DNA of 58,707 nt from an archaeon (GTDB taxonomy: Archaea > EX4484-52 > B79-G9). Positions 1-58,707 of the stretch are shown one piece after another. Location of the stretch: assembly GCA_043813875.1 (NCBI GenBank), contig JBDRKP010000067.1, positions 1-58,707 of the forward strand. The letters run 5' to 3'. Position numbers and translations under genes: made by a program. The notes beneath the pieces are model-generated. The model was not told where the DNA came from. It saw only the letters and a program-made list of their open reading frames with translations, and made no database searches. Numbering within the stretch: the first letter of the stretch is position 1; the number at the start of each line of letters is the position of its first letter.

Positions 1-1
1 A

Positions 2-3000
2 ATAAACATAACCGGAAACACCGTAGAGATTTACGCAAACATCTCAGGCAATATAACAAAAATAGAATACGTGACAGCAAACGTGACATGGAACGCAACC
101 TCAAAACAGAACATAACACTTGAATTCCACCACTACTATCCATCAGAAGACAAATACGAATATATAGGCACAATCACAGATACAAAAACAGACCGCTCAG
201 GAAACTATGACGTACTGATAACAGCAAAATCAGACACAACAATAAACACCACAAAAACATTCTTCGTGAACTACGGTAATCCAATAATAATGTTCGGTCC
301 AGATCCCCTGAAAATAAACGTCTCTGAAAACAGAACCCAGGAAATCACAATAAAAACTGTGGACGGGGATCTTGCAAACATAACAATAAAACTCACATCA
401 GAGAACGAAACGAGATTGAATCTATCTGCAGGCGAAGACCCTCTTCGCGAGATAGGATACATATACTATTCGGGAGGACTGTCCGAAACAGGTAGCGAAG
501 CAGACACCATCATATCTTATAACCTCACAGGTATTAATCTTGGAATAACAAACATCACAGCAAACGTAACATCCAAAAATAACAATCCATTGCTTGGAAA
601 AAAAGAGATAGAAGTGACAAACATAAATGACACAAACGCCCCAAACGTCACCGCAATATGGACCAACTCCTCTATTTTCAAATATAACCTGTACGACGAC
701 ATAATCATCTATGCAAACATATCAGAAGACAGCGGCCTCAAAACAAAGATAGCAGAAATAACGAAACCAGACGGCTATAAAAAGAACACAACAATGGTCT
801 GGGCAGGAACAGGAATCACATACAAGACAGACAGCCCTTTTACAAACGCCACCCTAAAAGACAACTACACAATAAGAATATATGCAATAGACTATTATGG
901 CAACGCAAATTCCACAGAGACCAAAAACTTCACAGTGACAGACATCTATCCGACAACAACAATCACCACAGAATCACTCTACAACCGCGGCGAAAACGCC
1001 ACAATAACTATAACAGTCTACGACATAAACAACAATACAATTTCCAATTTCAACACATCATTAAACATCACATACGAATCAGACACATCCACTCTCCTCG
1101 AAAACAACCAGATATACACATACGATTATTTCATAAACACATCAATCCTCGGCATCCATAACCTTACAGCAAACATCACCAAAAACGGAAACACTGGCAA
1201 CACAACAAGTACGTTCAACGTAACAAACATTCTGGCAATTACACTAGATACAGATAACAAGGTAACATTTCCAACAAGATATGAGATAAGACCGCTAAAA
1301 TTATATCTTTATTATGAAAGAATGGATCCATATCTAAACGACATTGACATCAAGGTAGTCTGTTTCAATGACACATCAGAACACACAGGAGACGTCCATC
1401 TCACAAAATATACAGAAAACATGTACACATACGAAGATCCGTTTAGCGGTGAACCGCAATGCTATACCCCTGTATCATCCTGCAAATCTTTTGAAATTAA
1501 AACAAACATAACAGATCTTTACAACAACACAGGAATAAAATCGATATCTTTAATCACTGAATGCGGCAGCTCATCAAGCTCAAGCAGCCCATCATCATCT
1601 GGAGGTGGGGGAAGCGGAATTGCAGGATTCATCACAAACCAGACAGAACGAATTATTGAAAGATTTTTCGGGAATCAGACAAACAAAGAATCCGTCAATG
1701 ACTTCGAATTCATACTGAACAAAAAAGATATCATCATACAACAAGGCAAAGACACAACAATAATAGCAACATTAAACAACATCGGCGATACAGAACAAGA
1801 GATCACATCCGAGGTCACAAAAGAATGCTGCAAAGTAGATATTGAAAAAAAAACATTCAAGATAGCAAAAAGAAACACAGAGGATGTGCCGATTCTTATA
1901 CACTCAAGCATCAAAACCCCGCCCGGGGAATATCTGATAACAATCACAATGAAATCAGAAAACATAACAAAAACAGAAACAATCAAAATCAGGATCATAG
2001 AAAATCAACTGATGAACACACTAAAAAAACTGGAGACAAACATCATCGAGCATGAAAAAGATATAGACACATACTCAAAAGCCGGTGTAAATGTAGACCA
2101 TCTGGCAAAAGCCCTGGAAGACCTAAAATCCTACCTCAAAGACGCAAAAGACTATATAGAAAAAGACGACCTCAAGAATTTAGACGATACAGTTCGCAAA
2201 GCCAACGAGAAATCATACTACATCGCCACAGAACTCCTAAGACTGGAAACAATGAAATGGCTCAACGAAAACAAAATCGAAATACTGGCCGCAATACTTA
2301 TATCCATCATACTAGTATACTTCTTAGTTTATTTCATCATACCCTATGCCTACATAAAAAAAGAGCTCAGCCAACTGAAAATAAAAGAAATCCAGCTAAA
2401 AGATGCTGAAAAGACAGTCCAGAAACAATACTTCATGCGCCAGCTGGACGAGGTCACATTCAACAAACTGATGTCAGAAAAGCACAGCGCCCTCCTCGAC
2501 ACACGCTCAGCGATAAAACGCATCGAAGAAAAAATAAGCCTCCTAAAACGGGGAAAACTTAACCTAAAAGAAGATGAGCACAGCAAATACTTCATATTAA
2601 ACCAGATAACCAAAAAGAAATATCCAAAGACAGATACAGAAAAAAAGACACAGATCCAGGATAAAATAAAATCCCTCAAAGAACAGGAATACAACCTCAC
2701 ACAATCCACAAAAGAAGCAGAAAAAAACTACAATATCCAGATCATAACTCAGAGCGAACTTGAACAGATAGTAAACAACAACAAAATCAAAATCAAAGAA
2801 ACAAGAAATCAGCTACAAGAACTGGAACAACCGGAAAACGCACCGCAAATAACAAAAGAAAAGAAGCCCGGCATCATCACAGAAATAAAGAAAAGATACG
2901 CCCAATACATGATCCAAAAACAGAAAATCCAAGTAGAAAACAAGATACATTCCTTGGAAAAAAAAGAACACACATTAGAACAGAAAGAAAAAGAATTAAA

Positions 3001-3097
3001 GCTAAAAGAAGAAGATATCGAAAAAGAAATAGAGACACTAAAAAAAGAAGACAACAACCTCAAAGAAAAACAAAACCAGCCTACAGATTCGGAGTGA
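2..3097 (+). CDS. Large cell-surface glycoprotein, 5'-truncated by the window edge: Ig-like/beta-sandwich repeats, Ser/Gly linker, one C-terminal TM helix, cytoplasmic coiled-coil tail
   Basis: Frame is open from base 2 (INITGNTVEIYANISG...). Thr/Asn-rich with many N-x-S/T sequons and a DTNAP repeat start. Contains an SSSSSSSPSSSGGGGSG linker, the hydrophobic stretch ILAAILISIILVYFLVYFII and a K/E-rich tail. Confidence 0.75.
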   Translation: MNITGNTVEIYANISGNITKIEYVTANVTWNATSKQNITLEFHHYYPSEDKYEYIGTITDTKTDRSGNYDVLITAKSDTTINTTKTFFVNYGNPIIMFGPDPLKINVSENRTQEITIKTVDGDLANITIKLTSENETRLNLSAGEDPLREIGYIYYSGGLSETGSEADTIISYNLTGINLGITNITANVTSKNNNPLLGKKEIEVTNINDTNAPNVTAIWTNSSIFKYNLYDDIIIYANISEDSGLKTKIAEITKPDGYKKNTTMVWAGTGITYKTDSPFTNATLKDNYTIRIYAIDYYGNANSTETKNFTVTDIYPTTTITTESLYNRGENATITITVYDINNNTISNFNTSLNITYESDTSTLLENNQIYTYDYFINTSILGIHNLTANITKNGNTGNTTSTFNVTNILAITLDTDNKVTFPTRYEIRPLKLYLYYERMDPYLNDIDIKVVCFNDTSEHTGDVHLTKYTENMYTYEDPFSGEPQCYTPVSSCKSFEIKTNITDLYNNTGIKSISLITECGSSSSSSSPSSSGGGGSGIAGFITNQTERIIERFFGNQTNKESVNDFEFILNKKDIIIQQGKDTTIIATLNNIGDTEQEITSEVTKECCKVDIEKKTFKIAKRNTEDVPILIHSSIKTPPGEYLITITMKSENITKTETIKIRIIENQLMNTLKKLETNIIEHEKDIDTYSKAGVNVDHLAKALEDLKSYLKDAKDYIEKDDLKNLDDTVRKANEKSYYIATELLRLETMKWLNENKIEILAAILISIILVYFLVYFIIPYAYIKKELSQLKIKEIQLKDAEKTVQKQYFMRQLDEVTFNKLMSEKHSALLDTRSAIKRIEEKISLLKRGKLNLKEDEHSKYFILNQITKKKYPKTDTEKKTQIQDKIKSLKEQEYNLTQSTKEAEKNYNIQIITQSELEQIVNNNKIKIKETRNQLQELEQPENAPQITKEKKPGIITEIKKRYAQYMIQKQKIQVENKIHSLEKKEHTLEQKEKELKLKEEDIEKEIETLKKEDNNLKEKQNQPTDSE

Positions 3098-3890
3098 CCC
3101 ACACTTCAAGCACAGCAGCAAGAACCAAAATCAACGAAGACACAAGATAAAGCACACCAGCATCCTTTGCAATCCTGAAATCCTGCTCGCCCCTGATCAT
3201 CCCTATAGAAAGTATCCCACCGGCAATGCCCGCAATAAAATAAGCCACAATTTCCGGTACTCCATGTATCGATATAGACAGCAATGCATCGAGATGCCCC
3301 TGCATGAGCGAATACGAATACTTTCTCGAAAACTCCTTTGCAAGATCACTCACAAAGACACCAATCACAGATGCATTCCACGACAATATGAATATCGCTC
3401 CTGTCCCAAAGAAAAAAGACATCAAAAAAGCGATAGTTGTAACCTTCAGATTATTCGAAAGAATAGTCCAGAAAGTCATCGTTGTTTCTGTAGCTGCCCC
3501 ACTAAACCTGATGCTTGCAATAGTATTCATCTGCTGTGAAAAAAGCGATTGCGTGTAAGTCTCTGGCAGCATCGTATACCAGAAAGAGACAGCAATCAAT
3601 ACCCCTAAAAAGAGATACGCATAAACCATGATAGTCTTCTCATAATGGACAAAAAAATCAAGATCGATCCTATCAGTCTCCTCATCAATCTCCTCATCAT
3701 CCTTCAGGATGGCAGAAATTGTAGGAAATGCGGCAATAGTGATCAAAAAAAGAAATATAACAGAAGATGAAGAGGGAAATATATAATAGGCAGCAAACAA
3801 AGACACAGAAGTGATGAGAATACCATAAAAAAACATCTCAATTGGCTTCGATTCAGCTTCCTTTGCGTTCATCAGCATCTCAAAAACCAT
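3081..3890 (-). CDS. Stage II sporulation protein M (SpoIIM/DUF95) family membrane protein
   Basis: Multi-TM protein with ILSNNLKV, ILSWNASVIG, HGVPEIVAYFIAGIAGG and AAVLE motifs. Start placed at ATG 3890. Confidence 0.8.
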   Translation of the reverse strand: MVFEMLMNAKEAESKPIEMFFYGILITSVSLFAAYYIFPSSSSVIFLFLITIAAFPTISAILKDDEEIDEETDRIDLDFFVHYEKTIMVYAYLFLGVLIAVSFWYTMLPETYTQSLFSQQMNTIASIRFSGAATETTMTFWTILSNNLKVTTIAFLMSFFFGTGAIFILSWNASVIGVFVSDLAKEFSRKYSYSLMQGHLDALLSISIHGVPEIVAYFIAGIAGGILSIGMIRGEQDFRIAKDAGVLYLVSSLILVLAAVLEVWVTPNL

Positions 3891-3967
3891 CACACACCAC
3901 CATTCCAGATATATTATAGTTGCTCGCATAACTATTTAGACAAAAATGCGATCAATCTATATGGAAA

Positions 3968-4045
3968 CGTTCGAAAAGCATGGCTTTTCAACGTGTCTGG
4001 AAAGCAAAGCTTTCCAACATGTGAAAATCCAGAGGATTTTCAGAC
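3968..4045. repeat. Cluster of three related short hairpins (REP-like palindromic element)
   Basis: GAAAAGC-ATG-GCTTTTC, GGAAAGC-AAA-GCTTTCC and GAAAATCC-AGA-GGATTTTC. The last two are enclosed by GTCTG...CAGAC. Confidence 0.65.
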
Positions 4046-4208
4046 AAAGCACATTAATTGTAAATACAATTGTGCTTTTTACTATATATTCACAACTCAT
4101 ATATATAATCTTGAGTACCGGCAAAAACAAAAAATCATCCTTTCAACTACTCAGAGACATACAACAAATATATAAAATTACTACATTAAGACAAGGTAAG
4201 GTGAAAAC

Positions 4209-5276
4209 ATGGAAGAACTCATCCCATTTCTAGAAAATAACAGGGACATTATCGACAAAAAAATCGAAAAATACCTTCCAAAAAAGATAGACTCTGCATA
4301 CCTCGAATGGCTCGCAGGACCTGCAAGATACACATACGATATAGACTCAATCCAGAAATGTATCATCGATCCCACATGGAACCTCCTCAACAGGGGAGGC
4401 AAAAGATGGCGCCCTAACTTCTTCATTCTCATCGTAGAATCACTAGGCAAAGATGCAGATAACTTGCTGGACTTCGCAATAATACCCGAACTCATCCACA
4501 ACGGGACACTCATAATTGACGATGTAGAAGATAACTCAGACAAGAGAAGAAACAAACCGACAATACACAACATATACGGAACAGACATTGCAATCAACGC
4601 AGGCAACGCCCTTTACTATATACCGCTAAAAATAATAGACGAAAACAAGAACAAACTCGGTCCGGAGTTGACATCCCGCGCATACGAAGTATACGTACAG
4701 GAAATGATAAACCTCTCACTCGGCCAGGCCATGGACATATGGTGGCACCGTGGAAAAAACAACAATGTATCCGTCGAACAATATCTTCAGATGTGCGCAT
4801 ATAAAACCGGCACACTCGCAAGACTCACAGCAAAACTGGCAGTAATCCTGTCATCAGGCACAGAAAAACAGGAAGAAAAGATAAGCAAAATCGCCGAATC
4901 CATTGGCATAGGATTCCAGATACAGGACGACATACTGGACATGACATCAGACGAACGTGAGAAATTCGGCAAATCATTCGGAAACGACATCCATGAAGGA
5001 AAAAGAACACTTATGGTAATCCACACTCTAAACAGCGCCAGCGAAAAAGACAAAAAGAGACTGGCCGAAATACTGGATAAACACACAAGAGACGAAAAGC
5101 TAATCAACGAAGCATTCGACATAATAAACAAATACAAATCCATCGAATTCGCAAAAAGCACAGCCAAAAAAATCATAGAAGAAGCATGGAACGAAGTAGA
5201 CGTAATCCTGCCGGAATCAAAATCAAAACAGATGCTCTCAAAGCTGGTCACATACCTTATAGAACGAAAAATATAG
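4209..5276 (+). CDS. idsA: Polyprenyl diphosphate (geranylgeranyl-PP) synthase
   Basis: GGKRWRP, first Asp-rich motif LIIDDVEDNSDKRR, GQAMD, YKTG, second motif FQIQDDILD, and GNDIHEGKRT. Confidence 0.9.
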   Translation: MEELIPFLENNRDIIDKKIEKYLPKKIDSAYLEWLAGPARYTYDIDSIQKCIIDPTWNLLNRGGKRWRPNFFILIVESLGKDADNLLDFAIIPELIHNGTLIIDDVEDNSDKRRNKPTIHNIYGTDIAINAGNALYYIPLKIIDENKNKLGPELTSRAYEVYVQEMINLSLGQAMDIWWHRGKNNNVSVEQYLQMCAYKTGTLARLTAKLAVILSSGTEKQEEKISKIAESIGIGFQIQDDILDMTSDEREKFGKSFGNDIHEGKRTLMVIHTLNSASEKDKKRLAEILDKHTRDEKLINEAFDIINKYKSIEFAKSTAKKIIEEAWNEVDVILPESKSKQMLSKLVTYLIERKI

Positions 5277-5327
5277 CCCTATAACAGACACATAATTATA
5301 TATACAGGTTTTACACATAATACTAAC

Positions 5328-6011
5328 ATGGCATTCGAGATAAAAAGAACACCAACAGGTATTTCTGGACTGGACAAACTCATTTTAGGAGGTCTGCCGG
5401 AACCATCTGTCACGTTGATAACAGGATCCGCCGGAACAGCCAAGACAACATTTCTATTGCAATTTCTCTGGGAAGGATTAAAACAAAAAGAAAATGGCCT
5501 ATTCATCACACTGGAAGAGACCCCTGAAGAGATAAAAAGAGATGCCCTCCAATTTGGTTGGGACTTCGGAAAATACGAAAAAGACGGAAAATGCAGTATC
5601 GAATTCTTTGACCCGTTCGAACTGGGCGACATAGCAAGCCGCCTGAAAGACCTCATCGTCGTAAACAACTACAAAAGAGTCGTAATCGACTCAACATCAC
5701 TATTCGGGATGTATATAAACGACACATACAAAGTCAGGAAAAAGCTATACAAACTGGTCCAATCATTAAAGACATCTGGCTGCACAGCATTATTATCCTC
5801 CGAAATACCAGAAAAAAGCGACACATTATCACGCTTCGGCGTCGAAGAATACGTAGTAGACGGAGTAATAATCCTGTATTACACCGGCATGGAAAATGGA
5901 GTATGCCGCAGCCTTGCAATAAGAAAACTCAGACTGACAAACTACGCGAACGGAACATTCCCATTCAGGATAACCGATGAAGGAATAAAAATATTAAAAG
6001 ACGACATATAA
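5328..6011 (+). CDS. Single-domain KaiC-like RecA-superfamily ATPase
   Basis: RTPTGISGLD, variant Walker A GSAGTAKT, ITLEE, RVVIDS, SRFGVEEYVVDGVIIL, IRKLR. Confidence 0.9.
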   Translation: MAFEIKRTPTGISGLDKLILGGLPEPSVTLITGSAGTAKTTFLLQFLWEGLKQKENGLFITLEETPEEIKRDALQFGWDFGKYEKDGKCSIEFFDPFELGDIASRLKDLIVVNNYKRVVIDSTSLFGMYINDTYKVRKKLYKLVQSLKTSGCTALLSSEIPEKSDTLSRFGVEEYVVDGVIILYYTGMENGVCRSLAIRKLRLTNYANGTFPFRITDEGIKILKDDI

Positions 6012-6198
6012 CATAAACTCATACTAATACTAATATAGTGAATTCAACAACATTTGGCATATATGTTGAATTTCCATATCGTCAATTGCATTCGGTTTTT
6101 GGATATGTTTTAGCTCAAAAGTCATCCGATTGAATATATTTCCACATCTTTCTTTAAAAAGAACAACAGTAATCTTCGGACGTCAAACTTCAATTCAA

Positions 6199-9100
6199 TT
6201 ATCGGCACCAGACACACTTACCCTTATAGATTCTGCCACCGCAGTCCGGACACACACTTTCGACAACATGTTCAAAAGCATCAGTTACAAACTTCTCACC
6301 AACGCCATCTCTACGAGACTTGTGCGTATAATACGCATCATTCTTCGAAAACGAACTAGAACCAGTTCCTAGAGGCACTTCAAAAGAATCATCACGAGTC
6401 TTCACCAAAGAATCACTAAACTTGTATCCGCACCACACACACCTATTCTGGAATATCTTCCCTCCGCACTCCGGACACTTAAGCTCAAGCACTTTTTCCA
6501 CAACATCAGCAATATATCTCTTTTTAGCAACAGAGTGCGCATAATAGACATCATGCTTCCCAAGAACCTTAAGCAACATAGAAGGAACCTTAACATTCGA
6601 CAAATCAATCTTTGGCAACCTCAAAAAGGGCGCTCCAGCCGACAAATCTCCCGGCAGGACAGGCTCCTTCGAATATGCAGTCCTGTTACGCAAAAAGAAC
6701 CAATATACCATAAGCGCACCCATCGCAAATAGCACAATAACAGCGACAGAGACAAAAGACCAGTTGACACCCGTCTCAGTCACATCACCTAACACCTTGA
6801 TACCCTCAAGCAACAACTGAATATTCTTCTCAGCTTCATCAAGCAGATAGCCCGCTTTATCATAATCCCCTCCATCAATATAACCGCCAGCATCTTTCAG
6901 ATTCTTCTGTGCAAGATCATAATAGACCTTCAATTCAGGAGTCAGTAAAGACACATCAATATCATCCAAAATAGAGCCCAATCTATCCAGCCTGTTTCGA
7001 AGAGACTGAACATCGACACCAACCTCATGAACTACCCTCAAAGTCACAAAAAGATCCTTACTGACATGATCATTAAACACAGATAACATGCCCACATAAT
7101 CGCCATCATCAACTCCACTGTCAATAGCACATATCCTGACAATTATTGACCTCTCTTCACCGGGATATAACATATCCAATAAAGAATCATAATTAGCCTC
7201 TAAAAATTTAGGCACCCCGGAAAGTTCAACATTCAGATTATTCAAAACAGTATTACCTTCATTAGACACATACACAGGCACATTAACGCAACTGTCGCCA
7301 CTCGCCGAGATACTTAGGATATAATACGACTCAGCAGATAATGACAAATCATAGACTTCAGCAACACTTCCATTTCCTTTTGGCACAATAACAATACCAA
7401 GTCCACTACTCGAAGAACTCGACGACGAACCACCCCCGCTTGAGCCACCATCGCAGGCCGTGACCTGGTAAGAACCACTACAGCAATACCCGGAACTATA
7501 AAGATTAGACCCGCAATAACAGACAGGCGAAATCACCCCCTCACCGCAATTAGAATAGGCAGCAGTCATAACGACATCAACATAGGTAATGTTTCCATCA
7601 CTGGTATTATAGGGACCAAGAACCACACCATCATAACCCACCTTGGCCGCAGTTACATTTATCGAAGTATTATAGACACTCGCATTAGCTAGAAGAAACG
7701 CCAACCCATCATCGCCACTGACCTGGCCATCAATATAGACAGTATCATTATACCACAAACTCACATTTACCCCGCCGACAGACGTATTGACTCTGAATAC
7801 GCCATAACCGGCAGTACTATTAAGAACTAAAGAGAGATTATTGCCGTTATCCTTATCCATTCCCGGCTGAACATCAACAGACAAGTCAGGCGCAAAATAG
7901 CCACGCAGATACAAATCAGTCCTATTGAACACCACAGGATACTGGCCCGTAAGCGAATAATTTACCTTCAGAAAATATATTTCCCCACTTGCATCAGTAA
8001 CATTAGTCAAATTACCGATACCAACACTAACATTGCCAAGACCAGCAGTTCCATTGCTGATATTCACATAGAACTGCGTCTCGTTTGCATACAATATTTT
8101 GCTGTTCATGGCGCCAATATTCGCAACATCGATCGTGCTGTCAAAAACAGACATATAATCCAAAAGCCCCGCAAACTCCAGAGAATACATACCCGGCAAC
8201 ACCTTATAGAACAGCACAGAACCATTGACAGTGACATTCGTAACCGACGGCAGAGACTTAAGAGTCACATTAATCCCGGAAAGCGCCACCCCGGATTCAT
8301 CAAACAGAGTGATATTCACTTTAGTGATATTAAGCACAACATTCCTTTGCACAGGCGTCTCTGTTGGTATGATATGCGACTCAAGATAATAATCATACCC
8401 CATAGCGGTCCCGTTCACGAGAAGGTCATAATCGCTAAAATTATCTCGGTTGACAACGCACACATATTCATTATAATAGAAATCGCAATCAGATTTATCG
8501 ATAACAAAAGTGCCACCGCTCGCAATATTCTGCACTAATTTGATTGAAACATTCTTAGAGATCAACTCATTATTCTCGGAAGTCACATTTATCCTGATAA
8601 AAGACAAAGGCGCAGGCACAAGAGACAAATTATAATTGACAGTCGGCAAAGTGGATATAGTGATATTATCAAGGATATAATAACCGGTCTTGATTACCCT
8701 TATAGTATAAGGAGGATAACTCAGGACACCAGTCCTTGAATTGACATCAAAAGAAAATGACCCATCAGCAGCAGTCAGCCCGCCATACGCCTCACAATTA
8801 TCATAGATCATATCCCCTCCATAACACTGGTGCGAACGCAAAAGAATCGAGGCACCAAAAATAGGTCGCGACCCGTTATGCACTTTCACATAACCGCTGA
8901 TCACCTTGTCCCCTAAAAGACCGACATTGACATTTTTGCTGACATCAACATCATTTTCATACTTGACGCTCAACCCCACAGCAGATACATTAAAACAATA
9001 ATCCTGATAGCTTGAAGGATTTTCCTGCATCATCGGTGAGACAACAAGAGAATATGTGCCGTTGCCTGCAGTCACTGTCTGATACCTAAGAAGCGTCGGC

Positions 9101-12100
9101 GACGGTATGACATCACACGATGTTTTCGCATACATCTTAAGAGTTGCAGCAGAGACGGGCTCATAAGAAAGATTCATAGGCTGCTTGAAATTCATATCAT
9201 AGACATACCCTGATAATGTAGTATTACCGCCAAGCCCCAATCTTATCATCGGCTTGATGCCAAGCGAGTTCACAGAATCATCATAAGTCCCCCTGCGCTG
9301 GATTCCTTCGTTCAGATCATCATACTGTACATAACCATTCGCATTGACAGAGACATAATAAGTCAATAACCCATTGACCTTGATCTTGGCCCTTCCATTG
9401 ACATCTGTATTCCCGGAATTCTGTATGACAACACCAACCACATTAGCATAATACGTCATCCTTCCGTAACCGACATCTTCCCCATTGACAATGAAATCAT
9501 ATATTCCCGTAGGCACATTATATATCACCGCATTTCCGTTCGAATCTGTCTTGTTGGACCATCTGATCACAGTCGAATTATAATCCTTGATGCTTATAGT
9601 CACATTCACAGGCACGATATCACTGTTCAAAGTGAAATTCAGGTTGAATGTATTTCCCATAGACTGCGGAGGATCGACCCAGGCATAATTGCTTGAGTTG
9701 CCGGCAACGACATTCACCCTCGTAGAATTTTCGACAAGAATTCCGACAAATTTTGTCACAGTTACATTGCAGTCAATGCATGGGAGAGCCCGATTGAATA
9801 TCACAATGCCCCCGGCATCAGAAACACCAGTCATATTCCCGCCGGTTGCATTCTTTGCGACCGTCGTATTATCAGACAGATATAATGTCACACTCGCGCC
9901 GCCTACCGGCACAAATGAAGCATCAGTGACATTCACAATCAGTTTCGTGATATTGACGACAAGACTGGTCACACTGTCCCCAAAGATTGGACCATAAACA
10001 GAACCATTAAGCCCATAACCTTGTCTCGTGCCATTAACACTGATATTATAAGTATATCCGTCAACAAGGTCACTAAAGACAACATAACCGGAACTGGTTG
10101 TATTTTTAGTCAAAGTATAAGTCTGGTTATAAAGCCGAACAGATGCGCCGTCACCATTATCATCCGCCCCCACAAGACTTCCAGTCGTATCATTCACATA
10201 TACAATCAGGCTCACAGGAGCCGGCGTAACATTAAACACAAAATCCCCGCCTGATACGCAATTTCCTGCAGGGTCACAGAGCGTATAATTCCAGGAATAA
10301 CTATCATTGGCAAGAGCTGGTGAGAAAACGTTTTGATTTGAAACATAGCTGGCATTTGTCAATATCCACTGGGTGGAATTGGTCCAGTAAACGACAGTGA
10401 GATTGACCGGTTCGCTAGCATTTATTTCGAAACTGACAACAGCTGGTTCCACAAAATAGGACGGGTCAACAGGACTCACATCAATCGCAGTCGGATAGAC
10501 AGTATCAACCGTAAACACCCTTGGCCCTGCAATCCCTGTCCTGCCGTTATATGCCTTCCCGTAGAAGACAACGCTATAGCTCCCATCAGCCATACTGAAT
10601 ATTAGATCATAAAAATTGGTCATCGTCAGATTGAACATGCTTTCATTTGGCTGTCCGTTTAGCGAATAATTTGCACCAACAAGAGGCTTATTACCTGAAA
10701 TGTTAAAGAGCATGATTGCACCGCTGTTATAACTCTTATTCTCTGGAGACATGATTGATAACACAGGCACACTAGTATCAACAATAAACGAATAATTCGC
10801 AACAGAGAAATTATGATTGCCGCTGGTATCCGTACAGTTGATATTCCAGAGATAACTGCCCTCAGCAATAGCATTCAATGTAATCGAATTAAGAGCAGAC
10901 CTGACGATAACGCTATCATTCGTCATATTGAATTTCCACACACCTCCGGTGTCCGTCCACAGCTCACAGCTCTGTATCGGCGACAAATCAGTCACATTAA
11001 ACTCAAAAGTGACATTTTCAATATATGACGGAGTGCCATTAGGCGATATAAGAGTCACGAACGGCGCAACCGTATCCAGGACAGTGATATTTGCCGTCGT
11101 CTTATTGATATTGCCCCACGTATCATTGGCATATATCGTATAAATCTCCGTGCCGGCAGCCCCGGGGAGCCACGTATACTGATAAATATCACTCAAAACC
11201 CGGGCCATCGTCCGGTTAGTACCATCCACTTCAATAAGCACCATATCAACCATATTCTGCAAATCAATAGCTCCAATCGTAACAGTCACATAGCTGCCCA
11301 ACTCAATCGGGTCCGCACTCTCTGTGAGATTAAAAAAGACAGGAGGTATAGTATCAGTATTATAGGCATTCATATATGAAACACCGCCTGTACCGACAAT
11401 CATGCTCTCCTCATAATATCCGCAGCCAATTGAAGTTCCATCGACTTTCAATATATAGGTCCCGACCGGCACTGTCCTGAAATACACAATACTGCTACCG
11501 GAACTTGTATTAAGCGAACTGTAATAGTTATTTGTGACACCCACAAGAGTCACATTGAAGTCATCACGCTGCAGGCCGTTGCAGACAACACTGACATTCA
11601 CCCGGGTCTCATCAATATAATAGTTGTAATCCGTCTTGTTATTATACGTGTATAACTCAATATGCGCATCCCCAATCTCTTCATTATTCAACGCATACTT
11701 ATCATAGAGATACAGTTCAGCATAAGCTTCAAGAGCGATAACATCCGAAAAATTCCCGGCTAGGACCCCGCCATTCAGTGGAAGTATCTGTTCTATATAA
11801 CCATCCCTCGTTATCTTCAGCCTATAACTCTCCCCGCCCCGGATATTAAAGCTGGTAGCACCACCCCACCCTGTTGATTTTATATAAAGACAAGAAACGG
11901 AAGTCATATTATAAAACACGCATACCATGGAATTGTCGATATTCATATTATCGAAATCATCAATAGTCTTGACATAGATACTGACACTGCCATTCATAGC
12001 AATATCCTGGACTCTATCAGTCCCCCCCATACCAGTCCTGTCCTGATCCCATGTAAGATTTTCAATGACCTTGTTCTGATAACCTGCAAGCGATACCCGT

Positions 12101-14523
12101 ATATCATAATTAAAATCAACGCCCGTATCAAGCGAATAATTGCCATTGAAACCGGATACAGTACTATAATAGACAACGCCAGCGGCATCAGTCACCTCTA
12201 TAAGAACATTCGATAACGGGGGCACGATAGAAGAATACGCATCAGTAACCATGCCTTCCACATGCGTCGCACCCTTGAGATTCGCATCAATCTCTGCATC
12301 ACTCACCACAGAATAATTAGCCATCGACACATTATACCCCGGCTTATCAAACACCATAAGATAATCATTGACCTGTGAAGACACATAGAAAGAATACACA
12401 CCACTTCCATCCGTATAAGCCGTATATTTTTTTGAATCCATCCTGCTGACTAGCTCCACTTTCACGCCGTCAATATATTTATCATGCAAATTCAACAGAT
12501 CACTCACAACCCCATGCACCCTGTTCTTTCCCCGGAGAGCAAAATCACCGATATCCACAACACCAGACACAGCATATAGCTCACTATCAGGAAAATACCC
12601 CGCCAGATTAAAAGAAACATTATATTGAATCGCATCCCTGACAATCATACCGAATCTTCCAGAAGAATCAGTTACCGTGCGATATGAAACATTACCACCC
12701 GCAATAGTGACATTCACGCCAGTTAGAAGTATCGAATTATTCGTCTCATCAACCAACGTGCCATTAAGCGTTCCAAGCCCTGAAAGGAAAATATCACCAT
12801 AATCAACAGAAGAACTATAAGCTGTCGAATTGGCATAGACAGCATAACCCTCAAAAGATACCTCAATCGTATGACTCACGCCGCCTCTGACAGACATGTT
12901 GAACGACCCGGACGAATCAGTAAGCGCTTGATACATATTCGATCCGCCGCTGATAATCTTGACAAGAGCCCCGCTTATTGCGTGACTGGTATTGCTCGCG
13001 TCAATCACTCTTCCCGATACAGACGCACTGCCAGTAAGATTCACAGGCTTTATGGTAGAAGACGCCACCAGCACATCTTTGGATATGTATCCCGAAGCGC
13101 TCATCTTAAGATATGCATTGCAATTAGGCGTCCCGGCCAAGGTGCTTGGGTAATTTATGGAATAATTTCCTGACGAGTCCGTATAAGCCCCATAATAATA
13201 ACTTCCACCCCACCCGGCGCGGATTGTATTAAGATAATTCCACAACTCAATATAAGCGCCGCTGATAACCGGATCGATAAGATTATTTTCCGAATCGAAA
13301 ACATGCCCTCTCACCTCGCATGTGCCTGTCTGGTTGACATAGATATTCTTATTCGTGCCCTCAAGAATCGACTCCGAATACAGGTGCGTATGATTATACC
13401 CCAATGCAGCAATGGAAATATCATGCAAGACACCCGCATTGCTTGTAGTATTTGCAACAACCTCGATCAGGACATTGCCGCTCACGTCAGTAAAACCGGT
13501 TTTGTTAAAAGTATCAGAATAAAAAAGAGTGACATTTGCATTCGGTATGGGCCTGCTGTTCCACACATCAAGGACAGTAAAATTATAGCTTCCATATCCC
13601 TTAAGGTAAAGGCTGGTATTCAGGATAAAAGCTTCAACAGAACCGACAGTAACAGTAATATTACGGTAATTGCTGTCCCCATACATAAATCCATCCAGAC
13701 CATTGATAGAGCCATTGAATATGACAAAAAATGACCCCCACGTCGAAAGATCAATAAAATAATTACCTGCCGAATCAGTCAGACTGGAAGCGACAATATT
13801 ACCGACTGATAAATTATATACACTCACATTCATACCAGATATAGGGTCCCCGCTAAACCTTGTAACCTTTCCGGATACGTTCCTTGAGCTATCAAGAGAC
13901 ACAACGTCATTCACATTAAAGCCCTCATTCACCACACGACCCGTCAATATCTGTGATTTATATCCGCCTTTGACCAGACTGATATTATGGACCACACTAT
14001 AATCCGTATTATTAGCGATCACCTGGATAAGAACATTACCGGACGCATCAGTCATCTTAGATTCCACATCACCGGTTGACGCAAAAACAGTGATATTGAC
14101 ATCTACAAGAGGAACACCACCTATAAGATCATATACAGTAAGATTATAGCTCCCGTGATTATCAGGATAAAGGCTTGTATTGAGCGACAGGTTCTCCGCG
14201 CCGCCGAGAGTTATCGATACATTCCGATACGGATCCGCGCCATAAACAAAACCGCTCTTATTATATATGACATAATAATCCCCTGCATCCGAAAGATCAA
14301 CATAATAGGTACCATTTGCATCAGAAAGATTTGATGATATCAGCGCTCCATCAGTCAGATTATATACGCTCACATTGACCCCGTCAACAGGCGTGCCATT
14401 GAACTGTGTGATGACACCTAAAATACTCGGCGGAGCAGCATTCACAAATACGAAAAGGAAAAACAGGAATAAGAATATCAAAGAGGATTCAATATTCCGT
14501 GAAGATTTCCTTGCTGTCATCAT
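6199..14523 (-). CDS. Giant (2774 aa) cell-surface protein: carboxypeptidase-regulatory-like/Ig-like repeats, Cys-rich motif, Ser/Gly linker, TM helix, two cytoplasmic Zn ribbons
   Basis: N-terminal signal peptide. Repeated SG.V.D...I.GA.V...TD..G.Y/F...GY units and DT.PP Ig-like starts. TM segment FVSVAVIVLFAMGALMVYWFFL. CPECGG..CVWC and CPDCGG..CVWC at the C-terminus. Confidence 0.85.
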   Translation of the reverse strand: MMTARKSSRNIESSLIFLFLFFLFVFVNAAPPSILGVITQFNGTPVDGVNVSVYNLTDGALISSNLSDANGTYYVDLSDAGDYYVIYNKSGFVYGADPYRNVSITLGGAENLSLNTSLYPDNHGSYNLTVYDLIGGVPLVDVNITVFASTGDVESKMTDASGNVLIQVIANNTDYSVVHNISLVKGGYKSQILTGRVVNEGFNVNDVVSLDSSRNVSGKVTRFSGDPISGMNVSVYNLSVGNIVASSLTDSAGNYFIDLSTWGSFFVIFNGSINGLDGFMYGDSNYRNITVTVGSVEAFILNTSLYLKGYGSYNFTVLDVWNSRPIPNANVTLFYSDTFNKTGFTDVSGNVLIEVVANTTSNAGVLHDISIAALGYNHTHLYSESILEGTNKNIYVNQTGTCEVRGHVFDSENNLIDPVISGAYIELWNYLNTIRAGWGGSYYYGAYTDSSGNYSINYPSTLAGTPNCNAYLKMSASGYISKDVLVASSTIKPVNLTGSASVSGRVIDASNTSHAISGALVKIISGGSNMYQALTDSSGSFNMSVRGGVSHTIEVSFEGYAVYANSTAYSSSVDYGDIFLSGLGTLNGTLVDETNNSILLTGVNVTIAGGNVSYRTVTDSSGRFGMIVRDAIQYNVSFNLAGYFPDSELYAVSGVVDIGDFALRGKNRVHGVVSDLLNLHDKYIDGVKVELVSRMDSKKYTAYTDGSGVYSFYVSSQVNDYLMVFDKPGYNVSMANYSVVSDAEIDANLKGATHVEGMVTDAYSSIVPPLSNVLIEVTDAAGVVYYSTVSGFNGNYSLDTGVDFNYDIRVSLAGYQNKVIENLTWDQDRTGMGGTDRVQDIAMNGSVSIYVKTIDDFDNMNIDNSMVCVFYNMTSVSCLYIKSTGWGGATSFNIRGGESYRLKITRDGYIEQILPLNGGVLAGNFSDVIALEAYAELYLYDKYALNNEEIGDAHIELYTYNNKTDYNYYIDETRVNVSVVCNGLQRDDFNVTLVGVTNNYYSSLNTSSGSSIVYFRTVPVGTYILKVDGTSIGCGYYEESMIVGTGGVSYMNAYNTDTIPPVFFNLTESADPIELGSYVTVTIGAIDLQNMVDMVLIEVDGTNRTMARVLSDIYQYTWLPGAAGTEIYTIYANDTWGNINKTTANITVLDTVAPFVTLISPNGTPSYIENVTFEFNVTDLSPIQSCELWTDTGGVWKFNMTNDSVIVRSALNSITLNAIAEGSYLWNINCTDTSGNHNFSVANYSFIVDTSVPVLSIMSPENKSYNSGAIMLFNISGNKPLVGANYSLNGQPNESMFNLTMTNFYDLIFSMADGSYSVVFYGKAYNGRTGIAGPRVFTVDTVYPTAIDVSPVDPSYFVEPAVVSFEINASEPVNLTVVYWTNSTQWILTNASYVSNQNVFSPALANDSYSWNYTLCDPAGNCVSGGDFVFNVTPAPVSLIVYVNDTTGSLVGADDNGDGASVRLYNQTYTLTKNTTSSGYVVFSDLVDGYTYNISVNGTRQGYGLNGSVYGPIFGDSVTSLVVNITKLIVNVTDASFVPVGGASVTLYLSDNTTVAKNATGGNMTGVSDAGGIVIFNRALPCIDCNVTVTKFVGILVENSTRVNVVAGNSSNYAWVDPPQSMGNTFNLNFTLNSDIVPVNVTISIKDYNSTVIRWSNKTDSNGNAVIYNVPTGIYDFIVNGEDVGYGRMTYYANVVGVVIQNSGNTDVNGRAKIKVNGLLTYYVSVNANGYVQYDDLNEGIQRRGTYDDSVNSLGIKPMIRLGLGGNTTLSGYVYDMNFKQPMNLSYEPVSAATLKMYAKTSCDVIPSPTLLRYQTVTAGNGTYSLVVSPMMQENPSSYQDYCFNVSAVGLSVKYENDVDVSKNVNVGLLGDKVISGYVKVHNGSRPIFGASILLRSHQCYGGDMIYDNCEAYGGLTAADGSFSFDVNSRTGVLSYPPYTIRVIKTGYYILDNITISTLPTVNYNLSLVPAPLSFIRINVTSENNELISKNVSIKLVQNIASGGTFVIDKSDCDFYYNEYVCVVNRDNFSDYDLLVNGTAMGYDYYLESHIIPTETPVQRNVVLNITKVNITLFDESGVALSGINVTLKSLPSVTNVTVNGSVLFYKVLPGMYSLEFAGLLDYMSVFDSTIDVANIGAMNSKILYANETQFYVNISNGTAGLGNVSVGIGNLTNVTDASGEIYFLKVNYSLTGQYPVVFNRTDLYLRGYFAPDLSVDVQPGMDKDNGNNLSLVLNSTAGYGVFRVNTSVGGVNVSLWYNDTVYIDGQVSGDDGLAFLLANASVYNTSINVTAAKVGYDGVVLGPYNTSDGNITYVDVVMTAAYSNCGEGVISPVCYCGSNLYSSGYCCSGSYQVTACDGGSSGGGSSSSSSSSGLGIVIVPKGNGSVAEVYDLSLSAESYYILSISASGDSCVNVPVYVSNEGNTVLNNLNVELSGVPKFLEANYDSLLDMLYPGEERSIIVRICAIDSGVDDGDYVGMLSVFNDHVSKDLFVTLRVVHEVGVDVQSLRNRLDRLGSILDDIDVSLLTPELKVYYDLAQKNLKDAGGYIDGGDYDKAGYLLDEAEKNIQLLLEGIKVLGDVTETGVNWSFVSVAVIVLFAMGALMVYWFFLRNRTAYSKEPVLPGDLSAGAPFLRLPKIDLSNVKVPSMLLKVLGKHDVYYAHSVAKKRYIADVVEKVLELKCPECGGKIFQNRCVWCGYKFSDSLVKTRDDSFEVPLGTGSSSFSKNDAYYTHKSRRDGVGEKFVTDAFEHVVESVCPDCGGRIYKGKCVWCR

Positions 14524-14765
14524 TCTTCCTCTTCCTCAAGTATGGCCGTGCGGATCATGCTATTCGCCACAGGATCGCCAATACCGCGGCCCCTCGGCTG
14601 ATATACATAAGAACGCCCGACAGGTATCCTCTCAAGCTTGCCGCTATCGCGCAACGCCTCGAGGTATCCGGCAAGATACTCGCGCCTCACATTAAGACGG
14701 CGCGCAAGCTCAGAAACAGACATAGGTCTCTCTTTCAGTATCTTAAAAAGCGCATCTTCAGCCAT
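14520..14765 (-). CDS. Small winged-helix HTH DNA-binding protein
   Basis: ERPMSVSELARRLNVRREYLAGYLEALRDSGKLERIPVGRSYVY matches a wHTH pattern. Its stop overlaps the start of the giant gene. Confidence 0.8.
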   Translation of the reverse strand: MAEDALFKILKERPMSVSELARRLNVRREYLAGYLEALRDSGKLERIPVGRSYVYQPRGRGIGDPVANSMIRTAILEEEEE

Positions 14766-14914
14766 TATCTACCCTTCAGAAATTTATTTAGAGAGCTCAA
14801 CATAAACTCAACATATTGAGATAATACTATAGCATATAACATGAACCCCTATATATATGTTTGTATTGCGTACCATATAGCACACAACGAAAAAAACATG
14901 GAATAAAAGAAATA

Positions 14915-15307
14915 TTAAATTTTAAGATTGAAACCAATACCAACATCAGCAGCAGATTTGCCGCCCTTTATTCCCCAATTAACCAACGCAGGTTCATTCA
15001 AAACAATCGTTATCTCTTTTTCAGAAATATTTAATCTCCTAACAAGATTGTCAACTATTTCGCGATAAAGCGCTCTTTTAGTTTTTTCACTTCTTCCCGG
15101 AAAAATAGTAATCTCAATCAAGATAATGTTTTCTGTTTTTCCAGCGGGAATCTCAAAATTTTCAGCTTTTAACTCATACATTCTTTGAGTCCTATCAGAA
15201 TCAGGAATATCAAATACCTCAACCAATGACCTATGCACAACATCCAACAAGTTTTTTTTGAATTCTTTCGATTTCCCTTCAATAATTTCTATCTTCACAA
15301 GAGGCAT
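14915..15307 (-). CDS. Tautomerase family protein (4-oxalocrotonate tautomerase-like, double beta-alpha-beta)
   Basis: N-terminal catalytic Pro (MPLVKIEI), GKSKEFKK, GRSEKTKRALY and NWGIKGG. Confidence 0.85.
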   Translation of the reverse strand: MPLVKIEIIEGKSKEFKKNLLDVVHRSLVEVFDIPDSDRTQRMYELKAENFEIPAGKTENIILIEITIFPGRSEKTKRALYREIVDNLVRRLNISEKEITIVLNEPALVNWGIKGGKSAADVGIGFNLKI

Positions 15308-15558
15308 ATTTCTATTTAGAATCAGCGATTTATATATTTGATTTAATAATTCAGCTAAAACGCCCGAAGGCGCACGTCTTCATTTCGCTCAAATCATTCT
15401 TTGCAACGAGGGGCAACTAAAAACAAATATATTACCTCATCCAGTAGACCTATCTGGATCTCTAAAACAACTCGAGAAAATCCCCATACTAAAGCAAAAA
15501 AACCATCCACATACAGACGACTATAACTTTTAAATTCATCAAAACCCGATAAATTAAG

Positions 15559-16233
15559 ATGGACTTCTACGAAAAATACGACAAAAACCCAACAAAAGAA
15601 AAGACACGCCAGTTCTTTCCCTACGAAGACATCAACGTACCCGAGCATTACCCCATAATAACAATAGCACTGATCATCACAAACATAATAATCTTCCTCT
15701 GGAGCCTGACATACTTCAAAGAGATCATATACGGATATGGATTCATAGCAGCCGAAGCATCAATAACGACCGCATTCACATCCATGTTCCTCCACGGCGG
15801 CTTCGACCACATCTTCGGAAACATGTGGTACCTCTGGCTCTTCGGCGACAACGTAGAAGACAAGTTCGGAAAAATCAAATACATCGCAATGTACCTGTCA
15901 GCCGGCCTCATCGCAGTAGCAGCGCAATACCTCATAGACCCCGCATCAGCCATACCTACAGTCGGCGCAAGCGGCGCAATATCAGGCATACTAGGCGCCT
16001 ACATCGTCCTGTTCCCGCACGTAGAAGTAAAAACAATAGGCCCATTCTACCAGATATACAGAATAAAGGCGAAATACCTCATAGCCCTCTGGTTCATCAT
16101 CCAGATAATCTTCGGGACATTGAGCATTGCAGGCAACTACGGCTCAAACATCGCATTCTTCGCCCATGTAGGCGGATTCATATTCGGATTCATGACAGGC
16201 ATGATATACAAGGCATTTCATCAAAGAGCGTAA
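15559..16233 (+). CDS. Rhomboid family intramembrane serine protease
   Basis: TSMFLHGGFDHIFGNM, catalytic Ser in GASGAISG and catalytic His in AHVGG. Confidence 0.92.
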   Translation: MDFYEKYDKNPTKEKTRQFFPYEDINVPEHYPIITIALIITNIIIFLWSLTYFKEIIYGYGFIAAEASITTAFTSMFLHGGFDHIFGNMWYLWLFGDNVEDKFGKIKYIAMYLSAGLIAVAAQYLIDPASAIPTVGASGAISGILGAYIVLFPHVEVKTIGPFYQIYRIKAKYLIALWFIIQIIFGTLSIAGNYGSNIAFFAHVGGFIFGFMTGMIYKAFHQRA

Positions 16234-16245
16234 AAAAACAAGAAA

Positions 16246-16998
16246 TCAATCCTCGACCCGTGGAGCAAGAACATAACTCAACTCAGCCTTATCCTTATTG
16301 ATAAAAGTAAACCTCACCGGATAATCCTTCCCGAACTGCATCTTCACAGTATCAGCAATCTTGGAGCCCTTCTCAATTTTCTTCAGATAATCAAGAGAAT
16401 ACTTTGACTTGGCATCCCCTGAAACATTTATCCCGACAACATCAGGACTGTCTTTGGTAAGCCTTACATTCACCTGGCTCAAATCCCCATCAGCAGTCAT
16501 CGAAAAACTGCCCGCATCCGCAGACATGACCACCGTATCAGTGATGATAGAAGCATCTCCGATACTCTCAGTAAGCACCGAACTCTTCGTCTCGACAGTA
16601 GCAGAGAAATCAAGCTTCATATCAGGCACATCAGACTTCTCGATATCAATCAAAGGTATCTTGAACGTCCTCACAGAAGAATTCTTCAAAGTAACACTCA
16701 GCTTGTTCTGATCCTTCTCAAGCTCAAAAACCACAGCATCAGACGACTTTGCCCTCTTCAGCACATTTATCAGGCTCTCGATATTGATACTCAGTTCCTC
16801 GTCATCGTCAAGTTTATACTCATCAAAAACCATTGACAGCATCTTGAACCGCACCATCGTGACCATAGTCGGATCAGTTGAAGCGAAATAGATATGATCC
16901 TTTTTAAGCTGGAATATGCCCTCTGACACCAACTCGGAAATAGCAGCCAGACTATCCCTCAATAATCCCACATCAGTCAAAGTCGCTTTAAATGACAT
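16246..16998 (-). CDS. pcn: DNA polymerase sliding clamp PCNA
   Basis: FKATL...AISELVSEG, DPTMVTMV, SKYSLDYL, GKDYPV and YVLAPRVED. Start at ATG 16998 after GAGGTG. Confidence 0.95.
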   Translation of the reverse strand: MSFKATLTDVGLLRDSLAAISELVSEGIFQLKKDHIYFASTDPTMVTMVRFKMLSMVFDEYKLDDDEELSINIESLINVLKRAKSSDAVVFELEKDQNKLSVTLKNSSVRTFKIPLIDIEKSDVPDMKLDFSATVETKSSVLTESIGDASIITDTVVMSADAGSFSMTADGDLSQVNVRLTKDSPDVVGINVSGDAKSKYSLDYLKKIEKGSKIADTVKMQFGKDYPVRFTFINKDKAELSYVLAPRVED

Positions 16999-17076
16999 TA
17001 TAAAACACCTCACACATAAATTATCAACAATCATTAATGTAAACACTATATAATCATAAAATTATTTAAATCACAC

Positions 17077-17403
17077 CTAAAGCATCTTATCATAATACCC
17101 CATGACCGCATTATACATCTTCAAGTTCAATTTACTCATATCCTGGATTATATCCACATAGAGATCAAAACCAGTGTCATTTGGTCTCACTCTGCCAAAA
17201 ACACGAACCAACTGACTTTGCGAAAGAGTTGTTGAAACATCCTGACCGACCACACCCTGAACAGTCCCGGTGCCATCATCAATAAATATCGAATTGTCAA
17301 CCGAACTTACAATCGTACCCAGAATACTCACCTTGGTATCACAAGAAGAATCAACATCTTTAATCCTCTTTTCAACAAAAACAGCATTCAAGTCCATATT
17401 CAT
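17077..17403 (-). CDS. Single OB-fold protein, probable small RPA subunit (RPA14/Rpa3-like)
   Basis: KVSILGTIV..IDDGTG...LVRVFGRV...DIIQDMSKLNLKMY OB-fold pattern, directly upstream of pcn. Confidence 0.65.
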   Translation of the reverse strand: MNMDLNAVFVEKRIKDVDSSCDTKVSILGTIVSSVDNSIFIDDGTGTVQGVVGQDVSTTLSQSQLVRVFGRVRPNDTGFDLYVDIIQDMSKLNLKMYNAVMGYYDKML

Positions 17404-17529
17404 CGTTCTACCCTGACATTTAAATACCTTACGCAAGGCAACAACAAAGAATCAGAAATTAAATATGCCCTATCAAAAAAAGCTCAATCACCCAAAAAGA
17501 AAAAAATGAGAACTACATATAACTACATA

Positions 17530-17859
17530 CTAGCTATACTCACGCCATGTCTTCTTGCACTTCATACACCTATAAAATCGTGTCTCTGGTTCATCGCTGG
17601 ATCTTGTCTGCTGGGTCCACCAGCCCGCTTTTTTATGCCCGCACTCAGGGCATTCGATATCAGTAGTTGGCAGGGTTTCGACAGAAGAATCAACAACAGG
17701 AATAGCATCAAACGGCTCATGAGTTATTTTCTCTTTCAGCTTGAATTCCTTTCCTTTATCAACAGGCGACATCTTACCGCAGTTATTACATTTAAGAACT
17801 ACAGAAGAATCCTTTTTCATTGGAGCCATCAAACTTCCGCATTTCTCACATAACTTCAT
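17530..17859 (-). CDS. tfs: Transcription elongation/cleavage factor TFS
   Basis: Two Zn ribbons plus QTRSSDEPETRFYRC with the acidic DE dyad. Confidence 0.93.
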   Translation of the reverse strand: MKLCEKCGSLMAPMKKDSSVVLKCNNCGKMSPVDKGKEFKLKEKITHEPFDAIPVVDSSVETLPTTDIECPECGHKKAGWWTQQTRSSDEPETRFYRCMKCKKTWREYS

Positions 17860-17997
17860 AAAACCACCTGCATCATACGAATATCCCTATACACAATTCA
17901 CTCTTGCTATCTGGAAAACAAAATACTTTATGCGCAATTAAGCACAAATAACTATATAAATGTATCTCACACCCTCAAACTCCCAAATCAATATGCA

Positions 17998-18537
17998 TTA
18001 GCCCGAACACGTAAACTCATAGGAAAGAAGCCCGCGCAAGTTACCGCTAAGTATCTCAGTCATGATCAATTTCGGCTCACCCAGCAAAGGCACTCGATAA
18101 AGCACCTTCCCCTTGATCCATTCCGGCTTCACAGCCCACGCATCCGGCGCAGGATTATTATCACCCCAGCTTGTGAAAGTCCCGTCATCATTAGCCTTAT
18201 ACAGACGATGTACAATCAGCTTATTTCCAGGCGGACAACCAGAAGAATCAGACGGACATACATATACGATAATGTCACCACCAGGAACATCAGATCTGGG
18301 CGGCAGACCCGGCGTCAAATCACCTGCATCTTCTCCTTTCAATATTAAAAGATCCCCTCGGTCAAGAACAGGAAGCATAGAACATGACACAACAACAACG
18401 ATAGGATCGTCAGTATCAAGTGCAAAACCAAGCCCCTGATAGACAATCACTGCAAGAAACATCCCAAAAAGAACATAGACTATACTGCCGATAAACTCAT
18501 TAGCCTCAAGATACTCATTAATCTCCTTCATACCCAT
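17998..18537 (-). CDS. Signal peptidase I (Sec11-type)
   Basis: TM helix followed by VVSCSMLPVLDRGDL, IVHRL and GDNN...D. Confidence 0.88.
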   Translation of the reverse strand: MGMKEINEYLEANEFIGSIVYVLFGMFLAVIVYQGLGFALDTDDPIVVVVSCSMLPVLDRGDLLILKGEDAGDLTPGLPPRSDVPGGDIIVYVCPSDSSGCPPGNKLIVHRLYKANDDGTFTSWGDNNPAPDAWAVKPEWIKGKVLYRVPLLGEPKLIMTEILSGNLRGLLSYEFTCSG

Positions 18538-18572
18538 TAAATCCCCTCAAACGAAAAACAAAATCAAAGCCA

Positions 18573-18860
18573 TCATTTACCACAGGCTTTGACAAAGAGT
18601 TTTTCAAACTCAGAAATATTATCTTGACTGCGGCTTATCGCACCTTTCAAAGACTTCATAGAATCCTTTGCGCGAACAATAATCAGCGGATTCCCAAGAT
18701 ACGGATGCTTCTTCTCGTAAGCAGCAAACGTAACTGTCGAGTCATTCCACAATTCGCTTCTCAAAAGATTAGGAATTGTATGGCTGCCACCAACAAGTTC
18801 AAGAGTCAGCATTTCCTTAGATTCTTTCTTTAGTTTAACATCCACATGATTCACCTGCAA
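18573..18860 (-). CDS. rpo11: DNA-directed RNA polymerase subunit Rpo11 (L)
   Basis: HTIPNLLRSELW...VTFAAYEKKHP motif. Confidence 0.88.
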   Translation of the reverse strand: MQVNHVDVKLKKESKEMLTLELVGGSHTIPNLLRSELWNDSTVTFAAYEKKHPYLGNPLIIVRAKDSMKSLKGAISRSQDNISEFEKLFVKACGK

Positions 18861-19113
18861 AAACTTTTAGTCATCAACTTTATAAATATATATTATGCCC
18901 TAACACTCAATATGAATTAAATGCCATGAATGCGAGGCATAACTAATAATTATTAATAACAGAGTACTACATAGGATACATTAAATATTTAAATATATCT
19001 GATACTATATCTGGTACTGTTTAACAATAACAAACAGACAACAAATCGCTTTTCCCAGGATGTGGCACAAGACGTGCTGAACGGATAAAACATATAACAG
19101 GAGCAGGATAAAT

Positions 19114-19695
19114 ATGGGAATGTACAAATACATAAAAGAGATTTGGAAAAATCCAAAAGCAAACCTTGGCAGCGTATGGCAGGAACGCCTCATAAAATGG
19201 CGCAAAGAAGAGACAGTAACAAGAATCGAAAAACCGACAAGGATTGACAGAGCTCGTTCTTTAGGATACAAAGCAAAACAAGGCATAGTAGTAGCAAGAG
19301 TAAAAGTAACCCGCGGTGGAAGAGAAAGAGAACGCCACAAGAAAGGAAGAAAACCATCAAAAGCAGGTTTCGTCCATTTCACACCTAAAAAATCAAGACA
19401 AGTCATCGCAGAAGAAAAAGTATCAAAAAAATACCCGAATATGGAAGTGCTTTCAAGCTATTACGTTGGAGAAGACGGAAAACACATATGGTACGAAGTA
19501 GTCCTCGTAAATCCTACACATCCGGCTATCGAAAACGACAAAAACCTGTCATGGATCACCAATAAAGAGCACAGAGGCCGCGCACACAGAGGACTGACAC
19601 CAGCAGGCAAGAAATCGCGCGGTTTGAACAAGAAAGGCAATGGCGCAGAAAAATTAAGGCCAAGCATAAGAGCCAAATCAGGCCAGGGCAAGTAA
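19114..19695 (+). CDS. rpl15e: 50S ribosomal protein L15e
   Basis: [31 protein letters not shown] and [13 protein letters not shown]. Confidence 0.97.
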
Positions 19696-19715
19696 CCGGA
19701 TATAACAACCAACAC

Positions 19716-19750
19716 CCAGCCATTTGGCTGGCTGCTTTTTCTATTTTTTA
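19716..19750 (+). terminator. Hairpin plus T-tract terminator downstream of rpl15e
   Basis: CCAGCC-ATTT-GGCTGG followed by CTGCTTTTTCTATTTTTT. Confidence 0.55.
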
Positions 19751-19874
19751 TCATTCGCCAAAAGACAAACTAATCCCCAAAACCACACGAATCAACAGCC
19801 CAAAAGCATACACTCCAAAAACACAATTAAAGTATAAAAATCCTTAAATACCATCCCTACCGAAATAGATTGTA

Positions 19875-19990
19875 AATGTCTTAGATTTTAGAAAGACAGA
19901 GATTTAATTTAATGGGAGATAGGAGCTTGGAGCAATGATTCCATGGTGCTAGCTCAAGGATAACCTGATAGCGCCACACATTTTTCTTTA
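19875..19990 (+). ncRNA. Candidate structured small RNA or leader upstream of ahcY
   Basis: TATA-like CTTAAATA at 19843-19850. Stems TGTCTT/AAGACA, TGGA/TCCA, GAGC/GCTC and GGTGCTA/TAGCGCC. Ends in a T-tract at 19981. No ORF. Confidence 0.4.
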
Positions 19991-20116
19991 ATTCTTACAA
20001 TCCACCATAGCCCGGATTATACACAAACATCACACGACACAGCCATGCCAAACTATATTAAGATTTCTACTAAATCCAGTGAATAAAGAAACAGTCATAT
20101 TTACGAGGTGAATTAG

Positions 20117-21364
20117 ATGACATACGCGGTAAAAGACATAAGCCTGGCAGACCAGGGCAAAAACCAGATAGAATGGGCAGAATCCCAGATGGGCGGGCTC
20201 TTGAAAGTAAGAGAACGCTTCAAAAAAGAATTGCCGCTAAAAGGCATAAGGATAGGCATGGCGCTCCACGTGACAAAAGAGACCGCAGTGCTGGTACGGA
20301 CACTCATCGCAGGCGGCGCACAGGTAGCGATAACAGGCTGCAACCCCCTATCGACACAGGATGACGTCGCTGCAGCGCTCGCAAAAGAAGGCGTTGAAGT
20401 CTACGCAAAACGAGGAGTAGACACCAAAGAATACTACGAATTCATCCACAGGATAATCAACACAAAGCCGCACATCACGATAGATGACGGCTGCGACCTC
20501 GTAAGCGAGATCCACCTCAAATTCCCACAACTCATACCATCGATAATCGGCGGCGCAGAAGAGACCACGACAGGTGTCATCCGCCTCCACGCCATGGAAA
20601 AAGACAAGGCCCTCAAATACCCGATGGTCGCAGTGAACGACTCAAAGACAAAACACCTCATGGACAACTACATAGGAACCGGCCAGTCAGCGATAGACGG
20701 CATCTTAAGAGCGACAAGCATACTGATATCAGGAAAGACATTCGTAGTTGTAGGCTACGGCCCCTGCGGGAAAGGCGTCGCAGCCCGCGCAAACGGCATG
20801 CTCGCAAACGTAGTCGTCTGCGAAGTAGACGCATTCCGCGCACTACAGGCACACTACGACGGCTTCAGGGTAATGCCGATGGAAGACGCAACAAAAATCG
20901 GCGACGTCTTTGTGACAGTGACAGGCGACAAGCACGTCATCCGCACAGAACACATGAAAAACATGAAAGACGGCGCAATAGTTGCCAACGCAGGCCACTT
21001 CGACCTTGAAATCGACCTGAAAGGCCTGGAAAAGATCTCAAAGAAACGCAACATCCGCGCAAACATGGACGAATACACCCTCAACGGCAAAAGATTATTC
21101 GTGCTCGGTGAAGGAAGACTGGTAAACCTTGCATGCGCAGAAGGCCACCCATCGGAAGTCATGTCAATGTCATTCATGAATCAGGCGCTCGCATGCGAAT
21201 ACCTCGCAAAGAACAAAGGCAGCCTAAAACCACAGGTATACAAGCTCCCCGACGAGGTAGACGACATAGTAGCACAGCTGCAGCTTGACGCCATGAGCGT
21301 AAAGAAAGACATCCTCACAGCAGAACAGAAAAAATACCTGTCAAGCTGGCAGGAAGGGACATAA
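20117..21364 (+). CDS. ahcY: Adenosylhomocysteinase
   Basis: LHVTKETAVL, GCNPLSTQD, EETTTG, GYGPCGKG and GRLVNLACAEGHP. Confidence 0.97.
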   Translation: MTYAVKDISLADQGKNQIEWAESQMGGLLKVRERFKKELPLKGIRIGMALHVTKETAVLVRTLIAGGAQVAITGCNPLSTQDDVAAALAKEGVEVYAKRGVDTKEYYEFIHRIINTKPHITIDDGCDLVSEIHLKFPQLIPSIIGGAEETTTGVIRLHAMEKDKALKYPMVAVNDSKTKHLMDNYIGTGQSAIDGILRATSILISGKTFVVVGYGPCGKGVAARANGMLANVVVCEVDAFRALQAHYDGFRVMPMEDATKIGDVFVTVTGDKHVIRTEHMKNMKDGAIVANAGHFDLEIDLKGLEKISKKRNIRANMDEYTLNGKRLFVLGEGRLVNLACAEGHPSEVMSMSFMNQALACEYLAKNKGSLKPQVYKLPDEVDDIVAQLQLDAMSVKKDILTAEQKKYLSSWQEGT

Positions 21365-21418
21365 ATCCCCTTATTTCCTCTTCCAAACGTATTTTAAAAC
21401 ACACTCCAACATAAAACC

Positions 21419-22300
21419 ATGCAAAAACTCATAGCCCCATTCGACCCCTGGAAATCACAGTCATGCACCTGCCCGGACAAATACAGCCTGAACGTCTACA
21501 CCGGCTGCGCACACGGATGCCTCTACTGCTACTCATCATCATACATCCCCGACTTCTTCAACCCGAGACCAAAAAAGCATCTGGCAGAACGCATAACAAA
21601 AGACATAGAGACACTGGACAAGAACACCCCCATTTCAATCAGCAACAGCACAGACCCATACCAGCCGCTTGAAAAGACTTTTAAATGCACAAGAAGATGC
21701 CTCGAACTTCTGCTAGACTTCAGAAAACTGATAGTCACAAAATCAGACCTCATAACAAGAGACATAGACCTCCTCTCAAACACTGTCGTAGCCATGACAA
21801 TAACGACAATCAGCCAAAGCCTTGCAAAAATAACCGAACCCTTCACCCCTCCTCCACAAAAACGCATAGATGCCCTAAAGACCTTAAACGAATCAGGAAT
21901 CCCCACAATCGCAAGAATAGACCCGATAATACCGCAACTTAACGAAGACACATCCGAGCTGATAGAAAAACTGGCCGCAGCAGGAGTAAGACACATAGTA
22001 AGCTCAACCTACAAAGCAAAGCAGGACAACTTCAAACGCCTCTGCGCCGCATTCCCAAAAAACAGAGATATATGGCACGAGCTATACACAAAAAAAGGAG
22101 AACACCTGGGCGGCGCAACATACATGCCAAAAGAGGCAAGAACACAGATCATGAAAAAGACAAAAGAACAGGCAGAAGAAAGAGGCATGACATTTGCAAC
22201 ATGCCGCGAAAACATAGACCTTAAGCAATCCACCAAAACATACTGTGACGGAGCGCACCTTTTAACAGATCAAAAACATATGCAAAAAGAAAAAATATAA
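21419..22300 (+). CDS. Radical SAM protein of the spore-photoproduct-lyase-like family
   Basis: LNVYTGCAHGCLYCY (CxxxCxxC), STDPYQPLE, TKS and RIDPIIP. Confidence 0.82.
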   Translation: MQKLIAPFDPWKSQSCTCPDKYSLNVYTGCAHGCLYCYSSSYIPDFFNPRPKKHLAERITKDIETLDKNTPISISNSTDPYQPLEKTFKCTRRCLELLLDFRKLIVTKSDLITRDIDLLSNTVVAMTITTISQSLAKITEPFTPPPQKRIDALKTLNESGIPTIARIDPIIPQLNEDTSELIEKLAAAGVRHIVSSTYKAKQDNFKRLCAAFPKNRDIWHELYTKKGEHLGGATYMPKEARTQIMKKTKEQAEERGMTFATCRENIDLKQSTKTYCDGAHLLTDQKHMQKEKI

Positions 22301-22347
22301 CAAGAAATTCAGAAACGCTTATATATTACAACAAAGAAAAATTAGCC

Positions 22348-22971
22348 ATGAAGTTAAAAGAATTCATCATGATCACAATAATCATCTTTCTCCTGACTTC
22401 CGTAGTATACCCAAGGCCCTTATGCTATCAGGGAGAATCATGCCGCCTAGAGGTATCGAAAACACTATCCGAAACCGCGAAAGCCACAGGAAAATTCTTC
22501 ACTGAACTCATAAGTTTAGACGCCAAAAGGCAAGCGAAAAACACGCCGCCAGTTGAATCAATATCATTAGAAGCCCTGATAGCATTCGCAGGATTTACAG
22601 TCCTATTTACCGGACTGCTGAGCCTGACGATACTGAAAGGCGAATACCCGACCAAAAAAAAGACAAGGATAGACATAATATTTGCGGTCATCGGAACATT
22701 GACACTCGCAGCCATAGGATTTTACAACTGGAATATTTTTCCCGGACTGTTCTACCACAACGTCACAGACTTCTTGTTCATCATAATGATATCAATGACA
22801 ACGACACTCGTTTACGCGTCACTCAAGAACAACTGGACTCTATTCCAATATATGAATAAAACAAACGACAAGAGCATGGAAGAATATTACACCGTCCTCA
22901 CTGCATGGATAATCACATCAATAATATATCTCGGCATCTATTATTTATATAGCTCAATGAGCCCCATATGA
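22348..22971 (+). CDS. Hypothetical multi-pass membrane protein
   Basis: 207-aa ORF with about five hydrophobic segments and the codon usage typical of this strand. Confidence 0.6.
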   Translation: MKLKEFIMITIIIFLLTSVVYPRPLCYQGESCRLEVSKTLSETAKATGKFFTELISLDAKRQAKNTPPVESISLEALIAFAGFTVLFTGLLSLTILKGEYPTKKKTRIDIIFAVIGTLTLAAIGFYNWNIFPGLFYHNVTDFLFIIMISMTTTLVYASLKNNWTLFQYMNKTNDKSMEEYYTVLTAWIITSIIYLGIYYLYSSMSPI

Positions 22972-23108
22972 GACTTCGGATGCGTATATGTCATCCCCAA
23001 CATTTGAGGCGCCTGCTCGAATGCCGTCCGTGCCATATCGATATCTTCATCAGGAAACTGATCTTGCCGAAAGACAGGATTAAATCCAATCAGATAACAA
23101 AATCAAAC

Positions 23109-24317
23109 CTAAGCCTCAAGCTCTCCCTGAATCTCTTTCCACAAGAGAGGCTGTTTTTCCTCAATCAAAGTCAGGAGAGGTAAATACTGCCGCGCAATAT
23201 GCTTCGACACATGCAGCCTCATACTCAATTTACCCAGAAGCGCTCCCTCACTCGCCCTCCGGAATCGCGTCTGCGCCATCATGGCGATCTTCGTCGGGAA
23301 ATGATACTCAAGCATCCCCGGATACTTCTCATCCTTAGACACCGCAACACCGACGGAGAGAAGCTGGAAAACATAATGCAGATAACCCCAGTATTGCTGC
23401 CGTGTAATCCTGCCGCGAAAAACATCTGCGCGCGACACATACTCCATTGCAAGAGAGAGATCCTTCGATTTCCTGTACTCTCGAGGCATATTCTCCCTCA
23501 CCCACTCAATGACATCACCCGGCTCTGAATCGACATTCAAAAAAGCAGTATTCGCAATATCAGCCGAAGTCGTCTTGAACACGATAGTCATGGCCTGCTG
23601 TATCTGCTGCCCGGCATCACGGAAAGCAATATCGCGCACATCATCATACAGAAGTCGCTTCCGCCCGATTGAATGCGCCTCAAAATCATTGATGGCAGAC
23701 CGCAGATCCCCATTCGAATTATGCGCAATCACGCTGAGAGCCCGCTCCTCCACATCAAGATTTTCCTTGAGCGCAATCATCTTCAATACCAACACGACAT
23801 CAACACGCTTAAGCTCACTTAATTTGACGACAGCGCATGCCTTCTTCAAAATAGTCAACCGGGCCTTCTGCCCATCTGTCCTGAACTCATTTGCTGCAAG
23901 GATGACTGGATAATTGCTTTCAGAGATAATCTTCACAATCTCCTGTGGCGCCCCCCGGTCACTCTGTCCTGATATCCCGTCAACTTCATCAAACAGCACC
24001 ATCTTGCCCCTCTGAAACAACGTCTGCTGAGCAAGGCTCGTACCGAAAAACTCCACAAGATGCTTCTTTGTCCTCGCATCGCTCGCATTTGTCTCAATCA
24101 GATGATAATTCAGTTCACGCGCAATCGCCTGCACCATGCTAGTCTTTCCACATCCCGCAGGACCTAAAAGCAAAAGCCCTTTTTTCAGCTGATTCTTATT
24201 CCATTTCCGGACCCAGTCAAATACCTTGACCTTCTCTTCACCCACGACATCAGAAACATTTTTCGGCCTGTATTTTTCAGTCCATCCACCTGTTGGCTTC
24301 ATACATGATATTGGCAT
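23109..24317 (-). CDS. rfcL: Replication factor C large subunit
   Basis: WTEKYRP, Walker A GPAGCGKT, ETNASD, DEVDG, GDLRSAIND and SRADVFRGRI. Confidence 0.93.
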   Translation of the reverse strand: MPISCMKPTGGWTEKYRPKNVSDVVGEEKVKVFDWVRKWNKNQLKKGLLLLGPAGCGKTSMVQAIARELNYHLIETNASDARTKKHLVEFFGTSLAQQTLFQRGKMVLFDEVDGISGQSDRGAPQEIVKIISESNYPVILAANEFRTDGQKARLTILKKACAVVKLSELKRVDVVLVLKMIALKENLDVEERALSVIAHNSNGDLRSAINDFEAHSIGRKRLLYDDVRDIAFRDAGQQIQQAMTIVFKTTSADIANTAFLNVDSEPGDVIEWVRENMPREYRKSKDLSLAMEYVSRADVFRGRITRQQYWGYLHYVFQLLSVGVAVSKDEKYPGMLEYHFPTKIAMMAQTRFRRASEGALLGKLSMRLHVSKHIARQYLPLLTLIEEKQPLLWKEIQGELEA

Positions 24318-24466
24318 CTTATTTTTAAGTGCTTAATGACCTCTATCGGCAAAGCGCATAAAATACATATATAAAATCAATCAACAGAATAACAGAATAC
24401 ACAAAATGAAAGATCAGTCAATTAAACCCCAAAAAAATATACAACACAGAATATATATCCGGACAC

Positions 24467-24481
24467 AAAAGAGTTTATATA
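24467..24481 (+). promoter_or_regulatory. BRE/TATA promoter of the nrdR-nrdD operon
   Basis: Purine-rich AAAAGAG followed by TTTATATA at 24474-24481, about 100 nt upstream of the start codon. Confidence 0.6.
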
Positions 24482-24506
24482 GATTGGAGACACATATATC
24501 AGTACA

Positions 24507-24554
24507 ACACCACATCTAGTGGTTTGGCAGGAAAATCACTACTATATATAGACG
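24507..24554. promoter_or_regulatory. Tandem NrdR boxes
   Basis: ACACCACATCTAGTGG (24507-24522) and CTACTATATATAGACG (24539-24554). Both keep the invariant C-A-AT-T-G positions of acaCwAtATaTwGtgt, with 32-bp spacing. Confidence 0.8.
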
Positions 24555-24582
24555 CCATATCATCCTTGAGGAGGGGAACCAT

Positions 24583-27039
24583 TTGAAATGTCCGTACTGT
24601 TCATCTAGTGAAACGAAGGTCTTGGATAAAAGATTCACCGAAGATCTTGAAGTGAACCGCAGAAGAAGAGAATGTATCTCATGCAACAAAAGATTCACGA
24701 CCTACGAGAGGATAGAGACACACCCATTATTGATCATCAAAAAAGACGGCTCAAGACAGGAATACGACAGGAACAAGATCCTAAAAAGCATCCTCGTATC
24801 ATGCCAGAAAAGACCCATAAGCCAGGAATCCATTGAAAGGATCGTAGACGAAATCGAAAGCGAACTGCTGCACTTGGACACCCAGGAAGTCGAGAGCAAA
24901 AAGATCGGTAACCGCGTAATGAAAAAACTCAAGACATTAGATGACATTGCATACATCAGATTCGCATCTGTCTACAGGTCCTTCAAAGACATAGAATCAT
25001 TTGAACGCGAACTGCACAAGCTGAAAGTCGTAGGAGAGACGCAGAATACAGGCTCTGACTCAACAGACATACTCTTACAGGTCACAACAACATCAGAGGG
25101 AAAAATAAGCGAATGGAACAACGAGCGCATCGTAAGCGCCCTCATAAGAGAGATCAGGATCCCGCGCGACGAAGCCATAGAGATAGCCGATGCCGTTGAA
25201 AAAAAAGTATTCTCATCCGGGATCAAGACAATATCCGTGAGCCTCATACGCGAACTTGTAGACATAGAACTATTCACCAGAGGCTACGACAAGAAACTGG
25301 AAAAACAGGGAATCATAGGGATGCCCCATTATAACTTAAAACAGCTGATATTCAACAAAAGCAACGAAAACAGCAACGTAGCTGCAAACAACCCCGAAGC
25401 AGTCAACCTGGCGATCGCAGAAAACACACTGAAGCAATACGCACTAAAAGAACTATTCTCAGAAGACATATCCTCAGCACACATGAAAGGCGCAATCCAC
25501 CTGCACGACCTCGGATACCCGATCCGCGTATATTGCAGCGCGCACAGCCTCGAATACATAAAGAAATACGGCTTGAGGCTCATCAACCTCTCAACCACGT
25601 CAGCCCCGGCCAAACACGCAGGAACACTTACAGGCCACCTGAACACATTCCTCGCATCCATGCAAGCATACTACGCAGGCGCCCTCGGGATCAGCTACGT
25701 GAACATATTCTACGCGCCATACCTTGTAGGCATGAGCTACGAGAAGATGAAACAGGAAGCACAATACCTGATCTTCTCATGCAGCCAGAACGCGTTCTCG
25801 CGCGGCGGCCAGACATTGTTTATTGACTTCAACATACACTTAGGGATTCCAGGATATCTCAAAGATGTGCCGGCTATAGGCCCTGGCGGCAAATACACAG
25901 GAAAAGTCTACGCTGACTACGAAGAGGAAGCCCAGCAATTCGCAAAAGCGCTTCTAGACGTCTGGCGGGAAGGCGACGGCGAAGGCAAGCCATTTCCTTT
26001 CCCTAAATGCGACCTTCACGTAGACAAGACAACCTTCAGCGACCCGAAACAATACGAACTCCTGAAATACGCATGCCAGATAGCCTCAGAAAACGGCTCA
26101 CCATACTTTGTCTTCGACAGGGACGAAATAAACCTCTCCATGTGCTGCCGGTTGAGGACAAAAATAGTCGACGACTACGTAATCAAACACCCGGAAAGCA
26201 TGAGATTCTGCGGCTTCCAGAACGTAAGCATAAACCTGCCCCAGGCCGCCTACAGGGCTGGAAAAGGCAACCTTGAAGGCACAATATCTGAACTGCACAA
26301 AGCAATGAAACTTGCGGTAAAAGCCCACATACAAAAAAAGAAATTCATACAGAAACTGATGAGCGTCCCGGGCGCACCCTTGTGGCAGGTAGGCCAGATC
26401 GCCCCCGACGGCAGGCCATACATCGACCTTGAGACAGCCACCTACATACTAGGCATCATAGGACTCAACGAATGCGTAAAATATATAGTTGGTCAGGAAC
26501 TGCACGAATCAGAAGAAGCATACAGGACCGGCCTGAAAATAATCTCTGCCATGTACCTCAGATGCAAGGAATTCGAAAAAGAATACAGCCTGAAATTCAC
26601 TCTCGAAGAGACGCCCGCAGAAAGCGCATCCTTAAGGCTCGCAAAAATCGACCTGAAAGAATACCCCGAAAGCAAAGACTACATACGCGGCAACAAGAAA
26701 AAAGGAGAGATATATTACACGAACAGCGTACACTTGGCACCAGACGCACCGGTCGACATCATAGAAAGAATCGAAAGGCAATCCAAATTCAACACACTGA
26801 TCGAATCAGGAGCAATAACCCACGTGTTTTTAGGCGAGCAGAAACCGGATATGGGAAGCGTATTATCTCTGATCAAAAAGACATGGGATAACACCCAATG
26901 CGCACAGATCACAATATCCCCCGAATTCACAATATGCAATGATTGCCATAAACTATCCAGAGGTTACGCAAGAGAACAGAAACCTCAAACAAAGGCCATA
27001 AAAGATATGCCAAAAAAAGAGGGGGCGGTTGTAGCATGA
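24583..27039 (+). CDS. nrdD: NrdR-NrdD fusion: NrdR repressor (Zn ribbon + ATP-cone) fused to a class III ribonucleotide reductase that lacks its glycyl-radical tail
   Basis: N-terminus MKCPYC...RRRRECISCNKRFTTYERIE, IIKKDG ATP-cone and YIRFASVYR (NrdR). Then a second cone and the NrdD core: IHLHDL, YCSAH, SRGGQ, PFPFP, MCCRL, ETPAES, YYTNS, GAITH and FTICNDC. RBS GAGGAGGGG. Confidence 0.92.
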   Translation: MKCPYCSSSETKVLDKRFTEDLEVNRRRRECISCNKRFTTYERIETHPLLIIKKDGSRQEYDRNKILKSILVSCQKRPISQESIERIVDEIESELLHLDTQEVESKKIGNRVMKKLKTLDDIAYIRFASVYRSFKDIESFERELHKLKVVGETQNTGSDSTDILLQVTTTSEGKISEWNNERIVSALIREIRIPRDEAIEIADAVEKKVFSSGIKTISVSLIRELVDIELFTRGYDKKLEKQGIIGMPHYNLKQLIFNKSNENSNVAANNPEAVNLAIAENTLKQYALKELFSEDISSAHMKGAIHLHDLGYPIRVYCSAHSLEYIKKYGLRLINLSTTSAPAKHAGTLTGHLNTFLASMQAYYAGALGISYVNIFYAPYLVGMSYEKMKQEAQYLIFSCSQNAFSRGGQTLFIDFNIHLGIPGYLKDVPAIGPGGKYTGKVYADYEEEAQQFAKALLDVWREGDGEGKPFPFPKCDLHVDKTTFSDPKQYELLKYACQIASENGSPYFVFDRDEINLSMCCRLRTKIVDDYVIKHPESMRFCGFQNVSINLPQAAYRAGKGNLEGTISELHKAMKLAVKAHIQKKKFIQKLMSVPGAPLWQVGQIAPDGRPYIDLETATYILGIIGLNECVKYIVGQELHESEEAYRTGLKIISAMYLRCKEFEKEYSLKFTLEETPAESASLRLAKIDLKEYPESKDYIRGNKKKGEIYYTNSVHLAPDAPVDIIERIERQSKFNTLIESGAITHVFLGEQKPDMGSVLSLIKKTWDNTQCAQITISPEFTICNDCHKLSRGYAREQKPQTKAIKDMPKKEGAVVA

Positions 27040-27215
27040 ACGAGACAGAAACAACAGAGACAGACATTCCGCGATGCCCGCACTGTGGAAGCACTAACGT
27101 ATACGGCATGAGCAGAGTAGTCGGGTATTATTCAAAAATCGATAATTGGAACAAGAGCAAAAAATCCGAATTCAAAGACAGGCAAAAAGGAAACTACAAG
27201 ATTTCTGAATTGTGA
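27036..27215 (+). CDS. Stand-alone NrdD C-terminal glycyl-radical domain (59 aa; absent from the supplied ORF track)
   Basis: Translated by hand: MNETETTETDIPRCPHCGSTNVYGMSRVVGYYSKIDNWNKSKKSEFKDRQKGNYKISEL. It has CxxC, the RxxGY radical motif and WNxxKxxExxDR, an ATGA overlap with the upstream stop, and a G-rich RBS. Confidence 0.9.
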   Translation: MNETETTETDIPRCPHCGSTNVYGMSRVVGYYSKIDNWNKSKKSEFKDRQKGNYKISEL

Positions 27216-27219
27216 TGAC

Positions 27220-27477
27220 ATGAAGATAAAGATATTCACAAAAGAAGACTGCCCTAACTGTCCGCCAGCCAGGGATCTCGGGAAAATACTGGAAGCCGAA
27301 GGTCTCGACGTAGAATACCACGACATATCTACGATAGACGGGCTGACAGAATCATCATACCACGGAATCATGTCAACGCCATCAGTTCTGGTCATCGGAA
27401 AAGACGGCAAAGAGAAGACAGGCTGGAGAAGCACCGTACCAGACATCAACGAAATTCGCCAGGTGCTCGGCAAATGA
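27220..27477 (+). CDS. Thioredoxin/glutaredoxin-like (NrdH-like) redoxin
   Basis: IKIFTKEDCPNCP (CxxC) and cis-Pro motif IMSTPSV, inside the RNR operon. Confidence 0.85.
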   Translation: MKIKIFTKEDCPNCPPARDLGKILEAEGLDVEYHDISTIDGLTESSYHGIMSTPSVLVIGKDGKEKTGWRSTVPDINEIRQVLGK

Positions 27478-28181
27478 TCGATGTAGACATAAGAGGGATA
27501 TTCAACACATCACTCATAGACTATCCCGGAAAGATCGTATCAACAATATTCTTCAACAGATGCAACTTCCGGTGTCCATTCTGCCATAACCCGGAACTTG
27601 CATTGGATAAAGACCAGAACAACCCGATAGATACCGAAAAAATCATAGAGCACCTCATAAAAAGAAAAAAATGGCTTGACGGCGTTTGCCTGACGGGCGG
27701 AGAGCCGACACTGCACAAAGGACTCACTGAATTTATCGAAAACATAAAAAAAGAAGGATTCCTGGTAAAACTGGACACAAACGGCACAAACCCGTCAGTC
27801 CTCAAAGCACTTATCAAAAAAAAACAGCTGGACTACATCGCGATGGACATAAAGACAAATCTGGAAGACTATGAGAATGTCGCAAAAGTCAGGGTAAACA
27901 AAAAAGACATCAAAAAGAGCATCGGACTGATTCAAAACAGCACAATAGACTACGAATTCCGCACAACCATCGTACCGCCATACTTCAACAAAGACAACCT
28001 GATCAATATATGCGAATGGCTAAAAGAATCAAGACTTTATGTACTTCAACAATTTAAAAATAATACAGCAATGATTGATATGACACTATCAGATGTGGCT
28101 CCATACCCACAGAAGACAATAATGGAATTTAAAGAAATTGCATCAAAATACTTCAAAAACTGCGAAGTACGAGGAATATAA
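27474..28181 (+). CDS. nrdG: Anaerobic RNR activating enzyme (radical SAM)
   Basis: SLIDYPG, CNFRCPFCHN, LTGGEPT, KLDTNG, YIAMDIK and YEFRTT. Confidence 0.93.
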   Translation: MIDVDIRGIFNTSLIDYPGKIVSTIFFNRCNFRCPFCHNPELALDKDQNNPIDTEKIIEHLIKRKKWLDGVCLTGGEPTLHKGLTEFIENIKKEGFLVKLDTNGTNPSVLKALIKKKQLDYIAMDIKTNLEDYENVAKVRVNKKDIKKSIGLIQNSTIDYEFRTTIVPPYFNKDNLINICEWLKESRLYVLQQFKNNTAMIDMTLSDVAPYPQKTIMEFKEIASKYFKNCEVRGI

Positions 28182-28198
28182 AGAGGAGGCGGTATTAA

Positions 28199-28393
28199 AT
28201 GCCATATAAGATCACTATAGACGAAGAAGAATGCATCGGATGCGGTACATGCGCTGCACTATGCGACGAAAATTTCAAGATGGGCGACGACGGCAAAGCA
28301 AAAGTAAAAAACAAGACCGTGAACGAGCTAGGCTGCAACGAAGAAGCTAAAAACAGCTGCCCGGTATCATGCATCCACATCGACAAAGCATAG
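28199..28393 (+). CDS. Monocluster ferredoxin
   Basis: CIGCGTC...CPVSCI in a 64-aa acidic protein with RBS GAGGAGG. Confidence 0.9.
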   Translation: MPYKITIDEEECIGCGTCAALCDENFKMGDDGKAKVKNKTVNELGCNEEAKNSCPVSCIHIDKA

Positions 28394-28401
28394 TGAAGCA
28401 G

Positions 28402-29061
28402 ATGACCAAAGAAAAATGCATATGCACTCCACACGAACTATTAGAACAATACAAACAGGACAAAACAATCATAAAAGACCGGCTGAAAGAATTCAGAGAT
28501 ATGATGAAATCTTCCGACGAAACAATATTCTCAGAACTTGTTTTCTGCCTCTTCACCCCACAGTCGAGCGCAAAAAAATGTGACAGAGCCGTAAGACGCT
28601 TGATAGACGCCAACCTCCTGTTGGAAGGCGAGTCATCCGACATCGCAAAAGAAATAAGAGGTGTCCGCTTCCACAACACAAAATCAGCAAGAGTCATCAC
28701 CGCAAGAAACCAGTTCACAGAAAACAACCGCATAAGCATCAAAAAAAGAATAAACTCATACAGCGACAACTACGAACTAAGAGAATGGCTCATCAAAAAC
28801 GTAGACGGCCTCGGATACAAGGAATCAAGCCATTTCCTAAGAAATATAGGCCTTGGATTCGACATGGCAATACTAGACAGGCACATCTTAAACAACCTTA
28901 AAGCCCTCGATGTCATAGACTGCATCCCAAAAAGCATATCAAAGTCAAGATACCTGTCGATAGAAAGGAAGCTGATAGAATTCTCCGGAAAAATAGGACT
29001 CAGCCCAGCCGAACTAGACCTCCTCTTATGGTCAAAAGAGACCGGCGAAGTCTTCAAGTAG
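28402..29061 (+). CDS. ogg: 8-oxoguanine N-glycosylase/DNA lyase (Ogg2/AGOG-type HhH)
   Basis: FSELVFCLFTPQS, VRFHNTK, GLGYKESSHFLRNIG, AILDRHIL and C-terminal LDLLLWSKETGEVFK. Confidence 0.9.
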   Translation: MTKEKCICTPHELLEQYKQDKTIIKDRLKEFRDMMKSSDETIFSELVFCLFTPQSSAKKCDRAVRRLIDANLLLEGESSDIAKEIRGVRFHNTKSARVITARNQFTENNRISIKKRINSYSDNYELREWLIKNVDGLGYKESSHFLRNIGLGFDMAILDRHILNNLKALDVIDCIPKSISKSRYLSIERKLIEFSGKIGLSPAELDLLLWSKETGEVFK

Positions 29062-29244
29062 ATTTTTAAACTTAATTGACAATAAAAATAACTGATTATC
29101 AAGTAAAACCACGTGAGAATATGACAATGATAAAAATCACCCGAAACATAAAAACGATCACATTGGGTGATAAAAATAACTAATTCTGCACCATATTCCA
29201 CAAAAAACAGACATATAAACACATCATCTCAGGAGTTGATATAA

Positions 29245-29544
29245 ATGCCAACATTAAAAGGAGCCTATAAAAGAGGATGGCAGTCTGCCAGAAGCAGAGG
29301 CCACCAGTCGACAGTCACATGCGGATTTTGCGGACGCATGGTCCCGCGATATAAGACTTTCACGACATACAGAGGATTCAGGATAACCGACCCATTCTTA
29401 AGAAAAGAACTGGAACACTCTTCCACCTCTTTCAGCCAGGAAAAAGTCTACGCATGCCCCGCCTGCGCAAGACACAGATCCATAGTCCAGAAAAGAGACG
29501 AAACGGGCCACAAAGTCACGAAAAAAAGAAGAAGCACCAGATAA
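29245..29544 (+). CDS. rps26e: 30S ribosomal protein eS26-like Zn-binding protein
   Basis: Basic 99-aa protein: RGH...V.CxxCGR.VP..K...D..L.KELE...Y.CxxCA.H..IV..R, matching the archaeal eS26 pattern. Confidence 0.75.
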   Translation: MPTLKGAYKRGWQSARSRGHQSTVTCGFCGRMVPRYKTFTTYRGFRITDPFLRKELEHSSTSFSQEKVYACPACARHRSIVQKRDETGHKVTKKRRSTR

Positions 29545-29628
29545 TGTTCGTTGATCCACGATTCTCATCAAAGCCCTGAAAAATATAAGAAGTAGCACGA
29601 CTAATTAGTCATTGGAATAAAGAGACCG

Positions 29629-31314
29629 GTGATAATCACGCCCTTAAGAGGACTATTGAGAAGAAAATACGATCAATCAAAACAGGAAAAAAGGATCATC
29701 GATGAAGAGATAGCCCGATTCACAGTCAGAGACAGTGAAAAAATCATAGTTCTCCCTGAAACAAAAGGAACAGAGAACACAGATGTAGTCTACCCGCTAA
29801 TACCCCCCTTCGCTTACGCCAGAATCACATGGAACGAAGAAGAACAAGCACTGATTTACCGTGTAGACCAGCCAGAACTGGACGAAGACGAAAAAGATCT
29901 GCTTCACCTCATAAGCAAAGGATTGACAAAAACACTGGAAACAAACATCAGCATACTAAGAGAAAGAGAAACACTGCTTAAATACATCCAACAAAAAACA
30001 AAGGAAATAATTGAAGAATACGGCATAACACTTAAACCCGGCCAATACACAAGGCTTATGTACTACATCTACATCAATTTCGTAGGCCTCAACGAACTTG
30101 AACCATTGATGCATGACAATTATATCGAAGACATAGGCTGTGACGGAACAAGTGTAGCACTCTATGTCACGCACAAAAAATACGGCAATATCAAAACAAA
30201 CATCTCCTTCAACACCAAAGAAAGATTGCAGGAATTCGTCACAAAACTCGCCGAAAGATGCGGCAAATACATATCCTACGCAGAACCGATTCTGGATGGC
30301 TCCCTGCCAGACGGCTCAAGAATAAACTCCACGCTGGCATCCGACGTGACAACAAGAGGCCCCACATTTTCTATCCGGAAATTCAGAAAAGTACCATACA
30401 GCGTAATCGACCTGATACGGCTAAAAACAGCTACGATTGACGAATTCGCATACCTCTGGTACGTCATAGAACACAAAGTGAACATATTAATCTGTGGCGG
30501 TACAGGAGCTGGAAAGACGTCTTTCCTGAACGCAATAGTCTCATTCATACCGCCCGAAGACAAGATAATTTCAATTGAAGACACACAGGAACTGAACCTG
30601 CCTCACGAAAACTGGATTCCGTGCATATCAAGGCTCTCTTTCGGCACCACCAATGCAAGAGGAGAAAAATACGGAGAAGTCACAATGTTCAGCTTACTAA
30701 AAGAATCATTCAGGCAAAACCCGGATTATGTTATCGTAGGCGAAGTAAGAGGTACAGAAGCATCAGTCCTTTTTCAGGGCATGGCATCAGGTCATCCGTC
30801 TTTCGGAACAATCCACGGAGGCTCAGTAGACGACATCATCAAAAGAATGCAGACACCCCCGATAAGCCTCTCACCGAGCCTTCTGGAGACACTGGACATT
30901 GTACTCGTCATAAGCCGCGCATTGCAATACGGAAAAAGCGCAAGAAGACTAAAAAGCATCTGCGAGATCGAAAGCATCGACTCAGACTCCGGAAGAGCAC
31001 GAATGATCAAAAGCTATCAATGGAGCCCGGGTGACGACAAACACGAAAAGCACAAGAGCTATGTCCTTGAAAAAATAAGCGCCGACTATGGTATCCCTTT
31101 TAATCAGATAATGGAAGATATAGAAGACAGAAGAGCCCTGCTCGAATGGCTATACCGGAAAAAAATAACCTATTTCAAAGATGTTTCCCTCTACATCGCA
31201 AAATATTACAAAAATAAAAAAGGCATCATGGAAATACTAAAAAAAGACATCCCTGCAAACGACATAAAAGAAGATGTACAATCTAGATCTTCAACACTAT
31301 GCCCTCTTCAGTAA
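29629..31314 (+). CDS. Type IV pilus/archaellum-type assembly ATPase (FlaI/PilB family)
   Basis: IEDIGCDG, LPDGSRIN, FSIRKF, Walker A GGTGAGKT, SIEDTQEL, RQNPDYVIVGEVRG and GH...TIH. Confidence 0.93.
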   Translation: MIITPLRGLLRRKYDQSKQEKRIIDEEIARFTVRDSEKIIVLPETKGTENTDVVYPLIPPFAYARITWNEEEQALIYRVDQPELDEDEKDLLHLISKGLTKTLETNISILRERETLLKYIQQKTKEIIEEYGITLKPGQYTRLMYYIYINFVGLNELEPLMHDNYIEDIGCDGTSVALYVTHKKYGNIKTNISFNTKERLQEFVTKLAERCGKYISYAEPILDGSLPDGSRINSTLASDVTTRGPTFSIRKFRKVPYSVIDLIRLKTATIDEFAYLWYVIEHKVNILICGGTGAGKTSFLNAIVSFIPPEDKIISIEDTQELNLPHENWIPCISRLSFGTTNARGEKYGEVTMFSLLKESFRQNPDYVIVGEVRGTEASVLFQGMASGHPSFGTIHGGSVDDIIKRMQTPPISLSPSLLETLDIVLVISRALQYGKSARRLKSICEIESIDSDSGRARMIKSYQWSPGDDKHEKHKSYVLEKISADYGIPFNQIMEDIEDRRALLEWLYRKKITYFKDVSLYIAKYYKNKKGIMEILKKDIPANDIKEDVQSRSSTLCPLQ

Positions 31315-31960
31315 TCTCATATTCCACCCATATTCTTTGATGGCGTGTATCCTTCATCTTCGATATCCTCAAAAATCTCTTATCTTCTTCAAACTTCATC
31401 TCAATCAAGCCATCAGCAAGAAAATTCAGAGTAGAAACGATTCTGATATCATGTACCCCCTCCTCCAGAGTAAGAAATAAAGTTGAATCAGTTGAAGTAG
31501 ACTTAGCAATAAACTCTTGCAAAAAAAGAGGCACCATCTGCGGATCAGAATACAAAAACAACGTAGATATAGAATCAGCAACCAATCGCTTATCTTTTTT
31601 GCCGATATCACGCAACAGATCCGTAAAGACCATATTCAATTGATTAAGATTAGACAAGCCATCGACCGCATACATGGAATTACAACCAGACCCGATCCTC
31701 CACGAAAAGCAATCAAGAAAAGTCAACTTCCCATCGCTATTCCAACCGAAACGCTTCATGGATTGCCTTATAGACTCCGGCCGGCTATCAAAAGTAACGA
31801 AAATGCACTCCTCATTTTCCCTTATGCCTTCATTCAAAATCTGCTCACAAAGGATGCTCTTTCCAACACCAGGCGGACCAATGAGTAAAATAGCCGCATT
31901 TTTCGGAAACCCTCCCTCAATCAGCTTATCCAGATTTTTGATACCCGACTGTTCGCGCAT
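31283..31960 (-). CDS. KaiC-like (RAD55-family) ATPase
   Basis: SGIKNLD..GGFP, Walker A GPPGVGKS, RLVADSIS, LADGLIEM and LRISKMK. Confidence 0.88.
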   Translation of the reverse strand: MREQSGIKNLDKLIEGGFPKNAAILLIGPPGVGKSILCEQILNEGIRENEECIFVTFDSRPESIRQSMKRFGWNSDGKLTFLDCFSWRIGSGCNSMYAVDGLSNLNQLNMVFTDLLRDIGKKDKRLVADSISTLFLYSDPQMVPLFLQEFIAKSTSTDSTLFLTLEEGVHDIRIVSTLNFLADGLIEMKFEEDKRFLRISKMKDTRHQRIWVEYEITEEGIVLKI

Positions 31961-31978
31961 AAGTTCACCATCACCACA

Positions 31979-32455
31979 TTAGCACACACGCGCCACAAAT
32001 TCGCAGTAATCGTCCCCCAGCCCCCCGCAAAGAGTCTCCCTGACAACCACCCTTTTTTTGACTTTCGACTCGAGGAACCCCGCAATAATCCCTGCCTCAA
32101 AATAACATATCTGCGCTTCCACCGGATGCATATCCCTGCATGCACTGCAATCTTCTAGCCGGAATACATACCTCGTACCAGAATCACCGATCAGCTTCAA
32201 TTTACCGATACCGGACCTCATAAAAAAATCCTCTAGAAACGCACACGCCTTCTCAACACTATCCGCATCACACCTATCGGACAAAGAATTCTTGGCAAAC
32301 TTCTTACCCGCCATATAAAGTGCCGAAAAATAACCCACACTCAACCATTCCAACGAATATACCATCAACCGTTTTGAAACATTAGGACATAGTTCTTTAT
32401 CTTTTAAAAACACATCAAGCTCCCGATCAATTGCTTCCTTCCAAGAATCCTCCAT
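31979..32455 (-). CDS. V4R-domain protein
   Basis: LYMAGKKFA, GIGKL, DCSAC, ICYFEAGIIAGFLE and RETLCGGLGDDYCEF. Confidence 0.88.
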   Translation of the reverse strand: MEDSWKEAIDRELDVFLKDKELCPNVSKRLMVYSLEWLSVGYFSALYMAGKKFAKNSLSDRCDADSVEKACAFLEDFFMRSGIGKLKLIGDSGTRYVFRLEDCSACRDMHPVEAQICYFEAGIIAGFLESKVKKRVVVRETLCGGLGDDYCEFVARVC

Positions 32456-32482
32456 ATTCTACCACCATCTTTAACTTCAATC

Positions 32483-32755
32483 TCATACTTTATGCGTAAC
32501 ATATAACTGATAAAATCCAACCAACAATAAAACAGAACCCAATACAGAAGCAACCAGATAATTGCCACTACCCATCCCGGCATTTTCCAGCGCCTTCATC
32601 AATTCACTGCATGCAAAAACAGCAAATGCTACAGAGATAACAATCCAGTATCTCTCAATATTAGGAAACAGAGACGAATACCGGTATATAAACCACGAGA
32701 TTAATGCAAACATCATCGCTGTAATAAGATCACTCATAAAGAGCATACTATACAT
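32483..32755 (-). CDS. Small 3-TM membrane protein
   Basis: 90 aa with three hydrophobic helices and IERYW motif. RBS GAGGA, overlapping the upstream gene. Confidence 0.7.
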   Translation of the reverse strand: MYSMLFMSDLITAMMFALISWFIYRYSSLFPNIERYWIVISVAFAVFACSELMKALENAGMGSGNYLVASVLGSVLLLVGFYQLYVTHKV

Positions 32756-33041
32756 TCCTCGTCTCCTCCTCGATTTTATACACAGCATACATCGCAAGCG
32801 CCGGCCCAATCGGCTGGATCAGCGCATAAAATATATCGAAAAACTCCAGGTTAAAATATGAATTCATCATCGGCAACAGAGCATCAGAAACCCAATATAT
32901 AGACACACCCCAAAAGAAAAACTTCCAGTAATCAGGAATATCCCTATACTCAAAGAACCGGTTAAGGAACTTATTAAAGAAATACAAGGATACAAAACCA
33001 ATCACTACATAAAAGTACACTAACAAAGTCATAATCAACAT
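32748..33041 (-). CDS. Small 3-TM membrane protein (apparent paralog of the downstream one)
   Basis: About 97 aa with three hydrophobic helices and IPDYW motif. Start trimmed from the ORF track to avoid overlap with the divergent kaiC-like gene. Confidence 0.7.
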   Translation of the reverse strand: MLIMTLLVYFYVVIGFVSLYFFNKFLNRFFEYRDIPDYWKFFFWGVSIYWVSDALLPMMNSYFNLEFFDIFYALIQPIGPALAMYAVYKIEEETRNV

Positions 33042-33120
33042 ATACCATATTTGTTTACAAACATATATATATGAAAATTGACCATATATCCATACAGATT
33101 TAAGAAAGTGAGGAATTAGC

Positions 33121-33816
33121 TTGATAGAAAGAATAAAAACAAACATAACAGGTCTTGACGACATACTTAACGGCGGCATTCCTGAAGGAAATGAAATACT
33201 GATAGCAGGGCCAACCGGCTCTGGCAAAACCATACTCTCATTAGAATTCCTCTACCGTGGCGCACTCAATGGTGAAAGAGGCATATACATATCCTTCGAA
33301 GAAGACGAAAAAGCAATTGTAAGGAATGTAACTGAGATAGGCATGGATCTGGCAGAACAGATAGAAAACGATATGATTCGGGTTATCCGATATGATCCCT
33401 ACAGATTCGAAAACCTATCAGACCTGCTAACGATGAACATCAAAGAGACCGGAGCAAAAAGAATCGTAATAGACTCAATAACCGCGATAAATCTCTACAT
33501 CCAGGAAGAAAAAGACATAAGAAAGACACTTGTCGACATACAGTCAATATTAAGAAACAACAACTGCACCGCATTTCTTATCTCCGAGATACCTGCAGAA
33601 AACAGCAAAATGATAAGCAGATTCGGCGTCGAAGAATTCGTAGCAGACGGGATCATCATCCTTTATTACACACACATAAACTCCGAATACTCAAGATCAA
33701 TATCAGTATGGAAAATGAGGGGCTCAACACACTCGCGAAAAATACACCCTTTCAAGATATCAAAAGAAGGCATAATCATCTATCCGCGAGAAGAAGCCTT
33801 GATAAAACTCAATTAG
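33121..33816 (+). CDS. KaiC-like RecA-superfamily ATPase
   Basis: ITGLDDILNGGIP, GPTGSGKT, ISFEE, RIVIDS, SRFGVEEFVADGII and KMRGSTHS. Confidence 0.9.
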   Translation: MIERIKTNITGLDDILNGGIPEGNEILIAGPTGSGKTILSLEFLYRGALNGERGIYISFEEDEKAIVRNVTEIGMDLAEQIENDMIRVIRYDPYRFENLSDLLTMNIKETGAKRIVIDSITAINLYIQEEKDIRKTLVDIQSILRNNNCTAFLISEIPAENSKMISRFGVEEFVADGIIILYYTHINSEYSRSISVWKMRGSTHSRKIHPFKISKEGIIIYPREEALIKLN

Positions 33817-33904
33817 CCAGTGATAAAATGCTAAAAAAAAAAAGAATCAGAATGAATACGATACCTCATTAAACGAACTGAAATCATTTTTAACTTCAAA
33901 GGGC

Positions 33905-34876
33905 TTGATTGAAGAACAAAAAAAACAGCATATAAATCGTTCTTCATATACTTCAAAAATATCAGTCATGACTGAATCCCTGCTAAATACAAAATACCTG
34001 AAAAACTACAAAGCTTTCTCAAATGTGCTTTTTACAGGCCTCAGCAAGAAGATGGACATATATTTCAATCCACTGAAAAATGCATTGGAATCATCCAATA
34101 TAGATATACTCCCAAACACATACCTGACCCTATCTTTATCTACCTCATTTCTTGCAGCACTAGGTTCCGTCATCATGATACTATTCGAAACGACATTCAT
34201 ATCAATAGGTCCAATTGCCCTTGCATCAGGTCTCATTTTTATTCCCGTGGTTTCCTTCCTATTAGTATTTTCTATATTCTACATGTATCCATTCCAGAAA
34301 CTCCATCAAAATGCAACAAATATCAACACTAATCTTCCATTTGCTATCAACCACATGGCAGCCATCGCATCTGCGGGAGTTCCACCCCTGAAGTGTTTTG
34401 AAATGCTGGCTGAATTCGGGGAATACGGAGGCGTATCAGATGAATCAAGAAACATCGTACGCAGAGTAAATGGATTTGGTGAAGACATAACACAATCAAT
34501 AAAATACGTTGCACAAAGAACACCGTCAAGGGACTTCAAAGATTTGCTCTATGGGATGCTATCGGTCATTGAAAGCGGAGGCAACATGAAAGAATACCTC
34601 AACGAAATGGCACAACTGGCACTATTTAATTATAAACTATCAAGAAAAAAATACATCAACTCATTGTCTACTTATGCAGACATCTATACAGCAATCTTGA
34701 TAGCAGCGCCACTATTTTTAGTATCCATCCTATCGGTCATGAACCTGGTACCAGGAACAACAGGAGTCGCAGGAATGTCAATAATCTATTTTATGAGCAT
34801 GGGAATATATGTTGTCATACCCACACTAAACATAGCATTCATATTGTTTATTACCTACACACAACCGGAAATCTGA
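33905..34876 (+). CDS. Type IV pilus membrane platform protein (TadC/FlaJ, GspF domain); true start may be ATG 33828 across an A11 tract
   Basis: LPFAINHMAAIASAG, EYGGVS.E, FGEDI...RTPS and ESGG motifs with several TM helices. Confidence 0.87.
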   Translation: MIEEQKKQHINRSSYTSKISVMTESLLNTKYLKNYKAFSNVLFTGLSKKMDIYFNPLKNALESSNIDILPNTYLTLSLSTSFLAALGSVIMILFETTFISIGPIALASGLIFIPVVSFLLVFSIFYMYPFQKLHQNATNINTNLPFAINHMAAIASAGVPPLKCFEMLAEFGEYGGVSDESRNIVRRVNGFGEDITQSIKYVAQRTPSRDFKDLLYGMLSVIESGGNMKEYLNEMAQLALFNYKLSRKKYINSLSTYADIYTAILIAAPLFLVSILSVMNLVPGTTGVAGMSIIYFMSMGIYVVIPTLNIAFILFITYTQPEI

Positions 34877-34881
34877 TCTAC

Positions 34882-35787
34882 ATGTCACTCAAAGAAACAT
34901 ATCACAACTACAAAGAACTAATCACCATAATCCTATCAATATTAGCCGGAAGTGCAATAGTCATCATCAATATACTAATCATTGGCCCGGAAAGTGACTT
35001 CTTGTTCACAATCACAAACATCATTGCAGTTGGAACAGTATCCCTGCCGATAGCAATAGTATACTACAACAAATATAAGCTGATAAAAGCTTACGAAGAC
35101 ATATATCCTGACTTCTTAAGAACAATCGTTGAAGGATTGAGTGGCGGGATGTCACTTCCGCTTGCGATAAACTACGCCTCCCAGAGCAACTATGGTATCC
35201 TGACACCAGCCGTAAAAAAACTCGTCGCCCAGATATCATGGGGTGTCTGTTTTGAAGATGCCCTCCGAAACTTTGCAGACACCATTCAAAGTCCGGTCGT
35301 TACAAGATCAGTATCAACAATAATCGAATGCCACAGATCTGGCGGTAACATTGGAGACGTCTTAAACTCAGTAAGCGGCTCACTCATTGAAATAGAAAAG
35401 ATAAGACGGGAGCGCTCGATGATGATATCAAGCCAGATGATGACAGGATACATCATATTCTTCGTCTTCATAGTAGTAATGATTGGCATAAGAGAATTTT
35501 TCCTCTGCGGCTTCAGTTTTCCTGCTTCAAGCGTGGGCGGCGAAACATTCTTTCAAGAAAACCAGCCCGAAGGATATACTTCAGAGAAGTACGGAACAAT
35601 GTTTACACACCTTGCGATAATTCAGGGGTTTTTTGCAGGTTTGGTTATCGGGAAACTATCAGAAGGGCGCCTAAGCGCAGGCACGAAACACGCAATAATC
35701 CTCGCATTGACAGGCTATACGTCATTAGTTCTCGCACATGAAATCATCAAATCCATGAATTTATTCGCAGGCAGCGGCACATGCTAA
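34882..35787 (+). CDS. Second type IV pilus membrane platform protein (GspF domain)
   Basis: PDFLR...GMSL..AI...YG.LT, ISWG..FEDAL, SGGNIGDVL and IQGFFAGLVIGKLSEG. Confidence 0.88.
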   Translation: MSLKETYHNYKELITIILSILAGSAIVIINILIIGPESDFLFTITNIIAVGTVSLPIAIVYYNKYKLIKAYEDIYPDFLRTIVEGLSGGMSLPLAINYASQSNYGILTPAVKKLVAQISWGVCFEDALRNFADTIQSPVVTRSVSTIIECHRSGGNIGDVLNSVSGSLIEIEKIRRERSMMISSQMMTGYIIFFVFIVVMIGIREFFLCGFSFPASSVGGETFFQENQPEGYTSEKYGTMFTHLAIIQGFFAGLVIGKLSEGRLSAGTKHAIILALTGYTSLVLAHEIIKSMNLFAGSGTC

Positions 35788-35898
35788 CTAATCACAGGAA
35801 ATTCAAAGAGCAACTAATAAGAAAGATATATATACTAGATAAGCCCATTATCTTATAGTAAATCGACACAAAATTAAACACTCAAGGTGCACAACACA

Positions 35899-36429
35899 AT
35901 GATATTTTCAAAAAGAAAGGGAGTAAGCCCACTCATAGCAGCAGTATTATTGATTGCGTTCACAATGGCTGTAGCTGCGATACTGACAGCATGGATTGCA
36001 GGATTTACACAAGAGCACAAAGACCGCAGCGAAGCATTTGACAGGAAGATAAGTTGCGCGTACTCAAACATAGAAGCAGACAGGGATTATGCAAAATGGA
36101 ATGACACAAACAAAATATTTTACACCCTCATCTCAAACACCGGCGTCGATGCCATCACACTCACAAAAGTGGAAACATGGGTAGGAAGCGCTAAGCAAAT
36201 ACCAATCTATCTGGACACAAATAATAGTAACAGAATCGTTGATAAGAACGCCTACGCAGAACTTTATATAAATTTGAGCAGTGCATTTTCTTCCGGAACC
36301 GGCGAACTTACCAAGGTAAAGTTAATCACAGAATGCGAGCCGGTATTTGATACAGTCACACAGCCACAAGGCGGTTGGACCACATTCGCATGGGATCCAG
36401 CCACACAACCTCTCGCCAACACCAAGTAA
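35899..36429 (+). CDS. Archaeal type IV pilin
   Basis: Class III signal peptide KRKG|VSPLIAAVLLIAFTMAVA. Confidence 0.9.
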   Translation: MIFSKRKGVSPLIAAVLLIAFTMAVAAILTAWIAGFTQEHKDRSEAFDRKISCAYSNIEADRDYAKWNDTNKIFYTLISNTGVDAITLTKVETWVGSAKQIPIYLDTNNSNRIVDKNAYAELYINLSSAFSSGTGELTKVKLITECEPVFDTVTQPQGGWTTFAWDPATQPLANTK

Positions 36430-36479
36430 GAAAAATGATTTAATAAAATCATCTAAATAATCACTTATCAATCATAGTT

Positions 36480-36944
36480 ATGCATCGCAAAGGAGTATCA
36501 CCATTGATTGCCGTAGTGCTTTTGATAGCCTTTACTCTGGCAATAGGCGGATTCCTGTCAAGCTGGCTGCAGGAATTCACACACGAACAAACAGACCTCG
36601 CCACCGAAAACGCAGATGCAGGCTGCATATATGCAACATTTAACGCAGAAGATGCGACATACAATGCATCAGGCAGCAACAAACTGATATTCGACGTAAA
36701 GAGCACAGGCACCCGTGACATAAACATAAAGCAGATAACAGTGACTGCACTAAACATGAGCCGCTTATCCTACACAAGCCCCAATAATTTCAGCGGAACA
36801 GTCAACGCAGGAGATGAGATAGGAATCGTCTTAACCATCGACCCAGCCATAATCCAAAATATCTCAAGAGTAAGAATCATTCCAAGCGATTGCCCGAACA
36901 ATGCAGACGAAATCAAAAGAGAAGAGATAACCCACTACAGCTAA
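36480..36944 (+). CDS. Archaeal type IV pilin
   Basis: Class III signal peptide RKG|VSPLIAVVLLIAFTLAIG. Confidence 0.9.
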   Translation: MHRKGVSPLIAVVLLIAFTLAIGGFLSSWLQEFTHEQTDLATENADAGCIYATFNAEDATYNASGSNKLIFDVKSTGTRDINIKQITVTALNMSRLSYTSPNNFSGTVNAGDEIGIVLTIDPAIIQNISRVRIIPSDCPNNADEIKREEITHYS

Positions 36945-36955
36945 TTGACAAAAAA

Positions 36956-38134
36956 TTAATTTCTAATCCTGAGAACATTCAGCAATCCGACAAAATTCTC
37001 TTTTGATATACTGCCGGAAGCTACCTTCTTCAACGCCTCCTTGGCATTAAAAGCTATACCCAAACCAGCATTCTCAAGCATAAGAGAATCATTTGCGCCA
37101 TCACCGACCGCCACCACCTGATCCTTCTGAAGACCGTATTTCATCCTCAACTCCTCTATTATCTCCCATTTCTTCAGAGCATCGATAATATCCCCTTCAA
37201 TCTCACCTGTCAGCCTGTTGTCTTCTATTACCAGCTTATTGGCATACACATGATCAAAATTCAGCCTCTCGTTCAGCTTATCAGTAAAATAAGTAAAACC
37301 TCCACTAACAAGCGCAGTCTTATAGCCCTGCAATTTCAACGCCCTTATAAGCTCCTCAGCACCCGGCGTAAGCCTCAGATTATCATAGACATCCTTCAAA
37401 ACAGATTCATCCAAACCCATAAGCAGCTTCACCCTCAGCCTCAGTGACTCCTTGAAATCCATCTCCCCATTCATGGCCCTCTGCGTCAGCGCTTTCACAC
37501 GAGACTCGACATTCGCTTTTTTTGCAATCTCATCAATGATCTCAGCATCGACTATAGTCGAATCCATATCAAAGACAATCAGCCTTTTTTCACGGCTGAA
37601 TATATCCTCCCTCTGGAAAACGATATCCATACCAAGCGAAGCGCCCTTCTCCCTAAGGACACACCTCAATTCTTTTGCGCTCTTCGTGCCGATATCAAGC
37701 AGCATCTCAATAGTGATCAAGTTATCACGGGCGACAAGCGAAATCTTCAGGATATTCACTTTCTCCAAAGACAGATAGTTCGCGATTTCATATACAAGCC
37801 CTGTCCTGTTTCTTGCAACAACCGACAAGACATACTTCTTTTTCATGACACAATTAGTGCACTTTGCCAGAGGCTCATTCTCAAGCTTGCTCAACTCGAT
37901 ATTAAGAGACAATTCATCTCTCATTGCATACAGCTTCTCCTGCAACTCAGAACAAGAGATCCTGCCGAGAGAAAGATCGACAATCATGAACATAGAAAAC
38001 ATCTTATGTATCACAGTATGCCCTATATCGATGATATTGAGATTATTCTCTGCAAACACTTTAGAGATGTCTGCAATAATACCGACTCTGTCCTTGCCGG
38101 ATATATTTATTACTACCCAGTCTTTCTCACTCAT
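36956..38134 (-). CDS. serB: Phosphoserine phosphatase with two N-terminal ACT domains
   Basis: ACT motif GKDRVGI, HAD motif FDMDST, AMNGEMDF, VSGGF and AVGDGAND. Confidence 0.93.
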   Translation of the reverse strand: MSEKDWVVINISGKDRVGIIADISKVFAENNLNIIDIGHTVIHKMFSMFMIVDLSLGRISCSELQEKLYAMRDELSLNIELSKLENEPLAKCTNCVMKKKYVLSVVARNRTGLVYEIANYLSLEKVNILKISLVARDNLITIEMLLDIGTKSAKELRCVLREKGASLGMDIVFQREDIFSREKRLIVFDMDSTIVDAEIIDEIAKKANVESRVKALTQRAMNGEMDFKESLRLRVKLLMGLDESVLKDVYDNLRLTPGAEELIRALKLQGYKTALVSGGFTYFTDKLNERLNFDHVYANKLVIEDNRLTGEIEGDIIDALKKWEIIEELRMKYGLQKDQVVAVGDGANDSLMLENAGLGIAFNAKEALKKVASGSISKENFVGLLNVLRIRN

Positions 38135-38193
38135 ATAAACACGAGGGGATTCAGAAATTTATATTGTCATGCCTTCCAGAAAACCTTAAAGAT

Positions 38194-38823
38194 TCAAGGC
38201 CGTACCCTTTTGATATTATAATAAGTCACATCATTCTCTTCATCAACCACAGCCAAAAGAGCCCTGGCCCTTATGTTTTGGCTCAGCCTGACATACCGCG
38301 ACCATTCCTGGTAACTCATCGTATGATTCTCAGGAACCGCATGAACATTATATTTCGTATGGTCCTTCGATTCTTTTGCGCCCTCCTTGTAAGGATTGAC
38401 ACCCCGGTCATACACACGGAAATGCGTACCGAACTTGAACCCGGACTTCACGATGAACCCCCGGTTTCTTAGATCGCGATACACACTATACTTCTGAGGA
38501 AACTCTTTATCGATAGACACGCACAGATTATAGAATGAATTGACATCCATCTTCTTATTACGCGCATTGCCCGCATTTATCTCTAGGAAACCTCTTTCCA
38601 AAAGCAACATTGACTCCTCAAGACTGAGCTGGAGATATGCCTTCTTTTCCACTTCAACCCACTTGCCAAAATACTTCTCCTGAAATATGGAATCTGCCTG
38701 CGCCTTATTCCACACTACTACCTTATTCTCAAGAAAGTCCCCGAATGCAATCGGCTCCTTCCGATGTTCAATAGAATTATTATCCGCATAATCTTCCGAT
38801 TCAATCTCATTTTTCTTTGCCAT
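38194..38823 (-). CDS. endA: tRNA-intron (splicing) endonuclease, catalytic unit
   Basis: LSLEE, VYRDLRNRGFIVKSGFKFGTHFRVY, catalytic H in DHTKY and AVVDEENDVTYY. Confidence 0.92.
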   Translation of the reverse strand: MAKKNEIESEDYADNNSIEHRKEPIAFGDFLENKVVVWNKAQADSIFQEKYFGKWVEVEKKAYLQLSLEESMLLLERGFLEINAGNARNKKMDVNSFYNLCVSIDKEFPQKYSVYRDLRNRGFIVKSGFKFGTHFRVYDRGVNPYKEGAKESKDHTKYNVHAVPENHTMSYQEWSRYVRLSQNIRARALLAVVDEENDVTYYNIKRVRP

Positions 38824-38906
38824 GACTATCACACTCAAATTAAATATATTGTCCTTTAAGAACATATAAAACATAATCTCTTTTAAATAAATATTGATTC
38901 CAGGCA

Positions 38907-39554
38907 TTATAAATCAAGTTTAGTCACATCCTCAGCAATCATATCCACCCCGAGTTCTTCTGCATCCTTTCTCTTCAACACGCCAGTCAGAACGACAGCG
39001 CATTCACAGCCCGCGTTCTTCGCCATAAGAACATCATTCTTCGTATCCCCCACATAGACTATTTTCTCGGCAGGGATATTGAAATGCCTTGAAGCAAGAA
39101 GGATCATATCCGGGAATGGCTTCCCATTTTCCACATCATCAGCGCCAATCAGCAAGCTGAAATACTTCAAAAGACCTAACCTAGACACCCACTTCTCAAG
39201 AACGTGATGGCTATTCCCAGAAGCAATCGCAAGCACATGATTCCTCTTCTTTAAGTCTAAAAGAAACTCAGAAATCCCCTCGATTTCCTCAAAACAATCA
39301 GAAAAACGATCATCCTCAAAGCCTTCCTTCACCTTTTCGCCGATACGCCTCTCAATCTCAGGAGTCCTGTAATCCTCTTCAAGCAGTTTCGGCACAATCA
39401 CCTTATAATGCTTTCCGAAATGATGGGTGATCTCCTCATCAGAAGCATTTAGAGGTACATCCGCATTACTGAAAGCGTTTCTTATATTCCGGACATGGCA
39501 ATGATTCGATTTTACAAGTACGCCGTCAAAATCAAACAAAATCAGCTTTCTCAT
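38907..39554 (-). CDS. HAD-superfamily hydrolase (phosphoglycolate phosphatase-like)
   Basis: LILFDFDGVL, KPFP and YVGDTKNDV.MAKNAG. Start trimmed to 39554 because the longer ORF overlaps the tRNA. Confidence 0.88.
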   Translation of the reverse strand: MRKLILFDFDGVLVKSNHCHVRNIRNAFSNADVPLNASDEEITHHFGKHYKVIVPKLLEEDYRTPEIERRIGEKVKEGFEDDRFSDCFEEIEGISEFLLDLKKRNHVLAIASGNSHHVLEKWVSRLGLLKYFSLLIGADDVENGKPFPDMILLASRHFNIPAEKIVYVGDTKNDVLMAKNAGCECAVVLTGVLKRKDAEELGVDMIAEDVTKLDL

Positions 39555-39591
39555 CAAGAAATCATCCTTTAGTATATCCTTTAGTATAAAA

Positions 39592-39697
39592 TGGTGGGAC
39601 GAGCGTGACTTGAACACGCGACAACTAGATGTCCAAAACGTCAAAATCAAGACGTTATTTCTTCAGTCTAGCGCTCTTCCAGCTGAGCTACCGTCCC
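39592..39697 (-). tRNA. tRNA-Phe(GAA) with a 30-nt intron at 37/38 (intron 39631-39660) and encoded CCA
   Basis: GGGACGG/TCGTCCC acceptor stem, GCTC/GAGC D-stem, CTAGA/TCTAG anticodon stem, GCGTG-TTCAAGT-CACGC T-arm and ACCA end. The intron forms a BHB-like motif. Confidence 0.95.
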
Positions 39698-39936
39698 TCG
39701 ATTACAACACACTTTAACCAGTTACTTTTATATACTTTTCTTTGTTTTCAGGATAGAATCAAAAAAATCAGTATATATCCCCTATCCGTTTTTTCAGAAA
39801 CGCCAAAAACCCATCCGAACCATGAGCATATTCCTCAATCTTCACACATGAAAAAATCCCGTCATCATACAGCTTATGCAACATAACAATTCTTATCCCA
39901 CAATAATATTAAAAGATATCTTGACACTACTATTCC

Positions 39937-41175
39937 ATGGAGCACACATCCAAGTCAATAATAGGCACCGAAAGCAAGGAACTGGCAGACAAAAAGATTG
40001 TTCTGTGCATATGCGGCTCAGTCGCAGCAGTAAAATCACCTGAAATCGCCCGCGAACTAATGAGACATGGCGCCGAAGTCTACCCCGTGATGAGTGAAAG
40101 TGCAAAAAAGATAATCCACCCATACCTCATGGAATGGTCAACAGGAAACCCCTGCATCACCGAACTCACAGGCAGGATTGAGCATGTAGAGTTATGCGGC
40201 AAGCACGAAAAAAAAGCAGACCTGCTCCTGATCGCCCCCGCAACAGCAAACACCATCTCAAAAATCGCCTGCGGAATAGACGACACAACAGTCACGACAT
40301 TTGCGACAACCGCTCTCGGCTCAAAAATACCCGTCATCATAGTCCCCGCCATGCACGAATCAATGTACGAGAACCCCATAATCGAAAAAAACATATATCT
40401 CCTCAAAAGTCAGGGCATAATCTTCATAGACCCAAAGATCGCACACATGAAAGCGCACATAAGTCCGACAGAACACATAGTAAAGACAATATGCAGCATA
40501 TTCACAAAAAAAGACCTCAAAGATAAGAGAATATTGATCACAGCAGGCCCGACAATCGAACACATCGACCCTGTGCGGATCATAACAAACCCCGGCTCAG
40601 GAAAAACAGGCATTTATCTTGCAAAAGCCGCGCATAAAAGAGGCGCAGACGTAACACTGATAACCGGCAACATAGGTCAGTTAGAAAAAGACGGCTACAA
40701 GATAATCCAGACAAAAACAACATCACAGATGTACAACGCAGTAAAAGGCAACCTTAAAGACACAGACATATTCATCCACACAGCATCAGTCGCCGACTTC
40801 ACACTAGACGCATCACAAGAGAAAATATCCACAGACAAAAAAACAATCACACTGACACTGAAACCAACGATAAAGATCATAGACGAGATCAAAAAAATCA
40901 AAAAAGACATCTTCCTAGTAGGATTCAAAGCCGATCACTCGGTAAAAAAAGATATCCTCATAGAAAAAGCCAAAAAAAAGCTCGAAAAATCAGACGCAGA
41001 CATGATAGTGGCAAACGACGTCTCGATAGAAGGCTGCGGCTTTGGGACAGACGAAAACAAAGTGATAATAGTCGACAAAAAAGGAAAAGTCATGGAAACA
41101 GAAAAGATCCACAAAAAAGACCTCGCAGACCTCATCCTCGACGAGATTTTGAAAAGGACACAAAAACCTATTTAA
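39937..41175 (+). CDS. coaBC: Bifunctional phosphopantothenoylcysteine decarboxylase/synthetase
   Basis: GSVAA.K, APATANTISK.A.GI.D, PAMH..MY, ITAGPT.E.IDPVR.ITN..SGK.G, VGFKA and IVANDV. Confidence 0.95.
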   Translation: MEHTSKSIIGTESKELADKKIVLCICGSVAAVKSPEIARELMRHGAEVYPVMSESAKKIIHPYLMEWSTGNPCITELTGRIEHVELCGKHEKKADLLLIAPATANTISKIACGIDDTTVTTFATTALGSKIPVIIVPAMHESMYENPIIEKNIYLLKSQGIIFIDPKIAHMKAHISPTEHIVKTICSIFTKKDLKDKRILITAGPTIEHIDPVRIITNPGSGKTGIYLAKAAHKRGADVTLITGNIGQLEKDGYKIIQTKTTSQMYNAVKGNLKDTDIFIHTASVADFTLDASQEKISTDKKTITLTLKPTIKIIDEIKKIKKDIFLVGFKADHSVKKDILIEKAKKKLEKSDADMIVANDVSIEGCGFGTDENKVIIVDKKGKVMETEKIHKKDLADLILDEILKRTQKPI

Positions 41176-41201
41176 AATGTATATTCAAAGATACAGAATA
41201 G

Positions 41202-42155
41202 GTGAAAAATATGTGGCTTCAACTTAAGATGTATCTTGTCATGGGCGCTTTCTTCGCAATCATATACTCCCTGTTCGTCGTCGCCGGCGCATATCTGGGA
41301 ATAGGCAACTTCATATTCTACGGCATCCTAGCGACAGTGATGATGCTCATCCAGTACATGATAGGACCGACCATAGTCAACTGGTCGATGCGCGTGCGCT
41401 ACGTAACCGAACAACAGGAACCCGAACTCCATCACATGGTCGCCGAACTTGCAAAAAAAGCAGGCATACCAAAACCAAAGATAGGCATCTCATCCATGCC
41501 CATCCCGAACGCGTTCGCCTTCGGCAGATGGAGCTCAGACGCCAGAGTATGCATCACAGAACAGATAAGAAGCCTGCTCACAAAAGACGAGCTGAAAGCA
41601 GTACTGGGCCACGAGATATCGCACATAAAAAACAGGGACGTACTGATCATAACACTCATAAGCGTAGTCCCGACAATCGCCTGGTACATGGCATGGAACT
41701 TCATGTTTTCAAGAGACCGCGAAGGCAACAGCAATTTCGCGATCGGAATCGCCGCATTCGCAATCTACTTCGCCACCAACCTCCTAGTGCTGTACGCCTC
41801 AAGGATAAGAGAATACGCAGCAGACCAGGGCAGCATCAAGCTGGGCAGCAGGCCGAGCACCATGGCCTCAGCGCTCTTCAAACTGGTCTACGGCAGCGCA
41901 AAAACACCAAAAGACATATTAAAACAGTCAGAAGGCATGAAAGCATTCTTCGCAAACGACCCGTCAAGAGCAAGAAGAGACCTGGCAGAACTCAAACAAG
42001 TGGATGCAGACGGCAGCGGCTCGATCGACGATTCCGAACTGAGAGCGATAAGGAACAAAAAAGCATCAATAACAAGCGCAGACAGATTCATGGAGATGAT
42101 GAGCACCCACCCAAACATGGTAAAGAGAGTGCAGGCGCTCTCAAGACTGAACTGA
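41202..42155 (+). CDS. htpX: M48 zinc metalloprotease HtpX
   Basis: PNAFAFG, HEISH (HExxH), SRIREYAAD and STHP...RV. Confidence 0.93.
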   Translation: MKNMWLQLKMYLVMGAFFAIIYSLFVVAGAYLGIGNFIFYGILATVMMLIQYMIGPTIVNWSMRVRYVTEQQEPELHHMVAELAKKAGIPKPKIGISSMPIPNAFAFGRWSSDARVCITEQIRSLLTKDELKAVLGHEISHIKNRDVLIITLISVVPTIAWYMAWNFMFSRDREGNSNFAIGIAAFAIYFATNLLVLYASRIREYAADQGSIKLGSRPSTMASALFKLVYGSAKTPKDILKQSEGMKAFFANDPSRARRDLAELKQVDADGSGSIDDSELRAIRNKKASITSADRFMEMMSTHPNMVKRVQALSRLN

Positions 42156-42232
42156 TAAATAAACTGATCAAGATGACCAGTTACAACACATTGAATGAAT
42201 ACGCAAACTATCTGGACCAAGAGGAGAATCGA

Positions 42233-42778
42233 ATGGATTACAGACAATACTACAATATTGAATCATATTTACTTGATACAGTCCAACCCAGATTTGCGCA
42301 AGAAGGCCAATTGTCTGCTGATGATTTCTTCTGTATTGTAATTTGGAAAGCAAATCGGTCCAAATCAAAAATTGCTAAGATACTGCTAGGAAAACATAAG
42401 AATCTTGACATAGCAATTCAATCCCTCACGACAGGTCTATCGCAACAGCCAAACGCGAAAGAGAAATTACGCTATTTGATAAAAGATTGGGATTTTCACT
42501 TGCCGATGGCATCAGCCATTCTTACTATCCTTTATCCAAATGAGTTCACGGTATATGATACACGTGTATGCGCTACATTAAGAAAGTTTCACAAACTAAA
42601 AAATCGGAAGTACTCTGAAAACTTATGGCATGAATATCAAAAATATAAACAAGAAGTTGAAAAATCGACTCCAAATGAACTTAATCTTCGAGACAAAGAT
42701 CGCTATTTGTGGGGTAAGTCTTTCTATGAACAACTTAGAAAAGACATCGAAAATGAGTTCAATGTCAACAATGGCTAG
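42233..42778 (+). CDS. Hypothetical protein, probable HhH/OGG-fold DNA glycosylase-like
   Basis: RBS GAGGAG then ATG 42233. Motifs IVIWK, PMASAILTILYP..F.VYD.RV and LRDKDRYLW resemble HhH-GPD glycosylase cores. Codon usage is atypical. Confidence 0.55.
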   Translation: MDYRQYYNIESYLLDTVQPRFAQEGQLSADDFFCIVIWKANRSKSKIAKILLGKHKNLDIAIQSLTTGLSQQPNAKEKLRYLIKDWDFHLPMASAILTILYPNEFTVYDTRVCATLRKFHKLKNRKYSENLWHEYQKYKQEVEKSTPNELNLRDKDRYLWGKSFYEQLRKDIENEFNVNNG

Positions 42779-42808
42779 TCAATAAACCAACCACACATAT
42801 CGTATACA

Positions 42809-43648
42809 TCACCCATACCTCTTTCCATGCACAGCAAGATATCTCCTCAAAAAATAATTCAAAAAACCATCTTCATCCCTTAAAAGCGCCCGATAATAAG
42901 ACTTCCTCTTCGCATACTCGATAATCAGCATAGGATAACCTCCATGCCATAGTATATGATTCATAAGCAGCCTTCCAATCCTTCCATTCCCGTCCCCGAA
43001 CGGATGAATCTTCTCGAAACGATAATGCGCCCGAGCCGCGAGCTCAACAGGATTCATCCCCCCTTTATCAATAAACCCAACAAGCTCTTCCATAAGCCCA
43101 GAAACATCCTGCCAGTCAGGAGCATTATAAGAACCCACCCTGACAAGAAAATCCCGAAACCTCCCCGCTATATCTTTCTTTGTACCCCCGAAAATGCCCT
43201 CATGCCACCTCAACACCAATTCATTTGAAACCTTCTCCTGCTTATCAAGCATCTCCAAAAAGACATCAAAATGTGCCTCAGTCTCCCGGACATCCCTCAG
43301 CGGCTTATTAGAAGCCATCTTATCAACAACAATCCCTCTGGTCTCCTCAAGAGTGATAGTCGAACCCTCGATAGCATTAGTATTATAAGTAAATGCGATT
43401 GCAATCTCCTGAATGTCCCTTGCTTTGGCGCTCTCAGGACATCTTTTCCATTCCTCCTGGAACTTATCCTTTATCCTTTCAAGCTTCAGATAAAGAGCCC
43501 TCTGCCATTCCTCTCTCGATAGCTGCTTCAACCCCTCGACATTTTCAGGAATTCTTTTCCCAAGATACTTTTCCCTGGTCACGACCTTCCCGCACTCTCT
43601 AAACGAGTGCTGCAGATAAAAATACTCTCCTCTCCGGATAATTCTCAT
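42809..43648 (-). CDS. Fic-domain protein
   Basis: Canonical HPFGDGNGRIGR and inhibitory-type TYNTNAIEG motif, plus an N-terminal YFYL.HS.R..GKV...EKYLG domain. Confidence 0.92.
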   Translation of the reverse strand: MRIIRRGEYFYLQHSFRECGKVVTREKYLGKRIPENVEGLKQLSREEWQRALYLKLERIKDKFQEEWKRCPESAKARDIQEIAIAFTYNTNAIEGSTITLEETRGIVVDKMASNKPLRDVRETEAHFDVFLEMLDKQEKVSNELVLRWHEGIFGGTKKDIAGRFRDFLVRVGSYNAPDWQDVSGLMEELVGFIDKGGMNPVELAARAHYRFEKIHPFGDGNGRIGRLLMNHILWHGGYPMLIIEYAKRKSYYRALLRDEDGFLNYFLRRYLAVHGKRYG

Positions 43649-43658
43649 AATAGAATAT

Positions 43659-43709
43659 TACCATTACAAATATTTAAAATTAACGAAATATCATCAAAAT
43701 GTAATGGTA
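43659..43709. promoter_or_regulatory. 10-bp inverted repeat flanking the TATA box of the fic gene
   Basis: TACCATTACA (43659-43668) and TGTAATGGTA (43700-43709) surround TTTAAATA (minus strand, 43671-43678). Confidence 0.55.
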
Positions 43710-43813
43710 TAAAACCAGAAATCTGCCCCACAGACACCGTCAAACAAGCAGGAATCAAAAAGACAACGAGAACCAGACACACGAAAACAAAAATAACTTA
43801 CAAAAAAGAAGAC

Positions 43814-44965
43814 CTAAAACATATCAATGCCAAGACCAGAAACAGTAACACTTCTGTGAGGAGTCACATTTTTCCTGATATCAGCATATATATCCGCAAC
43901 AGACTGCTTTATACCCGTAACCACAACCATGACTTCAAGAGGAGCCTTCAGGTTCTGCGTGATCGATGCCCCCCAGATAATTTTCGCATCATCAGACAGA
44001 TTCTTTCTAATCAGGTTGACAATAGTTTCAGACTCCTTCAAAGTAAGATCAGGCCCGCCCGTAACATTGATAAGAGCCCCGGTCGCGTCCTGTATATCAA
44101 CAGACAGTAGCGGATTGTTAAGCGCCTTATAGACAGCATTCTCCACCCGTTTATTTGAATCATCATATCCTATGCCGATCATAGACATGCCGCCATCACA
44201 CATGACAGACCTGACATCAGCAAAATCAAGATTGATAAGACCCGGCTTTGTTATAAGCTCAGTCATGCCTTTCATCGCACCCACCAAAATCTCATCAGCA
44301 ACCCTGAACGCCTGGTCTATTGGAAGATCAGGCACAATCTCAAGCAACTTCTCATTTGGGATAATGATCAAAGTATCAACCAACTTCTCAAGCTTTTCAA
44401 GCCCGCCCCTTGCATTCATATGCCTGTTATTGCCCTCCATCTCAAAAGGCAACGTGACAATCGCAATAGTAAGCGCTCCAAGCGACTTGGAAACTTCAGC
44501 AACAACAGGAGCTGTCCCCGTACCGGTTCCTCCACCAAGCCCGCACGTTATAAAAACCATATTTGATTTACCTATAGCCTTGTGAATAGCCATCTTCGAC
44601 TCACGTGCTGCTTCCTCCCCTAGACGCGGATCAGAACCGGCACCAAGCCCTTTCGTCACCTGCTCCCCGAGAAGTATCTTTTCATCAGCATAACTCTCCA
44701 AAAGATCCTGCGCATCAGTATTCACGGCAATGACTTTCGCACCGACAATGCCGATCTGAGACAACCGGTTCACAGTATTGTTGCCGGCACCCCCGCATCC
44801 CACGATAGTTATATCAACAAACTTATTCTCGATAAGCTGCTTGAGCTCAGCATCAATATCATGATGTCTCGAACCTGACTTTGGAGCTAGCTTCCTCTCA
44901 ATTTTTTTATCGAGTTCATCTTCTCTGTCAAGAACACCTTTAATAATATCATCCATTGGAATCAC
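43814..44965 (-). CDS. ftsZ: Cell division protein FtsZ
   Basis: VGCGGAGNN, NTDAQ, GLGGGTGTG and INLDFADV. Confidence 0.97.
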   Translation of the reverse strand: MIPMDDIIKGVLDREDELDKKIERKLAPKSGSRHHDIDAELKQLIENKFVDITIVGCGGAGNNTVNRLSQIGIVGAKVIAVNTDAQDLLESYADEKILLGEQVTKGLGAGSDPRLGEEAARESKMAIHKAIGKSNMVFITCGLGGGTGTGTAPVVAEVSKSLGALTIAIVTLPFEMEGNNRHMNARGGLEKLEKLVDTLIIIPNEKLLEIVPDLPIDQAFRVADEILVGAMKGMTELITKPGLINLDFADVRSVMCDGGMSMIGIGYDDSNKRVENAVYKALNNPLLSVDIQDATGALINVTGGPDLTLKESETIVNLIRKNLSDDAKIIWGASITQNLKAPLEVMVVVTGIKQSVADIYADIRKNVTPHRSVTVSGLGIDMF

Positions 44966-45008
44966 TTGCCTATGATAGCACAGAAACCTTTAAATCTGTT
45001 TAGGATTG

Positions 45009-46130
45009 TCAGAGGATGAACTGCTTGTTCTCTATCTTTGTCGGCAGGTATTCTTTCGCAGTGAATTCAATCGATTTTGCGACAAGCGAATCCTGCTCAA
45101 TCTTATATCCGAACTGCTTCATCGCAGCGAACTCATTCTTCCACCCGCGCGACTGGAACCAGTCATACGCCTCGATTTCCTTTATCCTTTTAAGATCAAT
45201 ATCCTTCAGCTTGATATACGCGCTTTTCGGTATATCAAACTGCTTCACATCACTGGTACTGAACCCCAGGTACTTGGCTTTTGGCGCCCCGGCCTTCTCC
45301 GAAAAGAAAGCAAGATTGATACTTCCCTGCTTATACACCGAATAGATATAATAGCCCCACGGATCCATATCCGCAAAGACATAGATAGGTATATTCAGCT
45401 CATGCTGCATCCTCTGAAGAAGCCTTCTCTCAGCCCTCGCCGGCTGACCCTTGCCCGTCATTATGATACAATTCGCATCCTTCCAGTACTTCTGCTGGTT
45501 CAAAAGGTTCCATACAGCGAATTTCTCTATCACCAGTATAAAATCAGCACTGCATTCCGTTATATCAAACGCATCCTTCTCAACGCTTGGCGGCACCGCG
45601 CCACCAGCAGAACCCATCTTCGTGAAATCAAGGATGTCGCCGGTCTTATCTTTAACAATCATAGGACCGGTTATGACGCCTTTCGGCGTAGCTATAAGCT
45701 TCAACTCCTCGCGCAACGCATCAACCATCACTTCTACATCCTCGATCAGCGGATCAGACTCATCCTGGGTATCAAACGTATTCTCTTTCGACCCCTCGAT
45801 ATTGTGCTTGAGAGTATAATACAATTGCCTGATACTCAAAGCAGGCTTCTGCTGTTCCAGCATCCACTTGATCTGCTTAGCCACAAGCAGCGTCTGCATG
45901 AATTTCTTGGCCTGGTTAAGATTGATATAATACCTCTTCTGCTTCTTGTCTCCAAGCTTGATAAGGCCTTCTTTCTCATCAAAATACACATTATTAAGTG
46001 CACGCGTAAGTATAGCCATCGAGGGATTCTTCTTCAGCTCGATATCATGTAAGACATCATTACCTAGTGCCTCTAAACGTGTTGCAATCTCCTGTCCTCT
46101 CTGAGCTTCCGTCATCACCATATCACTCAC
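45009..46130 (-). CDS. top6A: DNA topoisomerase VI subunit A
   Basis: SIRQLYY (catalytic Tyr), Q.ESD..IED, VIEK, GKGQP, D.DPWG and K.EQ. Confidence 0.95.
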
Positions 46131-47809
46131 TCTCCGCGCTCCTTATCTTCATCATCCCTGTCATCAGAAACATCATCCTCAACATCTCCATCTACCATAT
46201 TCTCATCATCTATAGTCTCATCCAAAGATTGTTCTGACCCTTCCTCAGCATCCTCAATAATCATCGTCTTCAGCTTCTCAGTGATAAGCTCAGATAGCTG
46301 GCTTTCAATGACCTTACCATCCTTGCCTGTCAGGTCATGCAAAGCACCCGCAAGTTCACGGATATACCTGTGGAACAATGCCTTCTTCTCTTCAGCCTCA
46401 TTGGCTCTCCTTTTTTTAGAAAGATACAGCCCCAATCTTCTTGCAGCCTCCTGCATGGCAAGCCTGATCTCTTTGATTATAATAGGATATGCAGCAATTG
46501 CCTCCTTGCCTTCAGAAGTATATGGCACCCACACAGAAGCGAAATGCACCGTGATAGCCACCGGCCCTACAGGCAGCGACCCGCCGCTCTGGCTGAGCTT
46601 ATAACGCCTCCAGTCGGTCTGGATTACGGACTTTGTGATTGCGCACGCAGACTGCTCATAAAGCAAAGGCACCTTGTTGGCAAAACGCATTATCTGCACC
46701 GAACCTTCCGGATCAAGACTGCCTCCATAAGCGATACCGACCTCAACAAGGAACGGATTCCCGGCATACACTGTTGCCGACCTTGAGACAGCGCTCACAA
46801 ACTCCGGATTCAGTTCCTTCTTCAGGCCCTCCTCAATCGGCTTTGCTCCTATCGGCGAAAGGCAGTCAGTAGGTGGATTCTGCAATTTCGCCTTCTGCAT
46901 CTGCTCATGAAGCGCATCAGCCTCATCACGCGTAAGCGATGACGGTGAAACTTTAGGATCGACATTTGCAAGGACACATAGCTCCTTTGCCTTCTCCGAA
47001 CTGATCCTTGAAAATTCAGACGCAAGGAACCCGCTTATCATCCTTGACTTGGTATTCTTCATCATCCTTAGCATCGTGCCAAGCTCAATTCCTGATGCAT
47101 GCGGCATTATTTCACGCGGCTCCTTTGGCAATTCATCAACAGCCCGTGGAAACTCGAATTTTTCGCCCTCAGGATCCACAAACACAATCTTCGAGAACGG
47201 ATTCATGATTGCCGTCTGCTGGAGATACTCATAGATCGATTGCTTCCCTTTGACATATCTGCCTTTGACCTCTATCTCGATCCTGGTGCCGTGACCGGTA
47301 CCGTACACTGTATCTTCGCTTACAATGACCGGCTCATTGGTCTGTATATCGATATGCAACTCATATATATGAGTCTTGCCGTCATTGATTCTTGAATATA
47401 TCTTCGCTGACTTTCCCGTCGTCAACTGCCCGTACAAAACAGCGGCTGATATCCCTATACCCTGCTGGCCGCGGCTCTGTCTCAACCTGTGGAACTTGGA
47501 ACCATAAAGAAGCTTACCGAAGATTTTCGGGATGTTTTTCTTCACGATACCCGGACCATTATCCTCGATTATGACCTTGAATCTTGCATCAGCATTCGCC
47601 TTCTTCTGCAGTTCCACATATATATCAGGAAGTATACGCGCCTCTTCACAGGCATCAAGCGAATTGTCTACACCTTCCCTCACCACAGTCAGAAGCGACT
47701 TCTGCAGATTCTCATACCCCAACAAGTGCTTGTTTTTCTCAAAAAATTCCGCTATTGAAATAGCTTTATGTGCCTTTGCCATTGTATCTGCAATATTTTC
47801 TTCCATCAT
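46127..47809 (-). CDS. top6B: DNA topoisomerase VI subunit B
   Basis: [35 protein letters not shown] and [10 protein letters not shown]. Confidence 0.96.
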
Positions 47810-47819
47810 GTCACCTTAT

Positions 47820-48341
47820 TTACACAATATTTAAAGTCTTCTGCCGCGCCCTCTTCTCAAGGAATACCCTCATCGCCCTGTGCGTCGCGCCGTCAATCAG
47901 CATGAATATAGCCTCCTTTGCCACATCGACATCATCATATTTCCCGATTAACGATATAGTCTTCCCAAAGACCACAACCTTCGTATCCGTCAGTTCCTCT
48001 ATCATTTTTCTTGACTTGCCGTCGGTACCTATCAGCCGGGACTTGTATCGTATCAGCGTTCTTTCGCTTTTATGCGAAAAATCCTTCAGATTGACAATCT
48101 GGAATACATACTCATCATCCAGAAGCACCAGTGCTTCATCACACGTGAAACCCCGACCAATTGCCTTGATTATGCTCTTCAGTTTCAACTGGTTCAGCGA
48201 ATCATTGCAATAGTATTCAACCTCTCCTGATTCAGACACATTTATCTTACAGCCAAGTTCGTTCTCAAGCTTCCTCTTCGTCTCCCCGCCTTTACCGATA
48301 AGCGCTCCGATGCGCAATACCGGTATCTTCAAGAACTCCAT
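47820..48341 (-). CDS. KH-domain RNA-processing protein (Dim2/Pno1)
   Basis: RIGALIGKGG, IKAIGRGF, RLIGTDGK and LIDGATH. Adjacent to rio1 and aIF-1A. Confidence 0.9.
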   Translation of the reverse strand: MEFLKIPVLRIGALIGKGGETKRKLENELGCKINVSESGEVEYYCNDSLNQLKLKSIIKAIGRGFTCDEALVLLDDEYVFQIVNLKDFSHKSERTLIRYKSRLIGTDGKSRKMIEELTDTKVVVFGKTISLIGKYDDVDVAKEAIFMLIDGATHRAMRVFLEKRARQKTLNIV

Positions 48342-48462
48342 AATTTGTTACACCTTTAATCTTTATATATCTTTTTATTTAATTTACAGCACCGCTGCAC
48401 CTGTTTTCCATAATTAGAAAACGCGATGGTTTCAATTTGACGACATAGATATTTATATATTG

Positions 48463-49185
48463 CTATGATTTTGATTTCAATATAGCTTGAATTATTTTAT
48501 CCTTATCCCTCACAACACCCAACCCCCCAAAATACCTGCACAGATTACTTATATCTCTATCCAGGAACTCCCCCGCAAGCTGATGGCTCAACTCCACAGC
48601 CTGCGCAAGATCATGGATGACAGGACGCCCATCGAAAAATAGGACATTATATTCACTAAGATCAGCATGTACAAGCCCCGCCTCATGATAAAGCTTTTTT
48701 ATCTCCTTGATGATATCATCGAATGTCTTGACCGGACTCTTCAGTTGAACCTCTTTGAGCTTCGGTGAAAGCTCAGTGCCACCGATATACTCCATCACAA
48801 GTATATTTTTATAAAACGCAATCGGAGTCGGCACATTGACTCCGGCCTTCTTCGACCTTTTAAGATTAGAGAACTCCTTTTTGCACCAGTTGTACACAAG
48901 CGAGCGGCGGGTAAGCTTGATGCCGGCAAATCTCCTGTCCCCCACAATATACTTTTGCATCTTCTGAAACTGGGATGCCTCTATCTTGAATATCTTAAGT
49001 ATTATCTTCTTGCCGTCTTTATCCGTTGCAACAATAATCGTGCTTTCCTTCCCTTCCTTTGCGACCCCGACAAGATCATCCACAATACCACGAGCCTGAA
49101 GTTTGGATATTGCCCGTGAGGTGCTAAGATCAAGAAAACCTTCAACGATTTTCCGGTCATTCGAGTCCTTGATAGTCCACGTCAT
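48463..49185 (-). CDS. rio1: RIO1-type serine kinase
   Basis: GKES, WCKKEFSNL, LVMEYIG, LVHADLSEYNV and D..QAV...H...FL.RD. Confidence 0.93.
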   Translation of the reverse strand: MTWTIKDSNDRKIVEGFLDLSTSRAISKLQARGIVDDLVGVAKEGKESTIIVATDKDGKKIILKIFKIEASQFQKMQKYIVGDRRFAGIKLTRRSLVYNWCKKEFSNLKRSKKAGVNVPTPIAFYKNILVMEYIGGTELSPKLKEVQLKSPVKTFDDIIKEIKKLYHEAGLVHADLSEYNVLFFDGRPVIHDLAQAVELSHQLAGEFLDRDISNLCRYFGGLGVVRDKDKIIQAILKSKS

Positions 49186-49266
49186 AGAATTCTATTATTC
49201 ACTGTAATTTAAAAAGAGAGAATACACAAACAAAAGGACAAGAAAAGAAACATGGAAAAATAAACA

Positions 49267-49608
49267 CTACCCTTCAAGCCCTTCTAGAAGCCCTTTGTTC
49301 CTGAGCCAGTCAACCTGAGCTTTACGATATTTGTAGATGATATCGCCTTTTTTATCGCCCTCAAACTCCCATGGCACCATAAGAACAATCTCGCCTTCTC
49401 GCACCCATATTTTCCTGCGGTATTTGCCAGGGACCCTGCATATCCTCATCTTCTTATCAGTACATATCACATACATCTTACCGAAACCGAGACGAGACTC
49501 AATCATCCCGAGAAGCTCATTATCTCTTGGAGTCCGTACCCTGACAACCTCGCCAGGAGTCTCTCCACCCTTATAATGAGATCCGCCACTACTACGTTTT
49601 TTATACAT
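49267..49608 (-). CDS. eif1a: Translation initiation factor aIF-1A
   Basis: RVRTP..E..G...RLG, C.D...R.CR.PG, WVREG..V...PW and DIIYKY...QV.WL. Confidence 0.94.
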   Translation of the reverse strand: MYKKRSSGGSHYKGGETPGEVVRVRTPRDNELLGMIESRLGFGKMYVICTDKKMRICRVPGKYRRKIWVREGEIVLMVPWEFEGDKKGDIIYKYRKAQVDWLRNKGLLEGLEG

Positions 49609-50310
49609 CTAATCACTTGCCCTCAACAATACAGTCATCCTTTTGATTTCTTTACCGTCTTTTACGCCTTGAATACTATGAGTTATTTTCGTAGTAACAT
49701 TATATATTCTTTTGGTCTCTTGTTCGACTTTCTGCGCAATCTTCGCCGAGCCCAGGTACACATCAGTACCATCCTTTGAAGCTTGCACCTGCGTTATGAA
49801 CGAAAACATATCCGCATCCTTATACTGATTGACCTTATCCTTTATTAATATAAGTATCTGATCCTGCATATTTTTTGGAGCTCTTATCTGTATGACTGCC
49901 TCATAATACCCGCCGGAAAGCCGTGAGCAATTTTCGCAGCTTTGCGGTACTATGACCAGATTCGTCACCGCTCCTTTTTCAATCAGTCTGCCATCAATAT
50001 TCTTCTCTGCAAGAACAGTTACAGGAACAACAGTCTTGCCATTTATCATAAAAGGCTCATATTTTATCTTGACTGAAACATCCTTATCCTTCACGACACT
50101 GGCACCGACTACACGCTCAATCATCACTTCAATCGACGGATTTGAAACCCATTTTTTCTTCTCATTCGAGCGCCCGCACCTGCAAAGAAGAACCCTCACA
50201 TTTTGCGGCACATCGGCAATTTTCTTTTTCTCAAGATAGCAATCACTGCAAAGCCCTTCAAACAGATCATTGGTCTCCTTGGCGCAACGGGGACAGAATT
50301 TCTTCAGCAT
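49609..50310 (-). CDS. Nmd3-family ribosome maturation protein
   Basis: FCPRC..LC..C, C..CSRLSGGYYEAVIQIR and G.DVYLGS. Confidence 0.9.
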   Translation of the reverse strand: MLKKFCPRCAKETNDLFEGLCSDCYLEKKKIADVPQNVRVLLCRCGRSNEKKKWVSNPSIEVMIERVVGASVVKDKDVSVKIKYEPFMINGKTVVPVTVLAEKNIDGRLIEKGAVTNLVIVPQSCENCSRLSGGYYEAVIQIRAPKNMQDQILILIKDKVNQYKDADMFSFITQVQASKDGTDVYLGSAKIAQKVEQETKRIYNVTTKITHSIQGVKDGKEIKRMTVLLRASD

Positions 50311-50424
50311 AATATAAGTGGAAAATCCTTTCTTTTAAATGTTTGCGCCAGATTGCCAAACCCCATACCACATTTAAGAGAACAACAGATAAGGGATGGC
50401 AAAAAATAATCATATGAAAGAGCC

Positions 50425-50727
50425 CTAAACCCGATATATATGCGCAAACTTGACCCCGTCAACAATCTTCACACTAGAATCCGAAACAATCCCGCGCAAA
50501 AGAAGCTCATCAATGATGCGGGAGCCGACGACATTCACGGATGATGCACCTTCAAGAGCATCCACGATTTCATCAATATCAACCAACTTCCCGCCAAAGA
50601 AATCAGAATCAACATCTAAAACAAAATCACCACAAGAAAACACCTTGCCAAGAATATCCTCATCACAGATCGCAACCACGCAATCATCATCAGACTCATG
50701 GACCTTCAAAAAGAACGCCATAAGCAC
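50425..50727 (-). CDS. DUF424 family protein
   Basis: VVAICDEDILGK...FFGG...NVVG, in its usual position downstream of aIF-2beta. Confidence 0.85.
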   Translation of the reverse strand: MLMAFFLKVHESDDDCVVAICDEDILGKVFSCGDFVLDVDSDFFGGKLVDIDEIVDALEGASSVNVVGSRIIDELLLRGIVSDSSVKIVDGVKFAHIYRV

Positions 50728-50730
50728 ACA

Positions 50731-51147
50731 CTACCTCACACTTCGAACAGGCTTCTCAGCCCCGCAAGCCTCGCACTTGATAAACACAAGCCTCCCCTTC
50801 TTCAGAAGGTTCGTATCAGGCTTACTGCACTCAGAACACAGAACATACTCTTCAACATACTTCTCGAACTTCTTATTGACCATGAATCCCCCGAACTTGC
50901 CCTGGAAGACGCCGGTCTGGCCTTCCATCCCGCCCTGCGTCGCAAGTTCCTTCGCAAGATATTTCAACAGATGCCCCGGTTCCCTTCGGATAACGCCCGC
51001 AGCCTCAGTGAGATTCTTGATCATCGTCCGGTTCCCCATGATCATCACATTAAGCTTGGGCATCTCCAGGCGCTCCTGCTTTAATACAGTCACAGGCAAC
51101 TGCTCTTTTGCCCTCTTAAGAAGCGAATTATAATCATAATCTGTCAT
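50731..51147 (-). CDS. eif2b: Translation initiation factor aIF-2 beta subunit
   Basis: Y..LL.RA, R...HLLKYL.KEL.T and YVLCSECSKPDT...KCEACGA. Confidence 0.95.
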   Translation of the reverse strand: MTDYDYNSLLKRAKEQLPVTVLKQERLEMPKLNVMIMGNRTMIKNLTEAAGVIRREPGHLLKYLAKELATQGGMEGQTGVFQGKFGGFMVNKKFEKYVEEYVLCSECSKPDTNLLKKGRLVFIKCEACGAEKPVRSVR

Positions 51148-51183
51148 TTTATCACACGACTAGATTCAAAAGTAAATTTTATA

Positions 51184-51945
51184 TTATAATGCCTTTATCC
51201 TGCCGGGACGCGGTTCATAACAAGACCCTTCCGCCAAAAGCTCATCTATTGCAGATTCACTCACCGACTCCGGAAGCCCCACCTTCTCAACAATCTTTGT
51301 ATACTCCACACCAGTCCCGTCATCCAGCTCTTCAATCGACTTGATGATGAGATTCTTCACCGCCTTGATATCAATCGCAACACTGCTCTCTTCATTCTTA
51401 TCCTCCTTTATGCTCTCGGCAGCAAGAACAGTCTCGACATCATCATCCCGGATATTTTTAGTTTCAAGGTCCTTTTTCAGTCCTTCAACATCCTTATGCT
51501 TCTTTGCCTCAGAAAGAATAAGATCGCTTTTCAGCTTACTTTCAATCATCATCTGCACCAGTTCAATCTTCCTCAAAGTTTCGTAGTTAGGATCATCTAT
51601 CCTCTTGACAATCTCTGGATAGATGTGCACCTCATTGTTATACTGCCTTATACGCCCGATGACATCCACAATATCCCCCTTTTTCACTTTTTGTATCACT
51701 TTCGTATCCTGGAACGCTTTCAAACGTATCATGCCCGTAGCATCATCCATCACGACAAAACCATACTTCTTATCATCACTCAGATAAGTGCTTACAACAG
51801 TAGCAAGAACATGTACCCTTGAGAGCTTCCGCCCGTCATCCGCAAGTACATAATTCGGATCAAACCCCGTCTGTGCCTGATATTTGCCAGAAATGATATC
51901 CTTTATCCTGCACCGTTGCGCAGTAAGCCTCTTCTGCTCAATCAC
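51184..51945 (-). CDS. RPA32/Rpa2-like OB-fold plus winged-helix protein
   Basis: RV..LATVV, DDATG.I...F, V.VIGRIR and a C-terminal wH ending LL.EG.CYEPRPG. Directly downstream of mcm. Confidence 0.8.
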   Translation of the reverse strand: MIEQKRLTAQRCRIKDIISGKYQAQTGFDPNYVLADDGRKLSRVHVLATVVSTYLSDDKKYGFVVMDDATGMIRLKAFQDTKVIQKVKKGDIVDVIGRIRQYNNEVHIYPEIVKRIDDPNYETLRKIELVQMMIESKLKSDLILSEAKKHKDVEGLKKDLETKNIRDDDVETVLAAESIKEDKNEESSVAIDIKAVKNLIIKSIEELDDGTGVEYTKIVEKVGLPESVSESAIDELLAEGSCYEPRPGRIKAL

Positions 51946-51948
51946 ACA

Positions 51949-53964
51949 TCACACTCTCCTTACATGGCCATGCCTTGGCTCAAACAGTTCCCCTTCCCGT
52001 TTAAGCTTCTGGATAATCTCTTCAGCATCCTCAATACCCTGCTCTTCAGCAGCAGCTTTCACATCCTCGATAAGCACCGATTTGTCCTCAGTCTCACCCT
52101 GCATCTCACTGATCAGTGTCAGTATTATCCTAATCTTATTTCTCTGGCTGCTTGTCGTGCCGCTCTCAAGGCGATCTATATCAAACTTGCCTGTCTCTGG
52201 ATCAATGCCTACCTGCATCAGGCAATCGGTCAGCAATTTTATCGCTCTTTGAGCATCCTCTTTCTTTACCTTGGGAGAGAGCCTCACCCTTGCCGACGCC
52301 TCAGAAAGCCGCACCAGCGCCTCAAGTTGACGTGCTCCGATAGGAACCGACGACACTTCCTCTGTACCGCTGTACTTGCTCCTCAGCCCCACATAGAAAA
52401 CCTCAATCGCATTCTGTGCCGCCTTCGTCAGCTTCGGATTGATATTGCTCTTCACATAAGAGATGTACTTTCTCAAAATACTAGCATCAAGCGGCGGGTT
52501 CTGTATATCGGGATTCTCATGCATCTTGAGGATATGTCTCACAAGCAGCGTATCCTTCTCCTTATTCGGCTCATCCCTTATCGGAAAGATAAGATCAAAC
52601 CTGCTTAAGAGCGAATCAGGTATGTCGATCTGCTCAGGAATAGACTGATAGGGATCAAACCTCCCGAACTTAGGATTCGCAGCCGCAAGTATAGTAGTCT
52701 GTGCATGCAGAGTCGCCTGGATATTGGCCTTGGAGACAGTCACAGTCTGCTGCTCTGCAACCTCATGCATCGCACTCCTGTCCTCTGTCGACATCTTATC
52801 CAGTTCATCAATAGCGACAAGCCCCTTGTTGGCAAGAACAAGCGCACCTGCCTCAAGCGCCCATCCCCTCATGAACTCATCCTTGACAACAGTAGCAGTC
52901 AGACCTGCCCCTGACGTCGATTTTCCGACAACATAACGCGCCTTCGGCGCAAGGCCGACGACATATTTAAGTATCTGGCTCTTACCAGCTCCCGGATCAC
53001 CGACAAGCAATATATGTATATCCCCGCGCGTCGTAACGCCATCCGGCCGCACCTTCCTCACGCCGCCGAAAAGCTGCAAGGCAATAGCCAGCTTGATATC
53101 ATTATATCCATAGATAGAAGGCGCTATAGACTCAACCAGCATATCAAATATCTTTGGATTCTTCGAAAGCTCCTTGATCCTTGCCTCATCCTCAGCAGAA
53201 ATATCAATATCCTCGAATTCAAACTCAATCGGCTCAAGATAATTGCCGTCAAGATAAAGGTCCCTTCGCTTGCTCTCCTTACCCCGGTCCGTCTTTATAG
53301 GTATATCCTCAAGAATCCCGGTTATAATCACCTTGCTGCCTGGAACAACCCTCTTCTGGAACTTCGGATCCACAAGATCATTCTTGATAAAGACACCGAC
53401 CTTCCTTGCCTGCGCACTCCCCTCAAGCTTCTCGGGAACCTCCTCAACCTCAAGGCGCTGTATATCGACCATCTTTCGGTCAATCATCTCAAACCCGCGC
53501 TTATTCCCGCACTCGCACATATAGGGCGTAAGCAGATCCTGCTCTTCCTGAAGAAGGATTATGCGCTCGCCGCATGCCCTGCACTCGAAAGTGGCAAGCA
53601 CTATCTCCGGCCTCACTTCAGACGCCTGCTTTATGATGCCCTCGATAGCGATAAACTTCTTCAGATGCTTGCTTCTCAGGTTTTTGATACTTACGACCTG
53701 GGTCTCAGGCAACCCGATAATCCTGACAGGAATCTGGGACTCAAGCTCTTCGCCGACATCGACATTCCTCATAGCCTCGTCTGCAGCCTTGAAAAATTCC
53801 GCCGGCTTATCAAGAAGAGTATCAGCAAGATCCACATCAAATTTCTCTATATCAGTAAAATCAATAACAAGAGCAACCCTATCTTGAACAGCCTTCAACA
53901 GGTGGCTATAACACACTTCAGAAAAAAAAATTTCGAGTCTTGAAAGTAAATCAGTATAGTCCAT
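51949..53964 (-). CDS. mcm: MCM replicative helicase (no intein)
   Basis: Zn finger CRAC..CEC, SIAPSIYG, GDPGAGKS, LEAGALVLA, IDELDKM, AAANP, LSRFDL and ARQLE. Confidence 0.97.
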   Translation of the reverse strand: MDYTDLLSRLEIFFSEVCYSHLLKAVQDRVALVIDFTDIEKFDVDLADTLLDKPAEFFKAADEAMRNVDVGEELESQIPVRIIGLPETQVVSIKNLRSKHLKKFIAIEGIIKQASEVRPEIVLATFECRACGERIILLQEEQDLLTPYMCECGNKRGFEMIDRKMVDIQRLEVEEVPEKLEGSAQARKVGVFIKNDLVDPKFQKRVVPGSKVIITGILEDIPIKTDRGKESKRRDLYLDGNYLEPIEFEFEDIDISAEDEARIKELSKNPKIFDMLVESIAPSIYGYNDIKLAIALQLFGGVRKVRPDGVTTRGDIHILLVGDPGAGKSQILKYVVGLAPKARYVVGKSTSGAGLTATVVKDEFMRGWALEAGALVLANKGLVAIDELDKMSTEDRSAMHEVAEQQTVTVSKANIQATLHAQTTILAAANPKFGRFDPYQSIPEQIDIPDSLLSRFDLIFPIRDEPNKEKDTLLVRHILKMHENPDIQNPPLDASILRKYISYVKSNINPKLTKAAQNAIEVFYVGLRSKYSGTEEVSSVPIGARQLEALVRLSEASARVRLSPKVKKEDAQRAIKLLTDCLMQVGIDPETGKFDIDRLESGTTSSQRNKIRIILTLISEMQGETEDKSVLIEDVKAAAEEQGIEDAEEIIQKLKREGELFEPRHGHVRRV

Positions 53965-54072
53965 ATACCACTATATCATAAACAGATTTAAAAGGGTTTG
54001 GAATGGACACACCCTGCCGATAGTATCCCTATTATCCTTGTAACTCACGCAGGAATCAAGTACATAATCCAA

Positions 54073-54615
54073 TCATATAGCATTTATTCGCCTGAGATTC
54101 CCTTTGAGTTTTTCAACAGAGTCACGGACCTCCCCCTCAGACTTCCCGCCAGTGCATATGACCTTCCCTGAACTGAACAGAAGAAACACAGTTTTCGGGC
54201 CATCTAGGCGATAGACAAGACCAGGAAACTGCTCCGGCTCATATTCAGTCCCCTCTAGCTGGAAAGCGATCTGATTCAGGTTCAGTTCAGCGCCCACGCT
54301 GGCAGAGGCAACAATATTCTGTATAGTAAGCTCATTTGTAGAAGTCACATCAATGCCAAGCGACTTTATCTTCTCGACAATATTGGCAACAGCCTGCTTC
54401 GCCTGTTCCGGCGACTTCGTACCCGTACATACAATCTTACCCGTATTGAATATCAACGCCGCAGCCTTTGGATCAGTAAGCCTCAGCACAAGCCCCGGAA
54501 ACTGCTCCGGCTCATATTCAGTCCCTTCAAGCTCCATCGCCAATCTTGATAATGGAATCTTGGCATCTGCAGCACAAGAAGCAACAACATTATGAATCTT
54601 AATCGTATCGCTCAT
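54073..54615 (-). CDS. tbp: TATA-box binding protein
   Basis: Two repeats of N.VAS...EYEPEQFPGLV.R...LIF..GK..CTG.K. Confidence 0.97.
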   Translation of the reverse strand: MSDTIKIHNVVASCAADAKIPLSRLAMELEGTEYEPEQFPGLVLRLTDPKAAALIFNTGKIVCTGTKSPEQAKQAVANIVEKIKSLGIDVTSTNELTIQNIVASASVGAELNLNQIAFQLEGTEYEPEQFPGLVYRLDGPKTVFLLFSSGKVICTGGKSEGEVRDSVEKLKGNLRRINAI

Positions 54616-54759
54616 AAACAATCCCCTCTCTCCATATAATCATTTTCTCTTCAGACCCCAAAGAAACGCCTTTTTACGAACCAGTCTCTTGAACAGACAG
54701 GTTAATATTTATTAATTACATTTCATTAACTTGGATATATTTAAATTTAACTTGTCATC

Positions 54760-55146
54760 GTGGTGATTCATATGTGCCTGATAAAAAAATACAATATGGA
54801 CCTGAAAAGATACTTTCTTACAGGATACTGCGTAGCGACTCTAAGAAAACCAGGCACCCCGCTTGTAGACTTATGCCTATTCTCAGGCGAAGGAAAACCC
54901 ACACTCATAGGCGGCTATGCGATCACGCCGCATGATGCGATAAGGCTCGCAAATGAGCTTATCCTGAACGCCAACAGAGCAAAAGAAACAACACCGGAAC
55001 AGAAGAAAAACATAGCCGAGATGTACCTCATCAGCGCATACAATCTCTTAAAAGACTCAGACAAAGAAGCCGCAGAAAAACTCAAAAGTTCGATGGGCAT
55101 AAAAGAGATCAAACCGAAAGAAGAAGACCTCGGATATGTAGGCTGA
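54760..55146 (+). CDS. Hypothetical protein
   Basis: 128-aa ORF divergent from tbp with strand-typical codon usage. Start is uncertain. Confidence 0.6.
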   Translation: MVIHMCLIKKYNMDLKRYFLTGYCVATLRKPGTPLVDLCLFSGEGKPTLIGGYAITPHDAIRLANELILNANRAKETTPEQKKNIAEMYLISAYNLLKDSDKEAAEKLKSSMGIKEIKPKEEDLGYVG

Positions 55147-55213
55147 TGAAAGTATAGAATAAACATAAAAAAATAAATATAAAATAGCAGGATAAATGAA
55201 AATAGGTGATCAT

Positions 55214-55792
55214 ATGAAATCCAAAATAATAATGATACTAATCATCATGATGATGATATCAATCAGCTCAGGCTGTATATCAAACGGCACACCAGAAGTA
55301 GGCGATATGCCGGATGAAAATAAAGAAAACTCAGGTGACACCATGACAAAAGAAAACAGATATGCGATAATTGAGACAGAAAAAGGGACAATCAAGTTAG
55401 AACTATACGAAAGACGAGCACCAATAACCACAGCGAACTTCATCAAGCTTGCAGAAAGCGGCTTTTATGACGGCCTGAAATTCCACAGGGTGATACGCGG
55501 TTTCATGATACAGGGCGGCGACCCGAAAGGGGACGGCAGAGGAGGTCCCGGATATAAGATACAAGACGAATTCCATCCGGAACTGAAACACACAACAGGC
55601 GCTCTATCCATGGCAAACGCAGGCCCGAACACCGGCGGCAGCCAGTTCTTCATAACAGAAGCGCCGCAGCCGCATCTGGACGGAAAGCACTCAGTATTCG
55701 GCCAGGTCATAGAAGGACAGGACGTGGTCGAAAAGATCCAGCAGGGCGACAGGATGCTGAAAATAACAATAGTCAGCAAAGATGAAGCATGA
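55214..55792 (+). CDS. Cyclophilin-type peptidyl-prolyl isomerase with an N-terminal lipoprotein-like signal
   Basis: [31 protein letters not shown] and [11 protein letters not shown]-terminal hydrophobic stretch ends in SGC. Confidence 0.93.
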
Positions 55793-56151
55793 TGAGATAC
55801 ATCGACCGGAAAATTGTGAGATGGACTGACAAAAAAGGCTACACAGCACAGATATTCCTGGACTTCAAGGAAGAAGGCAACAACTCGCGCTTCGTGCTGA
55901 TAAAGATGGAGCCGCACACAGAAATAAAGCCGCACCACCATACCAGGATAAAAGAGATACTATACATCACAAAAGGCACTGGAAATATAGTCGTAAACGA
56001 CATCGAAAGGCGCTGCAAGCCCGAAGACATTATTCTTGTAGAGCCGAGCGAGATACACAGGATGATAAACGACACAGACGACACATTCGAGTGGCTCGAA
56101 TTCAAGATGAATGACCCAAAAGAAAACGACATCTTCTTCGAAGATGACTGA
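55789..56151 (+). CDS. Cupin-domain protein
   Basis: PHHH...E..Y...G.G and EIHR..N cupin motifs. Confidence 0.85.
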
Positions 56152-56152
56152 A

Positions 56153-56704
56153 TCAGACGACCTTAAGCAGATCCGCCTTCGTGATGATTCCAAGAATCTT
56201 CTCTTTCTTCGTGATTATTGCAGCCTGATTATGCTTCAGCAACGGCAGAACAGCCTTCAGCGGCGTATCTTCATTGATTGTGGGATACGCATCATCCATC
56301 ACGTCCTCCACCCGAAGATTTGAAAGATTCGTATCCTCAAGCTCAATGACCTTATCCAGGATGGACTTCTCAGATATGCTTCCGACAATAAGACCAAGAG
56401 AAGTGACAGGAATCTGCGACAATTCATATTTTTTCATCGTTTTTATAGCTTCACTCACAAGATTTTCCTTCTCCACCGTTATGACCCTCTTATTCATTAT
56501 ATCCCTGGCAGTCAGCCCTTGCTTGGTCTCGATATAATCCAGCACCTCAAAAAGCTTCTGCATTGCAGAATAAGACGGCTCTATCTTGTTCGCCTCGATC
56601 TTGGCAACAAGAGACTGTGAGACTCCGGCCTTCAGCGCAAGCTCAGACTGAGTGATACCGGCCTTCTTCCTGCGCTGCTTGATCTCAGAAATATTCGGGA
56701 GCAT
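56153..56704 (-). CDS. XRE-HTH plus tandem CBS domain transcriptional regulator
   Basis: RRKKAGITQSELA..AGVSQS..AKIE followed by a CBS pair (ARDIMN..., GIITKADLL). Confidence 0.92.
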   Translation of the reverse strand: MLPNISEIKQRRKKAGITQSELALKAGVSQSLVAKIEANKIEPSYSAMQKLFEVLDYIETKQGLTARDIMNKRVITVEKENLVSEAIKTMKKYELSQIPVTSLGLIVGSISEKSILDKVIELEDTNLSNLRVEDVMDDAYPTINEDTPLKAVLPLLKHNQAAIITKKEKILGIITKADLLKVV

Positions 56705-56849
56705 AGAGACAATAATAACACACACATCTTTTTATTCTTTTCGGAATATACGAGTGACACAAATTGGATTTAACCCAAAAGAATAAATTTTCTGTTTTAC
56801 TTAATTTTTTAAAAATGTTTGGAACATCATCATTATATATAGTTATCGT

Positions 56850-56873
56850 CAATACTATTAAGTAACAGTATTG
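56850..56873. promoter_or_regulatory. Palindromic operator-like site in the divergent promoter region
   Basis: CAATACTATTA-AG-TAACAGTATTG is a near-perfect palindrome just downstream of TTATATATAG (56833). Confidence 0.5.
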
Positions 56874-56908
56874 TTAAATGGATACATATATATACTAGGA
56901 GAATTAAT

Positions 56909-56933
56909 ATGATATTAAAAGGAGTGTTATACC
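56909..56933 (+). pseudogene. 5' stub of a gene interrupted by the IS
   Basis: TATA-like element, AGGAG RBS and ATG ATA TTA AAA GGA GTG TTA TAC run directly into the IS left end. Confidence 0.45.
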
Positions 56934-58707
56934 GGGTCTGCCAAAAATTTCCGTGATAATGGGTATTTTTTGTAAAATTCCTCCCAGAACCAGAGCAGAA
57001 ATTTTGTGTCAAATCGTTTTACGACAAAATTTCAGGTAAAATTTCTCACTCAAACCCAAATTATATCAGAAAAAGCCCGCGAAGGCACACATTATTGCAA
57101 AAATTACATCAGTGCATCTATTCCAAATAATTCGTCGCGAAAAACGAAGAATCAAATAACAGTCAATGCAGTAATTATTCCAAAAACCGCAGCCAATCGC
57201 GGTATCGAGAATTGCTCAAATAGCTTTATAGCTCCTTTACGAAGTCTCCTGAATTTGAAAAAAATGTCCAGTGCCTCATTCGAATGGAAACCATTTTTAG
57301 CAGGCCCATTGAGCGTAGAGCCGAAAAAGCCCTCCATTATGTTATTGGTCAAATACTCGCCATCAGAGCCGGTAAACAACTCGAAGTTGTCCTCTATTTT
57401 TTGAATCCTTGCCGCAATCCTTTTCGGATACAAGTTACTCACACGAATTACATTTTCCAGCTGCTTCTTCGCATCTTCTTTTTTCCTGACGATGAGTGTT
57501 TCCTTATTTCGCTTTCGCCTTAATTTATCCTCATGCAGATGTTTCCTGAACAGAGCCATTAGCTTCTTTTCGTATTGCCGTACAAGATATGCGATCTTAT
57601 CATCTACGGTCTTGCACTTCCCTGGAAATGAAATTCCCGATTTAATATCCTCAAGGATATCGATTTTTACCAGGCTTTCTTTGTAGGCATTGAGCATTTT
57701 CTGAAACTTTTTCAATATTTTGAGTTCTTGTTCGCGATTATAGAATATATTGAATATTGAATAGAGGTTGAGGTAGTGAACAATAGACCACTTTACCTTC
57801 TTGCCGACTTTCAGGCATTCGCGATATTCTTTGAGAATCATCTTATTGAGATGAAATATGCAGTACTGGAGCTTTATTTTATTGCCAAAGACATCTTTGA
57901 ACACACCAGGATACATTGGCGCCATGTCAAAGACAAAGCCTTTAGGGATCTTGTCACCGAATACGCTTTTTAGGATGCCTGCGAGAATTTCTTGTGTCAA
58001 TGTGTCATGTTTCTGTTCGTATATCACGTTGCTGTTCGCGTAATCAATTATCACGATTCTAAATGCACTTTTGCCGTTGATTTTTATGTGCTGCTCGTCA
58101 TACCCGTAAAAGCCTCCAGAGATTATGATTTCTGGATCGAGATCATCTAATTCGTTGAGACGATTTTCACAGATATGCCTAACGGTTTCTGAATCAATCG
58201 GGATGTCATATACTTCTGAAAGATGTTGAGATATGTGGGGGTAGCTCATGCATTTTTCGCGCAATGATATGACATTTGATTCGATAAATTGGTTTGAATC
58301 ACGGATCATGGCATCAATATATTCATTCTCGACCATTATCGTTTTGTCGCATTTTTTGCAGTATTGCTGGCCCTTCTTGAAGAATGCATCGATTGACCGC
58401 GAGGCGATATTGCCGGATTTGTTCGAGCCGTTATAATTGCAGATACTTCCGCAATGAGGGCAACTTTGGCGGGATGTATGGATGACGCCGCATGCGCTAA
58501 TGACGAGCGGGACACCGTTTTGTGATGCATAATCGTACATCAAAGTAATATGCCCATAGTTTTTTAATGTTGGTTGATACAATATCATTGAAGTCCCCTC
58601 CTGTTGTTTTTGCGATAATATGTTGGGGAACTTCACTCTTATTATTATCTGTTGTTGATTGGTTGGTTTTTCGAGGTTATTCCATCACGGAGAAATTAGG
58701 CAGACCC
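56934..58707 (-). mobile_element. Insertion sequence of 1774 bp with imperfect ~24-bp terminal inverted repeats
   Basis: Left end GGGTCTGCCaaaaattTCCGTGAT and reverse-complemented right end GGGTCTGCCtaatttcTCCGTGAT enclose the transposase. Base skew differs from the host. Confidence 0.88.
57152..58636 (-). CDS. DDE transposase (IS256/ISH6/MULE-like)
   Basis: N-terminal Zn ribbon (CPHC...CKKC), HTH, YDEQ (D1), VFDM..MY (D2), QYCIFHL (C/DxxH) and TNNIMEGFF (E). Confidence 0.85.
   Translation of the reverse strand: MKFPNILSQKQQEGTSMILYQPTLKNYGHITLMYDYASQNGVPLVISACGVIHTSRQSCPHCGSICNYNGSNKSGNIASRSIDAFFKKGQQYCKKCDKTIMVENEYIDAMIRDSNQFIESNVISLREKCMSYPHISQHLSEVYDIPIDSETVRHICENRLNELDDLDPEIIISGGFYGYDEQHIKINGKSAFRIVIIDYANSNVIYEQKHDTLTQEILAGILKSVFGDKIPKGFVFDMAPMYPGVFKDVFGNKIKLQYCIFHLNKMILKEYRECLKVGKKVKWSIVHYLNLYSIFNIFYNREQELKILKKFQKMLNAYKESLVKIDILEDIKSGISFPGKCKTVDDKIAYLVRQYEKKLMALFRKHLHEDKLRRKRNKETLIVRKKEDAKKQLENVIRVSNLYPKRIAARIQKIEDNFELFTGSDGEYLTNNIMEGFFGSTLNGPAKNGFHSNEALDIFFKFRRLRKGAIKLFEQFSIPRLAAVFGIITALTVI

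Follow-up and report, generated by a model that had tools for sequence, protein, structure and literature searches.

Gene organization of the nrdD locus

Class III ribonucleotide reductase makes DNA building blocks without oxygen. The 58,707-nt stretch of DNA analyzed here (the window) carries a gene cluster for such an enzyme on the forward strand, on which all features described below are located. The catalytic chain is encoded by an ORF of 818 amino acids (aa), nrdD-large, which runs from a TTG start at position 24583 to position 27039 and was identified with PF13597 and TIGR02487. A GGAGG sequence resembling a Shine-Dalgarno (SD) element was read 8 nt 5' of this start (24570 to 24574), and AT-rich motifs are also present upstream. 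Residues 262 to 794 of nrdD-large matched positions 1 to 519 of the 562-position Pfam NRDD model PF13597 (E = 2e-119), and the chain scored 375 bits against TIGR02487 (cutoff, 326 bits). The finger loop of the predicted barrel, C521-C522-R523 of an MCCR motif (26143 to 26151), was invariant at all three residues in 39 relatives. In PMC9669993, the MCCR double-cysteine finger loop is described as the type tied to thioredoxin-type reduction.

The N terminus of nrdD-large is an NrdR-like module (24583 to 24990; PF22811 and PF03477) with a zinc ribbon at residues 1 to 42 and an ATP-cone at residues 50 to 136, the latter matched by Pfam in two stretches. Residues 1 to 147 scored 175 bits against the NrdR model TIGR00244 (cutoff, 125 bits). 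The order of zinc ribbon and ATP-cone is shared with NrdR, the bacterial repressor of ribonucleotide reductase (RNR) genes. NrdR is a free-standing NrdR-box binder of approximately 150 aa, whereas the module in the window is fused to NrdD, the enzyme that it would regulate. The NrdR-type module instead forms a separate upstream gene in at least 11 relatives (L008, L010, L013, L025, L028, L030, L036, L054, L055, L059, and L065).

The stop codon of nrdD-large overlaps a 59-aa ORF, nrdD-small (27036 to 27215), which was identified as a radical-glycine chain by PF13597, TIGR02487, and alignment to the Prevotella copri NrdD structure 8p23. It is followed by a gene for an 85-aa thioredoxin/glutaredoxin-like protein with a CPNC motif, the likely reductant (27220 to 27477; PF13192 and PF00462), and by nrdG, encoding the radical S-adenosylmethionine activase (27474 to 28181; 209 bits against the NrdG2 model TIGR02495; cutoff, 131 bits). 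Further downstream are a small 4Fe-4S ferredoxin gene (28199 to 28393), assigned by profile match, and the final gene of the cluster, which encodes an 8-oxoguanine DNA glycosylase (Ogg; 28369 to 29061; PF22175). Operons of the relatives L002, L003, L005, and L007 also contain the ferredoxin gene and have the Ogg gene in the same position.

The glycyl-radical domain is divided between two ORFs

The initial annotation had described a large ORF that ends about 30 aa after an FTICNDC motif and has no RxxGY motif, and a short ORF at 27036 to 27215 that supplies a CPHC motif and the radical glycine. Both descriptions were borne out. The first putative zinc-ligand pair, C785 and C788 (CNDC; 26935 to 26946), was invariant in relatives and aligned to the CLDC motif at residues 684 to 687 of 8p23. 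The stop codon of nrdD-large lies 30 aa past this pair, and the 30-aa tail (26947 to 27036) varies among relatives in both length and sequence. No RxxGY motif was present when the whole ORF was read, and the coverage of the Pfam model showed that the second half of the glycyl-radical domain is absent from nrdD-large.

This half was found in nrdD-small, which matched positions 517 to 561 of PF13597 (E = 3e-12) and positions 541 to 580 of the 581-position model TIGR02487. The small chain contains the second putative zinc-ligand pair, CPHC, with C14 at 27075 to 27077 and C17 at 27084 to 27086, as well as the radical glycine G30 at 27123 to 27125 inside RVVGYY, WNKSKKSEFKDR, and a C-terminal tail. 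The two ORFs abut on the PF13597 model with an overlap of three positions, and this division of the family model between them is more than chance. Residues 6 to 49 of nrdD-small aligned to residues 691 to 735 of 8p23, and G30 fell on the radical-glycine residue Gly711 given a 4-residue numbering offset, which is inferred from the chain lengths (743 versus 739). In PMC11226230, residues 676 to 739 of the 8p23 enzyme are described as one domain, with a structural zinc site followed by the Gly711 loop. Among Pfam families, the sole glycyl-radical family matched by nrdD-small was the NrdD type, PF13597; no pyruvate formate lyase (PFL)-type domain was matched. Weak zinc-ribbon matches fell below the Pfam cutoffs. 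A tblastn search of the window found no second copy of nrdD-small, the next best match being 7 residues long with an E value of 0.11.

In 100 small proteins, C14, C17, R27, V28, and V29 were invariant and G30 was kept in at least 90%; P0006 has a valine where the radical glycine is expected. The radical loop and the tail of the small chain are conserved. Relatives of the small protein are called as genes in public databases, where some are named by homology and many are labeled hypothetical. In comparison with L001, the dN/dS of nrdD-small was 0.008 (pN, 0.02; pS, 0.72), and it ranged from 0.008 to 0.02 against close relatives, which shows that nrdD-small is under strong purifying selection. 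These values bear on whether genome reduction has turned nrdD into a pseudogene, with nrdD-small as a leftover. The host resembles DPANN-type archaea with small genomes, lineages in which genes are lost, but both parts of the enzyme are under strong purifying selection, with 116 invariant columns across 39 large chains. In addition, the genes for the activase and the reductant are intact and have kept their synteny, and close relatives showed no premature stops or relaxed selection in their large gene. Gene decay is thus extremely improbable.

The split is conserved among relatives

Whether orthologs keep the split had been proposed as a check, and they largely do. Among 80 related loci, the glycyl-radical piece was a separate short ORF (54 to 103 codons, stop to stop) in 72 and contiguous with the large gene in 8, and all 105 scored candidates of 48 to 97 aa matched the small protein. 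By record labels, the split arrangement occurs in DPANN-type and Asgard archaea. Of the 72 separate small genes, 54 lie beside the large gene or, in L046, beside the remainder of the operon. At these 54 linked loci, the thioredoxin-like gene was found downstream of the small gene 53 times and nrdG 51 times; the loci missing one of them had at most 1,264 nt of downstream sequence to inspect. The gene order of large, small, thioredoxin-like, and nrdG is conserved.

The arrangement of the two genes varied considerably. The frame of the small gene relative to the large gene was scored at 53 loci, three of them unreliable, and all three frames occurred (25, 16, and 12 loci). The distance between the genes ranged from a 7-nt overlap (-7 nt) to more than 1 kb, and other genes intervene in L008 (a ferredoxin gene), L026, and L051. 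The number of residues between the two cysteine pairs is approximately 43 in the window (a 30-residue tail and a 13-residue N terminus), compared with 13 in the contiguous relative P0107 and 9 in 8p23.

Three contiguous relatives, P0106, P0107, and P0108, are located within the split clade, and P0106, which has a long linker between the cysteine pairs, looks like a rejoined split gene. Because contiguous forms sit inside the split clade, the one-chain and two-chain forms appear to interconvert, and therefore the split need not bring any benefit. The tree of the large-chain core was built by a quick search under LG+G4 without bootstrap. In a tree of a 48-column core of the small protein, which was poorly resolved and from which L055 was left out, each lineage's unlinked copies clustered with its linked ones, and seven contiguous forms clustered together (98/94). 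Only six candidates, of which three were scored, came from a search for relatives in which the small protein is part of a longer, fused chain; this is weak evidence. Twenty-two phage records matched the small protein, all at less than 60% identity; the annotated matches lie under nrdD genes, and no stand-alone phage copy was seen among the 22 records.

Protein trans-splicing, in which a split intein would join the two chains after translation, was weighed against these data. RNR genes are known to host inteins, including split inteins, and insertions were present in the large gene of L050, L053, and P0108. The 30-aa tail of the large chain and the 13-aa N terminus of the small chain are too short for intein halves, both are unconserved, and Pfam gave no intein match. 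We consider this explanation hardly credible.

The junction and its expression signals

The initial annotation had assigned nrdD-small a G-rich ribosome-binding site and an ATGA overlap of its own, and both were found again in relatives. The junction at 27019 to 27039 consists of an SD-like GAGGGGG (27019 to 27025), a 10-nt spacer, and ATGA (27036 to 27039), in which the ATG of nrdD-small overlaps the TGA of nrdD-large. The GGAGGCGGTTGCAGTATGA-type block of SD-like element and ATGA was kept in all eight of the closest sequences. More widely, 42 of 55 linked small genes have an SD-like 5-mer 5' of an in-frame ATG and 10 others have a 4-mer; the background in random 15-nt windows was 5.4%. From its sequence and conservation, nrdD-small has its own predicted Shine-Dalgarno site.

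Upstream of this element, a run of seven A residues (27012 to 27018) reads CC[A AAA AAA]G (27011 to 27019) in the frame of nrdD-large and is a formal -1 slippery heptamer. The frame of nrdD-small, which is -1 relative to that of nrdD-large, is open from 26952. These features, both of which had been noted earlier and were confirmed on the sequence, would allow a programmed -1 frameshift to yield a one-chain NrdD with a linker of approximately 47 aa between the cysteine pairs, either as the main form or alongside two chains. The heptamer is in the correct register, and L001, L003, and L004 share the A7 run, with a -1 frame that becomes open immediately upstream of it; some fused product is possible in all four sequences. 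The natural one-chain P0106 has a similarly long linker, and therefore a fused product could fold. On the other hand, the A7 run is unconserved: it is present in four of the eight closest sequences (the window and these three relatives) and missing in L002, L005, L006, and L007, which nevertheless keep the SD and ATGA junction. Such runs are common, with 75 in the window, including three that start elsewhere in nrdD-large and five in nrdG. No stimulatory RNA structure was detected 3' of the run (z = +0.68; 145 of 200 shuffled sequences folded as well). Distant relatives have other frames, long gaps, and intervening genes, and nrdD-small has an SD-like element and ATG of its own. Programmed frameshifting is thus improbable, while low-level slippage at the A7 run may occur in the lineage of the window.

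Sequencing or assembly could also have broken a contiguous nrdD through a miscount of one base in the A7 or G5 homopolymer. The homopolymers lie 17 to 24 nt upstream of the stop codon, and a length change of one base would bring the two frames together. The same stop/start overlap was found in seven independent assemblies (L001 to L007), four of them without the A7 run, and the separate glycyl-radical ORF recurs across the related loci as described above. A simple indel would not yield the long stretch between the cysteine pairs seen in the window. An error of this kind is very improbable.

Frameshifting or a homopolymer error at the A7 run, offered in the initial annotation as the alternative to a true split, was therefore largely rejected, because the same ATGA junction in seven assemblies, four without the run, cannot be explained in this way. 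As a general explanation it was rejected on the relative frames, the gaps, the distribution and abundance of A7 runs, and the absence of RNA structure. Judged for the window's own junction solely by comparison with relatives, the locus probably encodes an authentic anaerobic ribonucleotide reductase of class III in two genes, a reading to which we assign a probability of about 0.85.

Complex model and a predicted two-chain zinc site

The complex of the large and small chains was modeled in three runs, which gave a score of 0.82 (range, 0.80 to 0.85), compared with 0.02 for the best control. In the calibration, which holds only roughly here because our own alignments were supplied and zinc was included in the model, this mark was attained by 116 of the 157 solved complexes and by 2 of the 215 mismatched pairs. 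The three runs shared at least 75% of their contacts, and the pLDDT of the partner was at least 73. The contacts with the lowest predicted error were those of large-chain residues 781 to 788 with small-chain residues 21 to 26, of C785 with C14 and C17, and of C788 with C17. The predicted interface also included residues 522 and 523 of the large chain, in the finger loop, and residues 21 to 33 of the small chain. Residues 798 to 818 of the large-chain tail were not placed.

The initial annotation had further proposed that the two chains share a zinc ion. The break lies between the two cysteine pairs, and therefore the zinc site, if formed, must be a two-chain site. Both pairs are invariant, and the model places C785 and C788 against C14 and C17, which points to a predicted structural Zn(Cys)4 site made of these four residues. 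Because the two chains divide between them a domain that has been solved in one-chain homologues, the high score of the complex may reflect likeness alone or memory of the solved one-chain NrdDs. The proposal thus stands in its sequence part, while its structural part remains a prediction from the model.

Comparison with known systems

One-chain NrdDs (P. copri, 8p23; phage T4, 1h78; Thermotoga maritima, 4coi and 4u3e) have the same barrel, finger loop, predicted Zn(Cys)4 site, RVxGY loop, and tail as the enzyme in the window, and the same NrdG activase and thioredoxin-type reductant. They are single polypeptides with a linker of 9 to 13 residues between the cysteine pairs, whereas NrdD in the window is cut inside the glycyl-radical domain between these pairs, where its nonconserved residues are spread over two chains. 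Unlike one-chain NrdD, the enzyme in the window has an NrdR-type zinc ribbon ahead of the ATP-cone.

Another parallel is GrcA/YfiD (also Y06I of phage T4), the spare part of PFL. Like nrdD-small, it contains little beyond a glycyl-radical loop and a variable N terminus, and both are encoded apart from the barrel. The unlinked small-gene copies in relatives are reminiscent of GrcA/YfiD, whereas nrdD-small in the window is operon linked. GrcA/YfiD is a PFL-type domain, to which nrdD-small is not homologous, and only nrdD-small contributes two predicted zinc ligands. In addition, the host enzyme of GrcA/YfiD keeps its own radical domain, whereas nrdD-large has no radical loop; the small chain is therefore an obligatory subunit and not a backup.

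A split RNR is also found in Pseudomonas aeruginosa, in which the class II enzyme NrdJa/NrdJb is encoded by neighboring genes, the second of which specifies the C-terminal part. In both systems, the RNR catalytic chain is naturally divided between two adjacent genes. NrdJa/NrdJb differs in that it is B12 dependent and has no glycyl radical, the break is located elsewhere, and the second piece is large rather than 59 aa. Whether other glycyl-radical classes have spare parts is a question raised in PMC8683613. In the open-access literature searched, we found no published description of a split NrdD or of an RNR spare part.

Proposed mechanism and implications

In the two-gene enzyme, the large chain comprises the nucleotide-sensing N terminus, the first cysteine pair, and the catalytic barrel, whose finger loop contains the Cys-Cys motif, and the small chain comprises the second cysteine pair, the loop with the radical glycine, and the C-terminal tail. 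Ribosomes ending nrdD-large would restart at the overlapping ATGA, and the two chains would therefore be made together. Docking would occur by pairing of the small-chain strand N21 to S26 with the large-chain strand E781 to C788, with one zinc ion held by C785 and C788 of the large chain and C14 and C17 of the small chain. The G30 loop would then enter the barrel next to the finger-loop cysteines, NrdG with S-adenosylmethionine would place the radical on G30, and the thioredoxin-like protein would give electrons back.

According to PMC13450708 and PMC8683613, oxygen cleaves glycyl-radical proteins at the radical glycine, and therefore such damage here would hit the 59-aa chain. The small chain could thus serve as a consumable and exchangeable radical cartridge that spares the 818-aa sensor-enzyme. 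Oxygen would cut only the small chain, at G30; the cut halves would leave the large chain, perhaps aided by loss of the shared zinc; and a fresh small chain would dock and be reactivated by NrdG, so that the large chain would be saved. Unlinked small genes were found at 18 of the 72 loci, 12 of them in assemblies that also hold the split operon, and several adjoin DNA-repair genes (UvrA or a base-excision glycosylase). These copies lend circumstantial support to the idea of a replaceable spare part. Some unlinked small genes have their own promoter-like element. The Asgard- and Woesearchaeota-type unlinked copies would be stress-regulated isoforms of the small chain, which would restore the supply of deoxynucleoside triphosphates for DNA repair after exposure to oxygen. 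We offer the exchangeable cartridge, with the unlinked copies as its stress isoforms, as a tentative reading that is possible but less likely than not.

The finding also carries a warning for annotation, as nrdD-large alone resembles a truncated NrdD and the small gene often appears as hypothetical. The two genes provide a construct already in two pieces, with which access of the activase to a buried glycine can be studied, and a natural system in which to ask whether radical domains are activated off the enzyme and exchanged. If the cartridge reading is true, it would be the first system of spare parts for an enzyme other than a formate lyase. Even if the split is neutral gene fission, the locus would be a clean case of a structural metal site predicted to lie across two chains.

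Domain composition of the split reductase

ORF and domain reading of the window placed a compact cluster at 24583 to 29061, with all genes on the + strand. It comprised nrdD-large (24583-27039), which has a TTG start preceded by GGAGG and encodes the 818-aa catalytic chain of a class III ribonucleotide reductase (RNR); nrdD-small (27036-27215), encoding a 59-aa protein; an 85-aa thioredoxin/glutaredoxin-like protein (27220-27477); NrdG (27474-28181; TIGR02495, 209 bits against a cut-off of 131); a 64-aa ferredoxin (28199-28393); and, at the end, an Ogg-type 8-oxoguanine glycosylase (28369-29061). The surrounding genes (PCNA, MCM, TBP, topoisomerase VI, RFC, ribosomal proteins L15e and S26e, tRNA-intron endonuclease, and FtsZ) and the GC content of 42.6% indicate that the window is a piece of archaeal chromosome. 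In a genome scan using one genome per species, Nanohalarchaeota-labelled bins were the nearest public relatives. Elsewhere, a 2774-aa ORF on the - strand (6202-14523) with many carboxypeptidase-regulatory-like repeats probably encodes a giant surface protein. The region 5' of nrdD-large (24440-24560) holds several ACAC..ATATAT-type motifs, a 13-nt direct repeat 41 nt apart, and also TCACTACTATATATAGAC, all of which could be TATA boxes or NrdR-box-like sites.

By Pfam, the large chain began with an NrdR-type Zn ribbon (residues 1-42) and an ATP-cone (50-136); a second, weaker ATP-cone-like stretch came before the NrdD family domain. The large chain covered only positions 1 to 519 of the 562 in the NrdD model and ended 30 residues past C785-N-D-C788. 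The small chain matched positions 517-561 of this model (E 3e-12) as well as the final 40 positions of TIGR02487, and it carried C14-P-H-C17, R27-V-V-G30-Y-Y, and the tail WNKSKKSEFKDR. When the chains were aligned with 8p23, the solved one-chain NrdD of Prevotella copri, CNDC of the large chain fell on CLDC 684-687 and small-chain residues 6-49 on 691-735; G30 fell on the radical glycine, Gly711, given a 4-residue offset of the deposited chain that was deduced from 743 versus 739 residues. The model coverage and this alignment place the break inside the glycyl-radical domain, between the halves of the Zn site. These results confirmed the initial annotation, in which the large ORF ends after the first Cys pair and the small ORF supplies the remainder.

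C785, C788, C521, and C522 were invariant among 39 large chains, and C14, C17, R27, V28, and V29 were invariant among 100 small proteins, with G30 in at least 90%. Between the window and its relative L001, nrdD-small showed a pN of 0.02 and a pS of 0.72. Both genes are under strong selection. One small protein (P0006; 58 aa, 79% identical, two member sequences) has valine in place of the radical glycine (RVVVYY); either this copy is dead or its sequence contains an error.

Translation of the two chains

The initial annotation had also considered a -1 slip or a homopolymer error at the A7 run (27012-27018), which would join the two ORFs. This is formally possible, since the -1 frame stays open from 26952 and the run reads CC[A AAA AAA]G in the large frame, but it was rejected as the main explanation. 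The GGAGGCGGTTGCAGT-ATGA block, comprising a Shine-Dalgarno (SD) sequence, a 10-nt spacer, and the start/stop overlap, was present in all eight closest sequences, in agreement with the ribosome-binding site and ATGA overlap annotated for the small ORF, whereas the A7 run was present in only four. In addition, A7 runs are frequent (75 matches in the window, including further ones inside nrdD-large and nrdG), and the RNA 3' of the run showed no unusual structure (z +0.68). We conclude that the two chains are produced separately, most likely via termination-reinitiation at ATGA, from whose geometry we infer translational coupling; minor slippage at the A7 run may occur in the window's lineage.

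Conservation of the split among relatives

In a protein search limited to 32-104 aa, all 105 candidates matched the small protein (48-97 aa; 59-89% identity). Their named sources were Nanohalarchaeota, Aenigmarchaeota, Woesearchaeota, Nanoarchaeota, Heimdallarchaeota, and other Asgard bins, and several lay on contigs of 40-325 kb. They start with Met, and the N-termini before the conserved core differ greatly in length.

Whether orthologues keep the split, or all close homologues are contiguous, had been left to further checking. Among the best 80 of 170 confirmed loci in the genome scan, the radical domain was in a separate short ORF (54-103 codons, stop to stop) in 72 and within a 780-904-aa ORF in 8, mostly bacteria-labelled. 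A window-like large gene was located just 5' in 53 of the 72; in one more (L046), a contig end cuts the locus, and the thioredoxin-like gene and nrdG lie downstream. Among these 54 linked loci, the thioredoxin-like gene followed in 53 and nrdG in 51, the loci missing either one having little downstream sequence to inspect. Measured against the large gene, the small gene used each of the three reading frames (25, 16, and 12 of 53 loci; the rows for L037, L043, and L054 come from a mis-set large ORF), and its start ranged from 7 nt 5' of the large-gene stop to tens or hundreds of nucleotides past it. Other genes intervened at three loci: a ferredoxin gene (L008), a 167-aa ORF (L026), and about 1.2 kb with several ORFs (L051). 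Of the 55 linked small genes, 42 had an SD-like 5-mer ahead of an in-frame ATG and 10 others had a 4-mer there, against 5.4% of random 15-nt windows. By these comparisons, the split is genuine and old.

Several split loci (L008, L013, L028, L054, L060, L065, and others) come from bins that carry the label Saccharibacteria, Berkelbacteria, "bacterium," or Methanosarcinales, whereas NrdD places them with DPANN-type sequences. The mismatch would reflect either wrong binning or gene transfer among episymbiont lineages.

The large gene varied as well. Window positions 24583-24990 encode a full NrdR-like module of Zn ribbon and ATP-cone (TIGR00244, 175 bits against a cut-off of 125), which is a gene of its own just 5' of nrdD in at least 11 relatives (L008, L010, L013, L025, L028, L030, L036, L054, L055, L059, and L065). 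It is unusual for a repressor-type sensor to be fused to the very enzyme that it would control, and no mention of such a fusion was found in the accessible part of the full-text literature on NrdR and NrdD. Insertions of about 220-470 aa inside the catalytic core (L050, 990-4991, 1333 aa; L053, 16-3159, 1047 aa; P0108, 1132 aa) are probably inteins, because a LAGLIDADG domain is in the precomputed Pfam list of P0108. In L043 (2579-4984), the large gene lies in two ORFs (519 and 280 aa) in different frames beside the usual separate small gene; it has either been split once more or been misassembled.

Three contiguous relatives (P0106, P0107, and P0108) were found in a longer-protein search, which is weak evidence with only six candidates. 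The linker between the Cys pairs has 13 residues in P0107 and P0108. In P0106 (897 aa, with the NrdR-type ribbon), it has 33 residues within the C-terminal 90 and contains GGGIMDEKK, as if the ribosome-binding site and start codon of a once-split gene were now translated as part of one frame; either the gene re-fused naturally or the record has an assembly frameshift. In a quick, unrooted catalytic-core tree, a branch (99) set the eight bacteria-labelled contiguous forms apart from the rest, and P0106 and P0107 were nested (99) among 40 split forms, the placement of P0107 being without strong support. A single ancient fission followed by occasional re-fusion would be the simplest reading. The fused relatives also show that one-chain and two-chain forms are functionally close.

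Predicted fit of the two chains

The complex with Zn proposed in the initial annotation was predicted from large-chain residues 150-818, the small chain, and one Zn, using custom alignments for the two chains (39 and 100 rows). The prediction scored 0.82 (0.80-0.85 across runs), while the best control scored 0.02; 116 of 157 solved complexes attain that mark, as do 2 of 215 mismatched pairs. Contact agreement between runs was at least 75%, and partner pLDDT was at least 73. The most confident contacts joined large 781-788 with small 21-26, consistent with a predicted inter-chain strand pair, as well as C785 with C14 and C17, and C788 with C17. The predicted interface included large 522-523 in the Cys-Cys finger loop and small 21-33, with G30; large 798-818 was absent from the interface list. 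The arrangement is the one expected from one-chain NrdDs, and because such structures are solved, the pass indicates likeness rather than binding. Concerning the Zn site proposed to be common to two chains, the Cys pairs are on separate chains and adjacent in the model, while Zn binding itself is predicted.

Unlinked copies of the small gene

Eighteen of the 72 short ORFs (from the best 80 of 170 loci) were without nrdD-large, nrdG, and an adjacent thioredoxin-like gene within the examined locus. Twelve of them were in 11 assemblies that also hold a linked split locus, as judged from accession prefixes, one assembly having two. The unlinked copies were directly 3' of a long UvrA gene (L038, L067, L071, L076, L077, and L079), directly 5' of an HhH-GPD base-excision glycosylase gene (L017, L048, and L057), adjoining Roadblock/LC7 genes in Heimdall-labelled bins (L033, L035, L062, L069, and L073), near alanyl-tRNA synthetase and GTPase genes (L044 and L072), or 3' of a DUF7121 gene (L045 and L075). 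The Ogg gene ending the window cluster echoes the DNA-repair neighbourhoods, which proves nothing.

All 18 retained the Cys pair, RVVGY, and the tail, and orthologous pairs showed dN/dS values of 0.03-0.17 where dS was unsaturated. In a low-resolution small-protein tree, unlinked copies fell beside linked copies from the same lineage, and at least five state changes were required by well-supported branches. These results indicate that the unlinked copies are functional paralogues with more than one origin. Having kept half of the Zn site, they should dock on the same large-chain surface, although a second, unlinked large gene may be their partner.

In five UvrA-adjacent copies (L038, 1871-2113; L076, 4905-5147; L077, 2738-2980; L067 and L079, 4917-5162), the stretch from the preceding TGA to the Cys pair lacks an in-frame ATG, GTG, or TTG. 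The fourth codon of these copies is ATA and aligns with the ATG start of the L071 orthologue, with GAGGG just upstream, and the copies are nevertheless under purifying selection (dN/dS, 0.05-0.07). Translation may thus begin at ATA or in some other unusual way. All six UvrA-adjacent copies have a conserved ATCTCT[A/C/T]GAGTTT about 50-90 nt 5' of the small ORF, followed by a TTTA[T/A]ATAGAAAA TATA-like box. They seem to have their own promoter, and a regulator might bind at the palindromic CTCTAGAG core.

Significance of a two-chain NrdD

Jointly, the evidence supports, with a probability of about 0.85, a true two-subunit class III reductase in which the small chain is the obligatory radical-bearing subunit and the Zn site, if formed, is common to both chains. 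The enzyme would work like NrdD, with every family feature present or predicted except "one polypeptide." A class II RNR, NrdJa/NrdJb of Pseudomonas aeruginosa, is reportedly also split. Like GrcA/YfiD, the small chain is a little autonomous radical-loop protein; unlike them, it is non-homologous, gives Zn ligands, and has a partner without a radical loop of its own. A 2026 review names formate lyases as the sole glycyl-radical class with identified spare-part proteins (PMC13450708), and no description of a split NrdD or RNR spare part was found in the accessible full-text literature.

O2 cuts glycyl-radical enzymes at the radical glycine (PMC13450708), so that O2 damage would hit the 59-aa chain. 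That cells exploit the split by exchanging this chain is a tentative proposal, which we rate higher, still short of even odds, because unlinked copies adjoin repair genes. Neutral fission of nrdD fits equally well, given that re-fused forms exist and that coupling in the window's lineage is a tight 1:1. Specialists in RNR and radical enzymes should find the two-piece NrdD clearly interesting, and it lends itself to direct tests.

Follow-up and report, generated by a model that had tools for sequence, protein, structure and literature searches.

A single open frame in the archaeal DNA that we analyzed (58.7 kb in full, hereafter the window) encodes one chain in which a full-length NrdR, Zn-ribbon and ATP-cone included, is followed by a linker, then by a weak second ATP-cone, and finally by the barrel of the class III ribonucleotide reductase (RNR) NrdD. 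The frame occupies 24583-27039 of the + strand, opens with TTG, and encodes 818 aa, with the sole stop at its end. The explanation that we consider probable for the locus as a whole is a fused repressor-enzyme with a self-controlling operon and a reductase made of two pieces. The ATP-cone, with NrdR, is the classic example of a mobile domain that governs how much of an enzyme is made as well as how active it is, with the two tasks on separate proteins. The window, like many archaeal lineages, puts both on one chain and could serve as a natural test system for whether a single nucleotide sensor is able to direct the two outputs, as well as a means to probe how a bacterial-type repressor works on an archaeal TATA promoter.

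The fused gene and its distribution

The three parts expected of an NrdR-reductase fusion are matched by profiles on the one chain. Pfam places Zn_ribbon_NrdR at residues 1-42, an ATP-cone at 50-136, and NRDD (PF13597, 400 bits) at 262-794, while the NCBIfam profiles for NrdR (TIGR00244, positions 1-147 of 147, 175.4 bits, cut-off 124.65) and NrdD (TIGR02487, residues 261-789, 374.9 bits, cut-off 326.35) both score above their cut-offs. The NrdR module aligns over its full length with the solved structures 9fvr and 7p37 (E-value against solved NrdR chains, 1.6e-35). Residues 1-147 are therefore like the stand-alone NrdR of S. coelicolor and E. coli (PDB 7P37, 9FVR) from end to end and share with it the Zn-ribbon with two CxxC pairs, the RRRR run, D15/R17, and an NrdR-type cone with inner- and outer-site residues. 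The difference is one of context, in that stand-alone NrdR is a free-standing protein of 140-220 aa, whereas the window has it as the N-terminal part of an 818-aa enzyme chain. On the reductase side, barrel residues 616-788 align with residues 521-687 of the P. copri NrdD (8p23), and C318, C521, C522, C785, and C788 are invariant among 60 homologues. The features of the locus are collected in Table 1.

Table 1. Features of the fused locus, all on the + strand of the window
Feature	Position	Strand	Basis
Candidate promoter: BRE-like purine-rich AAAGAG, then TATA box TTTATATA (24476-24483)	24470-24483	+	14 bases identical in L001
NrdR box 1, ACACCACATCTAGTGG	24507-24522	+	6/6 highly conserved positions; conserved in L001
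NrdR box 2, CTACTATATATAGACG	24539-24554	+	6/6 conserved positions; 16 bp past box 1
Shine-Dalgarno-like GGAGGGG	24570-24576	+	direct sequence reading; 6 nt ahead of TTG start
NrdR module, residues 1-147	24583-25023	+	TIGR00244 end to end; PF22811 and PF03477 match
Linker, about residues 148-170, KVVGETQNTGSDSTD...	25024-25092	+	low-confidence model; start codons absent
Second, degenerate ATP-cone, about residues 171-238	25093-25296	+	PF03477 29.2 bits, cut-off 25.8
NrdD catalytic barrel, residues 262-794	25366-26964	+	PF13597 positions 1-519/562; TIGR02487 above cut-off
59-aa glycyl-radical subunit	27036-27215	+	PF13597 positions 517-561; TIGR02487 positions 541-580
85-aa thioredoxin/glutaredoxin-like protein (CPNCP)	27220-27477	+	Pfam Thioredoxin_3, Glutaredoxin
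NrdG activase (radical SAM)	27474-28181	+	TIGR02495 NrdG2, 209.1 bits, cut-off 131.15
64-aa 4Fe-4S ferredoxin	28199-28393	+	Pfam Fer4_13, Fer4_15; 18 nt past nrdG

These results bear on an initial annotation made by eye, which had read the first ~148 aa as a complete NrdR that runs, through neither a stop nor a new start, past a degenerate second cone and into NrdD. The complete NrdR, the uninterrupted junction, and the degeneracy of the second cone were all borne out; the PF03477 match to that cone is weak, and inspection of the sequence finds the K-R-D-G hairpin missing from it. The continuation into NrdD holds for the barrel but not for a complete reductase, given that the glycyl-radical part lies on the ORF at 27036-27215. 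The same annotation had assigned control of activity to the cone that NrdD itself carries, which does not fit a cone that is degenerate here; allosteric control, if there is any, would probably run through the NrdR cone instead. The central proposal of that annotation, a repressor-enzyme, is favored by each computational test that we ran.

No in-frame ATG, GTG, or TTG occurs between residues 113 and 219. The junction thus offers no codon from which the NrdD part could be started alone, and on this ground we rejected a separate NrdD made from an internal start. In an AlphaFold2 model (pTM 0.65, with an unreliable arrangement of domains), pLDDT falls below 50 over residues 133-177, and the linker is predicted to be disordered. 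This disorder would suit an explanation in which the chain is cut in the linker into an ordinary NrdR and an ordinary NrdD, the fusion being a device for 1:1 co-expression. Co-expression could also be the ancestral logic of the pair, given that in two bacterial loci (L003 and L004) nrdR and nrdD are adjacent in the same frame and separated only by a stop and one codon. We nevertheless consider cleavage unlikely. Neither a protease site nor a self-cleaving element was seen in the linker, whose pattern KV..(S)TD..L.V is that of the N-terminus of unfused NrdD relatives and in which T161 is invariant across 60 sequences and D159 is conserved in at least 90% of them. Moreover, a fusion that is always undone gains nothing obvious over the operon form.

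The fused architecture is widespread. Residues 1-260 match 305 long proteins, and PF22811, PF03477, and PF13597 occur together in 116 of the 120 that were listed; several hundred clusters at 90% identity share this architecture, with DPANN, Asgard, and Bathyarchaeia archaea among others. Among the listed NrdR-module proteins of at least 260 aa, NRDD is present in 96 of 120, and no other RNR partner recurs. A scan of genome contigs gave at least 598 matched stretches, from which 80 loci were kept, mostly stand-alone bacterial nrdR genes; the only true fusions among these 80 are L001 and L002, in both of which the fused ORF is unbroken at the DNA level. In a FastTree phylogeny of the NrdR module (193 rows, 150 columns), in which 86 of 187 branches are weak, the fused forms cluster, with 4 changes compared to 60.7 in shuffles, a pattern that fits a single origin of the fusion as well as several. 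The fused proteins are already labeled either NrdD or NrdR by annotation pipelines.

Recent papers describe NrdR as absent or rare in archaea, and a 2026 paper finds it in 22% of archaeal genomes, a share that may largely consist of fused forms. The initial annotation knew of no characterized example of the fusion. As far as characterization goes this stands within the searchable literature, where neither the fusion nor the split reductase is described (one recent NrdR review lies outside this coverage); the architecture itself is not unique, being common in archaeal metagenome genomes. We regard the fused, split reductase as a real and widespread variant that is apparently uncharacterized.

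Operator, promoter, and DNA-contact residues

The fused gene is preceded by the kind of operator that stand-alone NrdR uses, namely a pair of 16-bp boxes that are spaced by 15-16 bp at the promoter of an RNR gene. The six highly conserved positions of an NrdR box are C4, A6, A8, T9, T11, and G13 (PMC13584703), and the pair at 24507-24554 has 12 of the 12 with a 16-bp spacer. It ends 29 nt before the start codon and is the sole 12/12 pair in the 58.7-kb window, where simulation gives an expectation of 0.02; none of 3000 shuffles of the intergenic region reached 12/12. The expectation of NrdR boxes within 24500-24560, voiced in the initial annotation, was confirmed by this canonical pair. The upstream DNA of the window was compared with that of two more fused loci, L001 and L002. 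In L001, too, a 12/12 pair lies 29 nt from the start; in L002 one such pair, with a 16-bp spacer, lies 246 nt upstream and a second, with a 25-bp spacer, 51 nt upstream. Alignment of the window with L001 shows that the TATA box and box 1 are kept, as are the key positions of box 2, while the spacer and the bases around the candidate promoter have diverged. Within box 2, positions 5 and 12 are changed complementarily in L001, and only the key positions are kept there. L001 also has a similar AGGAGGG and a TTG start before its fused gene.

From the archaeal promoter consensus, we take 24470-24483 to be a BRE/TATA element with transcription presumably starting ~23 nt downstream. Box 1 begins 23 nt past the TATA box and would thus lie at about the expected transcription start. 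The boxes in the window therefore appear to cover the start of a TATA-type promoter, in contrast to the -35/-10 elements covered by those of stand-alone NrdR, a difference likely due to the archaeal host. Scans for sigma-70 promoters and terminators, which apply a bacterial model to an archaeal host, stayed at shuffle level (8 sites versus 6.6 and 6 versus 5.6, respectively), and an Rfam search of the leader returned no RNA family.

The arrangement is familiar from nrdR-RNR operons such as nrdRJ of S. coelicolor and the nrdR-nrdD pairs of L003, L004, L007, and L060, which have the same gene order and carry the boxes upstream of nrdR, so that the repressor controls itself and the reductase together; they differ in that a stop codon parts two proteins where the window has one chain. 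NrdR "often" controls its own gene, according to PMC9110341. The upstream sequences support autorepression of the fused gene, which would be exerted through the box pair.

The NrdR module has also kept the residues that such binding would need. All of C3, C6, C31, C34, D15, R17, R26-29, and R37 are present in the Zn-ribbon of the window, and window residues K53, K54, K65, F127, V130, and Y131 align with S. coelicolor K50, R51, K62, F124, V127, and Y128, the roles of DNA- and nucleotide-contact residues being those given in the S. coelicolor NrdR study (PMC9110341). Two nucleotide-site positions differ from S. coelicolor (E56 to Q59 and K69 to V72). Across 113 fused modules, R17, R37, and K53 are present in all 113, K65 in 112, and D15 in 104, and the Zn-ribbon residues named above are kept in 104-113 of the 113; the invariance of R27-29 is partly built in, because the regex that picked these modules demanded three basic residues before the second Cys pair. 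By alignment, the fused proteins thus show almost no variation at the residues that touch DNA in the solved NrdR structures.

This conservation is relevant to the possibility that the NrdR module no longer binds DNA and is only an extra nucleotide-sensing and oligomerizing domain, with a separate NrdR encoded elsewhere binding the boxes. ATP-cones govern RNR activity through oligomers (PMC11226230), the degenerate state of the cone of the enzyme would make a substitute sensor useful, and stand-alone NrdR genes do exist in related archaea (Woesearchaeota loci L005, L009, L010, L022, and L058). Yet R17, D15, and R37, which provide the DNA specificity and the backbone contacts of NrdR, have been kept in the fused modules although they have no nucleotide-sensing role, the boxes are at the fused gene itself in 3 of the 3 fused loci examined, and the 58.7-kb window contains no second, stand-alone nrdR. 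We therefore hold loss of DNA binding to be rather unlikely, and a fused protein that binds its own operator remains our preferred reading.

A reductase encoded in two pieces

The stop of the large ORF splits the C-terminal Zn site, leaving one Cys pair on either side. The large ORF carries the first pair (C785/C788, 26935-26946), while the 59-aa ORF that follows carries the second (C14/C17, 27075-27086) together with RVVGY, in which the glycine is G30 (27123-27125). PF13597 positions 517-561 of 562 are found on the ORF at 27036-27215 and not on the large ORF, and the small ORF aligns with 8p23 residues 691-735, right behind the stretch covered by the large ORF (521-687). The TGA of the large ORF and the ATG of the small ORF overlap (ATGA), and GAGGGGG lies ~10 nt ahead of the small ORF. 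The large chain thus matches the NrdD family above its cut-off but lacks RVxGY and half of the four-Cys Zn site. In 76 of the 120 fused homologues listed, the end position is the same as in the window, and stand-alone small ORFs of similar sequence (48-97 aa) form 105 clusters, with the Cys-pair and glycyl-radical motifs invariant across 44 aligned copies. Large and small genes were also found under consecutive NCBI accessions on one contig in two Asgard-group genomes, one of them labeled Heimdallarchaeota. In the predicted structure of a homologue that is continuous here, confidence at the C-terminus is low only in the segment that links the Cys pairs. As judged from these ORFs and alignments, the reductase here is encoded in two pieces, and most fused homologues appear to be alike in this respect. 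The two chains are probably held together by the Zn(Cys)4 site that they share and by the glycine loop, which would reach into the barrel.

We also weighed, and rejected, a programmed frameshift that would fuse the two NrdD ORFs: no slippery heptamer occurs at 27030-27040, and in L002 a gap of 330 nt, which also excludes a simple frameshift, separates the large gene from the small one downstream. An artifact, in which a missed stop or frameshift created the fusion, or a decaying gene, in which the early stop marks a pseudogene, is very improbable. The window comes from a single assembly, and the glycyl-radical domain is normally on the NrdD chain (97 of 150 diverse representatives). Against this, hundreds of clusters and two genome loci, all of them independent, show the fusion, the stop position is repeated among the listed homologues, no slippery site is present, and the small ORFs are intact, with their own ATG and conserved motifs.

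The remainder of the operon fits a class III enzyme. A radical-SAM activase NrdG is encoded nearby, with homologues in L001, L002, L004, L007, and L060, and a redoxin homologue occupies the equivalent place in L001-L004; the 85-aa redoxin is probably the reductant of the enzyme. The order of the operon is nrdR-nrdD(large), nrdD(small), redoxin, nrdG, and perhaps ferredoxin, the gene for which is possibly the last. Taken against class III NrdD, the window matches the barrel, the finger-loop cysteines, the C-terminal Zn site and RVxGY, and the adjacent NrdG; it differs in the degenerate barrel-side cone, the glycyl-radical part on a separate 59-aa chain, and the divided Zn site.

Small separate proteins with a glycyl-radical loop are known in GrcA/YfiD, which serves pyruvate formate-lyase, and a 2026 review knows such spare-part proteins for formate lyases only (both PMC13450708). 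The 59-aa ORF resembles GrcA/YfiD in being a small stand-alone carrier of the loop. It differs in its relation to the enzyme: GrcA backs up an enzyme that has its own radical domain, whereas the large chain in the window has none. The 59-aa chain should therefore be an obligatory subunit and not a spare. RNR catalytic chains split over two genes have been described for NrdJa/NrdJb and Aeh1 NrdA (PMC3267527; PMC9669993), and no report of a split class III RNR was found in the literature searched. If confirmed, this would be the first split class III RNR and, outside the formate lyases, the first glycyl-radical enzyme whose radical site is carried by a small protein of its own, and the split would bear on the repair of oxygen damage and on target recognition by the activase.

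Proposed mechanism

The sequences show the anatomy of the locus and its conservation, the boxes, and the kept residues; from these we infer DNA binding, nucleotide dependence, an oligomer, two-chain assembly, and any role of the NrdR cone in setting activity. The NrdR module would be tied to the class III barrel by a flexible linker, about 45 residues long. As dATP rises relative to ATP, dATP would displace ATP at the outer site of the NrdR cone, and the NrdR modules of two reductase dimers could then pair via their cones and Zn-ribbons. This assembly would occupy both NrdR boxes, over the predicted transcription start and just downstream of the TATA box, and occupancy of the boxes would turn off transcription of its own operon. 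The 59-aa chain, translated from the overlapping ATGA start, would contribute the glycine on which NrdG generates the radical, along with the second Cys pair. With repressor and enzyme being one molecule, enzyme abundance and product level would feed back together.

Enzymes that double as DNA-binding repressors of the genes of their own pathway, with a pathway metabolite as the signal, are known as trigger enzymes and include PutA, BirA, and NadR. The protein in the window shares their one-chain enzyme/repressor design, while the DNA-binding folds and the chemistry are unrelated and the sensor here is a dATP/ATP-reading ATP-cone.

We also put forward, tentatively and with more doubt than belief, a fuller version of this mechanism. 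One chain would be both dATP-sensing repressor and catalytic body, with a single NrdR cone setting transcription as well as activity; the 59-aa radical subunit would be exchangeable and clamped by the inter-chain Zn(Cys)4; and NrdR would usually take this form among Asgard, DPANN, and Bathyarchaeia archaea. If true, oxygen-damaged radical modules could be swapped, or released upon dATP binding, without rebuilding the 94-kDa enzyme.

A DNA-binding tetramer of the fused protein would need four NrdR modules, each carrying a cargo of 670 aa.

The NrdR-NrdD fusion and its relatives

The large ORF (feature table) is predicted to encode a complete NrdR and a reductase barrel on one chain. Pfam placed the NrdR Zn-ribbon at residues 1-42, the ATP-cone at 50-136 and NRDD at 262-794; the NCBIfam NrdR equivalog was matched over its whole model (1-147 of 147; 175.4 bits, cut-off 124.65), and the NrdD equivalog above its model cut-off. 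Solved E. coli-type NrdR chains aligned to residues 1-147 without gaps (E = 1.6e-35), and S. coelicolor NrdR also aligned there. No in-frame ATG, GTG or TTG occurs between residues 113 and 219 and, therefore, the reductase part is not separately startable at the junction. The second cone was matched weakly (29.2 bits) and lacks the KRDG hairpin. The initial annotation had thus correctly described a full N-terminal NrdR, an uninterrupted junction and a degenerate second cone. In an AlphaFold2 model (mean pLDDT 76.8, pTM 0.65), the NrdR module was folded, residues 133-177 were disordered, the second cone was moderately confident, the barrel was confident, and the tail (796-818) was disordered. 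That the fusion is cleaved within its linker seems to us quite unlikely.

Features of the window
Feature	Coordinates	Strand	Remarks
ORF with repeated carboxypeptidase-regulatory-like domains	6202-14523	-	2774 aa
24-nt ATATACAACACAGAATATATATCC	24437-24460
NrdR box 1, ACACCACATCTAGTGG	24507-24522	+
NrdR box 2, CTACTATATATAGACG	24539-24554	+	end 29 nt 5' of start codon
Shine-Dalgarno-like GGAGGGG		+	6 nt 5' of large-ORF start
NrdR-NrdD large ORF	24583-27039	+	818 aa; TTG start; sole stop at end
Small glycyl-radical ORF	27036-27215	+	59 aa; ATG overlaps large-ORF TGA (ATGA)
Single-cluster 4Fe-4S ferredoxin gene	28199-28393		64 aa; 18 nt past nrdG
KaiC-like ATPase genes	5328-6008, 31286-31960, 33121-33813
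Secretion ATPase cluster	29629-35784
tRNA-intron endonuclease gene	38197-38907
Rfam tRNA match	39595-39697	-	103 nt; 54 bits

The fused architecture recurs well beyond the window, as a survey suggested in the initial annotation revealed. A search with residues 1-260 against proteins of 449-1432 aa gave 305 matches, and 116 of the best 120 combined NrdR Zn-ribbon, ATP-cone and NRDD. The NrdR module alone, searched against proteins of at least 260 aa, gave 398 matches; among the best 120, NRDD was the partner in 96 and no other RNR class was a recurrent partner. Fusions came from Heimdallarchaeota, other Asgard archaea, Bathyarchaeia, Micrarchaeia, Aenigmatarchaeota, Woesearchaeota and Nanoarchaeia. 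Among the genome-scan matches listed, the fused ORF was continuous in the DNA of at least two independent genomes, at loci L001 (labelled Nanohalarchaeota MAG; 87% identical to the window fusion) and L002 (labelled Woesearchaeota). The fusion is no artefact and is not unique to the window; a reading as artefact or pseudogene is contradicted by these comparative data and is extremely improbable. Existing pipelines name such proteins "anaerobic ribonucleoside-triphosphate reductase" or "transcriptional regulator NrdR," and JGI sometimes uses both. Many NrdR-NrdD and NrdD homologues, among them the proteins P0039, P0057, P0065 and P0116 and numerous NrdD representatives, reach 1100-1700 aa and contain intein or homing-endonuclease domains (PF14528, PF14890), which are absent from the window copy.

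No description of an NrdR-NrdD fusion was found in the full-text literature; a 2026 MMBR review of NrdR, outside that scope, may mention one. Archaeal NrdR is called "absent" in statements of a 2025 preprint, "rare" in those of other papers, and present in "22% of archaeal genomes" in a passage of PMC13584703.

The junction would be explained by stop loss between adjacent nrdR and nrdD genes. Past the NrdR module, the fusion reads KLKVVGE...DSTDILLQV, which corresponds to the N-terminus of unfused relatives of the barrel (M..KV.K...(S)TD..LLV). At L003 (Ratteibacteria; 5466-5474) and L004 (Omnitrophota; 5460-5468), nrdD starts one codon after the nrdR stop, in the same frame. When 193 NrdR modules were placed in a FastTree, those from fusions clustered, with 4 label changes compared to 60.7 in shuffles (0/500 as low), and one origin suffices for the well-supported branches of this weak tree, in which 86/187 branches fall below 80. 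In both bacterial loci, L003 and L004, one substitution would yield a fusion.

A reductase split over two ORFs

The initial annotation had placed a class III reductase on the fusion; the barrel is indeed there, but the enzyme is not complete, and the predicted radical site lies on a separate small chain encoded by the next ORF, a feature that had been overlooked. Of the 562 NRDD profile positions, the large ORF matches 1-519, and it stops 30 residues beyond its first Cys pair (C785, C788). The small ORF, preceded by GAGGGGG about 10 nt 5' of its ATG, contains the second Cys pair (C14, C17) and RVVGY. P. copri NrdD (8P23) was aligned at residues 521-687 by the large ORF and at 691-735 by the small one and, thus, the two tile the known enzyme.

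The same arrangement was found in relatives. Among the best 120 of the 305 homologues, 76 lack a radical motif and stop no more than 70 residues past the first Cys pair, 19 have a radical domain, and the other 25 could not be assigned to either group. Stand-alone ORFs of 48-97 aa with conserved CxxC...RVVGY...WN..K formed 105 clusters (105/105 candidates significant). In each of two Asgard-group genomes, one of them labelled Heimdallarchaeota, the large-chain and small-chain genes sit on a single contig under consecutive NCBI accessions. The ATGA overlap is identical at L001. At L002, 330 nt separate the small gene from the large ORF upstream, and a frameshift joining the two ORFs is therefore excluded. 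Of 150 diverse NrdD representatives, 97 were continuous and 17 unfused proteins appeared split likewise (raw counts that ignore kinship); therefore, the split is enriched in the fused clade, yet not confined to it.

The Cys pairs are invariant in both chains (large, 60/60; small, 44/44), and a single Zn(Cys)4 site is probably formed jointly by the two chains. When the naturally continuous homologue P0008 was modelled with AlphaFold2, residues 830-848 between the Cys pairs were the sole low-confidence C-terminal stretch. Five unfused NrdDs (P0228, P0229, P0230, P0235 and P0242) keep both Zn-site Cys pairs and have a C-terminus without RVxGY, and may represent either a further position at which the enzyme is split or an alternative radical arrangement.

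We found no description of a split class III RNR in the full-text literature. Split RNRs are reported for class I (Aeh1) and class II (NrdJa/b) (PMC9669993, PMC3267527), and passages of a 2026 glycyl-radical enzyme review describe spare-part proteins for formate lyases only (PMC13450708).

Operator, contact residues and proposed regulation

NrdR boxes are described as having six highly conserved positions (C4, A6, A8, T9, T11 and G13) and lying 15-16 bp apart (PMC13584703). The window contains 12 copies of the core pattern, compared to 18.6 expected, and two of these copies are 32 bp apart. Boxes 1 and 2 form the sole 12/12 pair in the window (24507-24554), inside the 24500-24560 interval for which boxes had been predicted, and Markov-simulated windows held 0.02 such pairs each. 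Dinucleotide shuffles for the window covered the 265-nt intergenic region.

Best NrdR-box pairs at three fused and four adjacent-gene loci
Locus	Arrangement	Score	Spacer	Distance to start	Shuffles as high
window	fused	12/12	16 bp	29 nt	0/3000
L001	fused	12/12	16 bp	29 nt	1/3000
L002	fused	12/12	16 bp	246 nt	0/3000 (15-16-bp spacers only)
L002, additional pair	fused	12/12	25 bp	51 nt
L007	adjacent genes	12/12			0/3000
L004	adjacent genes	11/12			11/3000
L003	adjacent genes	10/12			68/3000
L060	adjacent genes	6+4 of 12			score 0 (test requires at least 5 per box)

Between the window and L001, AAAGAGTTTATATA and box 1 are kept, box 2 is kept only at its key positions, with positions 5 and 12 altered in complementary fashion, and the spacer has diverged. 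The start of box 1 lies 23 nt past the TATA box in the window; in L002, the corresponding distance, from TTTATATA, is 25 nt. From the promoter assignment and archaeal promoter geometry that we assume, transcription presumably starts at about box 1, and this canonical operator would lie at the fusion's own promoter. The 24-nt ATATACAACACAGAATATATATCC, flanked by the divergent RFC-like gene on one side and the nrd promoter on the other, is identical in L001 though the surrounding intergenic sequence diverged; read by eye, it has 4/6 key positions and thus falls short of a full box.

According to the structural account in PMC9110341, S. coelicolor NrdR holds the DNA backbone with R12, R26-29 and R37, reads bases with D15 and R17, binds nucleotides with K50, R51, E56 and K62, and senses the 2'-OH with F124, V127 and Y128. 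D15, R17, R26-29 and R37 are all present in the aligned window protein, the nucleotide-site counterparts are K53, K54, Q59, K65, F127, V130 and Y131, and V72 takes the place of K69. In a set of 113 fused modules, selected with a pattern demanding three basic residues ahead of the second Cys pair, R17, R37 and K53 are kept in all, K65 in 112, and D15 and Y131 in 104 each, with E in place of D15 in the remaining 9. The NrdR module of the fusion looks competent. It could instead be purely allosteric, in which case a different NrdR would read the boxes; we consider this unlikely given that residues whose sole contact is DNA are conserved.

We propose that the fusion represses its own promoter. At high dATP/ATP, NrdR modules from two reductase dimers would form a DNA-binding tetramer on both boxes, which would block transcription initiation; at high ATP, the modules would form oligomers unable to bind DNA. 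With a degenerate cone beside the barrel, control of enzyme activity may also fall to the NrdR cone. According to the summary in PMC12051234, dATP works in P. copri NrdD through loosening of the glycyl-radical domain; in a split enzyme, such loosening could, speculatively, amount to small-chain release.

Genomic surroundings

The window is archaeal chromosome, with genes for PCNA, RFC, MCM, TBP, topoisomerase VI, eIF-1A and L15e, and no further RNR gene or nrdR was found in its 58.7 kb. The small nrdD gene is followed by a redoxin and then NrdG; the ferredoxin beyond could serve as electron donor to the activase or redoxin. The span of the Rfam tRNA match suggests an intron; it lies about 0.7 kb from the tRNA-intron endonuclease gene and overlaps the 5' end of a predicted HAD-hydrolase ORF, and ARAGORN detected no tRNA anywhere in the window. 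The 2774-aa ORF probably encodes a giant surface protein. The secretion cluster, comprising a type II/IV secretion ATPase and two T2SSF-type membrane proteins, with two of the three KaiC-like genes flanking or within it, is probably a pilus or archaellum-like system.
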